In this document: piece after piece, positions 1 to 64,000 of the stretch
Position numbering within the stretch: the first letter of the stretch is position 1
How the letters are laid out: each line of letters begins with the position of its first letter
Assembly: GCA_045533505.1 (NCBI GenBank)
Contig: JAZSHY010000025.1
Coordinates: forward strand, 20,274-84,273
DNA: 64,000 nt
Source: Eubacteriales bacterium
Lineage (GTDB): Bacteria > Bacillota > Clostridia > Oscillospirales > CAG-272
Reading direction: 5' to 3'
Program-made: the position numbers and the translations under genes
The notes under the pieces: model-generated
Seen by the model: the letters and a program-made list of their open reading frames with translations, nothing else
Database searches by the model: none
Told to the model about the DNA's origin: nothing

Positions 1-1
1 C

Positions 2-994
2 GCCGTCCCGATAGCGAAGGCTCTTGCGGAGGCAGGGGCTGACTTTTTTGCCGTTTCCTCCTTGGAGGAGGGGCTCGCCCTGCGCCCCCACCTTCCGCAC
101 GCCAAAATCCTTACCCTTGGGTATGTTCCGCCCTCGGCGGCGAGGCTTGCCGCCGAGGCAGGGCTCACGCTCGCCGTCTTTGACACGGCCTATGCCCGTG
201 CGCTTTCCGAGTCGCTTGGCAATCAGAGCCTTTCGGTTCACGTCAAGGTGAACAGCGGCATGAACCGCCTCGGCTTTTCTCTTGCGAGAGACCGTCTTTC
301 CGAAACGGTTTCGGAGATTTCGGAGCTCTTCTCGCTGCGCGGCCTTGCCCCCACGGGCATCTTTTCCCATCTCGCCACCGCCGACATTCCGCACGCGAGC
401 TATACAAGCGAGGCTGTTGCCTCCTTCCGCACGGTGCTCGGTGCCCTTGCCCTGCGAGGGATACGGCTTCCGTCGCACATCGCGGCCTCAGCCGCCCTGC
501 TTTCGGGTGAGGGGGCGGGCTTCCCTCTCTCTCGCTTCGGTCTTGCGCTCTACGGCTACTCTCCCACGCGCGAGGACCTCGGCCTTCTGCCCGTGGCAAG
601 GCTTTGCTGTGACATCGCGCAGCGATATACCGCCCCCGCAGGCGCCCCCGTCGGCTACGGAGCAACCTATATCACCAAGCAGCGCGAATGCATCGGCATT
701 CTGCCCGTGGGATATGCCGACGGACTGCCCCGCGCCGCCCAGGGCGCGTTTGTCACGGTAGGAGGTGTCCCCTGTCCCCTTGTCGGGCGGATTTCGATGG
801 ATGCCGCCGCCGTGCTTCTGACCGATGCGCCGACGGATGCCACGACCTGCACCCTCTTCGGAGATACGCCCGACTCTCTCTGGCAGCTTGCCGATGCGGC
901 AGGCACCATTCCCAATGAAATTTTAGCAAGGCTCGGACCGCGAGTGGATAGGATATATGAAAATGAAGGAAGCCTCTATTCTCATTCTGGATAA
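2..994 (+). CDS. alr: alanine racemase, 5'-truncated by the window edge
   Basis: The frame is open from base 2 (AVPIAKALAEAGADFFAVSSLEEG...VHVKVNSGMNRLGF...GRISMD), which is typical of PLP-dependent alanine racemase. The TTG at 62 used by the ORF track is internal. Confidence 0.85.
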   Translation, partial: AVPIAKALAEAGADFFAVSSLEEGLALRPHLPHAKILTLGYVPPSAARLAAEAGLTLAVFDTAYARALSESLGNQSLSVHVKVNSGMNRLGFSLARDRLSETVSEISELFSLRGLAPTGIFSHLATADIPHASYTSEAVASFRTVLGALALRGIRLPSHIAASAALLSGEGAGFPLSRFGLALYGYSPTREDLGLLPVARLCCDIAQRYTAPAGAPVGYGATYITKQRECIGILPVGYADGLPRAAQGAFVTVGGVPCPLVGRISMDAAAVLLTDAPTDATTCTLFGDTPDSLWQLADAAGTIPNEILARLGPRVDRIYENEGSLYSHSG

Positions 995-1865
995 GGACGA
1001 GGGCATGAGCTCTCAGCAGGCCGTCAGCCGTGTGCGCCGCCTCTTTGGCGCCGCCAAGGCGGGCCACAGCGGCACCCTTGACCCTTTGGCAACCGGAGTT
1101 TTGCCCATTCTTCTCGGGCGGGCAACCGTTGCCTCCGAATACCTGCTTTCGGGCGATAAGCATTACATCGCCACCCTCCGCCTCGGCATCACCACCGACA
1201 CCGAGGACAAAACGGGCGCGGTGCTCACCCGTCACACGGGTGCGCTTCCCACCGCCGCCGAGGTGCTGGCCGCAGGGGCGCGCTTCGTCGGCGAGGGGCT
1301 TCAGGTGCCCCCGATGTACAGTGCCCTCAAGCAAAACGGACAGAAGCTCTGCGACCTCGCAAGGCGAGGCATCACGGTGGAGCGCGAGCCGCGGCACATC
1401 ACGGTGTATTCTCTCGTGCTTACCCCCCTTTCGGAGGCCGACTACCGCATGGAGGTCGTCTGCTCGAAGGGCACCTATATCCGCACCCTGTGTGCCGACA
1501 TCGGCGCGGCCCTCGGCTGCGGAGGCGTGATGGCCTCCCTGCGCCGTGCCGAGGCCTCGGGCTTTTCGCTTGAGGAGGCACACACCCTCCGTGAGCTTGA
1601 GGCTATGACCGAGGCCGAAAGGGAAGCTCTCCTTTTGCCCGTTGAGGGACTTTTTGCCTCCTGCCCCGCGGTTGCGCTCCCCCCGTTTTTCGCGCGGCTC
1701 GGGCGTGCGGGTGCCGAGCTCTACCAGCGCAAGCTGGGCACCGACTTTCCCCTCGGCACCCGTGTCCGTCTCTCGGACGGCGAGGGCTTTTTTGCCCTTG
1801 GCGAGGTGAGGGACTTCCCCGATGGGAGCGCCATAAAGCCCATCAAGATGTTTGCATCCCTGTAA
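957..1865 (+). CDS. truB: tRNA pseudouridine(55) synthase TruB
   Basis: ILILDKDEGMSSQQAV...GHSGTLDPLATGVLPILLG contains the TruB catalytic Asp motif. The gene overlaps the alr 3' end. The start could be 957 or 963. Confidence 0.85.
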   Translation: MKMKEASILILDKDEGMSSQQAVSRVRRLFGAAKAGHSGTLDPLATGVLPILLGRATVASEYLLSGDKHYIATLRLGITTDTEDKTGAVLTRHTGALPTAAEVLAAGARFVGEGLQVPPMYSALKQNGQKLCDLARRGITVEREPRHITVYSLVLTPLSEADYRMEVVCSKGTYIRTLCADIGAALGCGGVMASLRRAEASGFSLEEAHTLRELEAMTEAEREALLLPVEGLFASCPAVALPPFFARLGRAGAELYQRKLGTDFPLGTRVRLSDGEGFFALGEVRDFPDGSAIKPIKMFASL

Positions 1866-2001
1866 GGGGCGTCGCGATAAGACCGCGCCGCCGAGGGCGG
1901 CAAGGTCGCGCCGCTATGCGATAGAACCGTGTCACTTTCGGCGCGTGGCCCGATATTGACAAGTAATATTTACAAAACAAGCAAAAAGGAGGACGGTGTG
2001 T

Positions 2002-5000
2002 ATGGATTTCACCCACGAGCAGAGGCGCGCCATTGACACGAGAGACCGCACGCTTCTGGTTTCGGCGGCGGCGGGCTCAGGGAAGACCGCCACCATGACA
2101 GAGCGCATTATCTCCTCTCTCACCGCGAGGGAGAACCCCGCCTCCCTTGCAAGGCTTGTGATTGCCACCTTCACGGTGGAGGCCGCAGGCGACATGAAAA
2201 AGAAAATCGGCAAGCGGCTTGCCGAGGCCATAGAGAGGGACCCTGACAACCAACGCCTCCGTCGCGAGGAGCTTCTTCTTCCCTCGGCGCGCATTTCAAC
2301 GATTGACGCATTCTGTCTGCGGCTTTTGCGACAGAATGCCGACAAGCTGGGGCTGCCCCCCTCCTTCCGTATTTCCGACTCCGCCGAGGGGGCGCTTCTC
2401 TCCTCGGAGGTGCTTGAAGCGCTCCTTGAGGATTTGTACGCAGGGCTCTGCCCCGAGGTGGGAGCCGAGGAATTCTGCCTTTTGGCCGACACACTCTCGG
2501 GGGCTAAGAGCGAGAGCGACGTCTCTGCCTTTTTGCTCTTCCTTTACGAGAGGCTGCGCCACGAGGTGAAGGGGCTTTCGGAGCTCACACGGGCGGGCGA
2601 GGGCTACCGCGCCTCGGTGGGGCTTTCGCTCATTGCCACCCGCTACGGCGAGGAGATTGCCCTCCGCTATGCCGAAATCTTCGAGGACATTGCAGCTGCC
2701 TACGAGAGGCAGACCGAGCTCCTTTCGACCTTCGACGAGCCCTCTCTTGAAAAAAGAATTCCCTTCTGCCTTGACGAGGCCAAGCTGCTCCTCTCACTGG
2801 CAGCAGGCCTTCGTGAGCGAAATGCCTCTCTTGTGCGGAGTCTTCCCACCCTCGGGCGGATTCCCGGTGCCAGGGCAAACGACAGCCGCGAAAACGGCGT
2901 GCTGTCCTCTCTTCATACCCTTGCCTCCGGGAAGCTTGCGGAGCTGCAACGCTTCTTTGCCTACCGCGACGATGAGACCGACGAGCTCTGCCGCCGCCTT
3001 GCCGAGCTTTGCGACCTTCTTTTCCGCGTGCTTTCGCTTTTCGATGCCCGTCTCTCCGCCGAGAAGCGCAGACGTCGGCTTCTTGACTTCCTTGATATCG
3101 AGCGCCTTACCCACACCCTCCTTCTTGACGGGGATGGGAACAAAACGCCGCTTGCCGCCGAGCTTGCCGCAGGCATTGACGGCATTTATATAGACGAGTT
3201 CCAGGACGTCAACGCGCTGCAATACGACATCTTCCGCGCCATCGCGAGAGATGACAACCTCTTTATGGTGGGAGATGTCAAGCAATGCATCTACGCCTTC
3301 CGCTTTGCCGAGCCCGCCATCTTTTCGGCTCTGCGCGCCGCCTACCCTCCCATGGAGGAGGCAACCCCCTCGGCAGAGCCGTCGTGCGCCTCCTCCGCGA
3401 AGGGGAGCCCCGCGCCCGCCTCGCTCTTTTTCACCAAAAATTTTCGCTCCGACAGACCTATCATTTCCTATGTCAACCGTGTGGCAGGCAGGCTTCTTGC
3501 CGCCGCGGGTGGCTCTCCCTACACGAGAGATGACGAGCTTTCCTTCGGCAAGGTAGAAAAAGCACAGGGCGCTGAGCCCGTCACCACGCATATCTTTGAG
3601 CTCCCCACACGCAAAAAGAGCGACACACCTCTCTCCGAGGAGGAGAGGGCAGCCCTTTCCGAGCGGGAAAGCCGTTTTGTCGCCGCCGAAATCTCCCGTC
3701 TGCTGGCCTATGGGCGCAAGAACGACGGCAGCCCCATCCGCCCCTCGGACATCGTCCTTCTTTTCCGCAACAAGAAGGCCATGGCCCCCTACCTTGCCGC
3801 CCTTGAGGGCATTGCCCCTCTCGCGGTAGGAGAGGACAGCGACTTTTTTCAGAACCCCGAGGTGCTTCTCGCCCTCTCTCTCCTTTACATCATTGACAAT
3901 CCGCGGCGCGACATCTATCTCGCGGCAGCCCTCCGTTCTCCCGTCTTCGGTATGAGCCTTACCGAGCTGTCTGCCATTCGGCGCGAGGCAAGAGAGGCCT
4001 CCTGCCTCTTTGATGCCCTCGTGCAGTATGCCGAGGCGCATGCGGAATTCAAAAAGGGAAAACGTTTTCTCTCCACCCTTGCCTCCTGGCGTCGCCGTGC
4101 CGAGGGTGAAACCGTGGGCGGGCTCGTTCTCGCCGTTTTTGAGGATGCGGGCCTTATGAGCCTTTCGGGTAAGGGAAGCTCGCCGCGCCACGACAATCTC
4201 TACCGCTTTTATCAGTACGCGCGAAGCTTTGAGGCCTCCTCCTACGAGGGGCTTTACAGCTTCATCGCCTATATCAACGCGGCCATACAGGGGGGCGCCA
4301 AGCTTCTGAAGCCCGCAGAGGGCGGGGGCGAGAACGCCGTCAGGCTTACGACAATTCACGCCTCCAAGGGGCTGGAATTCCCCGTGGTCTTCCTCTGCGC
4401 CCAGGAAGCTCACTTCAATGACAGGGACAGCCAGCCAACCCTGCTTTATGACCGCACCTACGGCCCCGTGGTCCGACTTTTGAACGAGAGAGGCGACGCC
4501 GCGGAGAACCCCATCCGCCTGCTTTGCAAGCAGCGCCTGCAGGAAAAGGTGCATGAGGAGGAGATACGCCTTCTCTACGTGGCGCTCACACGCGCCCGCG
4601 AGAGGCTGTATGTCACGGGCTCTCTCACAAAGCCCGAGGAGAAAATGGAGGAGGCTCCGCTCTTCTCTCTCCTTCCTTACCGCTGGCGGCTTCTCTCGGT
4701 GACCTCTCCGCTTGGGTGGATTTTGCCCCTCCTCGCCGAGGAGAACGACAAATATCTCCTCCTCCACCCGATAGGGACCGACGGCACGGAGCCGACTCCC
4801 GTTTCGCTTTCCCTCTCGGACAAGAATAGCGAAAACGTTTTCGCAAAAGGCGAGAGCAAGGAGGAGCTTTTGGCGCTTCTCCGCCGACGCCTTGCCTTCT
4901 CTTATCCCGACAAGGCACTCACCTCACTGCCCGAGAAGCTTTCTGTCTCGGACCTTTCGCCCCGTGTGCTTGACGGGGAGGACGGCACCGTGGCCATCTC

Positions 5001-5658
5001 CTCACTCGCGGCGGGTAGAAAAAGGAGCTATCCTCGCTTCCTGTCGGGTGCCCGCGAGGACGAGGGTGCGCTTCGCGGCACCGCCACTCACCTCTTTATG
5101 CAGTTCTGCGACTACCGCCGCCTCGCCGAGGAGGGTGCGGAGGCCGAGCTTTCCCGTCTTGTCCGTGAGGAGTTCATCACCCCCGAGGACGCGGCGCTCG
5201 TACGCATGGACGAAATTGACGTCTTCCTGCACTCGTCCCTCTTTGCACGCCTCCTCGCGGCAAAGGGTGTGCGTCGCGAGCTTCGTTTTCACGCGCTTCT
5301 GCCCGCCGCGCGCTTCACGGAGGAGCCCGAGCGCCGCGATGCCCTCGCGGAGAGCCGCCTGCTCGTGCAGGGAGTTATCGACTGCATCATAGAGGAGGAT
5401 GGCTACACGGTTATCGACTACAAGACGGACCGTCTCACGGCAGACGAGCTCGCAAGCAGGGAGGCGGCTGCCGCCACTCTTATCGCACGGCACGGGGCGC
5501 AGCTTTCCTACTACGCCGCAGCCTGCCGCGAAATGTACGGTGAAGCACCGCGTGAGCTGCTGCTCTATTCGCTCCCCCTCGGCGACACGGTCCCCGTGCC
5601 GCTGCCCGAGCAGGCTCCCGCCGGGCAGGGCGCGCCCTCCCGCAAAAAACGCCCTTGA
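2002..5658 (+). CDS. addA: ATP-dependent helicase/nuclease AddA-like (UvrD/Rep helicase with a C-terminal PD-(D/E)XK nuclease)
   Basis: The N-terminus FTHEQRRAIDTRDRTLLVSAAAGSGKTATMTERI carries a Walker A motif. UvrD-type motifs are present (YIDEFQDVN, TIHASKGLEFPVVF, LLYVALTRARERLY). The C-terminal nuclease motif is GVIDCIIEEDGYTVIDYKTD. ATG at 2002 is preferred over GTG at 1996. Confidence 0.8.
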   Translation: MDFTHEQRRAIDTRDRTLLVSAAAGSGKTATMTERIISSLTARENPASLARLVIATFTVEAAGDMKKKIGKRLAEAIERDPDNQRLRREELLLPSARISTIDAFCLRLLRQNADKLGLPPSFRISDSAEGALLSSEVLEALLEDLYAGLCPEVGAEEFCLLADTLSGAKSESDVSAFLLFLYERLRHEVKGLSELTRAGEGYRASVGLSLIATRYGEEIALRYAEIFEDIAAAYERQTELLSTFDEPSLEKRIPFCLDEAKLLLSLAAGLRERNASLVRSLPTLGRIPGARANDSRENGVLSSLHTLASGKLAELQRFFAYRDDETDELCRRLAELCDLLFRVLSLFDARLSAEKRRRRLLDFLDIERLTHTLLLDGDGNKTPLAAELAAGIDGIYIDEFQDVNALQYDIFRAIARDDNLFMVGDVKQCIYAFRFAEPAIFSALRAAYPPMEEATPSAEPSCASSAKGSPAPASLFFTKNFRSDRPIISYVNRVAGRLLAAAGGSPYTRDDELSFGKVEKAQGAEPVTTHIFELPTRKKSDTPLSEEERAALSERESRFVAAEISRLLAYGRKNDGSPIRPSDIVLLFRNKKAMAPYLAALEGIAPLAVGEDSDFFQNPEVLLALSLLYIIDNPRRDIYLAAALRSPVFGMSLTELSAIRREAREASCLFDALVQYAEAHAEFKKGKRFLSTLASWRRRAEGETVGGLVLAVFEDAGLMSLSGKGSSPRHDNLYRFYQYARSFEASSYEGLYSFIAYINAAIQGGAKLLKPAEGGGENAVRLTTIHASKGLEFPVVFLCAQEAHFNDRDSQPTLLYDRTYGPVVRLLNERGDAAENPIRLLCKQRLQEKVHEEEIRLLYVALTRARERLYVTGSLTKPEEKMEEAPLFSLLPYRWRLLSVTSPLGWILPLLAEENDKYLLLHPIGTDGTEPTPVSLSLSDKNSENVFAKGESKEELLALLRRRLAFSYPDKALTSLPEKLSVSDLSPRVLDGEDGTVAISSLAAGRKRSYPRFLSGAREDEGALRGTATHLFMQFCDYRRLAEEGAEAELSRLVREEFITPEDAALVRMDEIDVFLHSSLFARLLAAKGVRRELRFHALLPAARFTEEPERRDALAESRLLVQGVIDCIIEEDGYTVIDYKTDRLTADELASREAAAATLIARHGAQLSYYAAACREMYGEAPRELLLYSLPLGDTVPVPLPEQAPAGQGAPSRKKRP

Positions 5659-5684
5659 CAAGCCGCTGTCCCATATAGTATAAT
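5655..5684 (+). promoter_or_regulatory. sigma-A type promoter for the TAXI-TRAP operon
   Basis: TTGACA (5655-5660), an 18-nt spacer, then TATAAT (5679-5684), located 65 nt upstream of the 5750 start. Confidence 0.55.
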
Positions 5685-5749
5685 GAAAACCAAGATGTGC
5701 CTTATGTGCCTTCATTATGTATTATTAATCGCTTGAAAGGAATCACGTT

Positions 5750-6778
5750 ATGAAAACCTCAAAACGCATTCTCTCCTTCTTCATGATGGCCGTTATGGTC
5801 GTCCTCTCGGTGGCCTCGCTCGCCTCCTGCGGCGGCGCAGACGAATTCATCTTTTCCACGGGCGGCCCCCAGGGCACCTACTACGGCTTCACCACAGCCG
5901 TGGCCCAGAAGCTCACCGACTCCATCGACGGCATGAAGTTCACCGCCGTAACCTCGGGCGGCTCCAAGGCCAACATTGAGGCCATTGCCGACGGCGAGGC
6001 CCAGTTCGCCATCGTGCAGAACGACGTTATGATTAACGCCTACAACGGCCTCTCCAATTTCACGGGCAACCAGATTCGCGATTTCTCGGTCATCGGTGCC
6101 GTGTATCCCGAGGTGTGCCAGATTATCGCTCGTGCCGACGCGGGCATAACCTCGGTGGCTGACCTCCGCGGCAAGCGCGTGTCGATTGGCGCGCAGGGCT
6201 CGGGTGTTGTGACCAATGCTACCCAGATTCTTGAAACCTACGACATCTCGCTTGACGACATCACGGTGCAGAACCTTGACTCGGGTGCCTCTGCCGATGC
6301 CCTCCAGAACGGCAACCTTGACGCCTTCTTCTTCACGGGCGGCGTGCCGACGCCTGCCATGGTGCAGCTTGCCACCTCGACGGACATCGTGTTCGTCTCT
6401 CTCGACGACACCGCCATCGCCTCTCTGAAGGCCGAGAGCCCCTTCTACGTTGAGGTCGCTCTCACCAACAGCACCTACGACTTCATTCCCGCCGGCACCA
6501 CTGCCAAGGCGGTTGCCGTCACAGCCACCTACATCGTGGGCAACGATGTGGATAAGGATGTTGCCTATCAGGTCACCAAGACGCTTTGGGAGAAGCAGGC
6601 CGAGATTGCCGCTGCCCACGCCACGGGCAAGAGCATGGACATCAGAACCGCCCTTCTCGGTATGGACAATGTGCCGATTAACGAGGGTGCCAAGCGGTAC
6701 TATGAGGAATATCTCGCCGCCTACAACGCAGAGAACGGCACAAGCTTCACCTTTGATGCCTTCTATCTCGGCAAATAA
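5750..6778 (+). CDS. TAXI-family TRAP transporter solute-binding lipoprotein
   Basis: Signal peptide with lipobox LASC|GG. The STGGPQGTYYGFTTAVAQ motif is typical of TAXI receptors. An RBS GAAAGGA precedes the ATG. Confidence 0.8.
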   Translation: MKTSKRILSFFMMAVMVVLSVASLASCGGADEFIFSTGGPQGTYYGFTTAVAQKLTDSIDGMKFTAVTSGGSKANIEAIADGEAQFAIVQNDVMINAYNGLSNFTGNQIRDFSVIGAVYPEVCQIIARADAGITSVADLRGKRVSIGAQGSGVVTNATQILETYDISLDDITVQNLDSGASADALQNGNLDAFFFTGGVPTPAMVQLATSTDIVFVSLDDTAIASLKAESPFYVEVALTNSTYDFIPAGTTAKAVAVTATYIVGNDVDKDVAYQVTKTLWEKQAEIAAAHATGKSMDIRTALLGMDNVPINEGAKRYYEEYLAAYNAENGTSFTFDAFYLGK

Positions 6779-6800
6779 GAGATAGTCGGCCTCGCACAGC

Positions 6801-6842
6801 AAAATCCGCAGGAGCCTCTGTGCAGAACTGCGGATTTTCTTA
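6801..6842 (+). terminator. intra-operon hairpin/attenuator between the TRAP binding-protein and permease genes
   Basis: An 11-bp stem aaaatccgcag / ctgcggatttt is followed by a T-rich run. This fits partial termination giving an excess of binding protein. Confidence 0.45.
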
Positions 6843-6866
6843 TGTAAACCGAAGGAGGACTCCATT

Positions 6867-9038
6867 TTGTCAACAGCAGAACTCGCCACAAAAAGCGCAG
6901 AGGAGATTATGAAGGAGGTGGACCGAGAGTCCAACGTCCGCACCTTTGTCGGTGTGCGCGCCCTTGTCATCAAGTACGCGAAGCTCCTCGCCTCGGTCTT
7001 TATGATTGCGCTTTCGCTCGTTATCACCATCTCTCCCGAGCTTTCAAAGCCGATTTTCGTCGGTATCATTCTCATTTTCGCCTTTCTCACCTTCCCTGCC
7101 TACAAGAAGCAGTCGAAGCTTGTCAACTACATTCCGTGGTATGACTTCGTCCTTGTGGGGCTGACGGCGGTATGCTACCTTTACCCCGTCATTCGCCATG
7201 ATGCCATTGTGGAGATGAGCAAGCGCATCGGTACGCTGGAAATTATCGTTGCCCTTGTGGCAATCGCCCTGCTCGTGGAGGCCTGCCGCCGCGCGGTGGG
7301 TGTGCCGATTCTCTTTGTGGCAGGCGGCTTCAGCGTCTACGCCTTTATCTGGCTGAGCCGCAACCCCGCCACCATGCTTCGGAACTTCTGCTACGAGATG
7401 TTCTTCAACGTGTCGGGCGGTATTTTCTCCACGCCCGTCAGCGTGTGCCTCAACTTCATCGTTCTCTTTATCATTCTCGGCTCCTTCCTTGAAAAGACGG
7501 GAATCGGGAAGTTCTTCGTTGACCTTGCGAACTCTATCGCGGGGGCCTCGGCAGGCGGCCCTGCCAAGGTGGCCGTCATTTCCTCGGCGCTTGAGGGAAT
7601 GTACTCGGGCAGCTCGGTGGCCAACACGGTTGGCAGCGGCAGTGTCACGATTCCTGTGATGAAGAAAAGCGGCTACCGCCCCGAATTTGCGGCGGCTGTC
7701 GAGGCGGCGGCCTCCACGGGAGGGCAGATTATGCCTCCTATCATGGGCGCGGCGGCCTTCCTGATGGCCGAAATCACGGGTGTTCCGTACGCTACCATTG
7801 CCGTGGCCGCCATTCTCCCCGCCCTCCTCTATTTCGGCGGTATCTTCGTGATGGTTCATTTTGAAGCCAAGAAGCGCGGCCTCAAGGGGCTCCCCAAGGA
7901 CGCCATTCCAAGCTTCCTGAAGCTTCTTCTCTCGAACGGATATCTCCTTCTTCCCGTTGTGGTGCTCGTCATCTGCATGAACCACTTCACGGCGGGTATG
8001 TCGGCCTCGTATGCCATACTGGCCGCCCTCATCGTCAGCCTTATTGACCCCCATCTCGGCAAGGCGCGCTTCGGCGGCAGCTACAAGAACCCCGAGGCAA
8101 GGGCAGCCATTCTCCGTTCTGTCCTTCTGCCTCTTCTTCCGATTACGGTGCTCGCCCTTTACCACATTCTTTTCGGGGCAGGTGTTCTCACCGTGGCGTG
8201 GCAGGGGCGGTTCGTTTTCATCGCTATGCTCACCGCCGTTGGCTGCAGCTTCTTCACAAAGGGGGCCATTCTCACCCCGAAGGTCGTTGCCGACGGGCTT
8301 GAGGGGGGTATGTCCAACTCGGTAGGCGTTTCCATTGCCTGCGGTGTTGCGGGCGTTATCTCGGGGGTTGTCACACTGACGGCTCTCGGCAGCACGCTCG
8401 TCGCCACCATCGTGCCGATTGCGGGAGAAAACATTCTGATTGCCCTCTTCCTGACCATGCTTGCCTGTATCGTGCTCGGTATGGGCGTGCCCACCACCGC
8501 CAACTACATTATTATGGCAACGACAACCGCGCCGATTCTGCTCGGCATGGGCGTGCCTACCCTGGCGGCGCACCTCTTTGTCTTTTACTTCGGAATCGTG
8601 GCAGATATCACGCCTCCCGTGGCTCTCGCCGCATATGCGGGCAGTGCGATTGCAGGCTCGAACCCCTTGAAGACGGGGCTCAACGCCACCCGCCTTGCCA
8701 TCACCGCCTTTATTATCCCCTACATTTTTGCCCTCAGCCCCGATATGCTCCTCGTTTGCGAGGGATATGAGGCCTCCTTCCTCGCCATCGTGCGGATTCT
8801 CTTTACCTCGCTGCTCGGTATCGTCTCGATTTCGGCAGCTCTTGAAAACTATCTGCTTCACAAGAACAAGGTCTGGGAAACCGTCCTCTTTGCGGGCGGC
8901 GGGCTTATGCTCGTGATGCCCGACCTGACAACCGACATTATCGGTATTGTCTGCATCGCACTGGCCTTCTCCTCGCACCTCTTCTTTGACAGGCTCTTCC
9001 GCCGCAAGGGAAGTGAGCCTCAGGAGCGCGAGCTGTAA
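6867..9038 (+). CDS. TRAP transporter fused permease (4TM/12TM, TAXI-type)
   Basis: A 723-aa polytopic membrane protein. TTG start at 6867 is preceded by GAAGGAGGA (6851-6859). It follows the TAXI receptor directly. Confidence 0.8.
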   Translation: MSTAELATKSAEEIMKEVDRESNVRTFVGVRALVIKYAKLLASVFMIALSLVITISPELSKPIFVGIILIFAFLTFPAYKKQSKLVNYIPWYDFVLVGLTAVCYLYPVIRHDAIVEMSKRIGTLEIIVALVAIALLVEACRRAVGVPILFVAGGFSVYAFIWLSRNPATMLRNFCYEMFFNVSGGIFSTPVSVCLNFIVLFIILGSFLEKTGIGKFFVDLANSIAGASAGGPAKVAVISSALEGMYSGSSVANTVGSGSVTIPVMKKSGYRPEFAAAVEAAASTGGQIMPPIMGAAAFLMAEITGVPYATIAVAAILPALLYFGGIFVMVHFEAKKRGLKGLPKDAIPSFLKLLLSNGYLLLPVVVLVICMNHFTAGMSASYAILAALIVSLIDPHLGKARFGGSYKNPEARAAILRSVLLPLLPITVLALYHILFGAGVLTVAWQGRFVFIAMLTAVGCSFFTKGAILTPKVVADGLEGGMSNSVGVSIACGVAGVISGVVTLTALGSTLVATIVPIAGENILIALFLTMLACIVLGMGVPTTANYIIMATTTAPILLGMGVPTLAAHLFVFYFGIVADITPPVALAAYAGSAIAGSNPLKTGLNATRLAITAFIIPYIFALSPDMLLVCEGYEASFLAIVRILFTSLLGIVSISAALENYLLHKNKVWETVLFAGGGLMLVMPDLTTDIIGIVCIALAFSSHLFFDRLFRRKGSEPQEREL

Positions 9039-9042
9039 AAGC

Positions 9043-9083
9043 AAAAAAAAGAACGAATCGGGAAGCCGATTCGTTCTCTTTTT
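9043..9083. terminator. bidirectional rho-independent terminator (copy 1 of a duplicated terminator)
   Basis: A-run, stem gaacgaatcgg (9051-9061), loop gaag, stem ccgattcgttc (9066-9076), then a T-run. It lies between the TRAP permease stop (9038) and the convergent DUF2493 gene stop (9086). Confidence 0.75.
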
Positions 9084-9085
9084 GC

Positions 9086-9418
9086 TCAATCAAGGCGAAT
9101 GACGGTAACCTCCTTCTCCCGCCGCAAAAAGGCGCGAATGGTGTAAAGCGTTCCCGACGAGCGCCCGTCCCAGAAGGCAAGCGCGGCGTCGGCGTAGTCG
9201 GCAATTTGCTCGTTCCTCTTTAGGGGTGCACCCCTGCCAAAGCGGCGATAATCGGGCAAAAAGACAGTCAGCCTCAAGCCCTTTTGACGGGCATACTCCT
9301 CCGCGCACCTGTCAATCCCCCGCGCTCCTCCCGAAACCACCTCGCGGCAGGAATCGGGAACGTAGCGCGCAAGCTCCACGCTTTCAATACCTCTCGAACC
9401 GATAACAGCAAGCTTCAT
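9086..9418 (-). CDS. DUF2493 / SLOG-family (DprA/LOG-like Rossmann) protein
   Basis: MKLAVIGSRG...VVSGGARGIDRCAEEYARQKGL...FLPDYRRFGRGAPLKRNEQIADYADAALAFWDGRSSGT matches the pattern I recognise for DUF2493. ATG at 9418 with GAGGTG upstream. The longer ORF-track start at 9478 is unlikely. Confidence 0.6.
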   Translation of the reverse strand: MKLAVIGSRGIESVELARYVPDSCREVVSGGARGIDRCAEEYARQKGLRLTVFLPDYRRFGRGAPLKRNEQIADYADAALAFWDGRSSGTLYTIRAFLRREKEVTVIRLD

Positions 9419-9525
9419 AAGCACCTCGTAACCATATTTTGAACATATTTTATGTTCGTTTATCCCATAATAACACAAAATAGCACTAAATTAAATGTAT
9501 ATTGTGTGAATTGTGAGGTTATTTT

Positions 9526-9693
9526 ATGGCTACAAAGAGTCTTTCTATCCGAATTGATTCCGAAATGCTTGACAAGCTGCACTGCATTGCCGACTATGAG
9601 GGGAGAAGCGCCAACAGTCAGATTCTCATTCTTATCCGCGACTGCATTGAGCGGTACGAAAAGCTGCTGGGTGAGGACCTTGGAAAGAAATAA
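9526..9693 (+). CDS. ribbon-helix-helix (Arc/CopG-like) DNA-binding protein, 55 aa
   Basis: Below the ORF-track size cutoff. Sequence: MATKSLSIRIDSEMLDKLHCIADYEGRSANSQILILIRDCIERYEKLLGEDLGKK. It shows the beta-strand, helix, helix pattern of RHH repressors. GAGG lies 8 nt upstream. It is divergent from the DUF2493 gene across an AT-rich spacer. Confidence 0.55.
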   Translation: MATKSLSIRIDSEMLDKLHCIADYEGRSANSQILILIRDCIERYEKLLGEDLGKK

Positions 9694-9700
9694 TAAAAGC

Positions 9701-9740
9701 AAAAAAAGAACGAATCGGTTTCCCGATTCGTTCTTTTTTA
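9701..9740. terminator. bidirectional rho-independent terminator (copy 2 of the duplicated terminator)
   Basis: A-run, stem gaacgaatcgg (9708-9718), loop tttc, stem ccgattcgttc (9723-9733), then a T-run. The arms and 5' flank TAAAAGCAAAAAAA are identical to copy 1. Confidence 0.75.
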
Positions 9741-9751
9741 TATGCAAGCCG

Positions 9752-12370
9752 TTACGCCTTCGGCATAAGCTCGCGCACCGAGGCAAGCGCCTCGTCAAGC
9801 TTGGCGATATCCTGACCGCCCGCCATGGCACTGTCGGGGCGTCCGCCGCCGCGTCCACCCGTGAGCGCGGCAACGGCAGACACGATTTTGCCCGCATGCG
9901 CGCCCGCCTTAACGGCATCGGCGCCCGCCGCGGCAAGGAAGGTCAGCTTTCCGTCCGAAACCGAGGCAAGCACCGCCACCATATCGGGGTGCTCGGCCCG
10001 CACGGTGTCGCAAAGCGACCTGACGGCATCGGGTGCCATATCCAGCCGTGCCGTGAGAAGGCGCAGGGAGCCAACCTGAGAGGCATCGTCAAAGAGCCGC
10101 GCGAGGCGCCCGTGAGCCAGCTCTGCCTCAGCCGAATCCAGCTTGCGGCGGAGCTCCTTAAGCTCGGCATTGACGGCCTCGGCACGGTGGGCAAGGTCGG
10201 CATACGAGGGGGCCTTCAGCCGCTGTGCCACAACGGTAAGAAGCGCCTCGCGCTCACCAAGAAGACCGAGAACGTTCGCGCCCGTGACGGCGGTAATGCG
10301 GCGCACGCCCGCTGCCACAGAGCTCTCGGAAAGAATACGGAAAAGTCCGATAGCACCCGTGTTGCCGACGTGGGTACCGCCGCAAAGCTCGGTGGAGCCC
10401 GAGCCTATCTTCACAACACGGACCGTGTCGCCATACTTCTCGGAAAAGAGAGCCATCGCCCCCATCTCCTGCGCCGTCGCCATATCGGTGACGAGCGTTT
10501 CGGCAGGCTCTGCCAGAAGAATCGCAGCATTGACTCTCGCCTCAACCTCAGCCTTTTCCTCCTCGGTCATGGCCGTAAAATGCGAAAAGTCAAAGCGGAG
10601 CTCCCTCTCGTCAACGTAGGAGCCTGCCTGCTCAACGTGCTTACCGAGCACCGAGCGCAGGGCCGCCTGCAAAAGGTGGCAGGCAGAATGGTTGCGGCGA
10701 ATGGCCGTGCGGCGCGAGGAATCAATCGCGGCGGTAAGCGTCTGCCCCACCCTGAGCGTGCCCTCGGCAAGCTCGGCCTCGTGAAGAAAGATGCCCTCGC
10801 TCTTTTTGGTGTCACACACGGTAAGCACAAGGCCGTCTGCCGTCATGCTGCCCGTATCGCCGACCTGACCGCCCGACTCGGCATAGAAGGGGGTTCTGTC
10901 AAGAATCACGGTGCAGCTGCCCTCGTTGCAGGCCTCCACCGCCTCGCCGTCGCAAAGAATGGCAAGCACCCTCGCCTCGGCGGTGTCTGTGTCATACCCC
11001 AGAAACTCGGTTTTTTCAATCCCCGCAGGCAGGGCGTTGGTATCGCTCCAGCCCTCGGTCTTGCCGCGTGCGGCGCGCGCACGGGTACGTTGCTCGTTCA
11101 TAAGGCTCGAAAACGTTTCCTCGTCAAGCGCAAGACCGCTGTCTGCCGCAATCTCGCGGGTGAGGTCAACGGGGAAGCCGTAGGTGTCATAAAGACGGAA
11201 GACCTCCTCGCCCGAAAGCACCTGCCGCCCTGCTGCCAGCGTCTCCTGTATCACGCGCGAGAGGAGGCCGAGGCCGCCGTCAAGCGTAGCGTGGAAGCGC
11301 TCCTCCTCCTTGGCAATCACGCGGAGAATGGAATCGTGCTTCTCGCGGAGCTCGGGGTACGCCCCCTCGCTGGTGGCGATGGCCACCTCGGAAAGCTCGG
11401 GCAGGAAGCAGCGCTCAATGCCGAGGAGCTTGCCGTGGCGCGAAGCGCGGCGGAGAATGCGGCGCAGAACATACCCGCGCCCCTCGTTGGAGGGAATCAC
11501 TCCGTCGGCAATCATGAAGGTGGCAGAACGGATGTGGTCGGTCACAACGCGAATGGAAACGTCGTCACGGGCGTTTTCACCGTAGGCCTTGCCCGCGATG
11601 GCCGTGACGGTGTCAAGCACCGCACGGACGGTGTCTACCTCAAAGAGGTTGTCCACCCCCTGAAGAACGCAAGCAAGCCTTTCAAGGCCCATGCCCGTGT
11701 CAATATTCTTCTGCGCAAGCTCGGTGTAGTTGCCCTCGCCGTCGTTCGAAAACTGCGAAAAGACGTTGTTCCAGATTTCCATATAGCGGTCACAGTCGCA
11801 GCCGGGGCGGCAGTCGGGCGCGCCGCAGCCGTACCTTTCGCCGCGGTCAAAGTAAATCTCCGAGCAAGGGCCGCACGGACCTTGGCCATGCTCCCAGAAG
11901 TTGTCGGCCTTGCCAAGCCTCACTACGCGCTCGGCGGGGACGCCCATCTTCTCGGTCCATATGGCGAAGGCCTCCTCGTCCTTCTCGTAGACGGAGGGCC
12001 AGAGGCGCTCGGCGGGAATGGCAAGCCTCTCGGTGAGGAACTCCCAGGCGAAGGCAATCGCCTCCTCCTTGAAATAGTCGCCAAACGAGAAGTTGCCGAG
12101 CATTTCGAAAAAGGTGCCGTGACGGGCGGTGTGCCCCACGCGGTCAAGGTCAGGCGTGCGGATGCACTTCTGGCAGGTGGCCACGCGGCGGCGGGGCGGC
12201 GTAACCTCCCCCGTGAAGAACTTCTTCATCGGTGCCATGCCCGAATTGATGAGAAGCAAGGACTTGTCCCCCTGCGGCACAAGCGGATAGCTCGGCAGGC
12301 GCAAATGCCCCTTCGACTCAAAGAAGGAGAGAAACTCCTCGCGCAAATCGTTAAGTGATGTCCATTTCAT
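9752..12370 (-). CDS. alaS: alanine--tRNA ligase
   Basis: 872 aa. MKWTSLNDLREEFLSFFESKGHLRLPSYPLVP...FFEMLGNFSFGDYFK...HSACHLL is canonical AlaRS. Confidence 0.95.
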   Translation of the reverse strand: MKWTSLNDLREEFLSFFESKGHLRLPSYPLVPQGDKSLLLINSGMAPMKKFFTGEVTPPRRRVATCQKCIRTPDLDRVGHTARHGTFFEMLGNFSFGDYFKEEAIAFAWEFLTERLAIPAERLWPSVYEKDEEAFAIWTEKMGVPAERVVRLGKADNFWEHGQGPCGPCSEIYFDRGERYGCGAPDCRPGCDCDRYMEIWNNVFSQFSNDGEGNYTELAQKNIDTGMGLERLACVLQGVDNLFEVDTVRAVLDTVTAIAGKAYGENARDDVSIRVVTDHIRSATFMIADGVIPSNEGRGYVLRRILRRASRHGKLLGIERCFLPELSEVAIATSEGAYPELREKHDSILRVIAKEEERFHATLDGGLGLLSRVIQETLAAGRQVLSGEEVFRLYDTYGFPVDLTREIAADSGLALDEETFSSLMNEQRTRARAARGKTEGWSDTNALPAGIEKTEFLGYDTDTAEARVLAILCDGEAVEACNEGSCTVILDRTPFYAESGGQVGDTGSMTADGLVLTVCDTKKSEGIFLHEAELAEGTLRVGQTLTAAIDSSRRTAIRRNHSACHLLQAALRSVLGKHVEQAGSYVDERELRFDFSHFTAMTEEEKAEVEARVNAAILLAEPAETLVTDMATAQEMGAMALFSEKYGDTVRVVKIGSGSTELCGGTHVGNTGAIGLFRILSESSVAAGVRRITAVTGANVLGLLGEREALLTVVAQRLKAPSYADLAHRAEAVNAELKELRRKLDSAEAELAHGRLARLFDDASQVGSLRLLTARLDMAPDAVRSLCDTVRAEHPDMVAVLASVSDGKLTFLAAAGADAVKAGAHAGKIVSAVAALTGGRGGGRPDSAMAGGQDIAKLDEALASVRELMPKA

Positions 12371-12421
12371 AGTGCTTTTCCTCCCGCGCGGCGCGCGTTA
12401 TCAGTATATTCTCATTAGGTA

Positions 12422-12450
12422 AGTATACTCTAATTTACAGGCTTTGTCAA
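12422..12450 (-). promoter_or_regulatory. sigma-A type promoter for alaS
   Basis: On the minus strand: TTGACA (12450-12445), 17-nt spacer, TATACT (12427-12422). The leader is only about 45 nt. Confidence 0.5.
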
Positions 12451-12500
12451 GTGCCGTGCCGAAAAAGGAGCCCGCCTCCGTCAATCCCGAGGCAGAGTTC

Positions 12501-12529
12501 TTGCAATTGACGCGGCTTTGTGCTACAAT
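12501..12529 (+). promoter_or_regulatory. sigma-A type promoter (extended -10) for fumC
   Basis: TTGCAA (12501-12506), 17-nt spacer ending in TGc, then TACAAT (12524-12529). Confidence 0.5.
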
Positions 12530-12556
12530 AGGGTTACTACACAACACGAGGTGGCT

Positions 12557-13927
12557 ATGACATACCGAAAAGAACACGATTCGATGGGCGAGATTCTTGT
12601 CCCCTCTGACCGTTACTATGGGGCGCAAACGGCGCGCTCTCTTAAAAACTTCCCCATCGGGGAATGGCGGATGCCTGAGGCGGTCATCCGTGCCTTTGGC
12701 GCGCTCAAATGGGCGGCTGCCGAGGCAAACGGGCGTCTTCTGCCAAGCCGCATGACCGAGGAAAAGGCGCGCGCCATCAAGGAGGCCGCCGCCGAGGTGA
12801 TGGACGGCACGCTCCTTTCGCACTTCCCGCTTGTCGTCTTCCAGACGGGAAGCGGCACCCACACCAATATGAACGCCAACGAGGTAATTGCCAACCGCGC
12901 AAACGAGAGGTGCGGCAAGCCTCTGCTTCACCCGAATGACGACGTCAATATGTCGCAGTCGTCAAACGACACCTTCCCGACGGCGATGGCGATTGCCGCC
13001 GTGTGCGAGACCGAGCGCCGCCTTCTGCCCGCGGCTGACCGCCTGATTGAGGCCTTCCTTGCGCTTGAGGAGCGCTGCCGCGGTATCGTCAAGGCAGGGC
13101 GCACCCATCTTCAGGATGCCACCCCCATCGCCCTCTCGCAGGAAATCAGCGGCTGGCGCACATCGCTGTGCCGTGACCGCGACGCGATAGAGGCCTCGCT
13201 TGCGGGGCTCCGCCCGCTTGCCATCGGCGGTACCGCAGTCGGCACGGGGCTCAACGCCCCCCGCGGCTTCGGCGAGGAGGTGGCCTCGCTTCTTTCGGAG
13301 CTGCTCGGCACGCCCTTTTCCTCCTCGGAGAACAAGTTCTCCTCGCTCACCTCGCTTTCGCCCTTCGCGGTGAGCCACGGAGCCATCAAGGCCCTCGCCG
13401 CAGACCTTTTCAAGATTGCCTCGGACATCCGCCTTATGGCCAGCGGCCCGCGCTGCGGCCTCGGCGAAATCACCCTGCCCGAAAACGAGCCCGGCTCCTC
13501 CATTATGCCGGGGAAGGTCAACCCCACGCAATGCGAGGCGGTCACCATGGTGGCCGTGCAGGTGATGGCCGCCGACACCGCCATAGGCCTTGCCGCGGCG
13601 GGCGGTCAGCTTGAGCTGAATGTCATGCTCCCCGTTACAATTTACAATTACCTGACCTCGGTCACCCTCCTCAGCGACGCCATGCTTTCCTTCTCGGAGC
13701 GTGCTGTCAAGGGCATTACGCCGAACCGCGACAAAATGCAAAGTAACCTTTACTCCTCTCTTATGACCGCCACCGCCCTCTCGCCCCATATCGGCTACGA
13801 GGCCACGGCAAGGCTCGTGTCGCTCGCCCACAGCGAGGGGCTCTCGCTCCGCGAGGCGAACCTGCGCCTCGGTCTTCTTCCCGACGAGGACTTTTTGCGG
13901 ATTTACAAGCCCGAGGAGATGATATAA
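12557..13927 (+). CDS. fumC: class II fumarate hydratase
   Basis: The signature GSSIMPGKVNPTQCEA is the fumarase form, not the aspartase form. N-terminus is KEHDSMGEILVPSDRYYGAQTARS. ATG at 12557 with GAGGTGG upstream. Confidence 0.85.
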   Translation: MTYRKEHDSMGEILVPSDRYYGAQTARSLKNFPIGEWRMPEAVIRAFGALKWAAAEANGRLLPSRMTEEKARAIKEAAAEVMDGTLLSHFPLVVFQTGSGTHTNMNANEVIANRANERCGKPLLHPNDDVNMSQSSNDTFPTAMAIAAVCETERRLLPAADRLIEAFLALEERCRGIVKAGRTHLQDATPIALSQEISGWRTSLCRDRDAIEASLAGLRPLAIGGTAVGTGLNAPRGFGEEVASLLSELLGTPFSSSENKFSSLTSLSPFAVSHGAIKALAADLFKIASDIRLMASGPRCGLGEITLPENEPGSSIMPGKVNPTQCEAVTMVAVQVMAADTAIGLAAAGGQLELNVMLPVTIYNYLTSVTLLSDAMLSFSERAVKGITPNRDKMQSNLYSSLMTATALSPHIGYEATARLVSLAHSEGLSLREANLRLGLLPDEDFLRIYKPEEMI

Positions 13928-13962
13928 AAAGAGAACAGCCCTCGCGGGCTGTTCTCTTTTTT
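13928..13962. terminator. bidirectional terminator between convergent fumC and the ABC transporter gene
   Basis: Stem gagaacagccc / gggctgttctc with loop tcgc, flanked by an A-run and a T-run. Confidence 0.75.
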
Positions 13963-13964
13963 GC

Positions 13965-16811
13965 TTATTCGCTGCGCAGTGCGTTCACAGGGTCCATTCT
14001 CGCCGCTGCCGAGGCAGGAATCAGCCCCGAAATCAGCGTGAGCACCACACTGAGAAGGATAAGAATAACGGCACTTCCCAGCGGGAGATAGGCGGTGATA
14101 ACCACACCCGCCAGCTTCCGTATCACAACATTGGCGACAATCGAAAGCAGCGCAGTGGAGACCACCCCGATAAGCCCTGCCAAAAATCCGATGATAAAGG
14201 TCTCGGCGTTGAAGAGCGAGCGCACGTCGCGGCGGCGTCCTCCGAGCGAACGGATAACACCGATTTCCTTGATGCGCTCCACCACCGACACATAGGTGAG
14301 AATTCCTATCATCACGGTGGAAACCACAAGCGAAATTGAGGTAAAGACGATAAGGGCGGTGGAAACCACCTGTATCATCGACTCAATCAGCGCGATAATC
14401 AGCGAGAGCGTGTCGGTATAGGTGACGTGCCCGCGGTCAGCCGCAAGAAGCACCCTGCCGTCGGGGAGCGTGATGTCCTCCTCGCTGTTCCACCTGTCGA
14501 GCCAGGAGGTTACGAGGTCCTTGTTTTCAAAGTTCGTGGGATACAGGGTGAAGGACTCGGGCTTTTCGGCGCCGCCGAGGGCCGCCTTCGAAAGCGTGCG
14601 GAGGCTGTACGGATCGGGGAAGGAGAAGGGAGATTCGCCGCCTGCGGTGGTGCCGCCTGCCGCGCCGCCCGTGCTGTCTGAGGTGCCGCCCATACCTCCC
14701 ATGCCGCTCATCATATCCTCAATATTTATCGAGGTGAGAATGGATTCGCCGAGGTATCCCACGGCCTCCTCTCTTTGGTCCGTCACAGGGTCAAGATAAT
14801 CGTAACGGAAGGAAACTCCGAGAGAGATCGACTGGCTGCCCATCGGTGTCTTGAACTCGGCAGCACCCGAGGTGAGGCTTTCGTTTTCTCCGAGTGCCGT
14901 CAGAATTTGTGAGGTTTTGTTTACCTCTCTCGCGTATTCCGCAAGGGCGCCCGTATAATAGAGGCCTGCCTCAAGGCACCCGAACATCATTTCCTCCTTG
15001 GGGCGGAGCACGCCGACCACGCGGAGAGCGAGGGCGTCATCCCCTCTCTCCTCGGGAGGGATTTCGTCCTTATAGTCGTACATCATGCCCGTGCCGAGGT
15101 AGGGCGGTGTCGTGTCCTCGTAAATTGCGTCGTTCGGATGGAAGTAGAGCTCCTTTTCAAGAAGCTCATCCAGCGTAAAGGATGGCTTGCGGAGATTCTC
15201 TTCATACAGGGAAGAATCAATGGCACCGCGGATAAGGTTTGCGAATTCGGCCTCGGAGTAATAGCCAAGCTTCGCAAGCACGATGTCGGTGAGCTCGGTG
15301 TCGGAGGAAACGACAAGCATTACCTCGTTTTTCTCGGTGGCAAGCTCACCCTTAAGCACGTCATACTGCGAGAGGATATAATCGGGGTTGGCGGGGGCCT
15401 CGGCCATGAGCTGCCCGAGCGTGGTGGCATACTCGGCAAAGGCCGCAAACTTCGTTTTGCGAATCATGGCGGTGTAGCGCTCTGTCAGTGCGGAGACCGA
15501 GGGGTAGACCGTTCCGCCGTCGGTGCGCGAGAGCGAGGTGTAAACAGAGTGCGAAAGCTCCTGCCCCCAGTCGACCACGATGGCGGCGCGGTACTCCTCG
15601 GGCATGGAAAGCACGTAGTCGGTGTACTCTCGGGTGAGGTCGTTGCGAATTGTCAGGCTCTCCATGGATTCTGCCGTTTCGGCAAGGTATTCAATCAGCG
15701 AATTGACGTACACGGCATTCGGGTTTCTCGCAACATCAAGCTTATCCTTGGGCGTCATCATGCCGGTAAGGGCCGAAAGGTCATAGGTGACACGGGTGAT
15801 TTGCACGGGGTTGCCCGAAAGCATATCGTCCTGCATCGAGGCCACGTAGCCGCGGATGCCTGCCGACAGGGCCAGCACCATCGCAATTCCGATAATGCCG
15901 ATAGAGCCCGCAAAGCCGACAAGGGCGGTGCGGCGGCGCTTGGAGATGAGGTTGCGCGCCGAAAGGCGGAAGGCCGTGGCAAAGGACATTTTAGCGCGCT
16001 CGGCGCGCGCTCCCTTGCGCCTTCTCCTGCCCCTCTCCTCACCCTCCTCGGCACGGAGAGCGGCGAGGCGCGCGGCCTCGCGCGCGGCCTCGGTAGCGGC
16101 AAGCTGCTCGCATTCCGCCATCTCCTCCTCAGCACTCATGGGGTGGGTGTCCTCGGTCACAAGACCGTCCACAAGCCGCACGATACGGGTAGAATAGGCC
16201 ACGGCAAGCTCGGGGTTATGCGTGACCATGATAACGAGCCTCTCTCCCGCGATTTCACGGATAAGGTCCATAATCTGGGTGCTCGTTGCCGTGTCAAGCG
16301 CGCCCGTCGGCTCGTCGGCCAGAAGGATTTCCGGGTCATTCACAAGGGCACGGGCGATGGCCACGCGCTGGCATTGGCCGCCCGAAAGCTGGTTGGGGCG
16401 CTTGCCGTAAAGCCCCGCGAGCCCTACGCGGTCAAGTGTTTTCTTGGCACGCGCCACCCTCTCCTCACGCGAGACACCCGCAATCGTCAGCGCAAGCTCC
16501 ACGTTCTGGAGAATGGTCTGGTGAGGAATGAGGTTGTAGCTCTGGAAGATGAAGCCCACACGGTGGTTGCGGTAGACGTCCCAGTCATGCTCGGAAAATT
16601 CAGCAGTCGGACGCCCCCCGATGTAGAGGTTGCCGCCCGTATAGCGGTCAAGACCGCCGATAAGGTTCAGAAGGGTGGTCTTCCCGCAGCCCGACGGGCC
16701 GAGAATCGAGACAAACTCGTTCTTGCGGAAGGAAAGCGAAACCCCTCTCAGTGCCTTCACCACCTCGGTGGCGGTCACATAATTCTTCGTGATGTTTTCA
16801 AGCCTCAGCAT
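13965..16811 (-). CDS. fused ABC transporter ATP-binding protein / FtsX-family permease (MacB-like) with a large extracytoplasmic domain
   Basis: N-terminal ATPase motifs are present ([38 protein letters not shown]). One TM helix is followed by about 480 aa of extracytoplasmic sequence that includes a Gly-rich tract, then three C-terminal TM helices. ATG at 16811 with an AGGAAAGGAAG RBS. Confidence 0.8.
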
Positions 16812-16933
16812 AGCCTTTCTTCCTTTCCTGCGGTAAGAGGGAAACCCCATTATAATATTTCACCTATAGTATACGCCACTCGGCGCACGGTTTTCTACAT
16901 AAATTCTTTTCCTAATTGTAAACGAATTATAAA

Positions 16934-16987
16934 GGACGGGCGCGGCAGGGCAGCGCGGCAGGACGGGCACGGCAGGGCAGCGCGTGA
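16934..16987. repeat. 2 x 27-nt GC-rich tandem direct repeat
   Basis: ggacgggcgcggcagggcagcgcggca (16934-16960) is followed immediately by ggacgggcacggcagggcagcgcgtga (16961-16987). It shares the core cgggcgcggcag with the repeats at 43254-43421. Confidence 0.7.
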
Positions 16988-17030
16988 AAAGAAAAAGAGA
17001 GCCACACCGCGGAAGCGGTGCAGCTCTCTG
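16988..17030 (-). terminator. rho-independent terminator downstream of the 17064 lipoprotein gene
   Basis: The minus strand reads gagagctgcaccgc-ttcc-gcggtgtggctctc followed by tttttctttt. Confidence 0.55.
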
Positions 17031-17063
17031 TATATCCGAAAGTGACAGCCTCTCGGCGAGCGG

Positions 17064-17675
17064 TCAAAGCGAATCGACCACCGAGCCGAGAAATACGTTG
17101 GAGATAATGCCGCCGATAAGAAAAACCAAGCCGTGCAAAAAGCTCCATGCGATAAAGGCGTAGACGATAAGGATAACATAGATGACGTACCAAAGAATCA
17201 GCACGATAGGATTCTCTATGAAGGAATTCACAATAAGGGCAAGGAAGAGCAGTACCCCGAAGCCGAGCGAAATGAGAATGGCGGCGAGGAGGTCGGGCCC
17301 CTGATTTTTGTCGATTCTGCCCTCAACCTTTAAGACCTCGCAGTCCTTCACCCTCTGGGAGTGGGGGTAAGGCCGCGAGATATAGGGCTCGACGGCAAGG
17401 TCGTTCTCCTGATTGCGTGCCTTTATCGAAAATTTTTCTGTCTTCGTTGTGCCGTCGATGTAATACACCCGCACCCGCACCTTAAAATCGGTGAACTCGG
17501 CCACCCCGTGCTCCGCAAACTGCGGATATATCTTCACAAGGTCATAGTTCTTATGGCTTCTGTCAATCTCCACCCTATAATCGGTGGCCGCCTCCTTTTC
17601 GCCGCCGCAGCTGACGAGAAGAGAGGAAAGAAGAATAAGCACAAGAAGAAAAAGTGCCGCCTTTGTCCTTTTCAT
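17064..17675 (-). CDS. hypothetical lipoprotein with C-terminal transmembrane helices
   Basis: MKRTKAALFLLVLILLSSLLVSC|GG has a lipobox. The C-terminal third is hydrophobic, with about 3 TM helices. I recognise no family. Confidence 0.6.
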   Translation of the reverse strand: MKRTKAALFLLVLILLSSLLVSCGGEKEAATDYRVEIDRSHKNYDLVKIYPQFAEHGVAEFTDFKVRVRVYYIDGTTKTEKFSIKARNQENDLAVEPYISRPYPHSQRVKDCEVLKVEGRIDKNQGPDLLAAILISLGFGVLLFLALIVNSFIENPIVLILWYVIYVILIVYAFIAWSFLHGLVFLIGGIISNVFLGSVVDSL

Positions 17676-17715
17676 ACGATACCTCACAGTTAAAATTCTT
17701 GGGTGCCCGCTTTCA

Positions 17716-17895
17716 TTATAGCATACGGCGCGCGGCTTTGCAACCGCCGCCTCGGCGGGAGAACGGCGGAATCATAAAACCCCCGTGATTTCCAGCTCGG
17801 TGCCGAAGCGTGAGGAATGCCTGCCGGTCCTTCACCAACACCTCGTCGTCAAGGGGGAGCTCGTTGTGCCGCGAAATAAACTGTGCCGCGTCCAT
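17716..17895 (-). CDS. hypothetical 59-aa protein (weak call)
   Basis: ATG at 17895 is preceded by AAAGGAG at 8 nt and by TTGACA-18 nt-TATACT (17970-17941). The sequence MDAAQFISRHNELPLDDEVLVKDRQAFLTLRH... matches no family I recognise. Confidence 0.3.
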   Translation of the reverse strand: MDAAQFISRHNELPLDDEVLVKDRQAFLTLRHRAGNHGGFMIPPFSRRGGGCKAARRML

Positions 17896-18184
17896 GGCCA
17901 AGGCTCCTTTCGCCGTTTTTGGTATTGCTGTGTCCCTTACAGTATACTCCCTGCAAGCAGCACTTGTCAAGAGGGGAGCCTTCCCGTGTGGGGGGAGGGC
18001 TCGCGGTGAGGCACAGCACGGAAGACACCTCCCAAGGGAAGGGAGGGCCTTATGACGAGCCTTACCGGCAAAAAGCAAGAGGGCTGCTTCGGAAGCATAA
18101 AAAGAGATGCTACGCAGCTTCCTGCCTACCATCTCTTTTTATTCGCTTTTATGTCCGATTTTTGCCTTGTCTTTTACGGAATCA

Positions 18185-21100
18185 TCACAGTCTTCTGCGC
18201 CTAATCAATATAAAGAGGGCAAGCGTAAGGTCTCCGACAACCACGAGGATTGCCAGGCCCGTGACCGTACCGTAGGTGCCGACGGAGTCCTTTTCTGCGT
18301 TCTCATTCTTCTTGCCAAGCTCCTCGCGAAGCTCCGAAAGCTCTTGTCTTAAGGCTGCGGAGGTAGCGTTGTCTCCCGCAAGAATCATGGCAACGATTTC
18401 CGCCTTGGCGGCCTCAACCAAGGCTTCCGTCTCCGCCTTGGTATCCGCGACGGCATCCCCGTACTCGGAAAGAAGTGTTTGCAGCGTATGTATGGCAGCC
18501 TCCGTCTCGGTGAATTTTTGGGCAACGGCTGCCGCATCTGCCTTGCTGCTTATAAGAAGCGCAACGTCTTGCGCAAGCCCTTCAACACGGGTGACAAGTG
18601 CAGCAACAGCTTCGCTGATGGCTGCGTCGGCAGCCTCAATAGCCTGTCTGAGCTCGACCTCAAGCGCCGCATCCCGGATATCGGAATCCTCCTTAGCCTC
18701 AGCAATTTTGCTGCTCAGCTCCTCGATGGCGGCTGCCAATTCCGAAGCATCGGCCTTAGCTGCCAAAAGAGCCGCGAGGTCGCTTTGCGCGCTCTCCAAG
18801 CCGTCAATCCGATTCTTTACAGCAGAGAAATCCTCCGAATAGGAATAGACCGTCAGGTCGGCTGCGACAGGCAGAATTTCAAACAGCATTGCCGCATCCG
18901 CCATGTCACCCGTCATCCTTTCGGGGTAATAGGACACCACAATACCCTCCCGATAAAGCCCCGCCTGCTGCATGTTCACAGAGGGGGCAACCGAGACACA
19001 GAGAGCACCGCATTCAAAAAGCGCGGGCAGAGCCTCCTCTAAGAGGGCTTTCATCTCATCGTTGCTGAGAATACGTCCCGAAAGCTGAATGGCTGTATGC
19101 GTTTGGTTGACGGTGCCGTTGACATCGACTGCCTGCGGCTTGGCAGCAACCGTCAGCCTTGCGGCTGTAACAAACACAAGGGTTGTGTACTCGGTGCGGG
19201 CATAATTGTTGTCCTCCTCGATGATAATCCGCACGACATAGTGCCCCATGGAAACGGGATAATTGTCGGGGGCAAGGAACTCATCGTCATCCGCCGCATG
19301 ACGGTAGAGGACGGTCACCGCGCCCGTAGGGGCAGGCATGCCGTCACCCCCGTGAATAAGAAGGTTTTCGGCGGTCAGAATGACGGGGGACATTGTCATT
19401 TCCGTTGTGAAAATCTTGTCAATCCCCTCCGCCTGCAGCTCACTGTCGGCATCCTGCACCGAGATATCCCCCGTGGCGACAAGCTCAACGGTGGGCTTTT
19501 TCTTGACGATCCTATCGCCCTTTTCAAACTCTACAATCAGCTGCTCAAACAGATAGTCAAGATTCAGGGCTCTCGCAATGTCGGGTGTAATCGGGATATA
19601 GTTGAGTGCTCTCATTTCGTCAAGCGTATACATCGTGTCGCCGATTATAAAACGGAAGGTCACTCCGTCTTCATGGCGTCCGATGCCGCTTGCCGCACCC
19701 GTCCCGTCAAAGCAGGGATACGCCATCTGATACTCCATCATCATGGCAAGGTACTCGCGTATCATTTGCTTGATTTCATCGGTTACGCCCTCGGCAACAA
19801 TCTCCACGTCGTCAACCGTGAAGACCGCGGAGGCGAGGTCATCCCCCTCACCGATGGTTTTGTCCTTTGCCACAACGGTGACACAGGCGGGCAGGACCGT
19901 CATTTTGACAGTTGTCGAGGCAGGCATATAGTCCTCGTCACCCTCAAAATAAATGCGCACCTGATAGGTTCCTGCCTCAAGGGGGGCTTGCTCCACCCAC
20001 TCGTAGTCGATATAATAAAGGAGTGAGAGCTGCTGCAAATAGCCGTTTGCGTCAACCTGAATCAACGAGGTGTCGTACGGGAGCCCCTCTCCCGTAAACA
20101 CCGCTTCCATATCAGAGGCGGTAATGGTCATTTCGCTCTTGACCGTAAGCTGCCCGACGTCGGTGCCGCCCGACGTATCTGCATGAATAATCAAAGGCGT
20201 CACGTTTTCGTCAAGGCTTGCGCTGTCCTCGTCGCTGATTACAGGGACGATGGTATAGGTGCCGGCTGCGGGAGCTGTGGTCACCGGGTTCCCGTCGCCG
20301 TCCAAAAAGCTGAAGGTCAGCCTCCCCTCGCTGATGGCGGCTGCCAGAGCCTCCTTGAAGGAGGACAGTGCCTCCTTAGAGAGTGTGTCGCTTGTTACAA
20401 TCAAATCCTGAATACCAAGCGCAGGCAGGGGATTGCCCGCAGACAGGCTTTGCGATTTCACGGCGATGCTGACGTCAGCCTTACCGATTACAAGCTTTTC
20501 GGGGCACTCCGCAGTGCCTTTATCGTAATTGGCATCCCCCTCATAAACGGCGGTTACCGTATATTCGCCCGCCGCGGTGGGAACCGTTTCGGAGCCGTTA
20601 TACAAATAGGTAACCGAGCCTGTCGGCGCGCCAAGGGCTTCCGTACCGTTTACCGTCGCGCTGAGAATTGGCGTTATCGGCTTGCCTTGATAGGTATAAG
20701 AGTACACGTTTTCCGCGTTCCAGGTGAAGGTAGGCGTTTCCTTGACCGTAAGGTCACCGCCCTCCGCATTCAGCACGAAGATGTAGTTTTCGCTCAGCGC
20801 TTCAACGCCGCCGTCAACCAGCGTAATCGCGTTCTCATATATGCCGGGAACCGAGCTGTCGATGCTGCCATTCGTCACCAAAGAAAGCTTTCCGTAAATG
20901 GTAGCCGTTTTCAGGTCGGATTGATTTCCGCTGACGGTAACGGTGGTGGCGGAAGCCACCGTATCAATCGAACCGCCCTTTACAACGGTTTGAGGCTTGG
21001 GGGTGACGGTAATGGTGGCGGGAGAAAGCCTTACCACCGTTTCGTCCTCCACCGAATAGGTCACTCCGTTTTGGGTGACCGATATCACGCATTTATATCT

Positions 21101-22255
21101 GCCGGCGTCGCTGACACTCTTAAAATAGAGCGTGGATTGAGACCATCTTCCGCTGGCGCTGGATGAAACGTTTTTAGTCGTATTCACCCACTCCCCGGCG
21201 GCTTCGTCATATTTGTACCAGGCAAAGCTGCTTTTGGAAAGGCCAAGCGCATAGCCGGAGGCCCGCAGAGAGTGGTATTGAACACCGTCAAAGCTGTTTT
21301 CGGCCTTAAACGTCCAGTCGTAGGAATCCTCAAAGCTGCAGCTGACGCTCGAACCGAAGGTCCACTGCGCAGTCGCTCTGTAAAGAGTGGCTTCTTCGGG
21401 CGTGAAGGTATCTCCGGGCTTAAAAGCACCCACGGCAACCCATGCTTGGGCATCGACGTCGTATCGGCTCAGCATCCAGTCCACAAACTGATAGCCGTCA
21501 ACCGAATAGGTGTTTTCGGGCAACACGTAGGGGCTGCCGTCAGCCGCAAAGGCTTCGTTGACGGTAGCCGCAGAAAAGCCGTCTGAATACATAACGGCTG
21601 CATAGCCGTCGTTGGGCAGCCACATGGCGTAATATCTGTCGTGCTCCTTAGATTGACGGTGCGTGCAGACAGAGCCGTTCAGATGCGGATTGTTGAACCA
21701 GCCGCCAAAGGTGCAATTCTCCTTGACAAAGTTGGTAGCAAGCACGCCTGCCTCATCGGTCAGGCTGCCGTGGAGCACCCCGCCGTTTGTGTTCGCAACC
21801 GACGCGGTTTTATCAAACGTGCAGCCTCCCCCCTCGTTGCCGCCCTTCAGCAGGGCTTCCAGCGCAGGGTTCGCAAAATATATCACGCAGGTATTTTTCA
21901 TTTCCACAAAAATCGGATTGTTCGGGGAGCCGCTCGCTACGCTTGACAGAGTATACGGCAGATATATCTGCGTAGCGGCAGAGCCGCGGAACGAGGACGA
22001 CTGCAAATAATTAACCGTGTAGGTGAAATCTCCGTTGGTCACGGTCTCGGGCATAATGACGGCACCCACAGTATCCTTACCGCCCGAGCCGGGAACATAG
22101 GCCGTGCCCGTTTTGCTTCCTGCGTCCTCGGTGCTGACGCGATATTTCACTCCGTCATAGTGGAATTCATCTCCCGATGCAGCCAAACCGGTTATTGCCA
22201 AGCTGCCGGCAAGAAGAACCAAAGCCATTACCAAAAAACAAACCTTTTTCTTCAC
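18185..22255 (-). CDS. large cell-surface protein: signal peptide, BspA-like LRR region, Listeria-Bacteroides-type repeats, MBG-like repeats, coiled-coil stalk and C-terminal TM anchor
   Basis: GTG at 22255 with GGGAGA about 9 nt upstream gives MKKKVCFLVMALVLLAGSLA. Repeats include FGGWFNNP and GYQFVDW. A recurring pattern is AG(E/T)Y(T/Q)V...EGD(A/E)(N/D)Y. An Ala/Glu-rich heptad-like stalk ends in GLAILVVVGDLTLALFILIRRRRL. Confidence 0.75.
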   Translation of the reverse strand: MKKKVCFLVMALVLLAGSLAITGLAASGDEFHYDGVKYRVSTEDAGSKTGTAYVPGSGGKDTVGAVIMPETVTNGDFTYTVNYLQSSSFRGSAATQIYLPYTLSSVASGSPNNPIFVEMKNTCVIYFANPALEALLKGGNEGGGCTFDKTASVANTNGGVLHGSLTDEAGVLATNFVKENCTFGGWFNNPHLNGSVCTHRQSKEHDRYYAMWLPNDGYAAVMYSDGFSAATVNEAFAADGSPYVLPENTYSVDGYQFVDWMLSRYDVDAQAWVAVGAFKPGDTFTPEEATLYRATAQWTFGSSVSCSFEDSYDWTFKAENSFDGVQYHSLRASGYALGLSKSSFAWYKYDEAAGEWVNTTKNVSSSASGRWSQSTLYFKSVSDAGRYKCVISVTQNGVTYSVEDETVVRLSPATITVTPKPQTVVKGGSIDTVASATTVTVSGNQSDLKTATIYGKLSLVTNGSIDSSVPGIYENAITLVDGGVEALSENYIFVLNAEGGDLTVKETPTFTWNAENVYSYTYQGKPITPILSATVNGTEALGAPTGSVTYLYNGSETVPTAAGEYTVTAVYEGDANYDKGTAECPEKLVIGKADVSIAVKSQSLSAGNPLPALGIQDLIVTSDTLSKEALSSFKEALAAAISEGRLTFSFLDGDGNPVTTAPAAGTYTIVPVISDEDSASLDENVTPLIIHADTSGGTDVGQLTVKSEMTITASDMEAVFTGEGLPYDTSLIQVDANGYLQQLSLLYYIDYEWVEQAPLEAGTYQVRIYFEGDEDYMPASTTVKMTVLPACVTVVAKDKTIGEGDDLASAVFTVDDVEIVAEGVTDEIKQMIREYLAMMMEYQMAYPCFDGTGAASGIGRHEDGVTFRFIIGDTMYTLDEMRALNYIPITPDIARALNLDYLFEQLIVEFEKGDRIVKKKPTVELVATGDISVQDADSELQAEGIDKIFTTEMTMSPVILTAENLLIHGGDGMPAPTGAVTVLYRHAADDDEFLAPDNYPVSMGHYVVRIIIEEDNNYARTEYTTLVFVTAARLTVAAKPQAVDVNGTVNQTHTAIQLSGRILSNDEMKALLEEALPALFECGALCVSVAPSVNMQQAGLYREGIVVSYYPERMTGDMADAAMLFEILPVAADLTVYSYSEDFSAVKNRIDGLESAQSDLAALLAAKADASELAAAIEELSSKIAEAKEDSDIRDAALEVELRQAIEAADAAISEAVAALVTRVEGLAQDVALLISSKADAAAVAQKFTETEAAIHTLQTLLSEYGDAVADTKAETEALVEAAKAEIVAMILAGDNATSAALRQELSELREELGKKNENAEKDSVGTYGTVTGLAILVVVGDLTLALFILIRRRRL

Positions 22256-22546
22256 CTGGTATACTCTCCCTTGCTTTATACGAATCAATTTAATAAAATC
22301 AATTGTACACTATAACCTCCTGTGATTCAATTCTGCTTCTCCCCGAAAATATCTTCTGTTGATGGCAACGGCTTTGTGCAAGTTCAACAAAGAATGCTTT
22401 ACGCGATAAAAAAAGCCCCGAAGGCATAGGGCTTTCAAGGCTTCTTATTGTGCAGGGAAGGATGCGCCGCGGAGAATTTACGTCCTTGCCGTCGAAGCAT
22501 CTTGGCAACGAGCGCCATAGGCATATAGCCGAGGTCAAGGCAAGTC

Positions 22547-23692
22547 TTACGCCTCAAAAACGGTTTTTCCCCGCTTTATCGTTCTTTGAATACGGAAGTC
22601 CTCGTCTGCAATGATAATGTCGGCGTCATAGCCCGCGAGGAGCGCGCCCTTTCCCTCGGCGCCGATGGCGCGCGCGGGGGCGAGGCTGGCCGCCGCCACC
22701 GCCTCGGGAACGCTGAGCGAAGTGTGCGCGAGGAGATTGCGAACCGCTTCATTGAGAGTGAGCACCGAGCCCGCGATGGTGCCGTCGGCAAGACGGCATT
22801 CGGTGCCCCTTACGAATATCGGCTGACCGCCGAGCTCGTATTCGCCGTCCGGCATGCCGCCCCCTCTTGTGCAGTCGGTGATAAGACAGAGCTTGCGCCC
22901 CTTCTGCCCCGCAACAAGAGAGAAAAGCCCCGGGTGAATGTGGAAGGTGTCGCAGATAAGCTCAACCGAAACATCGGTGGTGAGAGCCGCGCCGACAACA
23001 CCGGGCTCACGGTGGGCAAGCGGCGTCATGGCATTGAAGAGGTGCGTCACGTGGCCGACGCCGTCCCTGACCGCCGAAACCGCCTCCTCGTAGCCCGCAG
23101 CAGTATGCCCCATGGAAAGGAGAATATCGGTCTCGCTCGCTATCCTCTTGATGACGGCATGCCCCTCGTCCATTTCGGGAGCAAGCGTCACAATGCGAAG
23201 AATATCCCTGTTTTCAAGCAGAAGCTCCGCATTTGGCTTCTCAATACATTCCTTCCTCTGCGCGCCCCGCCTTGCGGGGTTAAGGAAGGGCCCCTCCGCA
23301 TGAACGCCGAGTATCTCGGCGCCGCCCCACGTGCGGGACTCCTCCCTCAGCTCCCTTGCCGCAGAGAAGGCAGCCGCAAGCTCCTCCCGCGAGACGGTCA
23401 TGGTTGTCGGGAGGAAGGCGGTCACGCCGTTTTTCACAATGCCGTTTGCGATTTTGCGAAGCCCCTCGGGCCTCCCGTCGGAGGCGTCCTCCCCGAGATA
23501 GCCGTGAATATGAATGTCCACAAGCCCCGGTGCCACATAGCTGCCTGCCGCGTCGATAACGGCGGCACCCTCACACACGGCGTCCTCTATCCCGACGATT
23601 TTGCCGCTTTCACTGTCAAAGGCAAGCAGCCGGCCCTCCACCACCGAATCGGGGAGAACGATTTTGCCGCCTCGTATGTAGGTCATAGCCAT
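22547..23692 (-). CDS. nagA: N-acetylglucosamine-6-phosphate deacetylase
   Basis: PGLVDIHIHGYLGED metal-binding motif and 381 aa of amidohydrolase pattern. Confidence 0.85.
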   Translation of the reverse strand: MAMTYIRGGKIVLPDSVVEGRLLAFDSESGKIVGIEDAVCEGAAVIDAAGSYVAPGLVDIHIHGYLGEDASDGRPEGLRKIANGIVKNGVTAFLPTTMTVSREELAAAFSAARELREESRTWGGAEILGVHAEGPFLNPARRGAQRKECIEKPNAELLLENRDILRIVTLAPEMDEGHAVIKRIASETDILLSMGHTAAGYEEAVSAVRDGVGHVTHLFNAMTPLAHREPGVVGAALTTDVSVELICDTFHIHPGLFSLVAGQKGRKLCLITDCTRGGGMPDGEYELGGQPIFVRGTECRLADGTIAGSVLTLNEAVRNLLAHTSLSVPEAVAAASLAPARAIGAEGKGALLAGYDADIIIADEDFRIQRTIKRGKTVFEA

Positions 23693-23732
23693 TCCGCTTC
23701 ACTCCTTGTTAAAAGCTTACTTTTCCGCTTCT

Positions 23733-23761
23733 ATTATAACACAGGCAACACGCTTTGTCAC
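23733..23761 (-). promoter_or_regulatory. sigma-A type promoter (extended -10) for nagA
   Basis: On the minus strand: GTGACA (23761-23756), 17-nt spacer ending in TGt, then TATAAT (23738-23733). Confidence 0.45.
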
Positions 23762-23816
23762 TACTGTTTTCATAAAAACCCCAAAGTACTCCCTGCCGCC
23801 CCCTCGGAAAGACACA

Positions 23817-23850
23817 AAGGGGAGCACCCCGAAAGAGCTGCTCCCCTTGC
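23817..23850 (-). terminator. terminator at the distal end of the fibre locus
   Basis: The minus strand reads aaggggagcagctctttcggggtgctcccctt followed by a T-rich tract. It lies about 55 nt after the 23905 stop. Confidence 0.5.
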
Positions 23851-23904
23851 CGTGTGCGGGCGGGATACGGCATCGCCCGCTGGCAGACGATACCGTCTGT
23901 TTCT

Positions 23905-24240
23905 CTATTTCTTTTTCGCTTCCTCACGGCTCTGCTCAACCGCGCGGAGAACCTGCTCATCGGTAAGGTCGCTCCCCCATTCCGCGTCCCTTCGCTGCTT
24001 CCTTGCGCATTCGACGCAAACCTGGCCAAGCCCTACCTCATAATTCTCACGCCAATCTATCGGCAGGGAAACGGGAACAGAGGTCATTTTCCCGCACACA
24101 ATGCACCGTTCAAATTTCTCATTGACGGTGGCTCCGCTCAGACTGTGGCTCTCCCCCTCGGAGGGGCGTTGTGCCCTTCTCCTCCGAAAAGCCCAGGATA
24201 TGGCAGCAAGGATACCGCGTTTTTTTCGTTTTCTTGCCAT
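23905..24240 (-). CDS. hypothetical zinc-ribbon protein (CxxC...CxxC), last gene of the fibre locus
   Basis: Basic N-terminus, CIVCGK...CVECARK cysteine pairs, acidic/basic tail. AGGGA RBS. Confidence 0.5.
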   Translation of the reverse strand: MARKRKKRGILAAISWAFRRRRAQRPSEGESHSLSGATVNEKFERCIVCGKMTSVPVSLPIDWRENYEVGLGQVCVECARKQRRDAEWGSDLTDEQVLRAVEQSREEAKKK

Positions 24241-24303
24241 GTAAGTTCCCTTTCAGCGAATGACAGCCATCCCGTACCGAATAAAACGCAAATGCAAACA
24301 ATA

Positions 24304-25728
24304 CTATACTTTTTTGCTGTATGCCATAAGAAAAACAAGCACGGTGCCGCTAACAGCTGTCAGAGAAACCCATAGAACGAGGGTTGTGTTATCGGCAGCT
24401 GCGGGCGCGTCGGGAAGCTCTGCGTCATAGATGTTTTCAAATGTTGCACTCAAGGAATCCGCACTCTCACCGTCCATGGTGAAGGCGGCAATCAATTCGT
24501 TGCTTTCGTTCAGGAGCACGGTAACCGTGATTTCATGCACGTCGTCATCGTACGTCATGCCCGCAAGGCCCTCGTTGATTTCGGAGAGCTCGTAGGTATA
24601 GGTCTTGCCTATGTCTGCCCCTGTAAAGCTCAGAGAGAAGGAGGCCCTGCCATTGCCGTCGGAGGTTGCTGTGAGCCCCTCGGAGGTTGCTGTGTTTTTC
24701 AGCACGAACCGAAAACCGTCCGCCCCGTGTCGGGCCTCGCCTATGCTGTTGACAAGCTTATGAACAAAAATCGGCACGGTAATGGGTTCAGGCTCAATAG
24801 CTTCAGGGGGCAGGAAGGTATTGTTGAATGTGACGAAAACCGCATGCCCCTCCTGTGTTTCGGTTATCTCTGCGTTCTCGGTGCCCGAAACGGTGTTGAC
24901 CTCCAGGCTTCCGTCCATATCCGTGTCGGTCACAAGGACGGTAAAGTGATTGACGGTTTCGTCGCAATCCGCGTCAGACTCTCCGACGACCTCTCTCATG
25001 CGGAAGGTGTAGGTGCCGACCTTGTCAAAGCTTAGCGCCCGAAAAATCTCATTAAAGGAGAACCGATTGAAATCTGCCGCCGCGCCGTAGGTCACGGTCT
25101 GCTCGCCGAGCCTCGTCCAGCTCTCGCCGTCCTTCTGCTCCAACACGAACGTGAAGCTGTCGCCGTCCTGCCAGTCGCGCCCCTCCAGGAGCTTGACGCC
25201 GCCGACGGTGACGCGGCTCGGCTGCACGGCCTCGGGAGAATAGGTGTTCACAAAGGAAACGCTTGCGTCGCCGTCCTCCCCCACCGTTACCGTCCTTTCG
25301 GCCTCGCCCTTCACAGCAAAGCCGTCAAGCGCTGTGGGCTTCTCGGTCACCCGTACAACGGTGCCCTCCGCAAGGCCGAAAAGCCCAAAGGTGACACCCG
25401 GCTTGACGGTAACCGTCAGGGTGCCGCCTTCGTCGGCGGTGAGAGCCCCCGCGGTTGTTTCCAGCCTTGCGCCCGCATAGCGGGCCCCAAGCTCCACTTG
25501 AAAATCAAAGCTGATATTGTCGGGAAGCACATACCCATCCCCAAGCGGATGCTCCACCGTCTTGCAAAGCGAAAGCCTGCCCGCCTCTGCCGTGCCCGGA
25601 ACGAACACACCGGTCAAGGGCTCTGTCTTCGCCACGATGTAGCAATAGGTGGTTCCTATCGTCGATACCATCAGCAAAAAAAGCGACAGCACCATTGCTA
25701 TTCTTCGTATACCTGTTCCTTTTCGCAA
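24304..25728 (-). CDS. pilin-like protein: SipW-type signal peptide, three pilin isopeptide-type (Spy0128/CnaB-like) domains and a C-terminal TM anchor
   Basis: TTG start with GGAGGAGG 8 nt upstream. N-terminus is LLMVSTIGTTYCYIVAKTEPLTGVFVPG. Three repeats each end in F-x-N-x-(Y/F): SFVNTY, TFNNTF, TFENIY. Each has an upstream K and an F-x-F-x-L strand. The C-terminus is LPDAPAAADN, then a 21-aa hydrophobic helix, then KKV. Confidence 0.7.
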   Translation of the reverse strand: MRKGTGIRRIAMVLSLFLLMVSTIGTTYCYIVAKTEPLTGVFVPGTAEAGRLSLCKTVEHPLGDGYVLPDNISFDFQVELGARYAGARLETTAGALTADEGGTLTVTVKPGVTFGLFGLAEGTVVRVTEKPTALDGFAVKGEAERTVTVGEDGDASVSFVNTYSPEAVQPSRVTVGGVKLLEGRDWQDGDSFTFVLEQKDGESWTRLGEQTVTYGAAADFNRFSFNEIFRALSFDKVGTYTFRMREVVGESDADCDETVNHFTVLVTDTDMDGSLEVNTVSGTENAEITETQEGHAVFVTFNNTFLPPEAIEPEPITVPIFVHKLVNSIGEARHGADGFRFVLKNTATSEGLTATSDGNGRASFSLSFTGADIGKTYTYELSEINEGLAGMTYDDDVHEITVTVLLNESNELIAAFTMDGESADSLSATFENIYDAELPDAPAAADNTTLVLWVSLTAVSGTVLVFLMAYSKKV

Positions 25729-25835
25729 AACCTCTGCCTCCTCCTATCTCGTGAATAAGGCTCGCCGCCATCGGAAGCCGCGTGCCGCAAAGCCTTGCCT
25801 TTACCCCTGTGATTGTCGATGGGGGTGTCACTCGC

Positions 25836-26555
25836 TTATTTCCACGGACAGCCCACACGGCTAAAGGCACCGCTGTCGCTCACTGTCTGACTGTGGACCA
25901 GAATCTCGTATTTCCCATCGCCGTTGCCGTAAAGCCGATTGACGACATCGCGGGAAACGCTGCTTCTCAGCAAAATCTGAAGAAGGCAGGGGGGCGTTGT
26001 TTCGCCCGCGTTCAGCTCTTCGTTATACTCTGCGCAGACAACGGCGTATTTTGTGTCCCCGATTTTCACTCCCCACTCAAGCTCGCTCCATGTCCAGTCG
26101 GTGGAATTTCGGTTAAGAAGAACCGCCCTCCTGAATTCCTCCTCGGAGAGCTCGCCCATTTCGAAGGCAAACCACGTGCGGATATAGCCGCCCGTATTGC
26201 CTGTATTGGTAACGGCAACAATATGGTCCCGTGCATTCTTGACGGTATACATTTCCTCCCGCGAAGAAAGCGAGGTCTTAACCGTACGGTTCCCGTTGTC
26301 GGTCACCGAGAGCTCCGCCGCAAGCAGCATACTCTCCGGCTTTGGATTTTCTTCTGTTATCGGAAGCAGCATGGGCACCTCCGAGACAGGGCGCAGCCCT
26401 GTGCCGTCACGCTCCAGCTCAGACTGAACGATGGATAAGTACGGCGTGCCGGCGCGGAGGTCGCCGAGCGAGCCGTAAACCGCAACCACGGTCAGCAGTG
26501 CCAAAAGCGCGGTTATTCCCATCCATTTAATGACATTCAACACGTCATCTCCCAT
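25836..26555 (-). CDS. TasA/camelysin-like protein with an atypical N-terminus
   Basis: The core VTNTGNTGGYIRTWFAFE parallels VENTGKTDAYVRTIIAFE and VENTGKSDAYYRTLIALE in the two large paralogues. The C-terminus YEILVHSQTVS parallels YDILVASQAIQ. The ATG overlaps the upstream stop (TGATG). Confidence 0.65.
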   Translation of the reverse strand: MGDDVLNVIKWMGITALLALLTVVAVYGSLGDLRAGTPYLSIVQSELERDGTGLRPVSEVPMLLPITEENPKPESMLLAAELSVTDNGNRTVKTSLSSREEMYTVKNARDHIVAVTNTGNTGGYIRTWFAFEMGELSEEEFRRAVLLNRNSTDWTWSELEWGVKIGDTKYAVVCAEYNEELNAGETTPPCLLQILLRSSVSRDVVNRLYGNGDGKYEILVHSQTVSDSGAFSRVGCPWK

Positions 26556-26782
26556 CAATCGTGATTCTCATAGCGGATAAACGGTATGACGGAGAGCCAC
26601 AAGCGCCGCCTCCGGCGCCTCCAATAGCGCTGCGTACTGCCGCCTGTTCTGCCGATTTCACTGTTCAGGTATCTCAGCTCACTGCGGAAGCCGTGCAGCC
26701 AATACACAAAGGCAGCCAAAAAGCCAAAGCCCATCGCGGCAACGAGCAATCCAACCAATATCCAAAATCCCGTATCTTCCAT
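26555..26782 (-). CDS. small single-pass membrane protein with an Arg-rich tail
   Basis: 75 aa. FWILVGLLVAAMGFGFLAAFVYWL is a TM helix, followed by RYWRRRRRRLW. The gene is translationally coupled to the downstream gene. Its RBS is weak. Confidence 0.45.
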   Translation of the reverse strand: MEDTGFWILVGLLVAAMGFGFLAAFVYWLHGFRSELRYLNSEIGRTGGSTQRYWRRRRRRLWLSVIPFIRYENHD

Positions 26783-26826
26783 TTACCGAGGTCTCTCTTT
26801 TCTTATCAAAGGGGAATTGCCTTTCG

Positions 26827-26896
26827 GCAAGCAAGTGACACAAGGCGCGCTTATGCCCCTTGCTTGCCGCCCATCTCCACGAGGGGAGATGGGCGG
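26827..26896 (-). other. structured intergenic element inside the fibre operon (two adjacent strong hairpins, no T-tract)
   Basis: Stem ggcaagcaag (26827-26836) pairs with cttgcttgcc (26859-26868). Stem ccgcccatctcc (26867-26878) pairs with ggagatgggcgg (26885-26896). Confidence 0.4.
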
Positions 26897-26930
26897 AGCC
26901 TGCTTGGCTTACCTGCTCAAGCAGAACGGG

Positions 26931-28643
26931 TTACTGAGGCTGTTCGATAGGTTCCCAGCCACCGTCAGCAAGATATCTGCCGAGCTCGCCGTGAAAGACA
27001 CCGCCGGTAACGGTAACATTCTCGCGGGTGCTCTTGTCGCCGCCGCCGAAGCAAACGTCACCGATAAAGGTGCCGCCTGTAATTTGGATGTTGGTGCCTG
27101 CAAAGCTATCGCCGTACGAATAGGAGTACACGCAAACGTCGGTCTCCGTGTTGGTGCAAATCAGCTCACCGCCGTTGATGGTCAGATTTACGGGGCGAAC
27201 GTTGTTGATATTGCTGCCGGGCAGCTGAACCCAAATGGCACGCTTGCCGGTAACGGTGCCGCCATTGACAGTGACGTTGGTAGACAGGGTGTTGGAATTG
27301 CAGAACATACGGATGGCGCACTTGCCGACGCCGTCAATAACACCGTCGTTAACGATAAGCTCCGAGCCCTGATAGCAATCGATTGCATAGGAAGCACCGC
27401 CGGGGGCAGTAACATTCTTTACGGTAACGCCATCTATAATCAGCTTGCCCTCACACTTGATGGTGTTGTTGGCATAGCCGGGGAAGGCGGGCTGGCCTTC
27501 GCCGCCCCAATTGATGTCGGGGGTGGTGGCGCCAAAGGTAACAACCCCGTCGCCGGTCAGGGTGAGAGCGGCACCGGCCTTAACCGTAATCATCGCAGAA
27601 GCCGAGGCGTTTGTGGCAACGCCGGAAACCGTGTGGCCGTTTGTGTTCAGCACGGCATCCCCCGTCACGGTCAACGGCGCATCGGTAAGTGTGATGTCAT
27701 CGGTAAGGATAACCTCTCCGCCGTCGGCAAGGGCAGCCTTCAGCTCATTGGCAGAGGACACGAGCGCGGGAAGCTTCACTCCATCAGTCCAAGGATGGTT
27801 CGTGGTGGTGATATCTCCAAAGCCTGCATCAAGAGCTGTTTCGGCATCAGCAAAGCCTGCCGTCTGAATTGCCTGAGAAGCAACAAGGATGTCGTAAGCA
27901 CCGTTCTTGTTGCCGTCAATCGCTTCAACGGTCTCGTTGGTAGCTGCGGCCTTCATGTAAACCTGTGCAAGGCTGGGATAGGTGGTGTCGCCGGCAGGCA
28001 GAACGCCATTTTCATGAACGCCGCCAAAAGCCTTTGCGCCGTTGTAGATATACTCGGAAACGAAATAATTGTTGCCGTCAATCGCAGCAATGCCGATGTC
28101 CGTTACCTTCCAGACACCCTGTGCCGTCATGAAGCTGCTCGTTCCGATGAAAGCATCAAACTCATCCTCAGTCAAAGAACCGATTTCGAAAGCAATAATA
28201 GTACGTACATAAGCGTCGGTTTTACCGGTGTTTTCCACGGTTACGAATTTGTCCTGAACGTTCTTATTGACGAACACATCCATAGAGCCCTGGGAGCCAA
28301 CCTGGGACATTTTAACGCGGGTGCTGCCATAATCACCGGCACCGTAGTTGTAGGGAAGGCCATTGGCATCGATTTCAGTAGCAGGCAGCAGAGGCTTAGC
28401 CTGAGAGAAGTCCTTCAGCACATAGCTTGTTACACCGTCGATTTCTTCGGTCTTGTAAGTGCCGTTTTCAACAACACGCTCGTATTCGTGCTGCTCGATT
28501 TTGACGTTGCCGAGCGTCATAACGCTGACCGCGCTGTCCTCGCTTGTCAGATAGGCCACGGTGCCGCCGATGGCAAGTGCCGCAACCAACACGCAAGCGA
28601 CGCACAACAGAAGTCCTTTTTTCAGCTTTAAACCTTTAGACAT
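26931..28643 (-). CDS. TasA-like N-terminal domain fused to a right-handed beta-helix adhesin-like module (570 aa)
   Basis: ATG at 28643 with AAAGGAGA upstream. Signal peptide ...LVAALAIGGTVAYLTSEDSAVSVMTLGNVKIEQHEYER. TasA-like core runs to SQAIQTAGFADAETALDAGFG. The C-terminal half has repeating G-rich beta-helix turns (NGGTVTG, NGGELIC, TGGTFIG, TGGVFHG). Confidence 0.75.
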   Translation of the reverse strand: MSKGLKLKKGLLLCVACVLVAALAIGGTVAYLTSEDSAVSVMTLGNVKIEQHEYERVVENGTYKTEEIDGVTSYVLKDFSQAKPLLPATEIDANGLPYNYGAGDYGSTRVKMSQVGSQGSMDVFVNKNVQDKFVTVENTGKTDAYVRTIIAFEIGSLTEDEFDAFIGTSSFMTAQGVWKVTDIGIAAIDGNNYFVSEYIYNGAKAFGGVHENGVLPAGDTTYPSLAQVYMKAAATNETVEAIDGNKNGAYDILVASQAIQTAGFADAETALDAGFGDITTTNHPWTDGVKLPALVSSANELKAALADGGEVILTDDITLTDAPLTVTGDAVLNTNGHTVSGVATNASASAMITVKAGAALTLTGDGVVTFGATTPDINWGGEGQPAFPGYANNTIKCEGKLIIDGVTVKNVTAPGGASYAIDCYQGSELIVNDGVIDGVGKCAIRMFCNSNTLSTNVTVNGGTVTGKRAIWVQLPGSNINNVRPVNLTINGGELICTNTETDVCVYSYSYGDSFAGTNIQITGGTFIGDVCFGGGDKSTRENVTVTGGVFHGELGRYLADGGWEPIEQPQ

Positions 28644-28706
28644 AGTATATATCTCCTTTTCATATAAGTCTGAAGGGCACGGGGGCGCCCTTTTCAAACC
28701 CTTTCA

Positions 28707-30602
28707 TTATTGATTGTTGTAAATAACGGTAACACCCTCGTACGTCTTTAAGCCTTTAACGCCGTACTGATCGCCGCCGAAGATCTGGTCGAACGGGATT
28801 AGTTCCATATGGTGAGTTGTACACTGCGAATGATCGTAATCGGCGGGAAGGCCGCCATACGCATAGCCGGGCTCAACACGCATGCCGCGGCCATTGTTAT
28901 GACCGGGAGTAGGATCGCAGTAGTGATAATTTGCCCAATCACCGTATGTAACGGTTACGTTTTTGCAGGTGATGTTGTATTTGCTTGTATCGGGATAGTT
29001 AGCTCCGTCAATCGTCGTGGTTTCCGCCAAGCGTCCGATAATCATACCGCACATACGGTAGTTGTAATAGTCATAGGATGCGGTGCAGTCATTGTAAACG
29101 TCCAGACGGCAAGCGATATCTACGTTTTCAAAGTTGTAGGTAGCGCCGGGCTCGGCCTGGCCGACAATGCCGCCTGCCGAGCTGTCAAAGGAGCCCCAAA
29201 GGCCGCCTATTACAACATCCTCGCCAAGGGTGATATTCTTGAAATTATAGGTACCGGCACCCGACCAGCCGATAATACCGCCAATTCCGTTGTTATACGT
29301 TCCGATGCTGCCGCTCCTGATTTCGATGTTTTCGAAGGTGCAATCACCGGTTGCGCTGCCTGCGATAAATGCGATATCGCCACCCTCTACCTGGCAGTCA
29401 AAGCCTTCAAGAACAACGTTTTTGACGGTTGCTCCTTCAAGTTCAGAAAACAAGCCGATGGAGCCATACTTTCCCCATTCGTAACCGAAATCCCAACCGC
29501 TTTGGTAAAGGCTTGCGATGGTCTTGCCGTTCCCGTCAAAGGTCCCCTTGAACGGCTCTGTTATCAGCCTGCCGCTGCTGTCTCTCTCCGAGGTGGAGCC
29601 AATCGGCGCAAAGCTTTCGCCGCCAAGGTCAATATCCACACCAAGCGTTATGGTTTTCCCCTCGAAGTTGTTGCTGTCTTCCGCGACGAGTGCCGCGAAG
29701 CCGGCAAACTGCTCGGCAGAAGACAAGGTGAACTCCGTGTCGGTTGCGTTGTACCAAGAGGTGTCGGCAGTACCGTCCCAAGCATCCACAGAATGCTTGG
29801 CAACAACACCTTGGAACCACTCGGCGGCGGCTTCATCCGTCACATCGCCAAAGCCGGAATCCAAAGCGGTCTCGGCATCGGCAAAGCCCGCTGTCTGAAT
29901 TGCCTGGGAGAGAACGAGAATCTCGTATGTATCGCCAAGCAACGCCATATCCTCGTTGGTTGCATTGTGTGTCAAAACCACCTGAAGGAGAGAAGGACGG
30001 GAAACCTCACCGGGAGTCAAGCTTTCGTTGTAGGTGGCACACCACACCTCGTAGCGTGTTCCTTCAACGGTGATATAGCCTACGCTATAATCCCAAGTAA
30101 AACGGGAGTTGCCGTTGACGTTGACATTGATTTCATCATCATCGGAGTAGCCGATTGTCATACCCTCGGGGCATTCCAGAGCAATCAGCGTGCGGTAATA
30201 GGCATCACTCTTGCCGGTGTTCTCAACGAACACAAACTTATCCATCACATTTGAAAGCTTGCTGTCGTTCCAAAGACCGTTCCAGCCCGGGCTGTAAACA
30301 CCCCAGTGGAAGCAGCTGCCTTCGGCCTGCTCGGCCTCGTAGGCATCCTCTGCCGTAGGGACTGCGGGATAAAGGAGCTGCCCCTGAACAAAGGGAACAA
30401 GCTCGCCCTCCTGTGCTCCGGCATTGATATGGCCGACGCCCTCGGCACGCTCGTATTCGTGCTGCTCGATTTTGACGTTGCCGAGCGTCATTACGTTGAC
30501 GGCGCTGTCCTCGCTTGTCAGATAGGCCACGGTGCCGCCGATGGCAAGCGCCGCAACGAGGACAAGACCGAGGCATGACAGAAGCATGGTTTTGAGTTTC
30601 AT
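28707..30602 (-). CDS. TasA-like N-terminal domain fused to a GLUG-like repeat / beta-helix module (631 aa)
   Basis: The N-terminus is near-identical to the 26931 gene. The core reaches SQAIQTAGFADAETALDSGFG. The C-terminal half has SAEQFAGFAALV, GIGGIIGWSGAG and SAGGIVGQAE motifs of the GLUG type. Confidence 0.75.
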   Translation of the reverse strand: MKLKTMLLSCLGLVLVAALAIGGTVAYLTSEDSAVNVMTLGNVKIEQHEYERAEGVGHINAGAQEGELVPFVQGQLLYPAVPTAEDAYEAEQAEGSCFHWGVYSPGWNGLWNDSKLSNVMDKFVFVENTGKSDAYYRTLIALECPEGMTIGYSDDDEINVNVNGNSRFTWDYSVGYITVEGTRYEVWCATYNESLTPGEVSRPSLLQVVLTHNATNEDMALLGDTYEILVLSQAIQTAGFADAETALDSGFGDVTDEAAAEWFQGVVAKHSVDAWDGTADTSWYNATDTEFTLSSAEQFAGFAALVAEDSNNFEGKTITLGVDIDLGGESFAPIGSTSERDSSGRLITEPFKGTFDGNGKTIASLYQSGWDFGYEWGKYGSIGLFSELEGATVKNVVLEGFDCQVEGGDIAFIAGSATGDCTFENIEIRSGSIGTYNNGIGGIIGWSGAGTYNFKNITLGEDVVIGGLWGSFDSSAGGIVGQAEPGATYNFENVDIACRLDVYNDCTASYDYYNYRMCGMIIGRLAETTTIDGANYPDTSKYNITCKNVTVTYGDWANYHYCDPTPGHNNGRGMRVEPGYAYGGLPADYDHSQCTTHHMELIPFDQIFGGDQYGVKGLKTYEGVTVIYNNQ

Positions 30603-30680
30603 TGGTTATCTTTCCTTTCAAAAATATAATTTCGGGTATCGAACAGGCTTCCCCTTTTCATCTTTGCCTATGGCAGTGGC

Positions 30681-31364
30681 TCAGCTGCCGCCGGGGCCGA
30701 TGAGAGCCCAGGCTTCCGCGGCGGAGTCAATGGCGTCGATGTCGGCATCGCGCTGTACGGCATAGCCCGTGACGGTCATCCTCGGGTAGTTGCCGCTGTG
30801 AAGCTCCCGAAGCATTTCCCCCGTTACGCTGTCCTTGACTTTGACTTCGTCGTTCTTTAATACAGAGAACACCTTGTCTTCTGCGCTCGCGTCTGTCGCA
30901 CGGAAGTAAACACCGGGAGTGCCCTGTAAGGCCGTCCAGCCGTCGGCAACGGCATATTCGATGTAGTCGCCGAGGGCCTTGTCGCCGGATTCCCGAATCT
31001 CCACAAACAGCCAGCAAGCCTCGCTGTCAGCCAATACGGAAATCTTCGTGTCCTTTTCAATCGTCTTGCCGGGTGTCATCTTGAAATAGCGTCCGTCGCT
31101 CAGCACCTCGCCCTTCGTTTCGGTGAGGGTTATGCGGATATCGCCGTAGGTGAACACGTTGACGACGGGGTCGGTTCGGGCTGTCAGCCACGCAAGAGAG
31201 CCGCCAATCACGGAGAAGAGCACGAGGCAGGCCGCAAGAGTCATGAGTGCCGCCCTGAGGGCAGGGCCTCTGCCGCGATGGCCTTCCCCGCGAGAATGTT
31301 TTCCGAAAGACATGGGTTGCGTTTCTCCTTTCTCTTTATTTTGTATTTCAGTAAGCGGAGGCAT
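30681..31364 (-). CDS. TasA/camelysin-like secreted protein with a SipW-type signal peptide
   Basis: ...LAACLVLFSVIGGSLAWLTARTDPVVNVFTYGDIRITLTE. ATG at 31364 has GGAGG 7 nt upstream. An alternative ATG at 31313 follows AAAGGAGA. The ORF-track start at 31457 would overlap the upstream gene. Confidence 0.7.
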   Translation of the reverse strand: MPPLTEIQNKEKGETQPMSFGKHSRGEGHRGRGPALRAALMTLAACLVLFSVIGGSLAWLTARTDPVVNVFTYGDIRITLTETKGEVLSDGRYFKMTPGKTIEKDTKISVLADSEACWLFVEIRESGDKALGDYIEYAVADGWTALQGTPGVYFRATDASAEDKVFSVLKNDEVKVKDSVTGEMLRELHSGNYPRMTVTGYAVQRDADIDAIDSAAEAWALIGPGGS

Positions 31365-31395
31365 GTCGCTTCCTCCGTTGCTTGAAGCGTAAGGA

Positions 31396-32037
31396 TTACT
31401 TGGAGAACGCCGACCATGCCTCATCGGCATCGGCAAAGCCGGCTGCCTGAACCGCATGCGCTTCGACGGTAATTTCCAAATCAGAAACGGCGGCGAGCTG
31501 CGCGCCGTTCATAGCCGAGGGAACGGTTATCGCGTCAAAGAGCGCATCGAGAACAAGGTCAGCGTCCTTCTCCGCCCTGACGGTATCGAAATAGCGGAAC
31601 TCGTAGATTGCCGTGCCTGCCACCTCGTCCTTGACAATGGCATCGGTGGCAACCCACACGGAGCTATCCCAGCCCGCAACAAAATACCGAAGCAGGAAGG
31701 GTTCGCCGAAGATGGCCGACAGCTCGTCGTAGCAGCTGACGGTGACAAGCATACGGACATAGGCCTCCTCGCTCCCCCTGAGAACAGTAACCGTAGGGTC
31801 CTTGGTGTAGGTCTTGCCGGGGACGAGATGATACGCGTTGCCGTCCTCGGTTCTGCCACCGATTGGCTCTCCGCGTTCGTTCACGGCAGCTTCATCAAGC
31901 TTCAGGTGCACCTTGCCCACGGTAAAGGTATTGACGACCTCGTCCGTGTCCTGTAAATAGGCAACAGTCCCGAGAACGGCTGCCGACACCAGGAGAACAG
32001 CACACAGCAGGAGGAGTATCGGTTTGGTTTTTTTCAT
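31396..32037 (-). CDS. TasA/camelysin-like protein, candidate major fibre subunit (213 aa)
   Basis: MKKTKPILLLLCAVLLVSAAVLGTVAYLQDTDEVVNTFTVGKVHLKLDE is the SipW-cognate signal pattern. It is single-domain and sits first after sipW. AAGGAGA RBS. Confidence 0.75.
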   Translation of the reverse strand: MKKTKPILLLLCAVLLVSAAVLGTVAYLQDTDEVVNTFTVGKVHLKLDEAAVNERGEPIGGRTEDGNAYHLVPGKTYTKDPTVTVLRGSEEAYVRMLVTVSCYDELSAIFGEPFLLRYFVAGWDSSVWVATDAIVKDEVAGTAIYEFRYFDTVRAEKDADLVLDALFDAITVPSAMNGAQLAAVSDLEITVEAHAVQAAGFADADEAWSAFSK

Positions 32038-32067
32038 TTCGGATTCTCCTTTATGGTCATTTTGTTT

Positions 32068-32577
32068 TCATGTTTTATCGTCGGTGACAGCGTCTACCGT
32101 CATCACGAAAACGACAGCCGCCATTGCCACGCCGATGGCAACGTAAAGCCCGGGCGGATTTTGGATATACATAGAAAGATACCCGAGAAGCGGAATACAG
32201 AAGATTACCTTGCCTTCAACCTGCTCAAATTCCACAAGAGCTCGGTCAAAGTCGTCGTTGTTATCTCCCTTGGTGCGAAAACGGACGATGCCGGGATCGT
32301 CCTCGTCGGGAACGAGCTCCTTGATTCGGTGGGTGGCTGTGGTCGTATCGGTTATCCGATAGGTAATGACATCCCCCTCCTTCAGGCTTGCGGGGTCGGC
32401 ATCCGCAAGATAAATGAGGGAGCCTGTGGGATACGTCGGCTCCATGGACGGAGAAAGAACCGCGAGAACGTCAAGGCCTGCGATTCTGACGCCCACAAGG
32501 AGAATGGCAAGGAGCACCACCAGAATCACAAGGGAATGGGAGACAAGCCTTAATGCTCGTTTTAAAATTCGGTTCAT
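32068..32577 (-). CDS. sipW: signal peptidase I, SipW (archaeal/ER) type
   Basis: N-terminal TM helix, catalytic Ser box LSPSMEPTY, His box ATHRI, KGDNN box, and a C-terminal TM helix. Confidence 0.85.
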   Translation of the reverse strand: MNRILKRALRLVSHSLVILVVLLAILLVGVRIAGLDVLAVLSPSMEPTYPTGSLIYLADADPASLKEGDVITYRITDTTTATHRIKELVPDEDDPGIVRFRTKGDNNDDFDRALVEFEQVEGKVIFCIPLLGYLSMYIQNPPGLYVAIGVAMAAVVFVMTVDAVTDDKT

Positions 32578-32601
32578 GTCTCTGTTCGCTCACACTCTCT
32601 T

Positions 32602-33189
32602 TCAAACCGCAGCTTCCTTGAAATACTGCTCAACCGAACGGTAAATCACACGGAACACATGCTCGCTGTAATCGTCATCCTTATTCATTCTGTCACAATG
32701 CACCTTCACGGCAAAATCCAGCATCACGTTCAGCACGTGGTTGAGAATCATCCACGTGTCGGCCTCGGCCCTGAAGGCATCCCGGAATTTTTTCACAAGC
32801 GGCGCATACCGTTGCTTATGCGCCTCGTAGGAGTATTTTTCGAAATACGGGGAATAATAATAACGGACAAAGGCAAGACACCTTTCCCTGTTGCCGAGAA
32901 GGAACCCCCACATTGCCGCAAAGAAAAGCCTGCACCGCTTTTCGTACCCCAGCTCTTGCCTGTACATGACCTCCACGTGCTGCAGCGCTTTTGCCACAAG
33001 CTCCTCGTCCAGCCTTTCAAAGGCGGTTGAGAGAAGGTCCTCCTTATCCTTAAAAAAACGGTAAATATAGGCTTCGTTGATGTCGGTTCCCTTGACAATG
33101 GCCTTCGTCACGGTTTTATCCAAGCCGTTCTCGGCAATGACTGTAATTGTCCTGTCCATCAGTCTGTTTCGCACATCATAGTGCTTCAC
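32602..33189 (-). CDS. TetR/AcrR-family transcriptional regulator
   Basis: The HTH region is ITVIAENGLDKTVTKAIVKGTDINEAYIYRFFKDKEDLL. GTG at 33189 has AAGGAGG 9 nt upstream and is preferred over ATG at 33213. Confidence 0.75.
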   Translation of the reverse strand: MKHYDVRNRLMDRTITVIAENGLDKTVTKAIVKGTDINEAYIYRFFKDKEDLLSTAFERLDEELVAKALQHVEVMYRQELGYEKRCRLFFAAMWGFLLGNRERCLAFVRYYYSPYFEKYSYEAHKQRYAPLVKKFRDAFRAEADTWMILNHVLNVMLDFAVKVHCDRMNKDDDYSEHVFRVIYRSVEQYFKEAAV

Positions 33190-33330
33190 GGGAAATGGCC
33201 TCCTTTTCTGCATTGTTAAGTGTTTGCTACTTTTGTGACAGAAAAATAAGCAGACAGCTCCCCCTTCGGTTCCTATGCCTCGGTTTTACGAACATGACGA
33301 ACACACGGAGGCTGTCGGCCTCGCAACATA

Positions 33331-33346
33331 TTCGCAGAGTTATCCC
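33331..33346. repeat. left arm of a 16-bp perfect inverted repeat (IR-L)
   Basis: ttcgcagagttatccc. Its exact reverse complement occurs at 34784-34799. Confidence 0.85.
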
Positions 33347-33423
33347 CTATGCAACGGTGGATAGGAAGCCGCAGTCATACAGGGCCTGTTTTGGATTTTG
33401 ACGATTTTCTTTGACGGCTAAAA

Positions 33424-34530
33424 TCAAAGACCGACGGCAGAAAGCTTGTCCATATTGGCCCGCTTCAAGGCGAGAGAGGAATGCACATAGCGGTCCAGAG
33501 TGACCTTGGCGCTGGCATGGCCGAGGATTTCACTCAGCGATTTGATTTCAAAGCCGACCTCAACGCACCGTGTGGCAAAGGTGTGGCGGAGCGTATGAAA
33601 ATGCACGTCCCTCAAGCCGCAGGCCTCCGTGTATTTTGCAAGACGGTATTGCAATACACGCGGCTCAATATAGCGAAGCGGTTCGCCCGTCAGCACGTAG
33701 GCCTTCCCGTTAAAGACATGCATTCGCTTGCACAAATCAAACGCCGAGGCACTTAACGGAATCTCTCTTTTTGAGGTTTGGCTTTTAGCTTCCCCCACGG
33801 TGATTTTGGTTTTTGCGCTTGAGGATTTGTCAAGAATTTGCAGCCTCTGCATGGTAGAGGAAACACGAATCACGCGGTCTGCCACCAAAATGTCCTCCCA
33901 TTTCAACGCGCAAACCTCTCCGATGCGAAGCCCGGTAAGCAGCGCGAGCAGCACCCCGAACCTCACCTCGTCCATATCGGACAGCAGAAACCGAATAAAC
34001 CGCTGCTGCTCCTCCGGAGTCAATACGCGCATCTCCCTTTTGCGTTCCTTGGGATAAATCACCTCAATGTCGGGGAAGCCTTCCCCTATTTGCCGTCGGC
34101 AATGTCTGAGAACAGCCTTTAACACCACCAAAATGTCGCGAACGGTTTTCGGCGACAAGCCGTCCGATAGCAACGTATGGGAAAACTCCTCAATCAAGAC
34201 GGTGTTGAGGCTTTGAGGAAGATATCCCCCAAGAGCCGGTTCTAAGTGCCGCTTGACCGTGTTATAATATTTTACGTAGGTTGACTCCTTCACTCTGCTT
34301 CGGGACAGCGTGAGCCACTCGGCACAGAAATAACGGAGGTCCCGTCTGTTGGAGGCGGGCCTCGTGTGTCCTGCTTGCTTGGCGGCAGTCAGCTTTTCTC
34401 TGACCTCGCGGTAGGTTTTTGCGTAGACATACCCGAAGCGCGTCTTGCCTCTGCCGTCATACCCCTTGATATAACGCCCTTCCCATCGGTTGTCCTTGCG
34501 CTTGTAAATGTTTTCGCCTCGTCTTGCCAT
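33424..34530 (-). CDS. tyrosine site-specific recombinase/integrase with an N-terminal Arm (AP2-like) DNA-binding domain
   Basis: N-terminus YKRKDNRWEGRYIKGYDGRGKTRFGYVYAKTYREVREKL. Catalytic residues are intact: LLTGLRIGEVCAL (R), HFHTLRHTFAT (HxxR), LGHASAKVTLDRYVH (H...Y). Confidence 0.85.
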   Translation of the reverse strand: MARRGENIYKRKDNRWEGRYIKGYDGRGKTRFGYVYAKTYREVREKLTAAKQAGHTRPASNRRDLRYFCAEWLTLSRSRVKESTYVKYYNTVKRHLEPALGGYLPQSLNTVLIEEFSHTLLSDGLSPKTVRDILVVLKAVLRHCRRQIGEGFPDIEVIYPKERKREMRVLTPEEQQRFIRFLLSDMDEVRFGVLLALLTGLRIGEVCALKWEDILVADRVIRVSSTMQRLQILDKSSSAKTKITVGEAKSQTSKREIPLSASAFDLCKRMHVFNGKAYVLTGEPLRYIEPRVLQYRLAKYTEACGLRDVHFHTLRHTFATRCVEVGFEIKSLSEILGHASAKVTLDRYVHSSLALKRANMDKLSAVGL

Positions 34531-34717
34531 GTCTCTAAACTCCTTATTATAAAATTGGCAGCACCTCGGAGCGAGGAGCCGCGTATGCCACGCGTATGCG
34601 ACGGAACTGACGGCTTATTTGACGGAAAACCGTTGTAAAAACCCCACAAACACCGCTATATCAAGCACCGTCGGAATGTAAAATATGAACGAAAGGGAGC
34701 CGTTTTGCAAAAAAACC

Positions 34718-34746
34718 TTGCTTTTTTCTCGGTTTTGTGGTAAAAT
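34718..34746 (+). promoter_or_regulatory. extended -10 sigma-A type promoter facing outward across IR-R
   Basis: TTGCTT (34718-34723), 17-nt spacer ending in TGg, then TAAAAT (34741-34746). Confidence 0.45.
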
Positions 34747-34783
34747 TAAGTGAAATTGCAGGGAGAACCGCACCCTCTCAGAT

Positions 34784-34799
34784 GGGATAACTCTGCGAA
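34784..34799. repeat. right arm of the 16-bp perfect inverted repeat (IR-R)
   Basis: gggataactctgcgaa, the reverse complement of 33331-33346. Confidence 0.85.
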
Positions 34800-34813
34800 A
34801 AACAGGCGTCTGT

Positions 34814-34846
34814 ATCACGCATTTCCTGATGCGTGATTTTCTTTTT
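34814..34846 (+). terminator. rho-independent terminator 15 nt beyond IR-R
   Basis: Stem atcacgcat (34814-34822), loop ttcctg, stem atgcgtgat (34829-34837), then tttcttttt. Confidence 0.6.
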
Positions 34847-34861
34847 ACTAAAAAGCAAAAA

Positions 34862-34904
34862 AGAGAGGACAAATCGGTTGCAGCCGAAATGTCCTCTCTT
34901 TTTC
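34862..34904. terminator. second, bidirectional terminator hairpin
   Basis: Stem agagaggaca (34862-34871) pairs with tgtcctctct (34890-34899). An A-run precedes it and ttttt follows. Confidence 0.55.
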
Positions 34905-35097
34905 GGTTTACAAAGCTTTTGCTGCCGCGAAAGCGAAGCCGTTCGCGACAGCTTGCAGTAAAGTTAAGATTACATGTATCTTCTGCCGTAACAGTTGGCC
35001 TCAACGCCTCGGCGAAGCTTCACTCACAAAAGAAGCTTCTCTTGTCCGTGAAAGAGGTGCGGCACGAAAAACGTGCCGCACCTCTTTCTTTTTGCCA

Positions 35098-36906
35098 TCA
35101 CGTGAACTGAGAGTGATATAGGGAGTGATAAAAGCCCTTCTTTCTTAGGAGCTCCTCGTGATTCCCCTGCTCAATTATGCTTCCGTCCTTGACGACAAGA
35201 ATCGTATCCGCGTTCTGAATCGTGGACAGGCGGTGCGCGATGACGAAGCAGGTTCTGTTTTTCATCAGCTCGTTCATCGCGGCTTGTATCTGCATCTCGG
35301 TGCGCGAGTCAACGTTTGAGGTTGCCTCGTCAAGAATCAGGATAGGCGCACGGGAGAGAAAGGCGCGCGCTATGGTTATCTGCTGCTTCTGCCCCTTCGA
35401 AATATTCACACCGTCATCCGAGAGCACTGTGTCGTATCCGTCGGGGAGCCCCTCGATATACGAGGCTATCCTTGCCGAGCGCGCCGCCGCGTACACCTCC
35501 TCGCGGGTGGCGTCCTCTCTGCCGTATACGATATTGTCGTATATCGTTCCGCAGAAAAGCCACGTGTCCTGAAGCACCATGGTGAAGGCGAGGCGGAGGT
35601 CCTTGCGCTTGATTTTCACCGAGGGTATCCCGTCCACCGTGATTTCTCCGCTCTCTGCGTCATAAAACCGCATGAGCAGATTGATGATGGTCGTCTTCCC
35701 CGCGCCCGTAGGCCCGACGATGGCCACCGTCCTGCCTCTCGTTGCGCTGACCGATACGTTTTTGAGCACCGTTTTATCCTCGGTGTACCCGAAGGTTACG
35801 TCACGGAGGCAAACGTCTCCCCTCACGTCGGTGAGGGCGCGGACGTCGGGCTCGTCCTCCCTCTCGGGCTCCTCGTCAAGAATGGCAAACACGCGCTCAG
35901 CCGCCGAAAAGGCCGACTGAAATTCGTGAAGGATATTGGAGAACTCATTGATGGGGCCCGCGAACTTCCTCGAATATTGCACGAACTGTGCCACACCGCC
36001 AAGCGTGATATAGAAGGCGGAGGCCGCAAGGAAGGTGCCGTTCTCGGAATACATATAGAGAATGCCTCCGATAACCGCCACAAGCGTGAGCGAGAGATTG
36101 TTGATGAGGTTTATGGTGGGGAAAAGCAGGGCGCCGCCGTATTCCGCCCGATGGAAGGCAGACATGGCCTCGTCGTTTATTTTGTTGAAGCGCGCCGACA
36201 TCTCCTCCTGCCGCCCGTAGGCCGCTATCGTGCGCGAGCCCGTGAGCATTTCCTCGGCAAAGCCGTTAAGCTCCCCGTATTTTTTTGCCCTTTGCCTGAA
36301 AAGCGGGCGCACCCTTCGGGAGCGATAGCGGGTAAAGAGGATAGAAACGGGAACGGTTACGGCAAAAATAAGCAGCATGGGCCTCGATATCTGCCACATA
36401 AAAAGGAGCGAGCCGACAACCGTATACACGCTTGTCATCACCTGGACAAGGTCATGAGAGAGGGTGCTGTTGATGGTGTCAATATCGTACGAGAGGTGGC
36501 TTATGATATCGCCCGTCGCATGGGTGTCGAAATAATGCACGGGGAGCGCGGTCAGCTTTTCGAACACCTGGCGGCGCATTCTGTATATGATGCGCTGACT
36601 GAGATGTATCATCACCACCGAGAGAATATAGGAAAGCACCGCCGAGACGGCGTAGCAGCCTATCATATACATGACGTTTTCAAAAACGGCAGAGAAATCG
36701 ACGCCGCCCGAGGCCTCTATGGCGTCAATGGCCGCGCCCGAATATTTCGGGCCGAGCAGAGAGAGCTGGTTGGCACCGAGTGTCAGAAGGACGGCGAGGG
36801 TAAACAGCGGCCACTGCCGAAGCACGTATTTGCCAAGGCGCAGAAAAACCCCTTTTTTGGAGCGCACTCCCTCTTTTTGGTTCCTTTTGTCAGTCAAGGA
36901 AGGCAC
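35098..36906 (-). CDS. ABC transporter ATP-binding protein/permease (type I exporter half-transporter)
   Basis: Six-TM domain followed by an NBD (GPTGAGKTTIINLL, ISKGQKQQITIARAF, ILILDEATSNVD). The start is uncertain: GTG at 36906 or TTG at 36897. It overlaps the upstream gene's 3' end. Confidence 0.85.
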   Translation of the reverse strand: MPSLTDKRNQKEGVRSKKGVFLRLGKYVLRQWPLFTLAVLLTLGANQLSLLGPKYSGAAIDAIEASGGVDFSAVFENVMYMIGCYAVSAVLSYILSVVMIHLSQRIIYRMRRQVFEKLTALPVHYFDTHATGDIISHLSYDIDTINSTLSHDLVQVMTSVYTVVGSLLFMWQISRPMLLIFAVTVPVSILFTRYRSRRVRPLFRQRAKKYGELNGFAEEMLTGSRTIAAYGRQEEMSARFNKINDEAMSAFHRAEYGGALLFPTINLINNLSLTLVAVIGGILYMYSENGTFLAASAFYITLGGVAQFVQYSRKFAGPINEFSNILHEFQSAFSAAERVFAILDEEPEREDEPDVRALTDVRGDVCLRDVTFGYTEDKTVLKNVSVSATRGRTVAIVGPTGAGKTTIINLLMRFYDAESGEITVDGIPSVKIKRKDLRLAFTMVLQDTWLFCGTIYDNIVYGREDATREEVYAAARSARIASYIEGLPDGYDTVLSDDGVNISKGQKQQITIARAFLSRAPILILDEATSNVDSRTEMQIQAAMNELMKNRTCFVIAHRLSTIQNADTILVVKDGSIIEQGNHEELLRKKGFYHSLYHSQFT

Positions 36907-38608
36907 CCCCCATCTGCGAGTCGCTTATTTCTTTGTATTCGGGGCAGCTCTCCATAAGCGCATCATGCCGCCCGCAGCCGATGATTTCCCCGTTTTCAAT
37001 GACGAGAATGAGGTCGCAGCCCTTAACCGAGCTCACCCTCTGCGCCACCGTTATCACGGTGGAGTCGGGGAGCGCCTCCCCGAGTGCCGCGCGAAGGGCG
37101 GCGTCGGTCCTGTAATCGAGTGCGGAGGAGGCGTCGTCAAGAATAAGAATCTCGGGCTTTGCCGCTATCGCACGGGCAATCAGCACGCGCTGCCTCTGCC
37201 CGCCCGAAAGATTGGTGCCTCCCGTGGAGACGGGGTGAGCAAAGCCGTCGGGGAAAGCGGTGATGAACTCATAGGCCTGCGCGACCTTAGCGGCCTCCGC
37301 GATGTCCTCATCCGTGATATCCCGCCCGAAGCGAATGTTTTCCTCTATGGAGGCGGCGTAGATGAAATCGTTCTGGAAGACGGCTCCGAACATCGCGGAA
37401 AGCTCCTCGGGCGCATAGGAGCGCACGTCCCGCCCGTGAATCCGCACGGTGCCCGAGGAGGCGTCGTAGAACCGCATAAGCAGGCGGATTACCGTCGATT
37501 TGCCGCTGCCCGTTGCCCCGATGATGCCGAGCCTTTCTCCCTTTTTCAGCGAGAAGGAGACGTTCGCAAGGTCAGGCCTTTTCCCGAGGTAGGAAAAGCT
37601 TACGTTCTCAAAGGAAATGTGAAGCGAGGTGTCACCCCTGCCGTCGTCCTCCTGCAAAAAAAGCTCGCTTTCGGTCTCCATCACGGCGGCAATACGCCCC
37701 GCGGAGGCGGCACATTTCGTATACATGACGAACATGCGGGAGAGCGACATCATCGCCATGGAAATCAGCGTAAAATACTGCATGAAGGCAATGACCGTGG
37801 TGACCGACGACGTGCCCTCGGCCACAAAGACGGCACTCACCGCGATAACGGCAACAATGCCCATGTTCATAAGCAGCGTCATAACGGGGTTTACGACACC
37901 CATGATAATGCCCGCGCGTCCCTCGTCACGCCTGAGCGAAAGATTGGCCCTGTCATAGCGCGCGTTTTCATACTCCACCTTGGACAGCGCCTTGATGACG
38001 CGAATGCCCTGCGCGTCCTCACGGACGACACGCACCATGCCGTCCACCGATTGCTGCACCCTCGCATAGAGAGAAACGCCCCGCCGCGAAATTCCATATA
38101 CCACAAAAAAGATGAGCGGAAGCGTGGCTATCATCACGAGCGCGAGCTTTCTGTCCATGAGCATCGTGATACCCGTGCCGCCGATGAGGAGGATGGGCGC
38201 GCGTATTCCCATTCTTTGCATCATTCCTATAAAGTTCTGAACGTTATAGGTATCCGAGGTTATCCTCGCTTCAAGCGAGGGAACCGTAAAGCTATCGGTG
38301 CTTCTTGCAGAGAGGTGCAGCGTCCTCGAAAAAAGCTCACGCCTCATTCGGGAGGAAAACAGCATGGTCGTCCTCGCGGCCATTCGGTTTGCCACGATGT
38401 TCCCAAGGCAGGCAATCGCGGCACAGACGGCCATAAGAACACCGAAAAGGAGGATATCCCCCGCCCGGTTTTCGACGATTACGTTTTCCAGTATATACGA
38501 CAGCAAAAAGGGAATCATCAGCTCGGAAACGGTGCCGATGATTTTGATAAAAATCCCGAGCGATATTCTCGCGCGGAGCGGCTTTAAGTATGTAAGGGCC
38601 CACTTCAT
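36890..38608 (-). CDS. ABC transporter ATP-binding protein/permease (partner half-transporter)
   Basis: TMD followed by an NBD (GATGSGKSTVIRLL, LSGGQRQRVLIARAI, ILILDDASSALD). The ATG overlaps the marR stop (ATGA). Confidence 0.85.
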   Translation of the reverse strand: MKWALTYLKPLRARISLGIFIKIIGTVSELMIPFLLSYILENVIVENRAGDILLFGVLMAVCAAIACLGNIVANRMAARTTMLFSSRMRRELFSRTLHLSARSTDSFTVPSLEARITSDTYNVQNFIGMMQRMGIRAPILLIGGTGITMLMDRKLALVMIATLPLIFFVVYGISRRGVSLYARVQQSVDGMVRVVREDAQGIRVIKALSKVEYENARYDRANLSLRRDEGRAGIIMGVVNPVMTLLMNMGIVAVIAVSAVFVAEGTSSVTTVIAFMQYFTLISMAMMSLSRMFVMYTKCAASAGRIAAVMETESELFLQEDDGRGDTSLHISFENVSFSYLGKRPDLANVSFSLKKGERLGIIGATGSGKSTVIRLLMRFYDASSGTVRIHGRDVRSYAPEELSAMFGAVFQNDFIYAASIEENIRFGRDITDEDIAEAAKVAQAYEFITAFPDGFAHPVSTGGTNLSGGQRQRVLIARAIAAKPEILILDDASSALDYRTDAALRAALGEALPDSTVITVAQRVSSVKGCDLILVIENGEIIGCGRHDALMESCPEYKEISDSQMGGAFLD

Positions 38609-39045
38609 TGGCTTTCCTCTTGTCCTTCTATGATTTCACGGGCGCGCCTCTGCATACGCGCGAGCACCGCGTCGAACACGGCAAGCTCCTCCTCGGGTAT
38701 CCCCTCGGAGAGAAGCGCCATCCATTCCTCCGACGCCTTTTGCACCTCGGGAAGCAGCTGTCGCATCTTCTCTGTCGGATAGACCGAAACCTGCCGCCTG
38801 TCATTGGGCTGCGTGCTCCTCTCTATATAGCCCCTCTCCTCAAGATACCCGAGATTTCTTGTCACCGTGCTTTTGTTGATACAAAGCTCGCGCGCAAGCT
38901 CCTCCTGCGAGCGCCCGGGAGAATGGCATATCGCCAGCACAAAGGAATAATGCCCCGACAAAAGGTCATCCGCCGAAATTCTCCCGTGTCGGTATATTGC
39001 CTGCGAGCGACTGATATTGTTCAGCAGCTTCATGAACCTTGACAC
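38605..39045 (-). CDS. MarR-family transcriptional regulator
   Basis: Winged-helix region SQEELARELCINKSTVTRNLGYLEERGYIER...DRRQV. GTG at 39045 has GGAGG 7 nt upstream. ATG at 39060 and ATG at 39033 are alternatives. Confidence 0.8.
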   Translation of the reverse strand: MSRFMKLLNNISRSQAIYRHGRISADDLLSGHYSFVLAICHSPGRSQEELARELCINKSTVTRNLGYLEERGYIERSTQPNDRRQVSVYPTEKMRQLLPEVQKASEEWMALLSEGIPEEELAVFDAVLARMQRRAREIIEGQEESQ

Positions 39046-39063
39046 AGTCTTACCTCCCATAAA

Positions 39064-39083
39064 ATAGTTGCGCACGCAACTAT
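39064..39083. promoter_or_regulatory. palindromic candidate MarR operator
   Basis: atagttgcg-ca-cgcaactat, a 9-2-9 inverted repeat immediately upstream of marR. Confidence 0.45.
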
Positions 39084-39384
39084 CGTAGCAGAAAACGGGA
39101 CGGAAGTCAAGAGGCGGCGAGGTATTCCGCAAAAAAAGGGACGAGCGACGCTCGTCCCTTTTCCGTTATTTCTTTTTTCTCGGCTTCCTTATGCGAGAGA
39201 GCTGCCTGTTCCTTTTGAGAAGCTCCTCCTTGGTGAAGGAAATGTTCATCATTCCCCATCATGGAGGAGAGGCGGAGGATGCTGAAGCCGCCGAGCATTT
39301 GCACAATACCGCCCGTGCCCGCGCCCTTGAGGTCAACGTCAAAGCCGCCCGCCTTCGCCACAATCACACTCTCGCCCTCGGCCT

Positions 39385-39843
39385 TTAATGATGTAGCATC
39401 CTTTTCTTTCGCCATGCGGTGACAAGAATCGAGACGGCGACGATGCCGCCCGCAATGCCGATGCCGACGAGGAGTGCGTTTCGCAGATGGAGGAAGGAAC
39501 GCGGATAGTCCCCCTCCAGCAGGTAGCGCATGGTATAGTAAAGGTCGCTGCCCGGAACAATCGGAATGGTGCCCGGCAGCAAAAAGATGAGGGCGGGGGC
39601 GCAGCGCAGGCGGGCACAGACCTCGGCAAACACCGTTGTGAAGGCGGTGCAGAGAAAGGCGGCAAAAAAGAGGCTGCCGCCGAGGAAGGCAACCGTATAA
39701 TAGATGGCGTAGGTGAAAAGACCGCACGCCGATGCATACGGCAGGTGACGCACACGACAGCGAAAAAGAATGGCAAAGGCAAGCGTGCCAAGCAGGGCTG
39801 TCACAAGCTGCGTGGAAAATTCGGGGGTAAAGAACTCGTTCAT
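39385..39843 (-). CDS. threonine/serine exporter family protein (ThrE_2 / DUF3815-like small subunit)
   Basis: 152 aa with 4-5 TM helices. It is paired with the ThrE-like gene upstream. Confidence 0.65.
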   Translation of the reverse strand: MNEFFTPEFSTQLVTALLGTLAFAILFRCRVRHLPYASACGLFTYAIYYTVAFLGGSLFFAAFLCTAFTTVFAEVCARLRCAPALIFLLPGTIPIVPGSDLYYTMRYLLEGDYPRSFLHLRNALLVGIGIAGGIVAVSILVTAWRKKRMLHH

Positions 39844-39872
39844 GCTTTTCTCCTATCGTGATACGTGCTCTT

Positions 39873-40649
39873 TCAGGCAACGGTGAGCATGGAAAGCAAA
39901 TAGCCGAAGGCAATCATCAGGGCGGTCAATATGGCTTGGACGGTTTTCAGCCCCCCCGCTATCAAATCGCCGCAAAGCAGGTCGCGAAGCGCCGTTCCAA
40001 ACGCCACGCCGGGCACCAGCAGCATGATGGTGCCCACCATGATTTCACCGCTGTTGACAGAGGAGAAGACGAGCGCGGCAACCGAAGAAAGAAGCCCCGC
40101 AAAAAAGGCGGATATGACAATTTTGGCAAGGTCGTTCAGGCGGTTTGCCGCAAACCAATCAAGGAATCCGACGACGGCTCCCACCAGCACGGCAAAAAGA
40201 CATTCCGGCAGGCCGCCGCCAAAAAAGACAGCGAAGGAGGCCGCCGCCAGGGCCGAGGCGGGCACCGTCACCCAGTCGGGATACGCCCGCTTTCCTTTGA
40301 CCTCGTGCAGTCGCGCGTCAAGCTCGGCAAGCGGCGGCAGCTCGCGGCAGATGGTGCGTGAGATTTCGTTATAAATCTCCAATTTATAAAGGTCGGTTGA
40401 GGTGGACTTCACGCGCCGCATCTGGGAGGAATAGGAGCCGTCTGGCATACGGATGGCGGCATGGATGACCGAGATGATGCTGAACACCTCCACATGCGCA
40501 GCCCCGTAAGCGCGGCAGATACGCTCGATGGTCTGCTCCACGCGCGCGACCTCGCCGCCGCATTTGAGCATTCCCTCTCCCATATCAAGCGCGAGGCACA
40601 GAAGATATTCTGTAAAGTTATCTTTATAAAGCTCTTTGAGTTGTTCCAT
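39873..40649 (-). CDS. threonine/serine exporter family protein (ThrE / DUF1212-like)
   Basis: LALDMGEGMLKCGGEVARVEQTIERICRAYG is typical of the family. The C-terminal half is hydrophobic. ATG at 40649 has GGAG 6 nt upstream. Confidence 0.65.
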   Translation of the reverse strand: MEQLKELYKDNFTEYLLCLALDMGEGMLKCGGEVARVEQTIERICRAYGAAHVEVFSIISVIHAAIRMPDGSYSSQMRRVKSTSTDLYKLEIYNEISRTICRELPPLAELDARLHEVKGKRAYPDWVTVPASALAAASFAVFFGGGLPECLFAVLVGAVVGFLDWFAANRLNDLAKIVISAFFAGLLSSVAALVFSSVNSGEIMVGTIMLLVPGVAFGTALRDLLCGDLIAGGLKTVQAILTALMIAFGYLLSMLTVA

Positions 40650-40980
40650 TTTAGACTCCAAACGCAGACCGCGCCGCAAAAGACCGCCAAAAACGGCACA
40701 GTTTTATCATTATTTACTATTCTATCACGTTTTTTCAAAATAGTCAATCGGCAATTGCCCTCGGCATAAAAAAGCCGATGCTTCGCACCGTTGCGATTGC
40801 TTCCATTAAGGTCAGGCGGGCACTCCTTATGAATTTGATAAAAATGCAGATTCCTTTATGTAGATGTGTGTATTCCGTTTTGCATAAATTTGTGTAGCAA
40901 CAAATGGGGGTTTGCGTTTTTTGTGCGCTGACTCCGGTTGGCGCACTTTTTGATTTGTTGCAACAAAGGAGTCCTGTATT

Positions 40981-41130
40981 ATGAAAAGAATTTTTGTTTT
41001 CGTGTTTGCAATTTTGATTGCTGTTTTAAGTGTTATATCTTTGTCGGCTTGCAATGAAATTGACTGCTTGAAATCAAATCATTCTTTCTCCGCCGGAAAA
41101 TGCTCGTATCGTTTGCTCTTCAACAGTTAA
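40981..41130 (+). CDS. hypothetical 49-aa lipoprotein in a low-GC patch (weak call)
   Basis: MKRIFVFVFAILIAVLSVISLSAC|NE has a lipobox. AAAGGAG lies 9 nt upstream. Below the ORF-track cutoff. Confidence 0.3.
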   Translation: MKRIFVFVFAILIAVLSVISLSACNEIDCLKSNHSFSAGKCSYRLLFNS

Positions 41131-41361
41131 TCTCTTTCCAAGATTATAAAACGCTATGTCAATTAGTGTTTAAGATAGATTCTCTTTTGGAAAAAATTGA
41201 TTCGCTTACGTGGCACGAAAAGTTAATAAAAAACTAAAAATTGCATAGTAAAAGCCGAGAGGATTTCGCCTTTTCTCCGCGGCTCGGTCAGTCGCGGCTC
41301 TGACAGTCCACAGGACTGTCATTCACTCCCGCTCCCCTTCAAGCCCTTTCCCCCCTCACGT

Positions 41362-41401
41362 AAAATAAAAAGCAAGAAAATCTGTTTGGGATTTTCTTGC
41401 T
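41362..41401 (-). terminator. terminator downstream of tRNA-Leu
   Basis: A 12-bp stem agcaagaaaatc / gattttcttgct with a 7-nt loop. On the minus strand it is followed by tttttatttt. Confidence 0.65.
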
Positions 41402-41404
41402 TTT

Positions 41405-41491
41405 TGGTGCGGGTAAAAGGACTTGAACCTTCACGAAGTTGCCCCCACTAGAACCTGAATCTAGCGCGTCTGCCAATTCCGCCATACCCGC
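41405..41491 (-). tRNA. tRNA-Leu (anticodon CAG), CCA encoded
   Basis: The reverse complement is gcgggtatggcggaattggcagacgcgctagattcaggttctagtgggggcaacttcgtgaaggttcaagtccttttacccgcacca. It has a 7-bp acceptor stem, anticodon stem ctaga/tctag with loop ttCAGgt, a long variable arm and a ggttcaagtcc T-arm. Length is 87 nt. Confidence 0.9.
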
Positions 41492-41721
41492 ATTTTTTAC
41501 TGCCCTGTTAAGGCATAGATGATTATAGCACACTTTTCCCGGTTTGTCAAATGCTTTTTTTAAAAAGATTTGAATTTTTAAAAGATACCGTGCCGGCGGC
41601 GCGGGCAGCAATCCTGCGGTGAAAGCACGGCGAGAGGCTGACGGTGCGGCGGGGGTGCAAAAAAGCCTCGCTTCGTGGGAGCCTCAAACGGTGCAGGCGC
41701 AGTGAGCACCGAGGGTGGGGC

Positions 41722-43155
41722 TTATGCGTCGCGGCGCTCGGAGTGCTCCTCTGCCGTTTTGGCAGAGGGCTTCCTGCTCCTCCCCTCCTTGACGGAGAGG
41801 GGGTGTGTAGCATAGTAGAGTGTAATCACGGCAACGCAGGCCAGCCAGCCTGCGGGATACCCGAAGGCCACCGCCATAAGCGTATTGGATACGAAATGGG
41901 AAACCAGAAAGAGATAAATCTGGCGGAAGCCGACAAAGGTCGAGAGCATAATCACCATGGGGGCGGTGCTGTTGCCTGCCCCGCGAAGTGCCGATGCTAT
42001 GTTCTGATTCACGCAGGTGCAAAGGTAAAAGGGCGTGAAGGTGGAGAGCAAGAGGGCGGCGGCTTCCACAACGCTCGGGTCGGGGTTAAAGACCGCGGCA
42101 AGCTGATGGGCAAAGAGCATGACGAGAAGCACCAGCGGCAGGGTAATGAGAAGCGAGAAGGCGATGGCTGCGCGGAGACCTCGCCGCGCCCGCGCCACCT
42201 GCCCCGCACCGAGATTCTGACTGACAAAGGTGGTGACCGCAAGGCAGAGTGCCTGTGACGGAAGAAAGAGAAGCTGGTCAACCTTTGAGAAGGTGGTCCA
42301 GCCGCCGAGCGCGACGTCGGCATTGCCCTCCACCCCCGCGATATAGGATTGCACAAAGACGTTTGAAAGGGCCGTGATAGAAAGCTGGAAGGCGGCAGGA
42401 ATACCGATAATCACAATTCTTTTGAGAATGGACCTGTCTATTTTCATGCTTTGTAAAGACAACCTTACACAAGACGAGGTGCGGAACAGCGTGACGGTGA
42501 CCAGCACCGCCGACACGAGCTGCGCTATGACCGTAGCATATGCCACGCCCGAAACGCCCATGTCAAAAATGAACACAAAAAGAAGGTCGAGGACGATGTT
42601 GGTGAGCGAGGCCGCAAGCAGGAAATAGAACGGGTGGCGAGAGTCGCCCACCGCGCGGAGAATGCCCGCCCCCATGTTGTAGAAAAGAATGCCCGACGCA
42701 CCCGCAAAATAAATGGTCAGGTATTCAACGGCGTGCCGATAGATTTCTCCCTCCTCGCCGCCCAGCATAAGCCGCACCGCCAGAGGAGAAAGCAGAACAC
42801 CGAGAAGCGTGAAAAGAAGAGAGAGGACGGCTGTCATCACCGCCGCAGTGTGCACCGAGCGCTTCACGCCATCATAGTCGCGCGCACCGAAATAGCGCGA
42901 AATCACAACCCCCGCACCTGCGGAAAGCCCCGTGAAAACGCCAATCATGATGTTGGTGATGGGCCCGACGCTTCCAACAGCGGCATAGGCTGCACTGTCG
43001 CCCGTCTGTCCGATAACCCAGGTGTCCACCATGTTGTACAGCTGCTGAAAAAGGTTGCCTGCCAGAAGAGGAAGGGCAAAAAGAAGGAGGTTGCGGGCAA
43101 TGCCGCCCTCTGTCATATCTCTGTCATGGCGGCTGCGCGGTATCGCTTGACTCAT
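41722..43155 (-). CDS. MATE-family efflux transporter
   Basis: 477 aa with 12 TM helices. The N-terminus GGIARNLLLFALPLLAGNLFQQLYNMVDTWVIG is the MATE signature region. Confidence 0.85.
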   Translation of the reverse strand: MSQAIPRSRHDRDMTEGGIARNLLLFALPLLAGNLFQQLYNMVDTWVIGQTGDSAAYAAVGSVGPITNIMIGVFTGLSAGAGVVISRYFGARDYDGVKRSVHTAAVMTAVLSLLFTLLGVLLSPLAVRLMLGGEEGEIYRHAVEYLTIYFAGASGILFYNMGAGILRAVGDSRHPFYFLLAASLTNIVLDLLFVFIFDMGVSGVAYATVIAQLVSAVLVTVTLFRTSSCVRLSLQSMKIDRSILKRIVIIGIPAAFQLSITALSNVFVQSYIAGVEGNADVALGGWTTFSKVDQLLFLPSQALCLAVTTFVSQNLGAGQVARARRGLRAAIAFSLLITLPLVLLVMLFAHQLAAVFNPDPSVVEAAALLLSTFTPFYLCTCVNQNIASALRGAGNSTAPMVIMLSTFVGFRQIYLFLVSHFVSNTLMAVAFGYPAGWLACVAVITLYYATHPLSVKEGRSRKPSAKTAEEHSERRDA

Positions 43156-43253
43156 ATTTCCTCTCCTTTCTCGCAGATGCTTTCATTATACACCCGCTCC
43201 CCCAAAAAAGCAAGTGAAATAGGGGCAAACGGCACAATTATTTTTCGCTCATT

Positions 43254-43421
43254 CCGCAACGGGCGCGGCAGAGGGGCGCCGCAGAGGGGCGCCGCAACGG
43301 GCGCGGCAGAGGGGCGCCGCAGAGGGAGGCGGCGGAGTGTATGCACGGGAGAGCCCCCGTGCCCGCAGAGGGGCGCGGCGGAGTGTATGCACGGGAGAGC
43401 CCCCGTGCGCGGCAGAGGGGC
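43254..43421. repeat. GC-rich tandem repeats (2 x 38 nt, then 2 x 46 nt) in a divergent promoter region
   Basis: ccgcaacgggcgcggcagaggggcgccgcagagg(g)g occurs twice (43254-43329). cggcggagtgtatgcacgggagagcccccgtgc.cg.cagaggggc occurs twice (43330-43421). The sub-motif gcagagggg recurs about 7 times. Confidence 0.75.
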
Positions 43422-43486
43422 ACCGCAGAGGGGGGCGGCGGCGAAACCGCGGGGTGTTCCTTTCGGGAAAAGTTCGCGCGCGCCCG

Positions 43487-43515
43487 TTGACAAGCGCGCG
43501 CCTTTATGTTATGCT
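43487..43515 (+). promoter_or_regulatory. sigma-A type promoter for the 43557 gene
   Basis: TTGACA (43487-43492), 17-nt spacer, TATGCT (43510-43515). Confidence 0.45.
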
Positions 43516-43556
43516 ACATATGATAAGATTTATTTTAAGAAAAGAGGGGGACACTT

Positions 43557-44180
43557 ATGATAACCGTAGAGCGCGTTGCCGTTATGAACCTCGAAAATGC
43601 AATAAGGGGTGCCCGCAACCCGATGAACAGCTGGGAAAAATCGGATAGCTACTACAACGAGGAGGGTGTGTATGTCCTCGGCGAGAACGACCTCAGCCTC
43701 TGCCGCCGTCTTTCGGTGGCGGGCAGCGACCACAGAAAATACCTGCGCCAGATTTTCGTGTCTATGGACATTACGGCTCCCCTTTACTGGTGGAAGGAGT
43801 TTGATACCTATAAGGTAGCAACCGTGGCCAACTCCTGCTCCACCATGCACAAAATCCACGCGAAGCCCTTCACGAGAGAGGATTTCAGCTGTGACCGCAT
43901 GAGCGAGGGGGCGCTTGCCTGCCTCGACGGGGTGATTTCCCTTCTCGAAGCGCGCCGCCTTGCCTTCCTGGAAACCAAGGACGCCGCCTGCTGGCATGAC
44001 ATCATTCAGCTTTTGCCCTCCAGCTACAACCAGCTCCGCACCGTCACCCTGAACTACGAAACCCTCCTGAACATCTACTACGCACGCCGCCATCATAAGC
44101 TTGCCGAATGGCACACGCTTTGCGATATTATCCGCGGCTTGCCCTACGCCGAAACGCTTATTCTCATCAAGGAAGACTGA
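43557..44180 (+). CDS. hypothetical protein, possibly a divergent ThyX/Thy1-like fold (function uncertain)
   Basis: 207 aa. GSDHRKYLRQIFVSMDITAPLYWWKEFDTYKVATVANSCSTMHK resembles the spacing of the ThyX core but lacks the RHR...S...S.R signature. This call rests on pattern recollection only. Confidence 0.5.
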   Translation: MITVERVAVMNLENAIRGARNPMNSWEKSDSYYNEEGVYVLGENDLSLCRRLSVAGSDHRKYLRQIFVSMDITAPLYWWKEFDTYKVATVANSCSTMHKIHAKPFTREDFSCDRMSEGALACLDGVISLLEARRLAFLETKDAACWHDIIQLLPSSYNQLRTVTLNYETLLNIYYARRHHKLAEWHTLCDIIRGLPYAETLILIKED

Positions 44181-44315
44181 CGAGCGCATCGGGCGAGGGG
44201 CTGTCTTATAAGAATGCGAGAAAACGGGAAAGCCGAAAAAGAAGGCTCTCCCGAAAAGGCAGCTTCTTACTTTGACAGCCCCCGTTTGCCTTTTTTACCT
44301 CACGAAGGAGAAACC

Positions 44316-44945
44316 ATGGCCGATATTTTTGAACTTTTCCGCAAGCTGGGAAGCACCTCTCCCGAAAAATCCAGCCCGCCGAGCTTTCTCGTGGCAGGGC
44401 TCGGCAACCCCGGTGCCGAATACCGCGACACCCGTCATAACGCAGGCTTCTGGGCGCTCGACGCCCTGGCCGCCGCCATGGGGACCGAGGTGCGCCGCGC
44501 TCGCTTTCACGCCCTTGTGGGCGAGGGGAGCCTCGGCGGTGTCCGTACACTTCTCATGAAGCCAGAAACCTATATGAACGAATCGGGAAGGGCCATTGCC
44601 GAGGCCGCTTCCTTTTATAAGCTCGCGCCCGAGCACATTCTCGTGCTTTGCGACGACATCAGCTTTGCCCCCGGGGTGATACGGCTCCGCCGCCGCGGCT
44701 CGGCAGGGGGACACAACGGGCTTAAAAGCATTATCTCCGCCCTCGGCAGTCAGGATTTTCTGAGAATCCGCATCGGCGTTGGTCAGAAGCCCTCTGCCGA
44801 ATACCCGCTTGTGGACTGGGTGCTCGGCAGCCTTGGGCGCGCCGAAAGGCAGGCGGTGAATGCCCGTCTTCCCGACATTACAGAGGCCGCCGCCCTTATG
44901 GCGAAGGGTGAGTGCGAGGCCGCCATGAACCGCTTTGCGAGGTGA
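44316..44945 (+). CDS. pth: peptidyl-tRNA hydrolase
   Basis: FLVAGLGNPGAEYRDTRHNAGFWALD and GGHNGLKSI motifs. ATG at 44316 follows GAAGGAG. Confidence 0.9.
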   Translation: MADIFELFRKLGSTSPEKSSPPSFLVAGLGNPGAEYRDTRHNAGFWALDALAAAMGTEVRRARFHALVGEGSLGGVRTLLMKPETYMNESGRAIAEAASFYKLAPEHILVLCDDISFAPGVIRLRRRGSAGGHNGLKSIISALGSQDFLRIRIGVGQKPSAEYPLVDWVLGSLGRAERQAVNARLPDITEAAALMAKGECEAAMNRFAR

Positions 44946-44948
44946 CCG

Positions 44949-47900
44949 ATGAGCTACCGCACCAAGGCCCTTCTTGAAGCCCCTGCCGCCCGTGAGCTTC
45001 TCTCTCTCTTGCCCCGCGAGGCCGCCGCAGACGCCCCCGCTCCCATCGCGCTTTCGGGCCTCCCTCTCCCTGCCCTTGAGCTTTTGTGTGCCGAGGGCTG
45101 CCGCCGTCTTGCCGCTGAGGGGCGCGGCCCCGTTCTTATTTTCACAAAAACCGCCGAGGCCGCCTCACGCCTTGCCCTTTTGCTGAGGAGCGAGGGGCTT
45201 TCTGCCGAATTCTATCCTCCGCGCGACTATATTCTCTACCACATAAGCGCCTCTCACGATGCCGAAAGAACGCGGCTCTCGGTGCTTTCCTCGCTCCTTG
45301 CGGGCGGGCTCGATGCCGTCGTCACCACCCCCACTGCCGCCCTCGGCTATACGATGCCGCGCGCGCGGCTTTCGGCTGCCTCTCTTTCGGTGAAGGTGGG
45401 TGACGCCCTCTCGCCCGAAGAGCTTGCCTCGGTGCTCTCGGCCTGCGGCTACCGTGCCGTGACTACCGTGGAGGCGGCAGGGCAGTTCGCGCACCGAGGC
45501 GGCATTCTTGATTTTGCCGCCGAGGGAGATCGCCCCCCGATACGCATTGAGTTCTTCGGGGACGAGGTGGACCGCATCGGGCGCTTTGACTTCCTCACGC
45601 AAAGGCTTTGCGAGGGGCTCTCCGAGGCCTCCGTCTTCCCCGCGCGCGAGGTCGTGCCCGACGGGGCGGCGCGAGAGCGAATTCTTGCCGATATCGCGCG
45701 GCGCGAGAAGAAGACAGAGGAGAGTGAGCTTCTCTCTGCCCTTCGCGCCGAGCGCGCCGTGGTGGAGGGTGAGGGCGAGCTCCCCTTTGCCGACAAATAT
45801 ATTCCGCTTATCTATCCCGAGGGGGAAACCCTCCTTTCCTATTTCGGAGAGCGCACCCCCGTCTTTCTCATAAACGAAAGGGAGCTTTCCTCGCTCCTCG
45901 GCGAGGAGCTCCGCCTGCTTGCCGAGGAGGAGAGTGCGCTCATCGAAAAGGGCAGCCTCTCGGCGGGCTACCGTTCTCACGCGCCCGCCTCTCTCTACGA
46001 GAGCTTTCTTGCCTCGTCCCTCCCCCTTTATATGAATGTGTTTGCCTCCCCCCCTGCCGGAATGCGGCTTGCGGGGCTTTTCGGCTTTTCCTGCCGCAAG
46101 ACCGTCGCCTACGGCACAAAGCCCGAGCTCCTCACCTCTGACCTTGCCGACTACCGTGAGCGCGGCTACCGCGTGCTCCTGCTCTGCCGCAGTCGGAGCG
46201 AGGCCGCCCTTCGTGCCGAGGAGCTTGCGAGGGAGGGCCATCGCACACGGCTTGCCGAGGAGGACTCCCCCCTGCCGGAGCGCGGCGAAATCCTTCTTGT
46301 CGGGGAGGAGTGCGGTGAGGGCTTTGAGCTGCCCGACATCCGCCTTGCCGTCCTCTCTCTTACCGAGGAGGAGGGCGGCGCGAAAAAGAAGAAGCGCCCC
46401 CTGCGCTTCCGCGGAAGGGGGGCCGGCGTCGGCGAAAAAATCCTCTCGTACGCCGAGCTTTCAGAGGGCGACTATGTGGTGCATGCGGTGCACGGCATAG
46501 GGCGCTTTCTCGGTATGCGCGCCATGACGGTGGACGGCGTGACCAACGACTATATTACCCTGCAATACGCGGGAGAGGGGAAGCTCTTTCTCAGTGCCGA
46601 CAAGCTGGAGCTTGTTTCGCGCTATATCGGCGCGCACGCCGATGACGGGAGCGTGAAGCTTTCCAAAATCGGCGGAGCCGAATGGGGGCGCGCCAAGGCG
46701 CGTGCCAAGGCCGCCGCGCGCGATATGGCCAAGGAGCTTGTGGCTCTTTACGCCGCGCGCCAAAAGCGGGAGGGCTTTGCCTTCCCCCCCGAGGGCGAGC
46801 TTGAGTCCGAGTTTGCCGCCTCGTTTGAATATGAGGAAACCGAGCCCCAGGCAATTGCGATTGCCGAAATTTCCGCCGATATGTCGCGCCCCGTGCCGAT
46901 GGACCGCCTGCTTTGCGGCGACGTGGGCTTCGGCAAAACCGAGGTGGCGCTTCGTGCCGCCTTCCGCGCGGTGGTGGCGGGAAAGCAGGTGGCGATTCTT
47001 GTGCCCACCACCATTCTTGCCCTCCAGCATTACAACACCATTCGCGCCCGTATGCGCGGTTACCCCGTGGAGGTGGAGATGCTCAGCCGTCTGCGCACTC
47101 CGCGTGAAGCTGCCGCTATCCTGCGGAGGCTCTCGCGCGGCGAGACCGACATTGTGGTAGGCACCCATGCCCTCCTCGGCAAGGACGTCGCCTTCCGCGA
47201 CCTCGGCCTTCTGATTGTGGACGAGGAGCAGCGCTTCGGCGTGGCGCAGAAGGAGAAAATCAAGCAAATGGCAGACGGGGTGGACGTCCTCACGCTGACG
47301 GCAACCCCCATTCCGCGCACCCTCAATATGGCCATGAACGGCATTCGCGATATGTCGGTGCTCGACGAGGCTCCCTCTGACCGCTACCCCGTGGCCACCT
47401 TCGTTATGGAGCATGACGACCTTATGATTGCCGAAGCCATACGGCGTGAGCTTGCGCGCGGCGGTCAGGTACTCTACCTTTACAACCGCGTGGACACCAT
47501 CTACCGCGTGGCCGAAAAAATCGGCAGGGCTCTGCCCGAGGCGCGGCTTGCCGTTGCCCATGGGAAAATGGAGCGCGACGAGCTGGAAGCCATCTGGCAG
47601 GACCTCGTGCTCGGCGAGCTTGACATTCTGATTGCCACCACCATCATTGAAACGGGGGTGGACCTGCCAAACGCCAATACGCTTATCATTGAGGACGCCG
47701 ACAGGCTGGGGCTTGCCCAGCTTCACCAGCTGAGAGGCCGCGTGGGGCGCTCGGCAAGGCGTGCCTACGCCTATCTCACCTACCGCCCGGGCAAGGCCCT
47801 CTCGGAGATTGCCTCGAAGCGGCTTGAGGCTATTCGTGAATACTGCGAATTCGGCGCGGGCTTCCGCGTGGCCCTGCGCGACCTTGAGATACGGGGGGCG

Positions 47901-48491
47901 GGAAATCTGCTCGGTGCCGAGCAGCACGGGCATATCGACAGCATAGGCTACGATATGTACGTGAGGCTCCTCTCGGAGGCCGTTTTGGAGGAGCGAGGAG
48001 GACGGGTGGAGGTGCCGACGTCGGCCACCGTTCAGCTTTCGGTGGACGCGCACATCCCCGAAAGCTATATCCCCTCCTCCGCACACCGCATTGCGATGTA
48101 CAAGAAAATGTCGCTCATTCTCACCGAGGAGGACAGGCGCGACGTTCTCGACGAGTTCTGTGACCGCTTCGGCGAGCCGCCCCGCACCGTGCTTACCCTT
48201 CTCTCCGTCGCCCTCATCCGCGCGCTTGCCACGCGCCACGGCATTGTGAGGGTTTCACAGGGCGGCGGGGAGCTCCGCTTCGACTTTGAGGAGCTCTCTC
48301 TTTCGGCATGGAGCGAGGCCTTTGCCCGTCACCCCGGGCTTTCGATGGCAAGCTCCCCCGAGCCCTTCGTCCGTTACCGTCTCGCGCGCGGCGAGGACGC
48401 CGCCGCCGCCGCGCTTTCTATCCTTACCGCCTATGCGGAGGGGAATAGCCAAGCCGCAGAAACCAACGAAAAAAAGGAGTCTACCGTATGA
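44949..48491 (+). CDS. mfd: transcription-repair coupling factor
   Basis: 1180 aa. Motifs include GDYVVHAVHGIGRF, LLCGDVGFGKTEVALRAAF, LLIVDEEQRFG and QLHQLRGRVGRS. The conserved pth-mfd order is present. Confidence 0.95.
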   Translation: MSYRTKALLEAPAARELLSLLPREAAADAPAPIALSGLPLPALELLCAEGCRRLAAEGRGPVLIFTKTAEAASRLALLLRSEGLSAEFYPPRDYILYHISASHDAERTRLSVLSSLLAGGLDAVVTTPTAALGYTMPRARLSAASLSVKVGDALSPEELASVLSACGYRAVTTVEAAGQFAHRGGILDFAAEGDRPPIRIEFFGDEVDRIGRFDFLTQRLCEGLSEASVFPAREVVPDGAARERILADIARREKKTEESELLSALRAERAVVEGEGELPFADKYIPLIYPEGETLLSYFGERTPVFLINERELSSLLGEELRLLAEEESALIEKGSLSAGYRSHAPASLYESFLASSLPLYMNVFASPPAGMRLAGLFGFSCRKTVAYGTKPELLTSDLADYRERGYRVLLLCRSRSEAALRAEELAREGHRTRLAEEDSPLPERGEILLVGEECGEGFELPDIRLAVLSLTEEEGGAKKKKRPLRFRGRGAGVGEKILSYAELSEGDYVVHAVHGIGRFLGMRAMTVDGVTNDYITLQYAGEGKLFLSADKLELVSRYIGAHADDGSVKLSKIGGAEWGRAKARAKAAARDMAKELVALYAARQKREGFAFPPEGELESEFAASFEYEETEPQAIAIAEISADMSRPVPMDRLLCGDVGFGKTEVALRAAFRAVVAGKQVAILVPTTILALQHYNTIRARMRGYPVEVEMLSRLRTPREAAAILRRLSRGETDIVVGTHALLGKDVAFRDLGLLIVDEEQRFGVAQKEKIKQMADGVDVLTLTATPIPRTLNMAMNGIRDMSVLDEAPSDRYPVATFVMEHDDLMIAEAIRRELARGGQVLYLYNRVDTIYRVAEKIGRALPEARLAVAHGKMERDELEAIWQDLVLGELDILIATTIIETGVDLPNANTLIIEDADRLGLAQLHQLRGRVGRSARRAYAYLTYRPGKALSEIASKRLEAIREYCEFGAGFRVALRDLEIRGAGNLLGAEQHGHIDSIGYDMYVRLLSEAVLEERGGRVEVPTSATVQLSVDAHIPESYIPSSAHRIAMYKKMSLILTEEDRRDVLDEFCDRFGEPPRTVLTLLSVALIRALATRHGIVRVSQGGGELRFDFEELSLSAWSEAFARHPGLSMASSPEPFVRYRLARGEDAAAAALSILTAYAEGNSQAAETNEKKESTV

Positions 48492-49687
48492 ACAGCACGC
48501 CCCTCTTTCCCCCGAAGACCGCACCCAAAAGGAGAAGACGCCCGACACTCCTCATCTCTCTTCTGGCCATCCTTTGCCTCCTTGCCGTCACGGCAGGGCT
48601 TCTCCTTGCTCTTCTGCCTCGGGTGCCCGCCGCGCTCTCCTATAAGGGAATCTCGGTTGACAGGGATATGTACGCCTTCTGGTATGCCACCCTGAAATCC
48701 GATTTCATGGTGCGCCACGGCATAAAGACCGACAACGACGCCACGTGGAGCACCGCCTGCCCCCTGAAGGAGCACAGCGGCAAGACCTGGGGAGAGGTGC
48801 TCGGCACCGAAATTCACGAGGCCATTCGCCTGAAGCTTGCCGCCGCCATGCTCTACGACGAGATGGGGCTTTCGATGGCGACGGGGCAATCGGCACGGGT
48901 AAGCTCCTACCTTGACGACCTTCTCGAATATGCCGCCGACGGCAAGAGGGACAAGCTTCGGGAAATCCTCAGCTACTACCGCACCACCGAAAGGGCGGTG
49001 AAGAAATGCGCCGCCTATGACCTCAAGGCAGAGCTCCTTTACTACTATCTCGCACTTGACAACGGAGAGCATCTTGAAACCGAGGAGCTTGTCGCCTACT
49101 ACCAAAAGGCCTACACCCGCGTGAAGGTCGTGTATATCAACGACAGCGTATACGGCTCCTATGAAAACGGCGAGAGGACCGAGGTGCCGCTTGACTTCAT
49201 AAGCGGCCCCGGCGCGCAAAACGGCGAGGACGAGGCGGCCCTTGACGCCCACCTCGTAAACGGAACCGTCACCGAGGCGGCCTTTGAGGAATTCCTTGCC
49301 CGCTCGGACGAGGGGCTTCACGACGAGGGGGCCTATCCCCACGGCATTTATTCCACCCTCGGTCAGCAGCTCTGGCAGACGGGCTTTCTCGACAAGAGCG
49401 TGGCCGAGGCTGCCTACGGCCTTGAAGCGGGCGTGCTCCGCAAGGTAACCACCGAGAGGGGTGTTGCCTTCCTTCTCGGCTATGCGCTCGACACAGGCTC
49501 CTATGTGAGAGAGGAGAGCGCCGTCTTCTTCTCCGATTTCTTCTCGCGTGCCGCCGAGGAGGCCGTCACCGCGCGTGCCGCGGCTCTCCTCCCCGAAATT
49601 GAGGAGCACCCCGAAGCCTTTGCCGAGCTTACCGTCTTTACCGTCCCCCACAACAAGGGTGAGCTCTGGCTTTGCAGCATGCGCTGA
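48488..49687 (+). CDS. membrane-anchored hypothetical protein (possibly a SurA/PrsA N-terminal-like chaperone domain)
   Basis: ATGA overlap with the mfd stop. One N-terminal TM helix (LLISLLAILCLLAVTAGLLLALL) followed by about 350 aa of helical-looking soluble sequence. There is no PPIase motif. Confidence 0.6.
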   Translation: MNSTPLFPPKTAPKRRRRPTLLISLLAILCLLAVTAGLLLALLPRVPAALSYKGISVDRDMYAFWYATLKSDFMVRHGIKTDNDATWSTACPLKEHSGKTWGEVLGTEIHEAIRLKLAAAMLYDEMGLSMATGQSARVSSYLDDLLEYAADGKRDKLREILSYYRTTERAVKKCAAYDLKAELLYYYLALDNGEHLETEELVAYYQKAYTRVKVVYINDSVYGSYENGERTEVPLDFISGPGAQNGEDEAALDAHLVNGTVTEAAFEEFLARSDEGLHDEGAYPHGIYSTLGQQLWQTGFLDKSVAEAAYGLEAGVLRKVTTERGVAFLLGYALDTGSYVREESAVFFSDFFSRAAEEAVTARAAALLPEIEEHPEAFAELTVFTVPHNKGELWLCSMR

Positions 49688-49707
49688 GCCCCCAAAAAGG
49701 AGAGCCT

Positions 49708-50904
49708 ATGCACTACGAAAGCCTCTCAAGGGAATGTGAGGCGCGCATTCTTGAGGACCGCGCGCACGGTGTGCGGAGCCCCTACGCCGCCGACGAGAGC
49801 CGTGCCCTGCGCCGCCGCGCCGACCCGCGCGACTCCTCCGACCTTCTGCGCGGCCCGTTTGCACGGGATATCGACAAAATCCTGCACTGCCCCTTTTACA
49901 GCCGCTATGCCGACAAAACGCAGGTGTTTGCCTTTTATCGGAACGATGACCTCACACGCCGTTCTCTGCACGTTCAGCTCGTCTCTCGGATTGCGCGAAG
50001 CCTCGGGGAGCTCCTCGGGCTTCGCACCGACCTCATCGAAGCGATTGCCCTCGGCCACGACATCGGCCACACCCCCTTCGGGCACGCGGGCGAGCGCTTC
50101 CTCGACGCTCTGCTTTTCGGCCACACGGGCAGGCACTTCTCGCACAATGTACATTCGGTGCGCGTGCTTGACCGCATCTTCCCCTACAACATCACGCTCG
50201 AAACCCTCACGGGCATCGCGGGGCATGACGGCGAGAGCGAGAGGAACGAATACCGCCCCTGTCCGATGGCCGATTTTGCCGCCTTTGACGAGGCGATTGA
50301 GGGGGCCTGCCGTGACCGCGAGCTCGCCCGACGGCTTCACCCCTCCACGCTTGAGGGCTGCTGCGTGAGGATTGCCGACATCATAGCCTATCTCGGCAAG
50401 GACCGCCAGGACGCCGCCCGCGCAGGGCTTGCCTCCGAGGAGGACTTCACGCCCTCGGAGATAGGCACCTACAATTCCGAAATCATTCGCAACCTGATGG
50501 TGAACCTTGTGGAACACAGCTACGGGCACCCCTATCTCAGAATGGACGAGGCGCACTTCGCCGCCCTCTCGGCTGCCAAGGAGGAGAACTATCGGAAAAT
50601 CTATCATTCCCCGCTTGTCAGCCGCCGCTTCTCGGAAACGGTTGCGCCGATGATGGAGAGGCTCTACGAGCGTCTTCTCGCCGACCTCCTTGCGGGGCGC
50701 GAGGCGTCGCCCATCTTCCGCCATCATATTGCCTACGTGACGGCGGCGCACTATCCGCGCGAGAGCCCCTATGAGGAAACCGAGCCGAACCAGCTTGTGG
50801 TGGACTACATTGCCTCTATGACAGACAGCTATTTCGTGGAGCTTTACCGCCATCTTTTCGGCGACACGCCGTCATCCGCCGATTACCGCCCCTACTTCGG
50901 CTGA
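49708..50904 (+). CDS. HD-domain dNTP triphosphohydrolase-like protein (dGTPase family)
   Basis: RRSLHVQLVSRIARSLG...AIALGHDIGHTPFGHAGERFL contains the HD motif. ATG at 49708 follows AAAAGGAGAG. Confidence 0.8.
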   Translation: MHYESLSRECEARILEDRAHGVRSPYAADESRALRRRADPRDSSDLLRGPFARDIDKILHCPFYSRYADKTQVFAFYRNDDLTRRSLHVQLVSRIARSLGELLGLRTDLIEAIALGHDIGHTPFGHAGERFLDALLFGHTGRHFSHNVHSVRVLDRIFPYNITLETLTGIAGHDGESERNEYRPCPMADFAAFDEAIEGACRDRELARRLHPSTLEGCCVRIADIIAYLGKDRQDAARAGLASEEDFTPSEIGTYNSEIIRNLMVNLVEHSYGHPYLRMDEAHFAALSAAKEENYRKIYHSPLVSRRFSETVAPMMERLYERLLADLLAGREASPIFRHHIAYVTAAHYPRESPYEETEPNQLVVDYIASMTDSYFVELYRHLFGDTPSSADYRPYFG

Positions 50905-50911
50905 CAGGAAC

Positions 50912-50948
50912 AAAAGAGCTATCCCGCCAAGCGGTATAGCTCTTTTTC
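50912..50948 (+). terminator. rho-independent terminator after the HD-domain gene
   Basis: aagagctat-c-ccgc-caa-gcgg-t-atagctctt followed by tttc. Confidence 0.55.
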
Positions 50949-50981
50949 TTTGCCCGAAGCGGTAGCCCCCTCGGGTATCTC

Positions 50982-52109
50982 TTATTTGAAAATCTTTTTG
51001 AAGAAGGAGGTCTTTTTCGCGTTGTTCCCCTCGCCGCAGCTCTTGGAGAAGGCGAGAAGCAGCTCCTTCTGCTGAGGAGTGAGGTCCTTTGGCACCTCCA
51101 CGACAACCGTGAACAGAATGTCGCCGTAGCGCGACGAGCGCACCTCCTTGACACCCTTGCCGCGCAGGCGGAAGGTCGTGCCCGTCTGGGTTCCCTCGGG
51201 AATCGTGTATTTCTCGGTTTTCTTGTCGGGCGTGGGCACGTCAATCTCGGCACCGAGCGCGGCCTCGGCAAAGGTGACGGGCACCTCGCAGTAGAGGTCA
51301 CGCCCCTCGCGGCGGAATAAGGCGTGAGGCTTTACCCTCATTTCAATGTAAAGGTCGCCCGCCCTGCCTCCGCGGCGCCCGCAATCACCCTCGCCCGAAA
51401 CACGCATGCGCTCGCCGCTGTCAATGCCCTCGGGAATGGTGATGGTCTTTTTCCTCGTTTTTTTGATGTAGGCGCGTCCCCCGCATTCCTTGCACGGACG
51501 CTTGATGCTCCTTCCTCGGCCTCCGCACGCCGAGCAGGCTCTCTGCGTACGGATTATGCCAAACGGGGAATTCTGCTGCACCGTCACCTGCCCTGTGCCG
51601 CGGCAGGTCTTGCAGGTCTCGATGTCGGCCTCGCTCTCGGCTCCCTTGCCGTGGCAGAGCTCGCATTCCTCCACGTGGCTGTACGAGATTTCCTTCTTGC
51701 AGCCGAACACGGCCTCCTCAAAGTCAAGGGTAAGGCGAAGGAGAATGTCATCTCCGTCCTCGGCCATCGTGCGGCCTCCCCCCTGTGCGCGGCCTCCGCC
51801 GAAGAAGGAGGAGAAGATGTCACCGATGTCACCGAAGTCCCCGAAGCCCGAGAAGCCCGAGAAGCCGCCGCCCGCCTCAGGGTCAAAGGCGGCATGGCCG
51901 AAGCGGTCATACTTCTCACGCTTTTCCGCATCCGAAAGCACGGCATACGCCTCGTTGATTTCCTTGAACTTGGCCTCGGCCTCGGCATCCCCCGGGTGCA
52001 TATCGGGGTGGTATTTCTTGGCGAGGGTACGGTAGGCCTTCTTTATGGCTGCGTCATCCGCGTCCTTCGAAAGGCCCAGCACCTCGTAATAATCTCTTTT
52101 GTCCTGCAT
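50982..52109 (-). CDS. dnaJ: molecular chaperone DnaJ
   Basis: J-domain [31 protein letters not shown], a G/F-rich region, and four CxxCxGxG zinc motifs. Confidence 0.95.
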
Positions 52110-52184
52110 ACTGCATCTCTCTCCTTACGTGACCGCCCCCCGCGGCGCGGGGGGCGGCAAGCCGGAGCCTGCCGCCGTGACGGC

Positions 52185-53993
<1,809 letters not shown>

Positions 53994-54077
53994 TCATTTC
54001 CTCCAAATATTTCGTTAGGTTTTGTTTACATTATTGTTTTGCTTGATGTGTTGCCGTAGGCTTCGGTTGTCCTGCCC

Positions 54078-54686
54078 TCAGTTGGCCACCGTGACCATGG
54101 CATAGCGCAGAATGCGCTCGCCCTTTTTGTAGCCCTTCTGGTGAACCGCGGTGATTTCTCCCTCGCCGCGCTCGCCGTCCTCGGTGTGCATGACGGCATT
54201 GTGCAGGCCGGGGTCAAAGGTCTCTCCCACCTCGCCGAAGGTCTCTACTCCGAGGGAGGCAAGCGCCTCGCGCGCGGCCTTGGCTATCATCGCAAGCCCC
54301 TCGGCCACCCTTTCGCCATCGGTGTAGAGCGCGGCGCGCTCAAGATTGTCAAGCACGGGGAGGAACCCCGAAAGAGCCCCCTCCAGCCCATCGGTGTAGG
54401 CCGCGCTCTTTTCGGCGGCGGCGCGGCGGCGGAAGTTATCGTATTCGGCGGCAAGCCGCAAATGCTTGTCGGCAAGGGCGGCCTCCGCCTCACGGGCGGC
54501 GGCAAGCGCCTCCTCTGCCTCGGCCAGCTTCTTTTTCAGCTCAAGGACCTCCCGCGCCAGCTTTTTGGGGCCGGGCTCGGCTGCCTTCTCGGCGGCCTCC
54601 GCCTCTGCTGCCTCCTCGCGGCAGGAGAGCTCCTCGGTGTCCTCCCTCATTTCGGCGGACTCGTTCTGTGTCGTATCGGTTTCCAT
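54078..54686 (-). CDS. grpE: nucleotide exchange factor GrpE
   Basis: Acidic N-terminus, a coiled coil, and RLAAEYDNFRRR...FDPGLHNAV...GYKKGERILRYAMVTV. Confidence 0.9.
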   Translation of the reverse strand: METDTTQNESAEMREDTEELSCREEAAEAEAAEKAAEPGPKKLAREVLELKKKLAEAEEALAAAREAEAALADKHLRLAAEYDNFRRRAAAEKSAAYTDGLEGALSGFLPVLDNLERAALYTDGERVAEGLAMIAKAAREALASLGVETFGEVGETFDPGLHNAVMHTEDGERGEGEITAVHQKGYKKGERILRYAMVTVAN

Positions 54687-54690
54687 TCTT

Positions 54691-55773
54691 CTATCCTTTC
54701 AAGAGAAAATTCGTGTCGCCGCCGCCGCTGAGCATATCGTCTATGCGCGCGGCAAGCCTTTCAATTACATCAATAACCCTCGAATAGTCCATTCTTCTCG
54801 GGCCGATGACGCCGATGGCGCCTATCACTCGTCCGTCACGCCGTATGCTGTGATATACGAGCGTGGAATTTTTCATCACCTTCACGGTGTTTTCACTTCC
54901 GATACAGACGTTGATTCCCTCCGCGTCCTCCTCCTCAAGAGGCACGAGACTGCGAAGCTCCTCCTTGTTTTCAAGCACGTGGAGCAGCGAGCGCAGGGTT
55001 TCTCTGTCCGAATATTCGGGGTATTGAAGCAAATGGTTCACACCCTCCACCGCCGTATGCGGTCCGTCGGCCTCCAGAATGGCCTCGTACACCTTACGGA
55101 CAAGGGGAGAAACGAGAACCCCGAGCCGCCCCATGCCGCGCTCGATTTCGCCTATCAGCGAAAGGCTGAAGCCGTCGGCGGGCACGCCCGCCAGCTTCTC
55201 GTTCATAAGTGCGATGAGCCGTGCCTGCTCCTCCGCCGTCATGGGAAGCGGCGTTGTCAGCGAGCGCGTGACGGCGGCGCCGTCTTCCATCAGCATGACG
55301 AGCACCATGCGGTAGGCATCTACCCGCACCGACTCAAAGCGCGAAACCGTGGCCGTCGTTCCTCTCCGCTTCACGGCAATGCCCGTGTAGTTCGTGGCGG
55401 CTGCCGCGATGCGCGAGGCCTCGGAAAGCAGCTGGTCCATTTCGGCAAGCTTGGTTTCAAGGCTTTCGGTAATCGAGTCAATCTCCCCCGAGGTCATGCG
55501 GTACTGCTCAAGGAGCGAATTCACATAAAAACGGTAGCCGAGCTCACTGGGAATACGCCCTGCCGAGGTGTGAGGCTGCTCCAGAAAGCCGAGCGCCTCA
55601 AGCTCCGCCATTTCGTTGCGAATGGTAGCAGAGGAGCAGGATAACTGCTGATTTTCTGCCAGATATTTGGAGCCGACAGGCTCGCCGTAGGTGATATACG
55701 CATCAATAATTGCCTTCAAAATGCACTGCTTTCTTGGGCTTAATTGATAGTTCTCGGGCAGCTTTCCCTGCAT
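54691..55773 (-). CDS. hrcA: heat-inducible transcription repressor HrcA
   Basis: LSPRKQCILKAIIDAYITYGEPVGSKYLAE...SSATIRNEMAELEALGFLEQPHTSAGRIPS. It is the first gene of the hrcA-grpE-dnaK-dnaJ operon. Confidence 0.92.
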   Translation of the reverse strand: MQGKLPENYQLSPRKQCILKAIIDAYITYGEPVGSKYLAENQQLSCSSATIRNEMAELEALGFLEQPHTSAGRIPSELGYRFYVNSLLEQYRMTSGEIDSITESLETKLAEMDQLLSEASRIAAAATNYTGIAVKRRGTTATVSRFESVRVDAYRMVLVMLMEDGAAVTRSLTTPLPMTAEEQARLIALMNEKLAGVPADGFSLSLIGEIERGMGRLGVLVSPLVRKVYEAILEADGPHTAVEGVNHLLQYPEYSDRETLRSLLHVLENKEELRSLVPLEEEDAEGINVCIGSENTVKVMKNSTLVYHSIRRDGRVIGAIGVIGPRRMDYSRVIDVIERLAARIDDMLSGGGDTNFLLKG

Positions 55774-55804
55774 GGTCGCTTCTCCTTTCTGCCGAGGGGC
55801 AGTT

Positions 55805-55831
55805 TTAGCACTTTCAGCAAGAGAGTGCTAA
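55805..55831. promoter_or_regulatory. CIRCE operator (HrcA binding site)
   Basis: TTAGCACTT-N9-GAGTGCTAA, 32 nt upstream of the hrcA start. It matches the consensus TTAGCACTC-N9-GAGTGCTAA. Confidence 0.85.
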
Positions 55832-55997
55832 TTTCTGTTTATAAAGTATCATACTCTCAGACGAAAGTCAATAGCTTTTTCTCTCTTATTTGTGAATTTT
55901 TCATGAACGGGCCCCTTCTGCCGTGCGGCGATACGGAAGGAGCCCCGTTCCTTGACGAAAAAAATGGGGTACCCGTCCAAAACTTATTCCTCTTACC

Positions 55998-56026
55998 TTG
56001 ACACAGATATAAAAATAAGGTATAAT
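55998..56026 (+). promoter_or_regulatory. consensus sigma-A promoter for rny
   Basis: TTGACA (55998-56003), 17-nt spacer, TATAAT (56021-56026). The 5' UTR is about 125 nt. Confidence 0.6.
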
Positions 56027-56155
56027 AGTGAGAGACGTATGTACTATGGGCCGAGGGGCTGAGAGCAGGTGTCCTTCGGCGCGCCTATATACGATTTTAC
56101 CCTTATTCCCGATAAACTACACAACGAAAAAGAAAAGAAGGAGGTATTTTGGAGT

Positions 56156-57697
56156 ATGAATCCGATTTTAGCAGCTGCGATTGCCGTTGTTGCCCTGGCA
56201 GTTGGCATTGCAGTCGGCTTTTTTGTCCGCATGAAGTCGAGCGAAAAGAAAATCGGCTCGGCCCATTTGCAGGCTAAGCAAATATTGGAAGAAGCCATGC
56301 ACACGGCAGAATCCCGCAAGCGGGAAATTCTGTTTGAGGCGAAGGATGCTGCCCTCGCCATTAAAGACGAAACCGAAAGAGACCTGAAGGAACGCCGCAA
56401 GGAGATTTCACGTCAGGAGAACCGCCTCGCGGGGAAGGAAGAAAGCCTTGACCGCAAGCTGGAAAACCTGGAAAAGAAGGAGGCTCGCCTCGCCGAGCGG
56501 GAGCAGGAGGCTGAGGAGCTGAAGGCCAGAGTCAAGGCCACGCTCACCGAGCATCTTGCCATGCTTGAGAGGGTTTCTGGCTTCTCCGCCGAGGAGGCGA
56601 AGGCCGAGCTGCTTGCCCGCATGGAGAGCGAGATTGCGCACGAGACCGCGCAGAAGATTTCCGAATACAAGGCACGCTTCAAGGAGGAGGCAAACGACTG
56701 TGCCCGCGACCTGCTTTCGCTGGCCATTCAGCGCTGTGCCGCCGACCACGTGGCAGAAATCGCCATCTCGGTGGTTCCCCTGCCGAACGAGGAAATGAAG
56801 GGGCGCATCATCGGGCGCGAGGGGCGCAACATCCGCGCCATCGAGGCCATTACGGGCGTTGACCTGATTATTGACGATACCCCCGAGGCTATCACGGTTT
56901 CGGGCTTTGACCCCATTCGCCGCGAGGTGGCGAGAATCGCGCTTGAAAAGCTGATTGCCGACGGGCGCATTCACCCCGCCCGCATCGAGGAGGTCGTGGA
57001 GAAGGCGCAAAAGGAGGTAGAGGGTGCCATCAAGCAGGCAGGCGAGCGCGCTGTGTTTGAGACGGGCGTGCACGGGCTGAACCCTGAGGAAATCCGCCTG
57101 CTCGGGCGTCTCCGCTACCGCACGAGCTTCGGTCAGAATGTCCTGCGTCACTCGGTGGAGGTATCTCTCCTCTCGGGTATTTTGGCCGATGAGCTCGGTG
57201 TTGACGTGATGACGGCCAAGCGCGCAGGTCTTCTGCACGATATCGGCAAGGCCATGACGCATGAATCCGAGGGCACGCACATTCAGCTCGGCGTGGAGGC
57301 CGCGAAGAAGTTCCGTGAAAGCCGCGAGGTTATTCACGCCATCGAGGCGCACCACGGCGACGTGGAGCCCACCACCACCATCGCCTTTATCGTGCAGGCG
57401 GCAGACGCCATCTCGGCGGCTCGCCCCGGCGCACGCCGCGAGGACGTGGAAAATTACATCAAACGCCTCCAGAAGCTTGAGGAGCTTGCCAACGAGTTCC
57501 CGGGAGTCGAAAAGACCTTTGCCATTCAGGCGGGGCGCGAAATCCGCGTGATGGTGAAGCCCGATGCCATTACCGACGACGGTATGGTCATTCTGGCGCA
57601 CGACATCGCCAAGAAAATCGAGGAGTCGATGGAGTACCCCGGTCAAATCAAGGTCAACCTGATACGCGAAAGCCGCGTGACCGATTACGCAAAATAA
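56156..57697 (+). CDS. rny: ribonuclease Y
   Basis: N-terminal TM helix (ILAAAIAVVALAVGIAVGFFV), a coiled coil, a KH domain (GRIIGREGRNIRAIE) and an HD domain (LLHDIGKA). Confidence 0.93.
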   Translation: MNPILAAAIAVVALAVGIAVGFFVRMKSSEKKIGSAHLQAKQILEEAMHTAESRKREILFEAKDAALAIKDETERDLKERRKEISRQENRLAGKEESLDRKLENLEKKEARLAEREQEAEELKARVKATLTEHLAMLERVSGFSAEEAKAELLARMESEIAHETAQKISEYKARFKEEANDCARDLLSLAIQRCAADHVAEIAISVVPLPNEEMKGRIIGREGRNIRAIEAITGVDLIIDDTPEAITVSGFDPIRREVARIALEKLIADGRIHPARIEEVVEKAQKEVEGAIKQAGERAVFETGVHGLNPEEIRLLGRLRYRTSFGQNVLRHSVEVSLLSGILADELGVDVMTAKRAGLLHDIGKAMTHESEGTHIQLGVEAAKKFRESREVIHAIEAHHGDVEPTTTIAFIVQAADAISAARPGARREDVENYIKRLQKLEELANEFPGVEKTFAIQAGREIRVMVKPDAITDDGMVILAHDIAKKIEESMEYPGQIKVNLIRESRVTDYAK

Positions 57698-57774
57698 CCG
57701 AGGTGGGCCGACGCCGGGCGTCGGCCCCCTTTTCTCCCGACGGCAAAAATTCATACAGAACGGATGCTATCCTT

Positions 57775-58548
57775 ATGAAAATTCTTATGCTGGGTGACGT
57801 CACCTCTCCTGCCGCCGCCCGTTACCTTGCGAGGGCGCTGCCTGCGGCACGCCGCCGCACGGGGGCCGACCTTGTCACCGTCAATGCCGAAAACGCAGGC
57901 TTCATTCTCGGAGCCTCCCCTGAGCTTGCAAGCCTTCTTCTTGACGCAGGCGCCGATGTTCTCACGGGGGGGAACCATACCCTGCAAAATTACGATATGC
58001 TGGCCGTCATCGACGAGATGCCGAGGGTGCTGCGCCCCGCCAACTATCCCGCCGCCGCCCCGGGGCAGGGGGCCTGCCTCCTCACCGTAGGGGGAGCCGA
58101 GGTCCTCGTCATAAGCCTTCTCGGGCGCGTGGGTATGGAGCCGCCGCTTTCCTCCCCCTTTGAGGCGGCAGAAGCGATTCTTGCGCGCTACCGAGGCCGC
58201 TACACCGTCGCGCTTGTGGATTTCCACGCCGAGGCCACAGGAGAAAAGCTGGCGATGGGACATTTTCTTGACGGGCGCGTGTCGGCGGTTGTCGGCACCC
58301 ACACGCACGTTCCGACGGCAGACCTCACCGTCTTGCCCGGGGGGACGGGATATGTGAGCGACCTCGGCATGTGCGGTGCCGAGGGCAGTATTCTCGGCAT
58401 AGATGCCCCCATGATTGTCGAGCGCTATCTCACCGCCGTTCACCACAGGCTTCGCCCCGCGGAGGGGCCGATGTATGCCGACGGCGTGCTTTTCACGGTG
58501 GACGAAAAAACAGGCCGCTGCGCCCATGCCGAGCGCGTGAAAATTTAA
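57775..58548 (+). CDS. ymdB: YmdB-family metallophosphoesterase (2',3'-cyclic-nucleotide 2'-phosphodiesterase)
   Basis: MKILMLGDV...VNAENAG...GNH...DFHAEATGEK...GTHTHVPTAD. The conserved rny-ymdB order is present. Confidence 0.85.
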   Translation: MKILMLGDVTSPAAARYLARALPAARRRTGADLVTVNAENAGFILGASPELASLLLDAGADVLTGGNHTLQNYDMLAVIDEMPRVLRPANYPAAAPGQGACLLTVGGAEVLVISLLGRVGMEPPLSSPFEAAEAILARYRGRYTVALVDFHAEATGEKLAMGHFLDGRVSAVVGTHTHVPTADLTVLPGGTGYVSDLGMCGAEGSILGIDAPMIVERYLTAVHHRLRPAEGPMYADGVLFTVDEKTGRCAHAERVKI

Positions 58549-58570
58549 GCGCAAGAGCACGCTTTTGGCA

Positions 58571-58599
58571 TTGACAAGCCCCCGCCGCTATGATACAAT
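58571..58599 (+). promoter_or_regulatory. sigma-A type promoter for glyA
   Basis: TTGACA (58571-58576), 17-nt spacer, TACAAT (58594-58599). Confidence 0.55.
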
Positions 58600-58642
58600 A
58601 GTTCCCGTATGACAGTTTTATCAAAAAGAAGGAGTACCGTAT

Positions 58643-59881
58643 ATGTTTTTTGACAGACTTTCTGCCTTTGACGAGGAGGTTTTCGGCGCCACTGCGCGTG
58701 AGCTTCGCCGTCAGCAGGGCAACATTGAGCTGATTGCTTCCGAGAACATCGTTTCCGAGGCCGTTCTTCTGGCCGCGGGCGGCGTTCTGACCAACAAGTA
58801 TGCCGAGGGCTATCCCGGCAAGCGCTATTACGGCGGATGCGTCTATGCCGACGAGGTAGAGGAAATCGCACGCCGCCGCGCCTGCACCCTCTTCGGTGCC
58901 GAGCATGCCAACGTGCAGCCGCACAGCGGTGCCAACGCGAACCTTGCCGTCTTCTTTGCCCTTCTCAAGCCGGGTGACACGGTGCTTTCCATGAACCTTT
59001 CGGAGGGCGGCCACCTCTCGCACGGCTCCCCCGTCAACATCTCGGGCTCCTATTTCCATATCGTGCCCTACGGCGTCGATGCCGAAACCCACACCATCGA
59101 CTACGAGGCGGTGCGCGCCCTTGCCCTCGCCACGAAGCCCCGCCTCATTCTGGCAGGTGCCTCGGCCTATCCGCGCGTCATCGACTTCAAAAAGTTCCGC
59201 GAGATTGCCGACGAGGTCGGTGCCTATCTTCTCGTGGATATGGCGCACATCGCGGGGCTTGTTGCCGCAGGGGTGCACCCCTCGCCCGTGCCGTACGCCG
59301 ACGTGGTTACCACCACCACCCACAAAACCCTGCGCGGTCCGCGCGGCGGCCTCATTCTCTCGCGCGAGGAATACGCAAAGCAGATTGACAAGGCCATCTT
59401 CCCCGGCACGCAGGGCGGCCCGCTTATGCACATCATCGCCGCCAAGGCCGTTGCGCTCGGCGAGGCCATGACCGAGGAGTTCCGCCTCTACGGACGCCGC
59501 GTGGTGGAGAACGCCGCCGTCCTCGCCCGCGAGCTCAAGAGCCGCGGCTTCTCGCTTGTGTCGGGCGGCACCGACAACCACCTCATGCTTCTTGATCTGC
59601 GAGACACCGAGCTTACGGGCAAGGAGCTGGAAACGCGCCTTGACGAGGTGCACATCACGGCCAACAAGAACACCGTCCCCGGCGAGCCCCGCAGCCCGTT
59701 TGTCACAAGCGGTCTTCGCATCGGCACCCCCGCCGTTACCAGCCGCGGCTTCGGCCCCGAGGAAATGACCGAGATTGCCTCCTTCATCGAAAGGGTTGCC
59801 TTCGGTGACGAGGCCTCGCGTGCCGCCGTGTCCGACGAGGTGAGCGCGCTTTGCGCCCGCTTCCCGATTTACAAGGACTGA
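58643..59881 (+). CDS. glyA: serine hydroxymethyltransferase
   Basis: [11 protein letters not shown]..., [17 protein letters not shown], and [15 protein letters not shown] with the PLP lysine. Confidence 0.96.
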
Positions 59882-59923
59882 TAAAAAAAAGAACCCCGAG
59901 GCCTGCCTCGGGGTTCTTTTTTT
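59882..59923. terminator. bidirectional terminator between glyA and the ACT-domain gene
   Basis: A-run, stem gaaccccgagg, loop cctg, stem cctcggggttc, T-run. Confidence 0.8.
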
Positions 59924-59927
59924 ATTC

Positions 59928-60356
59928 TCAGAGCGAGGCAAGCTCCTCCTCGCTCATCGTGACGATGGCGTGCGTGCGGAGCACCTCCTTCGCCCTTTCA
60001 AGGTCGCCCGTTTTCATGACGACACAGGCGTCGGCCTCGCCCACGGAAAGACCGTACATATATTCGATGCTGATGTCGCGCTCCGCCAGCTTATCAAGAA
60101 GCTCCTGAAGGCTGCCTGCGCGGTGGGGGATACGGATAATCAAAACGTCCGAAACCATAGAGGAATAGCCCGCGGCGAGAAGGGTTTCCCTTCCCACGGT
60201 GGGGTTCGAAACAATGAGGCGCAAAAGCCCGTACTCGGTGGTGTCGGCAAGGCTCATCGAAAGAATGTTGATGCCGCTTGTCTTGAGAACCCCAAGCACC
60301 TCGCCAAGACGCCCCTTGCGGTTCTCCACAAAAACCGACAACTGCTTGACTGTCAT
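59928..60356 (-). CDS. ACT-domain protein (associated with paaK/ior clusters)
   Basis: MTVKQLSVFVENRKGRLGEVLGVLKTSGINILSMSLADT, with two tandem ACT-like halves. Confidence 0.75.
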   Translation of the reverse strand: MTVKQLSVFVENRKGRLGEVLGVLKTSGINILSMSLADTTEYGLLRLIVSNPTVGRETLLAAGYSSMVSDVLIIRIPHRAGSLQELLDKLAERDISIEYMYGLSVGEADACVVMKTGDLERAKEVLRTHAIVTMSEEELASL

Positions 60357-60375
60357 ACGAAAATCCTCCTTTTAT

Positions 60376-61674
60376 TTAATAAAGAGCTCTCTTGTCTACC
60401 ACGTGCACGGCCTTGCCCTCGCTGCGGGGCAGGGTGTTGGGGCCGACGAGAGTTATTTTTGCCGAAAGCCCGAGCGCCGACTGAATCACGCCCGCAATCT
60501 TCTTGGTGAGCCTCTCTATCCCGCGGATTTCATCGGTGTAGTAGGAGGCGTTCAGCTCAAGCTGAATTTCCAGCGTGTCAAGGTTGCCCACACGGTCCAC
60601 CACCATCATGTAGCGCGGCGTCACCTCGGGCACCTCGGCAAGCGCGGCCTCCACCTGCGTGGGGAAGACGTTGACGCCGCGGATAATCAGCATGTCGTCG
60701 CTCCTGCCGCAGAAGCGCGAAATCCTCGCGGAGGTGCGCCCGCAGGCACAGGTCTCTCTCGAAAGGCTCGTCAGGTCCTTGGTGCGGTAGCGAATGAGGG
60801 GGAGCCCCTCCTTTGTGAGAGTGGTGAACACAAGCTCACCCGTCTTGCCGTCGGCAAGCGGAGTGAGGGTGGCGCTGTCCACGATTTCGGGGTAGAAGTG
60901 GTCCTCGCACACGTGGAGCCCCGCGTGGTGCGGGCAGTCGCAGGCTACGCCGGGGCCCATCACCTCGGAGAGCCCGTAAATGTCATGGGCCGAGATGCCG
61001 AGGGAGGCCTCGATGTCGTGCCTCATCTTCTCGGTCCAGGGCTCGGCACCGCAAACCGCAACGCGGAGCTTGGTTTTGTCAAGAAGCCCCGACTCCCGAA
61101 GCACCTCCGAGATGTGGAGGAGGTAGGAGGGGGTGCAGGCAATCGCCGTGGCCCCGAAGTCGGTCATCATGGTGGTGAGCTTCTTGGTGTTTCCCGTGCT
61201 CATCGGCACCACCATGGCTCCGATGCGCTCGGCACCGCCGTGCGCGCCGAGGCCGCCCGTGAAAAGGCCGTAGCCGTAAGCAATCTGTATGATGTCCTCC
61301 TTGCCGACGCCCGCCATGGTGAAGCAGCGCGCCACGCACTCCGCCCACACGTCAAGGTCGTGCGCCGTGTAGCCCACCACCGTGGCCTTTCCCGTAGTGC
61401 CCGAGGAGGCGTGAATTCTCACAATATCCGAATGGGGCACGGCAAAAAGGCCGAAGGGATAGCTCTCGCGCAGGTCGTCCTTGGTGGTGAAGGGGAGCTT
61501 CACGATGTCCTCAATCCCGCGGATGTCGCCCGGGGCAACCCCGACGGCCTCCATCTTCCTGCGGTAAGCGGGAACCCTTTCCCACATATAGGACACAAGG
61601 CTTACAAGTCTTTTTCCCTGAAGCGCGGTCATCTCGTCGCGCGACATGGTTTCTATTTTTTCGTTCCAGAACAT
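60376..61674 (-). CDS. paaK: phenylacetate--CoA ligase family protein
   Basis: FWNEKIETMSRDEM..., the SSGTTGKATVV AMP-binding motif, and the C-terminal VVDKR pattern. Confidence 0.85.
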   Translation of the reverse strand: MFWNEKIETMSRDEMTALQGKRLVSLVSYMWERVPAYRRKMEAVGVAPGDIRGIEDIVKLPFTTKDDLRESYPFGLFAVPHSDIVRIHASSGTTGKATVVGYTAHDLDVWAECVARCFTMAGVGKEDIIQIAYGYGLFTGGLGAHGGAERIGAMVVPMSTGNTKKLTTMMTDFGATAIACTPSYLLHISEVLRESGLLDKTKLRVAVCGAEPWTEKMRHDIEASLGISAHDIYGLSEVMGPGVACDCPHHAGLHVCEDHFYPEIVDSATLTPLADGKTGELVFTTLTKEGLPLIRYRTKDLTSLSRETCACGRTSARISRFCGRSDDMLIIRGVNVFPTQVEAALAEVPEVTPRYMMVVDRVGNLDTLEIQLELNASYYTDEIRGIERLTKKIAGVIQSALGLSAKITLVGPNTLPRSEGKAVHVVDKRALY

Positions 61675-61692
61675 TGCTGTCTCCTTTTGCTG

Positions 61693-62253
61693 TCACGCCC
61701 CGTAGCCTTCACAGAAGGCGGCCTTGTTGATTTCCACAGTCTTCGGCGGAACGGTTTCGGCAAGGACCGAAAGCCACGCCTCCTCGGAGAAGCCGATGTG
61801 TCGGGCGGCAGCGCCCAGCACCACCGAATTCAGCACACGGCTGTTGCCGAGCCTCTCGGCCACGGCACCGCCGTCCACCGTCACCGTTCTGTGCTCGGCG
61901 GCGAGGCGCTCAAGAATCCCCTCGGGATAGGTGGCGGCGCCCGTGGTGACCGTCATGGGGTTGATGCGGCAGTCGTTGACCACCAGAACCCCGTCCTTTT
62001 TCAGAAAATGCGCGTAGCGGAGGGCCTCCAGTCTCTCGAAGGCAACGAGCACATCCACCTCGCCCTCCTCGCAAACAGGCTCGGCCACGCGCTCGCCGAA
62101 GCGGACGTAGGTCACAACGCTTCCTCCGCGCTGTGCCATACCGTGCACCTCGGAAATTTTCACGTCATACCCTGCCGAGAGGGCCGTCTTTCCTATGATG
62201 CGGCTGGTAAGGAGCGTTCCCTGACCGCCGACACCCACTATCATAATGTTCAT
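61693..62253 (-). CDS. iorB: indolepyruvate ferredoxin oxidoreductase subunit beta
   Basis: MNIMIVGVGGQGTLLTSRIIGKTALSAGYDVKISEVHGMAQRGGSV. The ATG overlaps the iorA stop (TAATG). The longer ORF-track start at 62373 is rejected. Confidence 0.85.
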   Translation of the reverse strand: MNIMIVGVGGQGTLLTSRIIGKTALSAGYDVKISEVHGMAQRGGSVVTYVRFGERVAEPVCEEGEVDVLVAFERLEALRYAHFLKKDGVLVVNDCRINPMTVTTGAATYPEGILERLAAEHRTVTVDGGAVAERLGNSRVLNSVVLGAAARHIGFSEEAWLSVLAETVPPKTVEINKAAFCEGYGA

Positions 62254-63992
62254 TATCTCTTCACCCTCCGTATGGCACCGAACTTGCAGCGGCTGAGGCA
62301 GAGGCCGCACCCGTTGCAGGCGCTCCCGTCTATGCGGAGCGCACCGCCCTCGTCCCTTATAATGGCAGGGCAACCGATTTTCAGGCAGGCACCGCAGGAT
62401 TTGCAGGCCTCGCTGTCGATTTCGCAGCGCTCGGGGAAGCTTTGCCCCTTGAGCAGGGCGCAGGGTGCCTTGGCGATAATCACCGTGAGCACGTCGCTCG
62501 CCACACTCTTGCGAATGGCGGCCTCCAGCGCCGTGGCGTCAAACGCCGGGATTTCCAGCACCTCGGGCACGCCGATGGCGCGGCAGAGGGCGGCGAGGTC
62601 GATGGCGTAGGTCTCCTCACCGCCAAGCGTCTTGCCCGTGGCGGCATGCTCCTGATGCCCCGTCATGCCCGTGGTGCGGTTGTCAAGAATCATCACGGTG
62701 GCGGTGGAGCGATTGTAGACCATATTGATAAGCGAATTGACGCCCGTATGCAGGAAGGTGGAGTCACCGATGACGGCAACCCAGTTTTTGATAAACTCCT
62801 TGCCCTTGGCCTTCTCGATGCCGTGGAGCGCCGAAATGGAGGCACCCATGCACAGGGTGGTGTCGATGACCGAGAGGGGAGCGAGCGCCCCGAGGGTGTA
62901 GCAGCCGATGTCGCCCGCCGCGTGGATTTTCAGCTTGGAGAGCACAGAAAACACACTGCGGTGAGGGCAGCCCGGACAAAGAATCGGCGGGCGGGCGGGC
63001 ACGGTGGCCGCAAGGAAGCCCTCCTCGCCCTCGCCAAAGAGAGCGCGGCGGAGCATAGCGGCGCTGTATTCGCCCTGCTTCGTAAAGTTTTCTTTACCGC
63101 GAACCGAGAGCCCCCAGCTTCTGACCTGCTCCTCTATGACGGGCTCCAGCTCCTCGAATATGTAGCAGACCTCCACCGAGGCCACAAACTCCTCAATAAG
63201 GCGTCTCGGCAGCGGGTTCACAAGGCCGAGCTTCAGGATGCTTGCCGTGGGGGCCGCCTCCTTGACGTACTGGTAGGCAATGCCCGAGGTGATGATGCCG
63301 ATTTTCCCATCGCCCTTCTCCACGCGGTTGCACGCGAGGCTCGATGCGTCCTCCGCAAGCCTCTCCTCTCTTGCCTCCACCACCTTATGGCGTCCGATGG
63401 CCGAGGCGGGCATCAGCACGTATTTCGGCACCGAGCGCTCGTAAGGCTTATCCTCGGGCACCCTTCTCTCACCGAGCGTAACAAGGCTCTGCGAATGCGC
63501 AAGCTTTGTGGTGGTGCGGAGAATGACGGGAGTGTCGTACTCCTCGCTGAGCGAGAGCGCGAGCCCCACAAAATCCTTGGCCTCCTGGCTGTCCGAGGGC
63601 TCAAGCACGGGCAGGTGCGCCGAGCGCGCCACCATGCGCGTGTCCTGCTCATTCTGAGAGGAAGCCATGCCGGGGTCGTCGGCCACCACAACACAAAGGC
63701 CGCCGCCGACACCCGAATACGCGAGCGCGTAGAGAGGGTCGGACGCCACATTCAGGCCCACGTGCTTCATGCAGGCGAGGGCGCGCACACCCGAAATGGA
63801 GGCTCCGCCCGCCACCTCAAGCGCCACCTTCTCGTTGGGGGCCCATTCGGCATACACGTCGGGGTAGGTGGCCAGCACCTCGCTGATTTCGGTGCTGGGG
63901 GTACCCGGGTAGGCACTCGAAACCTTGACGCCCGCCTCGTAGGCACCGCGGGCTATGGCCTCGTTGCCGAGCATAATCTTCTTTTCCATCAC
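62253..63992 (-). CDS. iorA: indolepyruvate ferredoxin oxidoreductase subunit alpha
   Basis: 579 aa. TPP-binding GDSTF...N pattern and a C-terminal 2x[4Fe-4S] region (CKSCGACLKIGCP...CNGCGLCLSRC). Confidence 0.88.
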   Translation of the reverse strand: MMEKKIMLGNEAIARGAYEAGVKVSSAYPGTPSTEISEVLATYPDVYAEWAPNEKVALEVAGGASISGVRALACMKHVGLNVASDPLYALAYSGVGGGLCVVVADDPGMASSQNEQDTRMVARSAHLPVLEPSDSQEAKDFVGLALSLSEEYDTPVILRTTTKLAHSQSLVTLGERRVPEDKPYERSVPKYVLMPASAIGRHKVVEAREERLAEDASSLACNRVEKGDGKIGIITSGIAYQYVKEAAPTASILKLGLVNPLPRRLIEEFVASVEVCYIFEELEPVIEEQVRSWGLSVRGKENFTKQGEYSAAMLRRALFGEGEEGFLAATVPARPPILCPGCPHRSVFSVLSKLKIHAAGDIGCYTLGALAPLSVIDTTLCMGASISALHGIEKAKGKEFIKNWVAVIGDSTFLHTGVNSLINMVYNRSTATVMILDNRTTGMTGHQEHAATGKTLGGEETYAIDLAALCRAIGVPEVLEIPAFDATALEAAIRKSVASDVLTVIIAKAPCALLKGQSFPERCEIDSEACKSCGACLKIGCPAIIRDEGGALRIDGSACNGCGLCLSRCKFGAIRRVKR

Positions 63993-64000
63993 GCTTTACT

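Follow-up and report, generated by a model that had tools for sequence, protein, structure and literature searches.

A recombinase-encoding segment that is very likely an invertible promoter cassette beside a TetR-SipW operon in a CAG-272 (Clostridia) genome

The window, i.e. the whole stretch of DNA analysed here, comprised 64,000 nt from an Eubacteriales bacterium (GTDB lineage Bacteria; Bacillota; Clostridia; Oscillospirales; CAG-272; assembly GCA_045533505.1, contig JAZSHY010000025.1, positions 20,274-84,273, forward strand). It contained an operon encoding a TetR regulator and a SipW-type signal peptidase next to a tyrosine recombinase gene enclosed by inverted repeats, which raises the question of whether a DNA segment that inverts under its own recombinase decides the expression of this operon. 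Overall, the evidence makes it very likely that positions 33331-34799 form a self-contained 1469-bp invertible promoter cassette, present here in the OFF orientation.

The cassette was bounded by TTCGCAGAGTTATCCC at 33331-33346 and by its exact reverse complement at 34784-34799 (16/16), and the repeat extended to 29 nt with 83% complementarity (33331-33359 vs 34771-34799). Such an exact 16-mer pair is expected by chance about 2.8e-5 times (approximately 210 x 567 position pairs / 4^16), and none of 100 window shuffles reached 3 matches at ≤3 mismatches. No further exact copy of the 16-mer was found within the 64-kb window; a copy with 2 mismatches (14745-14760), located inside an ABC/FtsX gene, looks like chance. 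A third core site in the window was rejected, the search at ≤2 mismatches having given only chance-level matches inside genes. The exact 16-mer compared with metagenomes yielded 120 single chance matches on unrelated environmental contigs, none of which aligned to the window.

Each repeat belonged to a 25-bp core recombination site of the tyrosine type. The IR-L site (33331-33355, no strand), delimited by the repeats, the family consensus and the natural inversion breakpoint, consisted of an outer recombinase-binding half-site TTCGCAGAG (33331-33339), an asymmetric 7-bp centre TTATCCC (33340-33346) and a degenerate inner half-site CTATGCAAC (33347-33355), its first 16 nt being the exact inverted repeat. 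The IR-R site (34775-34799) comprised a degenerate inner half-site (34775-34783), the 7-bp centre GGGATAA (34784-34790) and the outer half-site CTCTGCGAA (34791-34799). Both inner half-sites were degenerate (6/9). The family set used for comparison included 80 further recombinase homologue loci from Clostridia genomes (41-71% identity), and the family consensus of the core site was TTTCGCAGAGTTnnnnACTCTGnG. As the two sites carry the same asymmetric centre, inverted relative to each other, strand exchange within the identical centres would flip the segment without excising it.

The single real gene between the arms (33424-34530, minus strand) encoded a 368-aa tyrosine recombinase with the Pfam domains PF00589 (Phage_integrase) and PF14659 (SAM-like). 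The residues R202, H312, R315, H338 and Y348 were invariant among 42 aligned sequences, and the enzyme is intact. No serine recombinase domain accompanied these two domains, and the predicted fold matched tyrosine recombinases; the NCBIfam model for tyrosine-type DNA invertases (NF007370) scored 17.7 bits, below its cut-off of 221. The protein was laid out as an N-terminal sheet and helix domain (residues 7-52), a core-binding domain and a catalytic domain, the first of these appearing in the AF2 model (pLDDT 80.6) as strands 7-10, 16-24 and 30-37 and helix 40-52. The best PDB profile match was Tn1549 Int (E = 2.5e-20), and Foldseek with the predicted model (E = 1.3e-14, TM 0.63-0.72) retrieved Tn1549 Int and full-length lambda Int, the alignment with the latter covering 363-377 columns. 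The N-terminal 66 residues had no meaningful match in the PDB profile search or in Pfam at E up to 10, and the predicted arm-binding role of this domain rests on its predicted fold and on repeat conservation, without a sequence match. Exact-sequence look-ups of the recombinase and SipW of the window returned no record.

Putative arm-type repeats, for which there are no binding data, were located inside both ends of the cassette. The tail pair (33396-33419, minus strand), just past the recombinase stop codon, consisted of AGCCGTCAAA (33410-33419) and ATCGTCAAAA (33396-33405), 13-14 nt apart. The head repeats (34598-34626, minus strand), 5' of the recombinase ATG, matched them in motif and strand, and included TTCCGTCAAA (34617-34626), AGCCGTCAG (34607-34615) and a third, weaker copy, TCCGTCGCA (34598-34606). 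Paired direct CCGTCAAA repeats were found at both inner ends across the family, and 15-19 of 41 loci had GCCGTCA or CGTCAAA in the head as well as in the tail region, as direct repeats. In most motif-bearing loci, the gene-proximal tail copy began 2-9 nt past the stop codon, while the head pairs, with a 12-nt spacing, lay mostly 30-106 nt 5' of the ATG. Moreover, subfamilies covaried in their repeat motif (GCAGTCAAA / GTGTCAAA). The CCGTCAAA pairs are likely, by inference, to be the arm-type sites of the recombinase.

Just inside IR-R, an extended -10 promoter (34718-34746, plus strand) read outward, in divergence from the recombinase gene. It consisted of TTGCTT (34718-34723)-17-TGgTAAAAT (34738-34746), with the TG at 34738-34739 and the -10 element TAAAAT at 34741-34746, ending 53 nt before the outer edge of IR-R; its activity is inferred from sequence. 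The generic promoter consensus scan omitted this site because its -35 element is weak and matches only 3/6 consensus positions. In the present orientation, the promoter meets two intrinsic terminators, each made of a hairpin and a T-tract (34814-34846 and 34862-34904, plus strand). The pair folded strongly (MFE -61 kcal/mol, z = -5.85), the first hairpin was also found by the scan, and the second may work in both directions, as an A-tract precedes it and a T-tract ends it. A third terminator-like hairpin (35050-35088, plus strand; 17-bp stem and TTTTT) was located just before the 3' end of an ABC gene (35098-36906) convergent with the promoter. The Rfam search of 32500-35500 gave nothing near any gathering score, so the terminator region does not correspond to any described RNA family. 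On the opposite side, the leader (33190-33330, minus strand), which separates IR-L from the start codon of TetR (GTG 33189, RBS AAGGAGG), held no promoter-like site, and even a permissive pattern detected no sigma-A-like promoter in 33170-33346 on that strand. Between the end of the recombinase gene and IR-L the window also lacked a terminator, as did all but 8 of 47 family members, so the OFF state may be leaky.

Most of these elements had been proposed in an earlier note, made without database searches. Its claims held for the exact inverted 16-mers, which bracket only the intact recombinase gene, for their chance expectation (approximately 3e-5 in the note), for the two terminators followed by a convergent ABC operon, to which the third terminator is now added, and for the lack of a convincing sigma-A promoter for the fibre operon in 33190-33330. 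The sequence of the outward promoter held too and is conserved in a related locus (L001) and in the family, its activity remaining an inference. The OFF orientation was supported, given a promoter that faces three terminators and a convergent gene, with leakiness possible. The possibility raised in that note that the 16-mer is the end of a dispersed repeat or of an IS family was not borne out within the window, where a single copy is present.

The adjoining operon (24304-33189, minus strand throughout) encoded the TetR regulator (32602-33189), the SipW-type signal peptidase (32068-32577), proteins that carry SipW-dependent signal peptides themselves or have homologues carrying them in related loci (31396-32037, 30681-31313, 28707-30602 and 26931-28697), a 240-aa ORF (25836-26558) and an FctA/DUF7601 isopeptide-domain protein (24304-25728). 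The gene order was the same in L001, where the regulator was called as a 195-aa TetR. The SipW-type signal peptide model TIGR04088 scored 28.1 and 20.5 bits (cut-off 19), and the SipW/archaeal-type signal peptidase model 87.9 bits (cut-off 51.85). Concerning homology to TasA, there was no Pfam hit, including to Peptidase_M73, and no PDB profile match. The AF2 model of the 213-aa operon protein, predicted with database homologues (pLDDT 81), had a best Foldseek PDB match of E = 0.012 (TM ~0.2-0.3), and none of the matches was TasA. The "TasA-like" fibre of the earlier note is not supported as homology, given the absence of a Pfam, PDB or fold match; only a SipW-type signal peptide and an adjoining SipW peptidase are shown. 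The contigs bearing P0123, a 76% relative of the 213-aa protein, all ended short of the switch.

Two loci from two other samples (L001 and L002), approximately 90-92% identical to the window, carried the segment in the opposite orientation. Up to 33346 on the left and from 34781 on the right, their flanks were collinear with the window, whereas the segment 33331-34799 was inverted, with breakpoints within the repeats. In L001 the promoter (TTGCTT-17-TGaTAGAAT) faced TetR-SipW, and the identical 16-mer was kept although the flanks differed by ~8-10% from the window. Both orientations were present among relatives at 83-92% identity, and a related species was OFF in all three samples. The repeats, the intact enzyme and the fact that relatives have undergone inversion at precisely these sites are shown. 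The claim of an invertible segment serving the adjoining operon is supported by this exact inversion at the repeats; phase-variable fibre expression, also predicted in the earlier note, is not shown in the source genome, and what was seen is inversion between relatives. The contig of the window (121,941 bp, the longest listed for its 213-aa protein) was assembled straight through the switch, suggesting a prevailing orientation in that sample. Active switching in the source genome itself is inferred, as no reads from that genome were available.

Most of the 80 family loci possessed a core site TTTCGCAGAGTT-N4-ACTCTG approximately 250 nt 5' of the recombinase gene and a second one approximately 85 nt 3' of it; in about 50 loci, the motif preceded the ATG by 205-310 nt and followed the stop codon at a distance of 70-135 nt. 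At a score ≥10, 83% of 47 loci had an outward promoter immediately within the upstream site, compared to 1.7% of shuffled sequences, and the opposite strand gave 0%. The TG extension occurred in 68% of family loci (1% of shuffles), and the -10 element ended mostly ~29 or ~52 nt from the site. No recombinase promoter was recognisable in any of the 47 loci. Core sites, promoter and repeats are shown to be conserved in a large family.

The same kind of cassette adjoins surface-structure genes in hundreds of gut Clostridia. SipW operons and genes for pilins, dockerin and SLH proteins always began at the element. Operons of the TetR/SipW/SipW-cognate type met it by their 5' end, on the promoter side in approximately 10 loci and on the tail side in approximately 10 others, and further TetR/SipW-type loci exist beyond those ~20 (L205, L207/208/210); ON and OFF were about equally common across the family. 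Homologous TetR-SipW operons kept the element at their 5' end across 42-92% recombinase identity, and other members adjoined SpaA/collagen-binding/VWA pilins, DUF7601, SLH, dockerin and LRR proteins. A gene starting at the element was present on a single side in most loci, the gene on the opposite side being convergent, while in ~13 loci genes faced outward on either side, a layout suggestive of a toggle between two outputs. Some members had two or three tandem core sites, an arrangement that would allow nested inversions, and one MAG had two diverged copies (L047 and L082). Among the assemblies, two unitigs began and ended inside repeats (L203, L204), two contigs stopped at the repeat (L019, L036), and two others (L026, L206) carried one outer flank twice, at both ends and in inverted orientation, as would be expected from flipping in place. 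Searches of the literature on invertible promoters with SipW/TasA, on Lachnospiraceae invertons, on arm sites with inversion and on the core motif returned no description of this family.

In the proposed mechanism, the recombinase encoded in the cassette, with a three-domain build like that of lambda/Tn916-type integrases, would use the paired CCGTCAAA repeats to bridge both ends of its own cassette, and strand exchange within the identical TTATCCC centres would invert the segment. In the present orientation, the promoter would run into the three terminators and the convergent ABC gene, and the TetR-SipW operon would stay unexpressed or receive only weak read-through from the recombinase gene, because the promoter is blocked and the operon has no recognisable promoter of its own. 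Inversion would place the promoter at about 33384-33412 on the minus strand, so that transcripts starting there would cross IR-L and reach the operon (ON state). Promoter activity, arm-site binding, switching rate, phenotype and orientation-dependent expression of the operon are inferred only, in the absence of RNA or reporter data.

A very unlikely alternative is that the cassette is a small IS-like or mini-integrative mobile element, its opposite orientations reflecting independent insertions. In its favour, a 1.47-kb unit that ends in inverted repeats and encodes a single recombinase superficially resembles an insertion sequence, there are hundreds of copies in Clostridia and two diverged ones in a single MAG (L047, L082), contig breaks at repeats could also stem from multicopy repeats, and the nearest solved relatives of the enzyme are mobile-element integrases. 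However, the flanks of L001 and of the window correspond exactly in order and position, the breakpoints fall within the repeats, no target-site duplication is visible (outside flanks ...caacata and aaacagg...), and the window has one copy only. Moreover, two complete core sites that share one asymmetric centre and point in opposite directions are a tyrosine-recombinase substrate for inversion rather than excision, the element is stable at the 5' end of homologous TetR-SipW operons across 42-92% recombinase identity, its conserved outward promoter has no role in transposition, and the same-flank contigs (L026, L206) fit flipping in place. A classification as insertion sequence or transposon also failed, as the element encodes a tyrosine recombinase instead of a transposase, its ends are not flanked by direct repeats and the window copy is single.

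It is also unlikely that the cassette is a relic, now fixed, leaving the operon under TetR or other regulators without phase variation. The lack of within-sample evidence for the source genome, a contig assembled through the switch, a related species OFF in 3/3 samples, degenerate inner half-sites (6/9) and an unrecognisable recombinase promoter would agree with this view. Against it stand an intact recombinase with every catalytic residue kept, an outer half-site and centre identical at 16/16 positions, with the same 16-mer in L001 despite ~8-10% flank divergence, the occurrence of 83-92% identical relatives in both orientations, and the IR-bounded unitigs and same-flank contigs of relatives. 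Similarly unlikely is a switch that inverts but whose main output is something other than ON/OFF control of the fibre operon, such as a change in recombinase expression, antisense transcription into the ABC exporter operon, or an operon mainly read through from the recombinase gene in the present orientation. The missing terminator between the recombinase stop codon and IR-L (present in only 8/47 family members), the co-directionality of the recombinase gene and operon in the present orientation, and the ~13 loci with outward genes on both sides favour it. Nevertheless, three plus-strand terminators separate the promoter from the ABC gene, read-through should be weak as the recombinase has no recognisable promoter, and most loci have an element-starting gene on one side and a convergent gene on the other. 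The invertible promoter cassette is retained as the preferred reading.

A bolder reading, which could as well prove wrong as right when taken as a whole, is that the locus belongs to a large uncharacterised family of domesticated lambda/Tn916-type integrase cassettes of gut and rumen Clostridia. Each would be a mini-element of ~1.45 kb reduced to int and its arm sites, in which one core site has been turned so that an excision-type reaction became inversion, and it would serve as a private, portable ON/OFF switch or toggle for SipW-dependent fibres, sortase pili, dockerin and SLH proteins. Short-inverton surveys usually cap the distance between repeats, and for this reason many such switches may have been missed. 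Phase variation is little studied in Oscillospiraceae, Lachnospiraceae and related gut Clostridia; if this reading is true, uncultured members of these groups vary their fibres, pili and cellulosome-type proteins by DNA inversion. The signature formed by TTTCGCAGAGTT-N4-ACTCTG, the outward extended -10 promoter and the CCGTCAAA repeats would make hundreds of switches findable by sequence alone, and the family would explain a class of metagenome contig breaks as well as orphan "integrase" contigs of 1.4-1.6 kb. An arm-binding integrase that naturally performs inversion would also pose a mechanistic question, and such a compact one-gene switch might be reused in Gram-positive anaerobes.

Among known systems, the tapA-sipW-tasA operon of Bacillus subtilis likewise encodes a SipW-type signal peptidase together with SipW-dependent secreted proteins (TIGR04088), but the secreted proteins of the window match neither Peptidase_M73/TasA in Pfam nor TasA structures, and the Bacillus operon is regulated by SinR and others, not by DNA inversion. 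The hin/hixL-hixR/fljBA system of Salmonella, to which the earlier note had likened the locus, also has a recombinase gene and an outward promoter inside a segment that drives a surface operon in one orientation. The comparison holds for the layout only, as Hin is a serine invertase needing a Fis-bound enhancer, whereas the cassette enzyme is a tyrosine recombinase (PF00589) of lambda/Tn916 integrase architecture. Furthermore, the fljBA promoter is located 3' of hin and in the same direction, while the cassette promoter is 5' of the recombinase gene and divergent, and in contrast to hix sites, the cassette has 25-bp tyrosine-type core sites and putative arm sites.

In the fimS switch of Escherichia coli, inversion of a promoter segment by the tyrosine recombinases FimB/FimE (and MrpI in Proteus) also controls a fimbrial operon. 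However, FimB and FimE are ~200-aa proteins without an arm-binding domain, encoded outside a 314-bp switch, compared to a 368-aa integrase-like enzyme inside a 1.47-kb switch here. The RecV switches of Clostridioides difficile (cwpV, flgB, cmrRST, pdcB) are tyrosine-recombinase phase switches of surface and motility loci in Clostridia as well, but one distant recombinase serves many small switches there (PMC5903667, PMC7446863), while here each switch carries its own. The nearest published description is that of inverton group 139 of gut Clostridia, which is linked to a dedicated tyrosine recombinase, invertase group 35, and shows orientation shifts in culture (PMC11892184). These invertons are ~255 bp long, with a recombinase described as nearby and 'non-regulatable', and the 1.47-kb form with an internal recombinase was not described there. 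Invertase group 35 could be the same family as the cassette recombinase or a sister family.

Finally, Tn916/Tn1549 and lambda-type heterobivalent integrases gave the best sequence and fold matches. The predicted N-terminal domain of three strands and a helix resembles theirs, and the repeated candidate arm sites beside both core sites would correspond to those in attL/attR of an integrated element. The cassette differs from them in that its core sites are inverted rather than direct, so that it would invert instead of excising, in having no cargo besides the promoter, and in keeping the same kind of operon beside it across deep divergence.

The 16-nt sequence TTCGCAGAGTTATCCC at 33331-33346 (IR-L) and its exact reverse complement at 34784-34799 (IR-R) bound a 1469-bp cassette, in which the only real gene (33424-34530, minus strand) encodes an intact tyrosine recombinase. 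The repeat extends imperfectly to 29 nt (83%). With ~1.2e5 position pairs between the two intergenic stretches, chance alone would give about 3e-5 exact 16-mer matches, and the observed number of near-matches was reached by none of the window shuffles. The arms, the single enclosed gene and the chance expectation claimed by the earlier note therefore all held, the last upon recomputation. The element, present as a single copy in the window, is very likely an invertible promoter cassette controlling the adjacent operon; switching in this genome has not been shown by reads or PCR. A copy of the 16-mer with two mismatches, TTCGCCGAGGTATCCC, lies at 14745-14760 within an ABC/FtsX gene (13965-16850) and is probably a chance occurrence.

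An outward promoter, TTGCTT-17-TGgTAAAAT, was present on the + strand at 34718-34746; a generic promoter scan skipped it because its -35 element matches at only three of six positions. Among recombinase homologue loci in Clostridia (hereafter the family), a TTGnnn-16/18-(TGn)TAnnnT pattern scoring at least 10 was found just inside the upstream site, on the outward strand, in 83% of 47 loci, compared to 1.7% in dinucleotide shuffles and 0% on the opposite strand. The TG extension was present in 68% versus 1%, and the -10 elements mostly ended ~29 or ~52 nt from the end of the site. Downstream of the window's promoter, two strong hairpin-plus-T-tract terminators (z = -5.85) and a third terminator-like hairpin (35050-35088) stand before the point where a convergent ABC exporter gene ends, and in the OFF state may shield the ABC operon from that promoter. 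These three + strand hairpins fall within 275 nt (34814-35088), a region without any Rfam match, and the switch promoter is the sole + strand source upstream of them. On the minus strand, no promoter-like site was detected between IR-L and the TetR start codon, nor any terminator between the recombinase stop codon and IR-L, where only 8 of 47 relatives have one. The promoter predicted earlier was thus confirmed as a sequence motif conserved in position and strand, as were the absence of an operon promoter in the leader and the two terminators followed by the ABC gene, to which a third terminator is added. An exact 11-nt inverted pair, TTCTGTCACAA / TTGTGACAGAA (32688-32698 and 33233-33243, 534 nt apart), has its first arm within the TetR gene and its second in the operon leader; this may reflect a TetR operator half-site or mere coincidence.

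The recombinase (368 aa) possesses Phage_integrase and SAM-like domains, and its catalytic residues (R202, H312, R315, H338 and Y348) were invariant in a 42-sequence alignment. Its best profile match was the Tn1549 integrase (E = 2.5e-20). The AlphaFold model (pLDDT 80.6) predicts an N-terminal three-stranded sheet plus helix, and Foldseek returned Tn1549 Int first, then full-length lambda Int, across nearly the entire length. Across the family, pairs of (G)CCGTCAAA repeats, 12-13 nt apart and all on the recombinase strand, immediately follow the stop codon and recur ahead of the ATG, mostly at a distance of 30-106 nt; some subfamilies have GCAGTCAAA/GTGTCAAA in their place. Because of these profile and fold matches, and of the repeats inside both ends, the enzyme may be a heterobivalent integrase with arm sites inside both cassette ends, although arm binding is inferred and not shown. 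No sigma-A-type promoter for the recombinase was found between the upstream core site and the ATG, either in the window (34531-34783, minus strand) or in the 47 family loci.

The motif TTCGCAGAGT was found 205-310 nt ahead of the ATG in about 50 loci, where its reverse complement follows the stop codon at 70-135 nt. The family core-site consensus, TTTCGCAGAGTT-N4-ACTCTGnG, consists of a pair of inverted half-sites flanking a short asymmetric centre, as is usual for core sites of tyrosine recombinases. The window has only two core sites, which share the outer half-site and the 7-bp centre, their inner half-sites matching at 6 of 9 positions. Tandem core sites (two or three on one side, 33-103 bp apart) were found in L006, L014, L021, L030, L004 and L069, as well as in L001 and L206. 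L001, a ~90% identical relative of the window, carries a second right-hand site 102 bp further out (9177-9302; a perfect 24-nt direct repeat), giving one site upstream and two downstream; L206, an 83% relative, has two upstream (37-155) and one downstream. These counts resemble the outcome of inversion at an outer site, so that nested or multi-state inversions seem possible. A sub-group of homologues (L056, L061, L063, L070) begins at about residue 63, without the N-terminal domain; in L056, L061 and L070 one palindromic core site precedes the shorter gene by a few hundred nt and a second directly follows it, a different and more compact architecture, and no core site was found in L063.

The closest recombinase homologue (92% identical) was found on contigs L001 and L002 of two other samples. 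In BLASTN, these contigs were collinear with the window in the left flank up to 33346 and in the right flank from 34781, with the segment 33331-34799 inverted; the breakpoints therefore lie inside the repeats. The conserved promoter of L001 (TTGCTT-17-TGaTAGAAT) reads toward TetR-SipW, so the ON state predicted by the earlier note is realised in this relative. L205 (83%) had the window's orientation, and three contigs of one species from three samples (L207, L208, L210) were all OFF. About 20 of the 120 best homologues lay on contigs of 1.27-1.71 kb, and the two fetched (L203, L204) begin and end inside the repeat; the longer contigs L019 and L036 end at it. The ends of L026 (contig named k99) are exact 99-nt reverse complements, so that an identical 79-nt outer flank borders the element at either side, and L206 has the same 36-nt outer flank at both sides. 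Such contigs are expected if reads of both junctions were in one sample; a long natural repeat is not excluded.

A one-genome-per-species scan returned at least 579 relatives, of which the 80 best-matching loci (41-71% identity) belonged to Oscillospiraceae, Lachnospiraceae, Acutalibacteraceae and other Clostridia, most of them MAGs from gut and rumen. In about 20 loci a TetR/SipW/SipW-cognate operon adjoins the element, always by its 5' end; ~10 of these operons are on the promoter side and ~10 on the tail side (past the recombinase stop codon). Other members adjoin genes for SpaA/collagen-binding/VWA pilin-adhesin, DUF7601, SLH, dockerin, LRR and Listeria-Bacteroides-repeat proteins. The opposite side usually carries a convergent gene; outward-facing genes on both sides occurred in ~13 loci, including L034, L053, L070, L029 and L071/L073, with L034 pairing a 1301-aa SASA-plus-dockerin protein with a TetR-SipW operon. 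This points to either/or toggling between two surface structures there; the counts are based on crude ORF calls.

In the window, the minus-strand genes left of the cassette encode a TetR regulator, a SipW-type signal peptidase, several proteins with SipW-dependent signal peptides and an FctA/DUF7601 isopeptide-domain protein. The secreted 213-aa protein, called TasA-like in the earlier note, deserves that name only for its signal peptide and SipW partner: it had no Pfam match, and a confident model of it (pLDDT 81) gave no match to any TasA structure. To the right, also on the minus strand, are two ABC exporter-type genes (35098-36906, distal, Pfam-scanned; 36890-38608, judged from translation only) and a MarR-like ORF read from the sequence (38605-39132), which appear to form an independent efflux operon converging on the switch. 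A 1367-aa protein (18185-22288, minus strand), with only a weak MBG-domain match, may be a further large surface protein encoded downstream of the fibre locus.

In the proposed mechanism, the recombinase would bind the two inverted core sites, probably bridged via the arm sites, and strand exchange within the identical asymmetric centres would flip 33347-34783. The present orientation would be OFF because three terminators insulate the switch promoter, and the operon has no promoter of its own; this state may be slightly leaky, since no terminator stands between the stop codon of the recombinase and IR-L. After inversion, the promoter would lie at ~33384-33412 on the minus strand and transcribe across IR-L into TetR-SipW and the secreted-protein genes (ON), with a leader of roughly 190 nt.

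A mobile element could also carry a recombinase between inverted repeats, but several features contradict this reading: the flanks are identical in both orientations, no target duplication is present, the window holds one copy only, the core sites are inverted, the outward promoter is conserved, and the position at operon starts is stable over deep divergence. Without reads, a fixed relic in this genome cannot be excluded; the enzyme is intact, the sites are perfectly identical and close relatives vary in orientation, all of which speaks against it. Overall, the initial observation is confirmed, and its interpretation as an invertible promoter is supported with corrections.

Regarding known systems, a FimB/FimE-type invertase was rejected (17.7 bits against a model cut-off of 221). 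Literature searches turned up no account of the 1.47-kb form that carries its integrase internally, of the arm-type repeats of this form, or of SipW operons under inversion control. In a defined gut community, a survey linked Clostridia invertons of ~255 bp (group 139) to a tyrosine recombinase group encoded nearby (PMC11892184); these may represent a family related to the window's element, although no sequences were compared. In C. difficile, one distant enzyme, RecV, serves many switches, unlike here. The hin/fljBA type proposed earlier holds for the layout only: both systems place a recombinase and an outward promoter inside the switch, but the promoter here diverges from the recombinase gene, whose product is of the tyrosine class. 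The element represents a known kind of switch in a new form and belongs to a large family that appears not to have been described.
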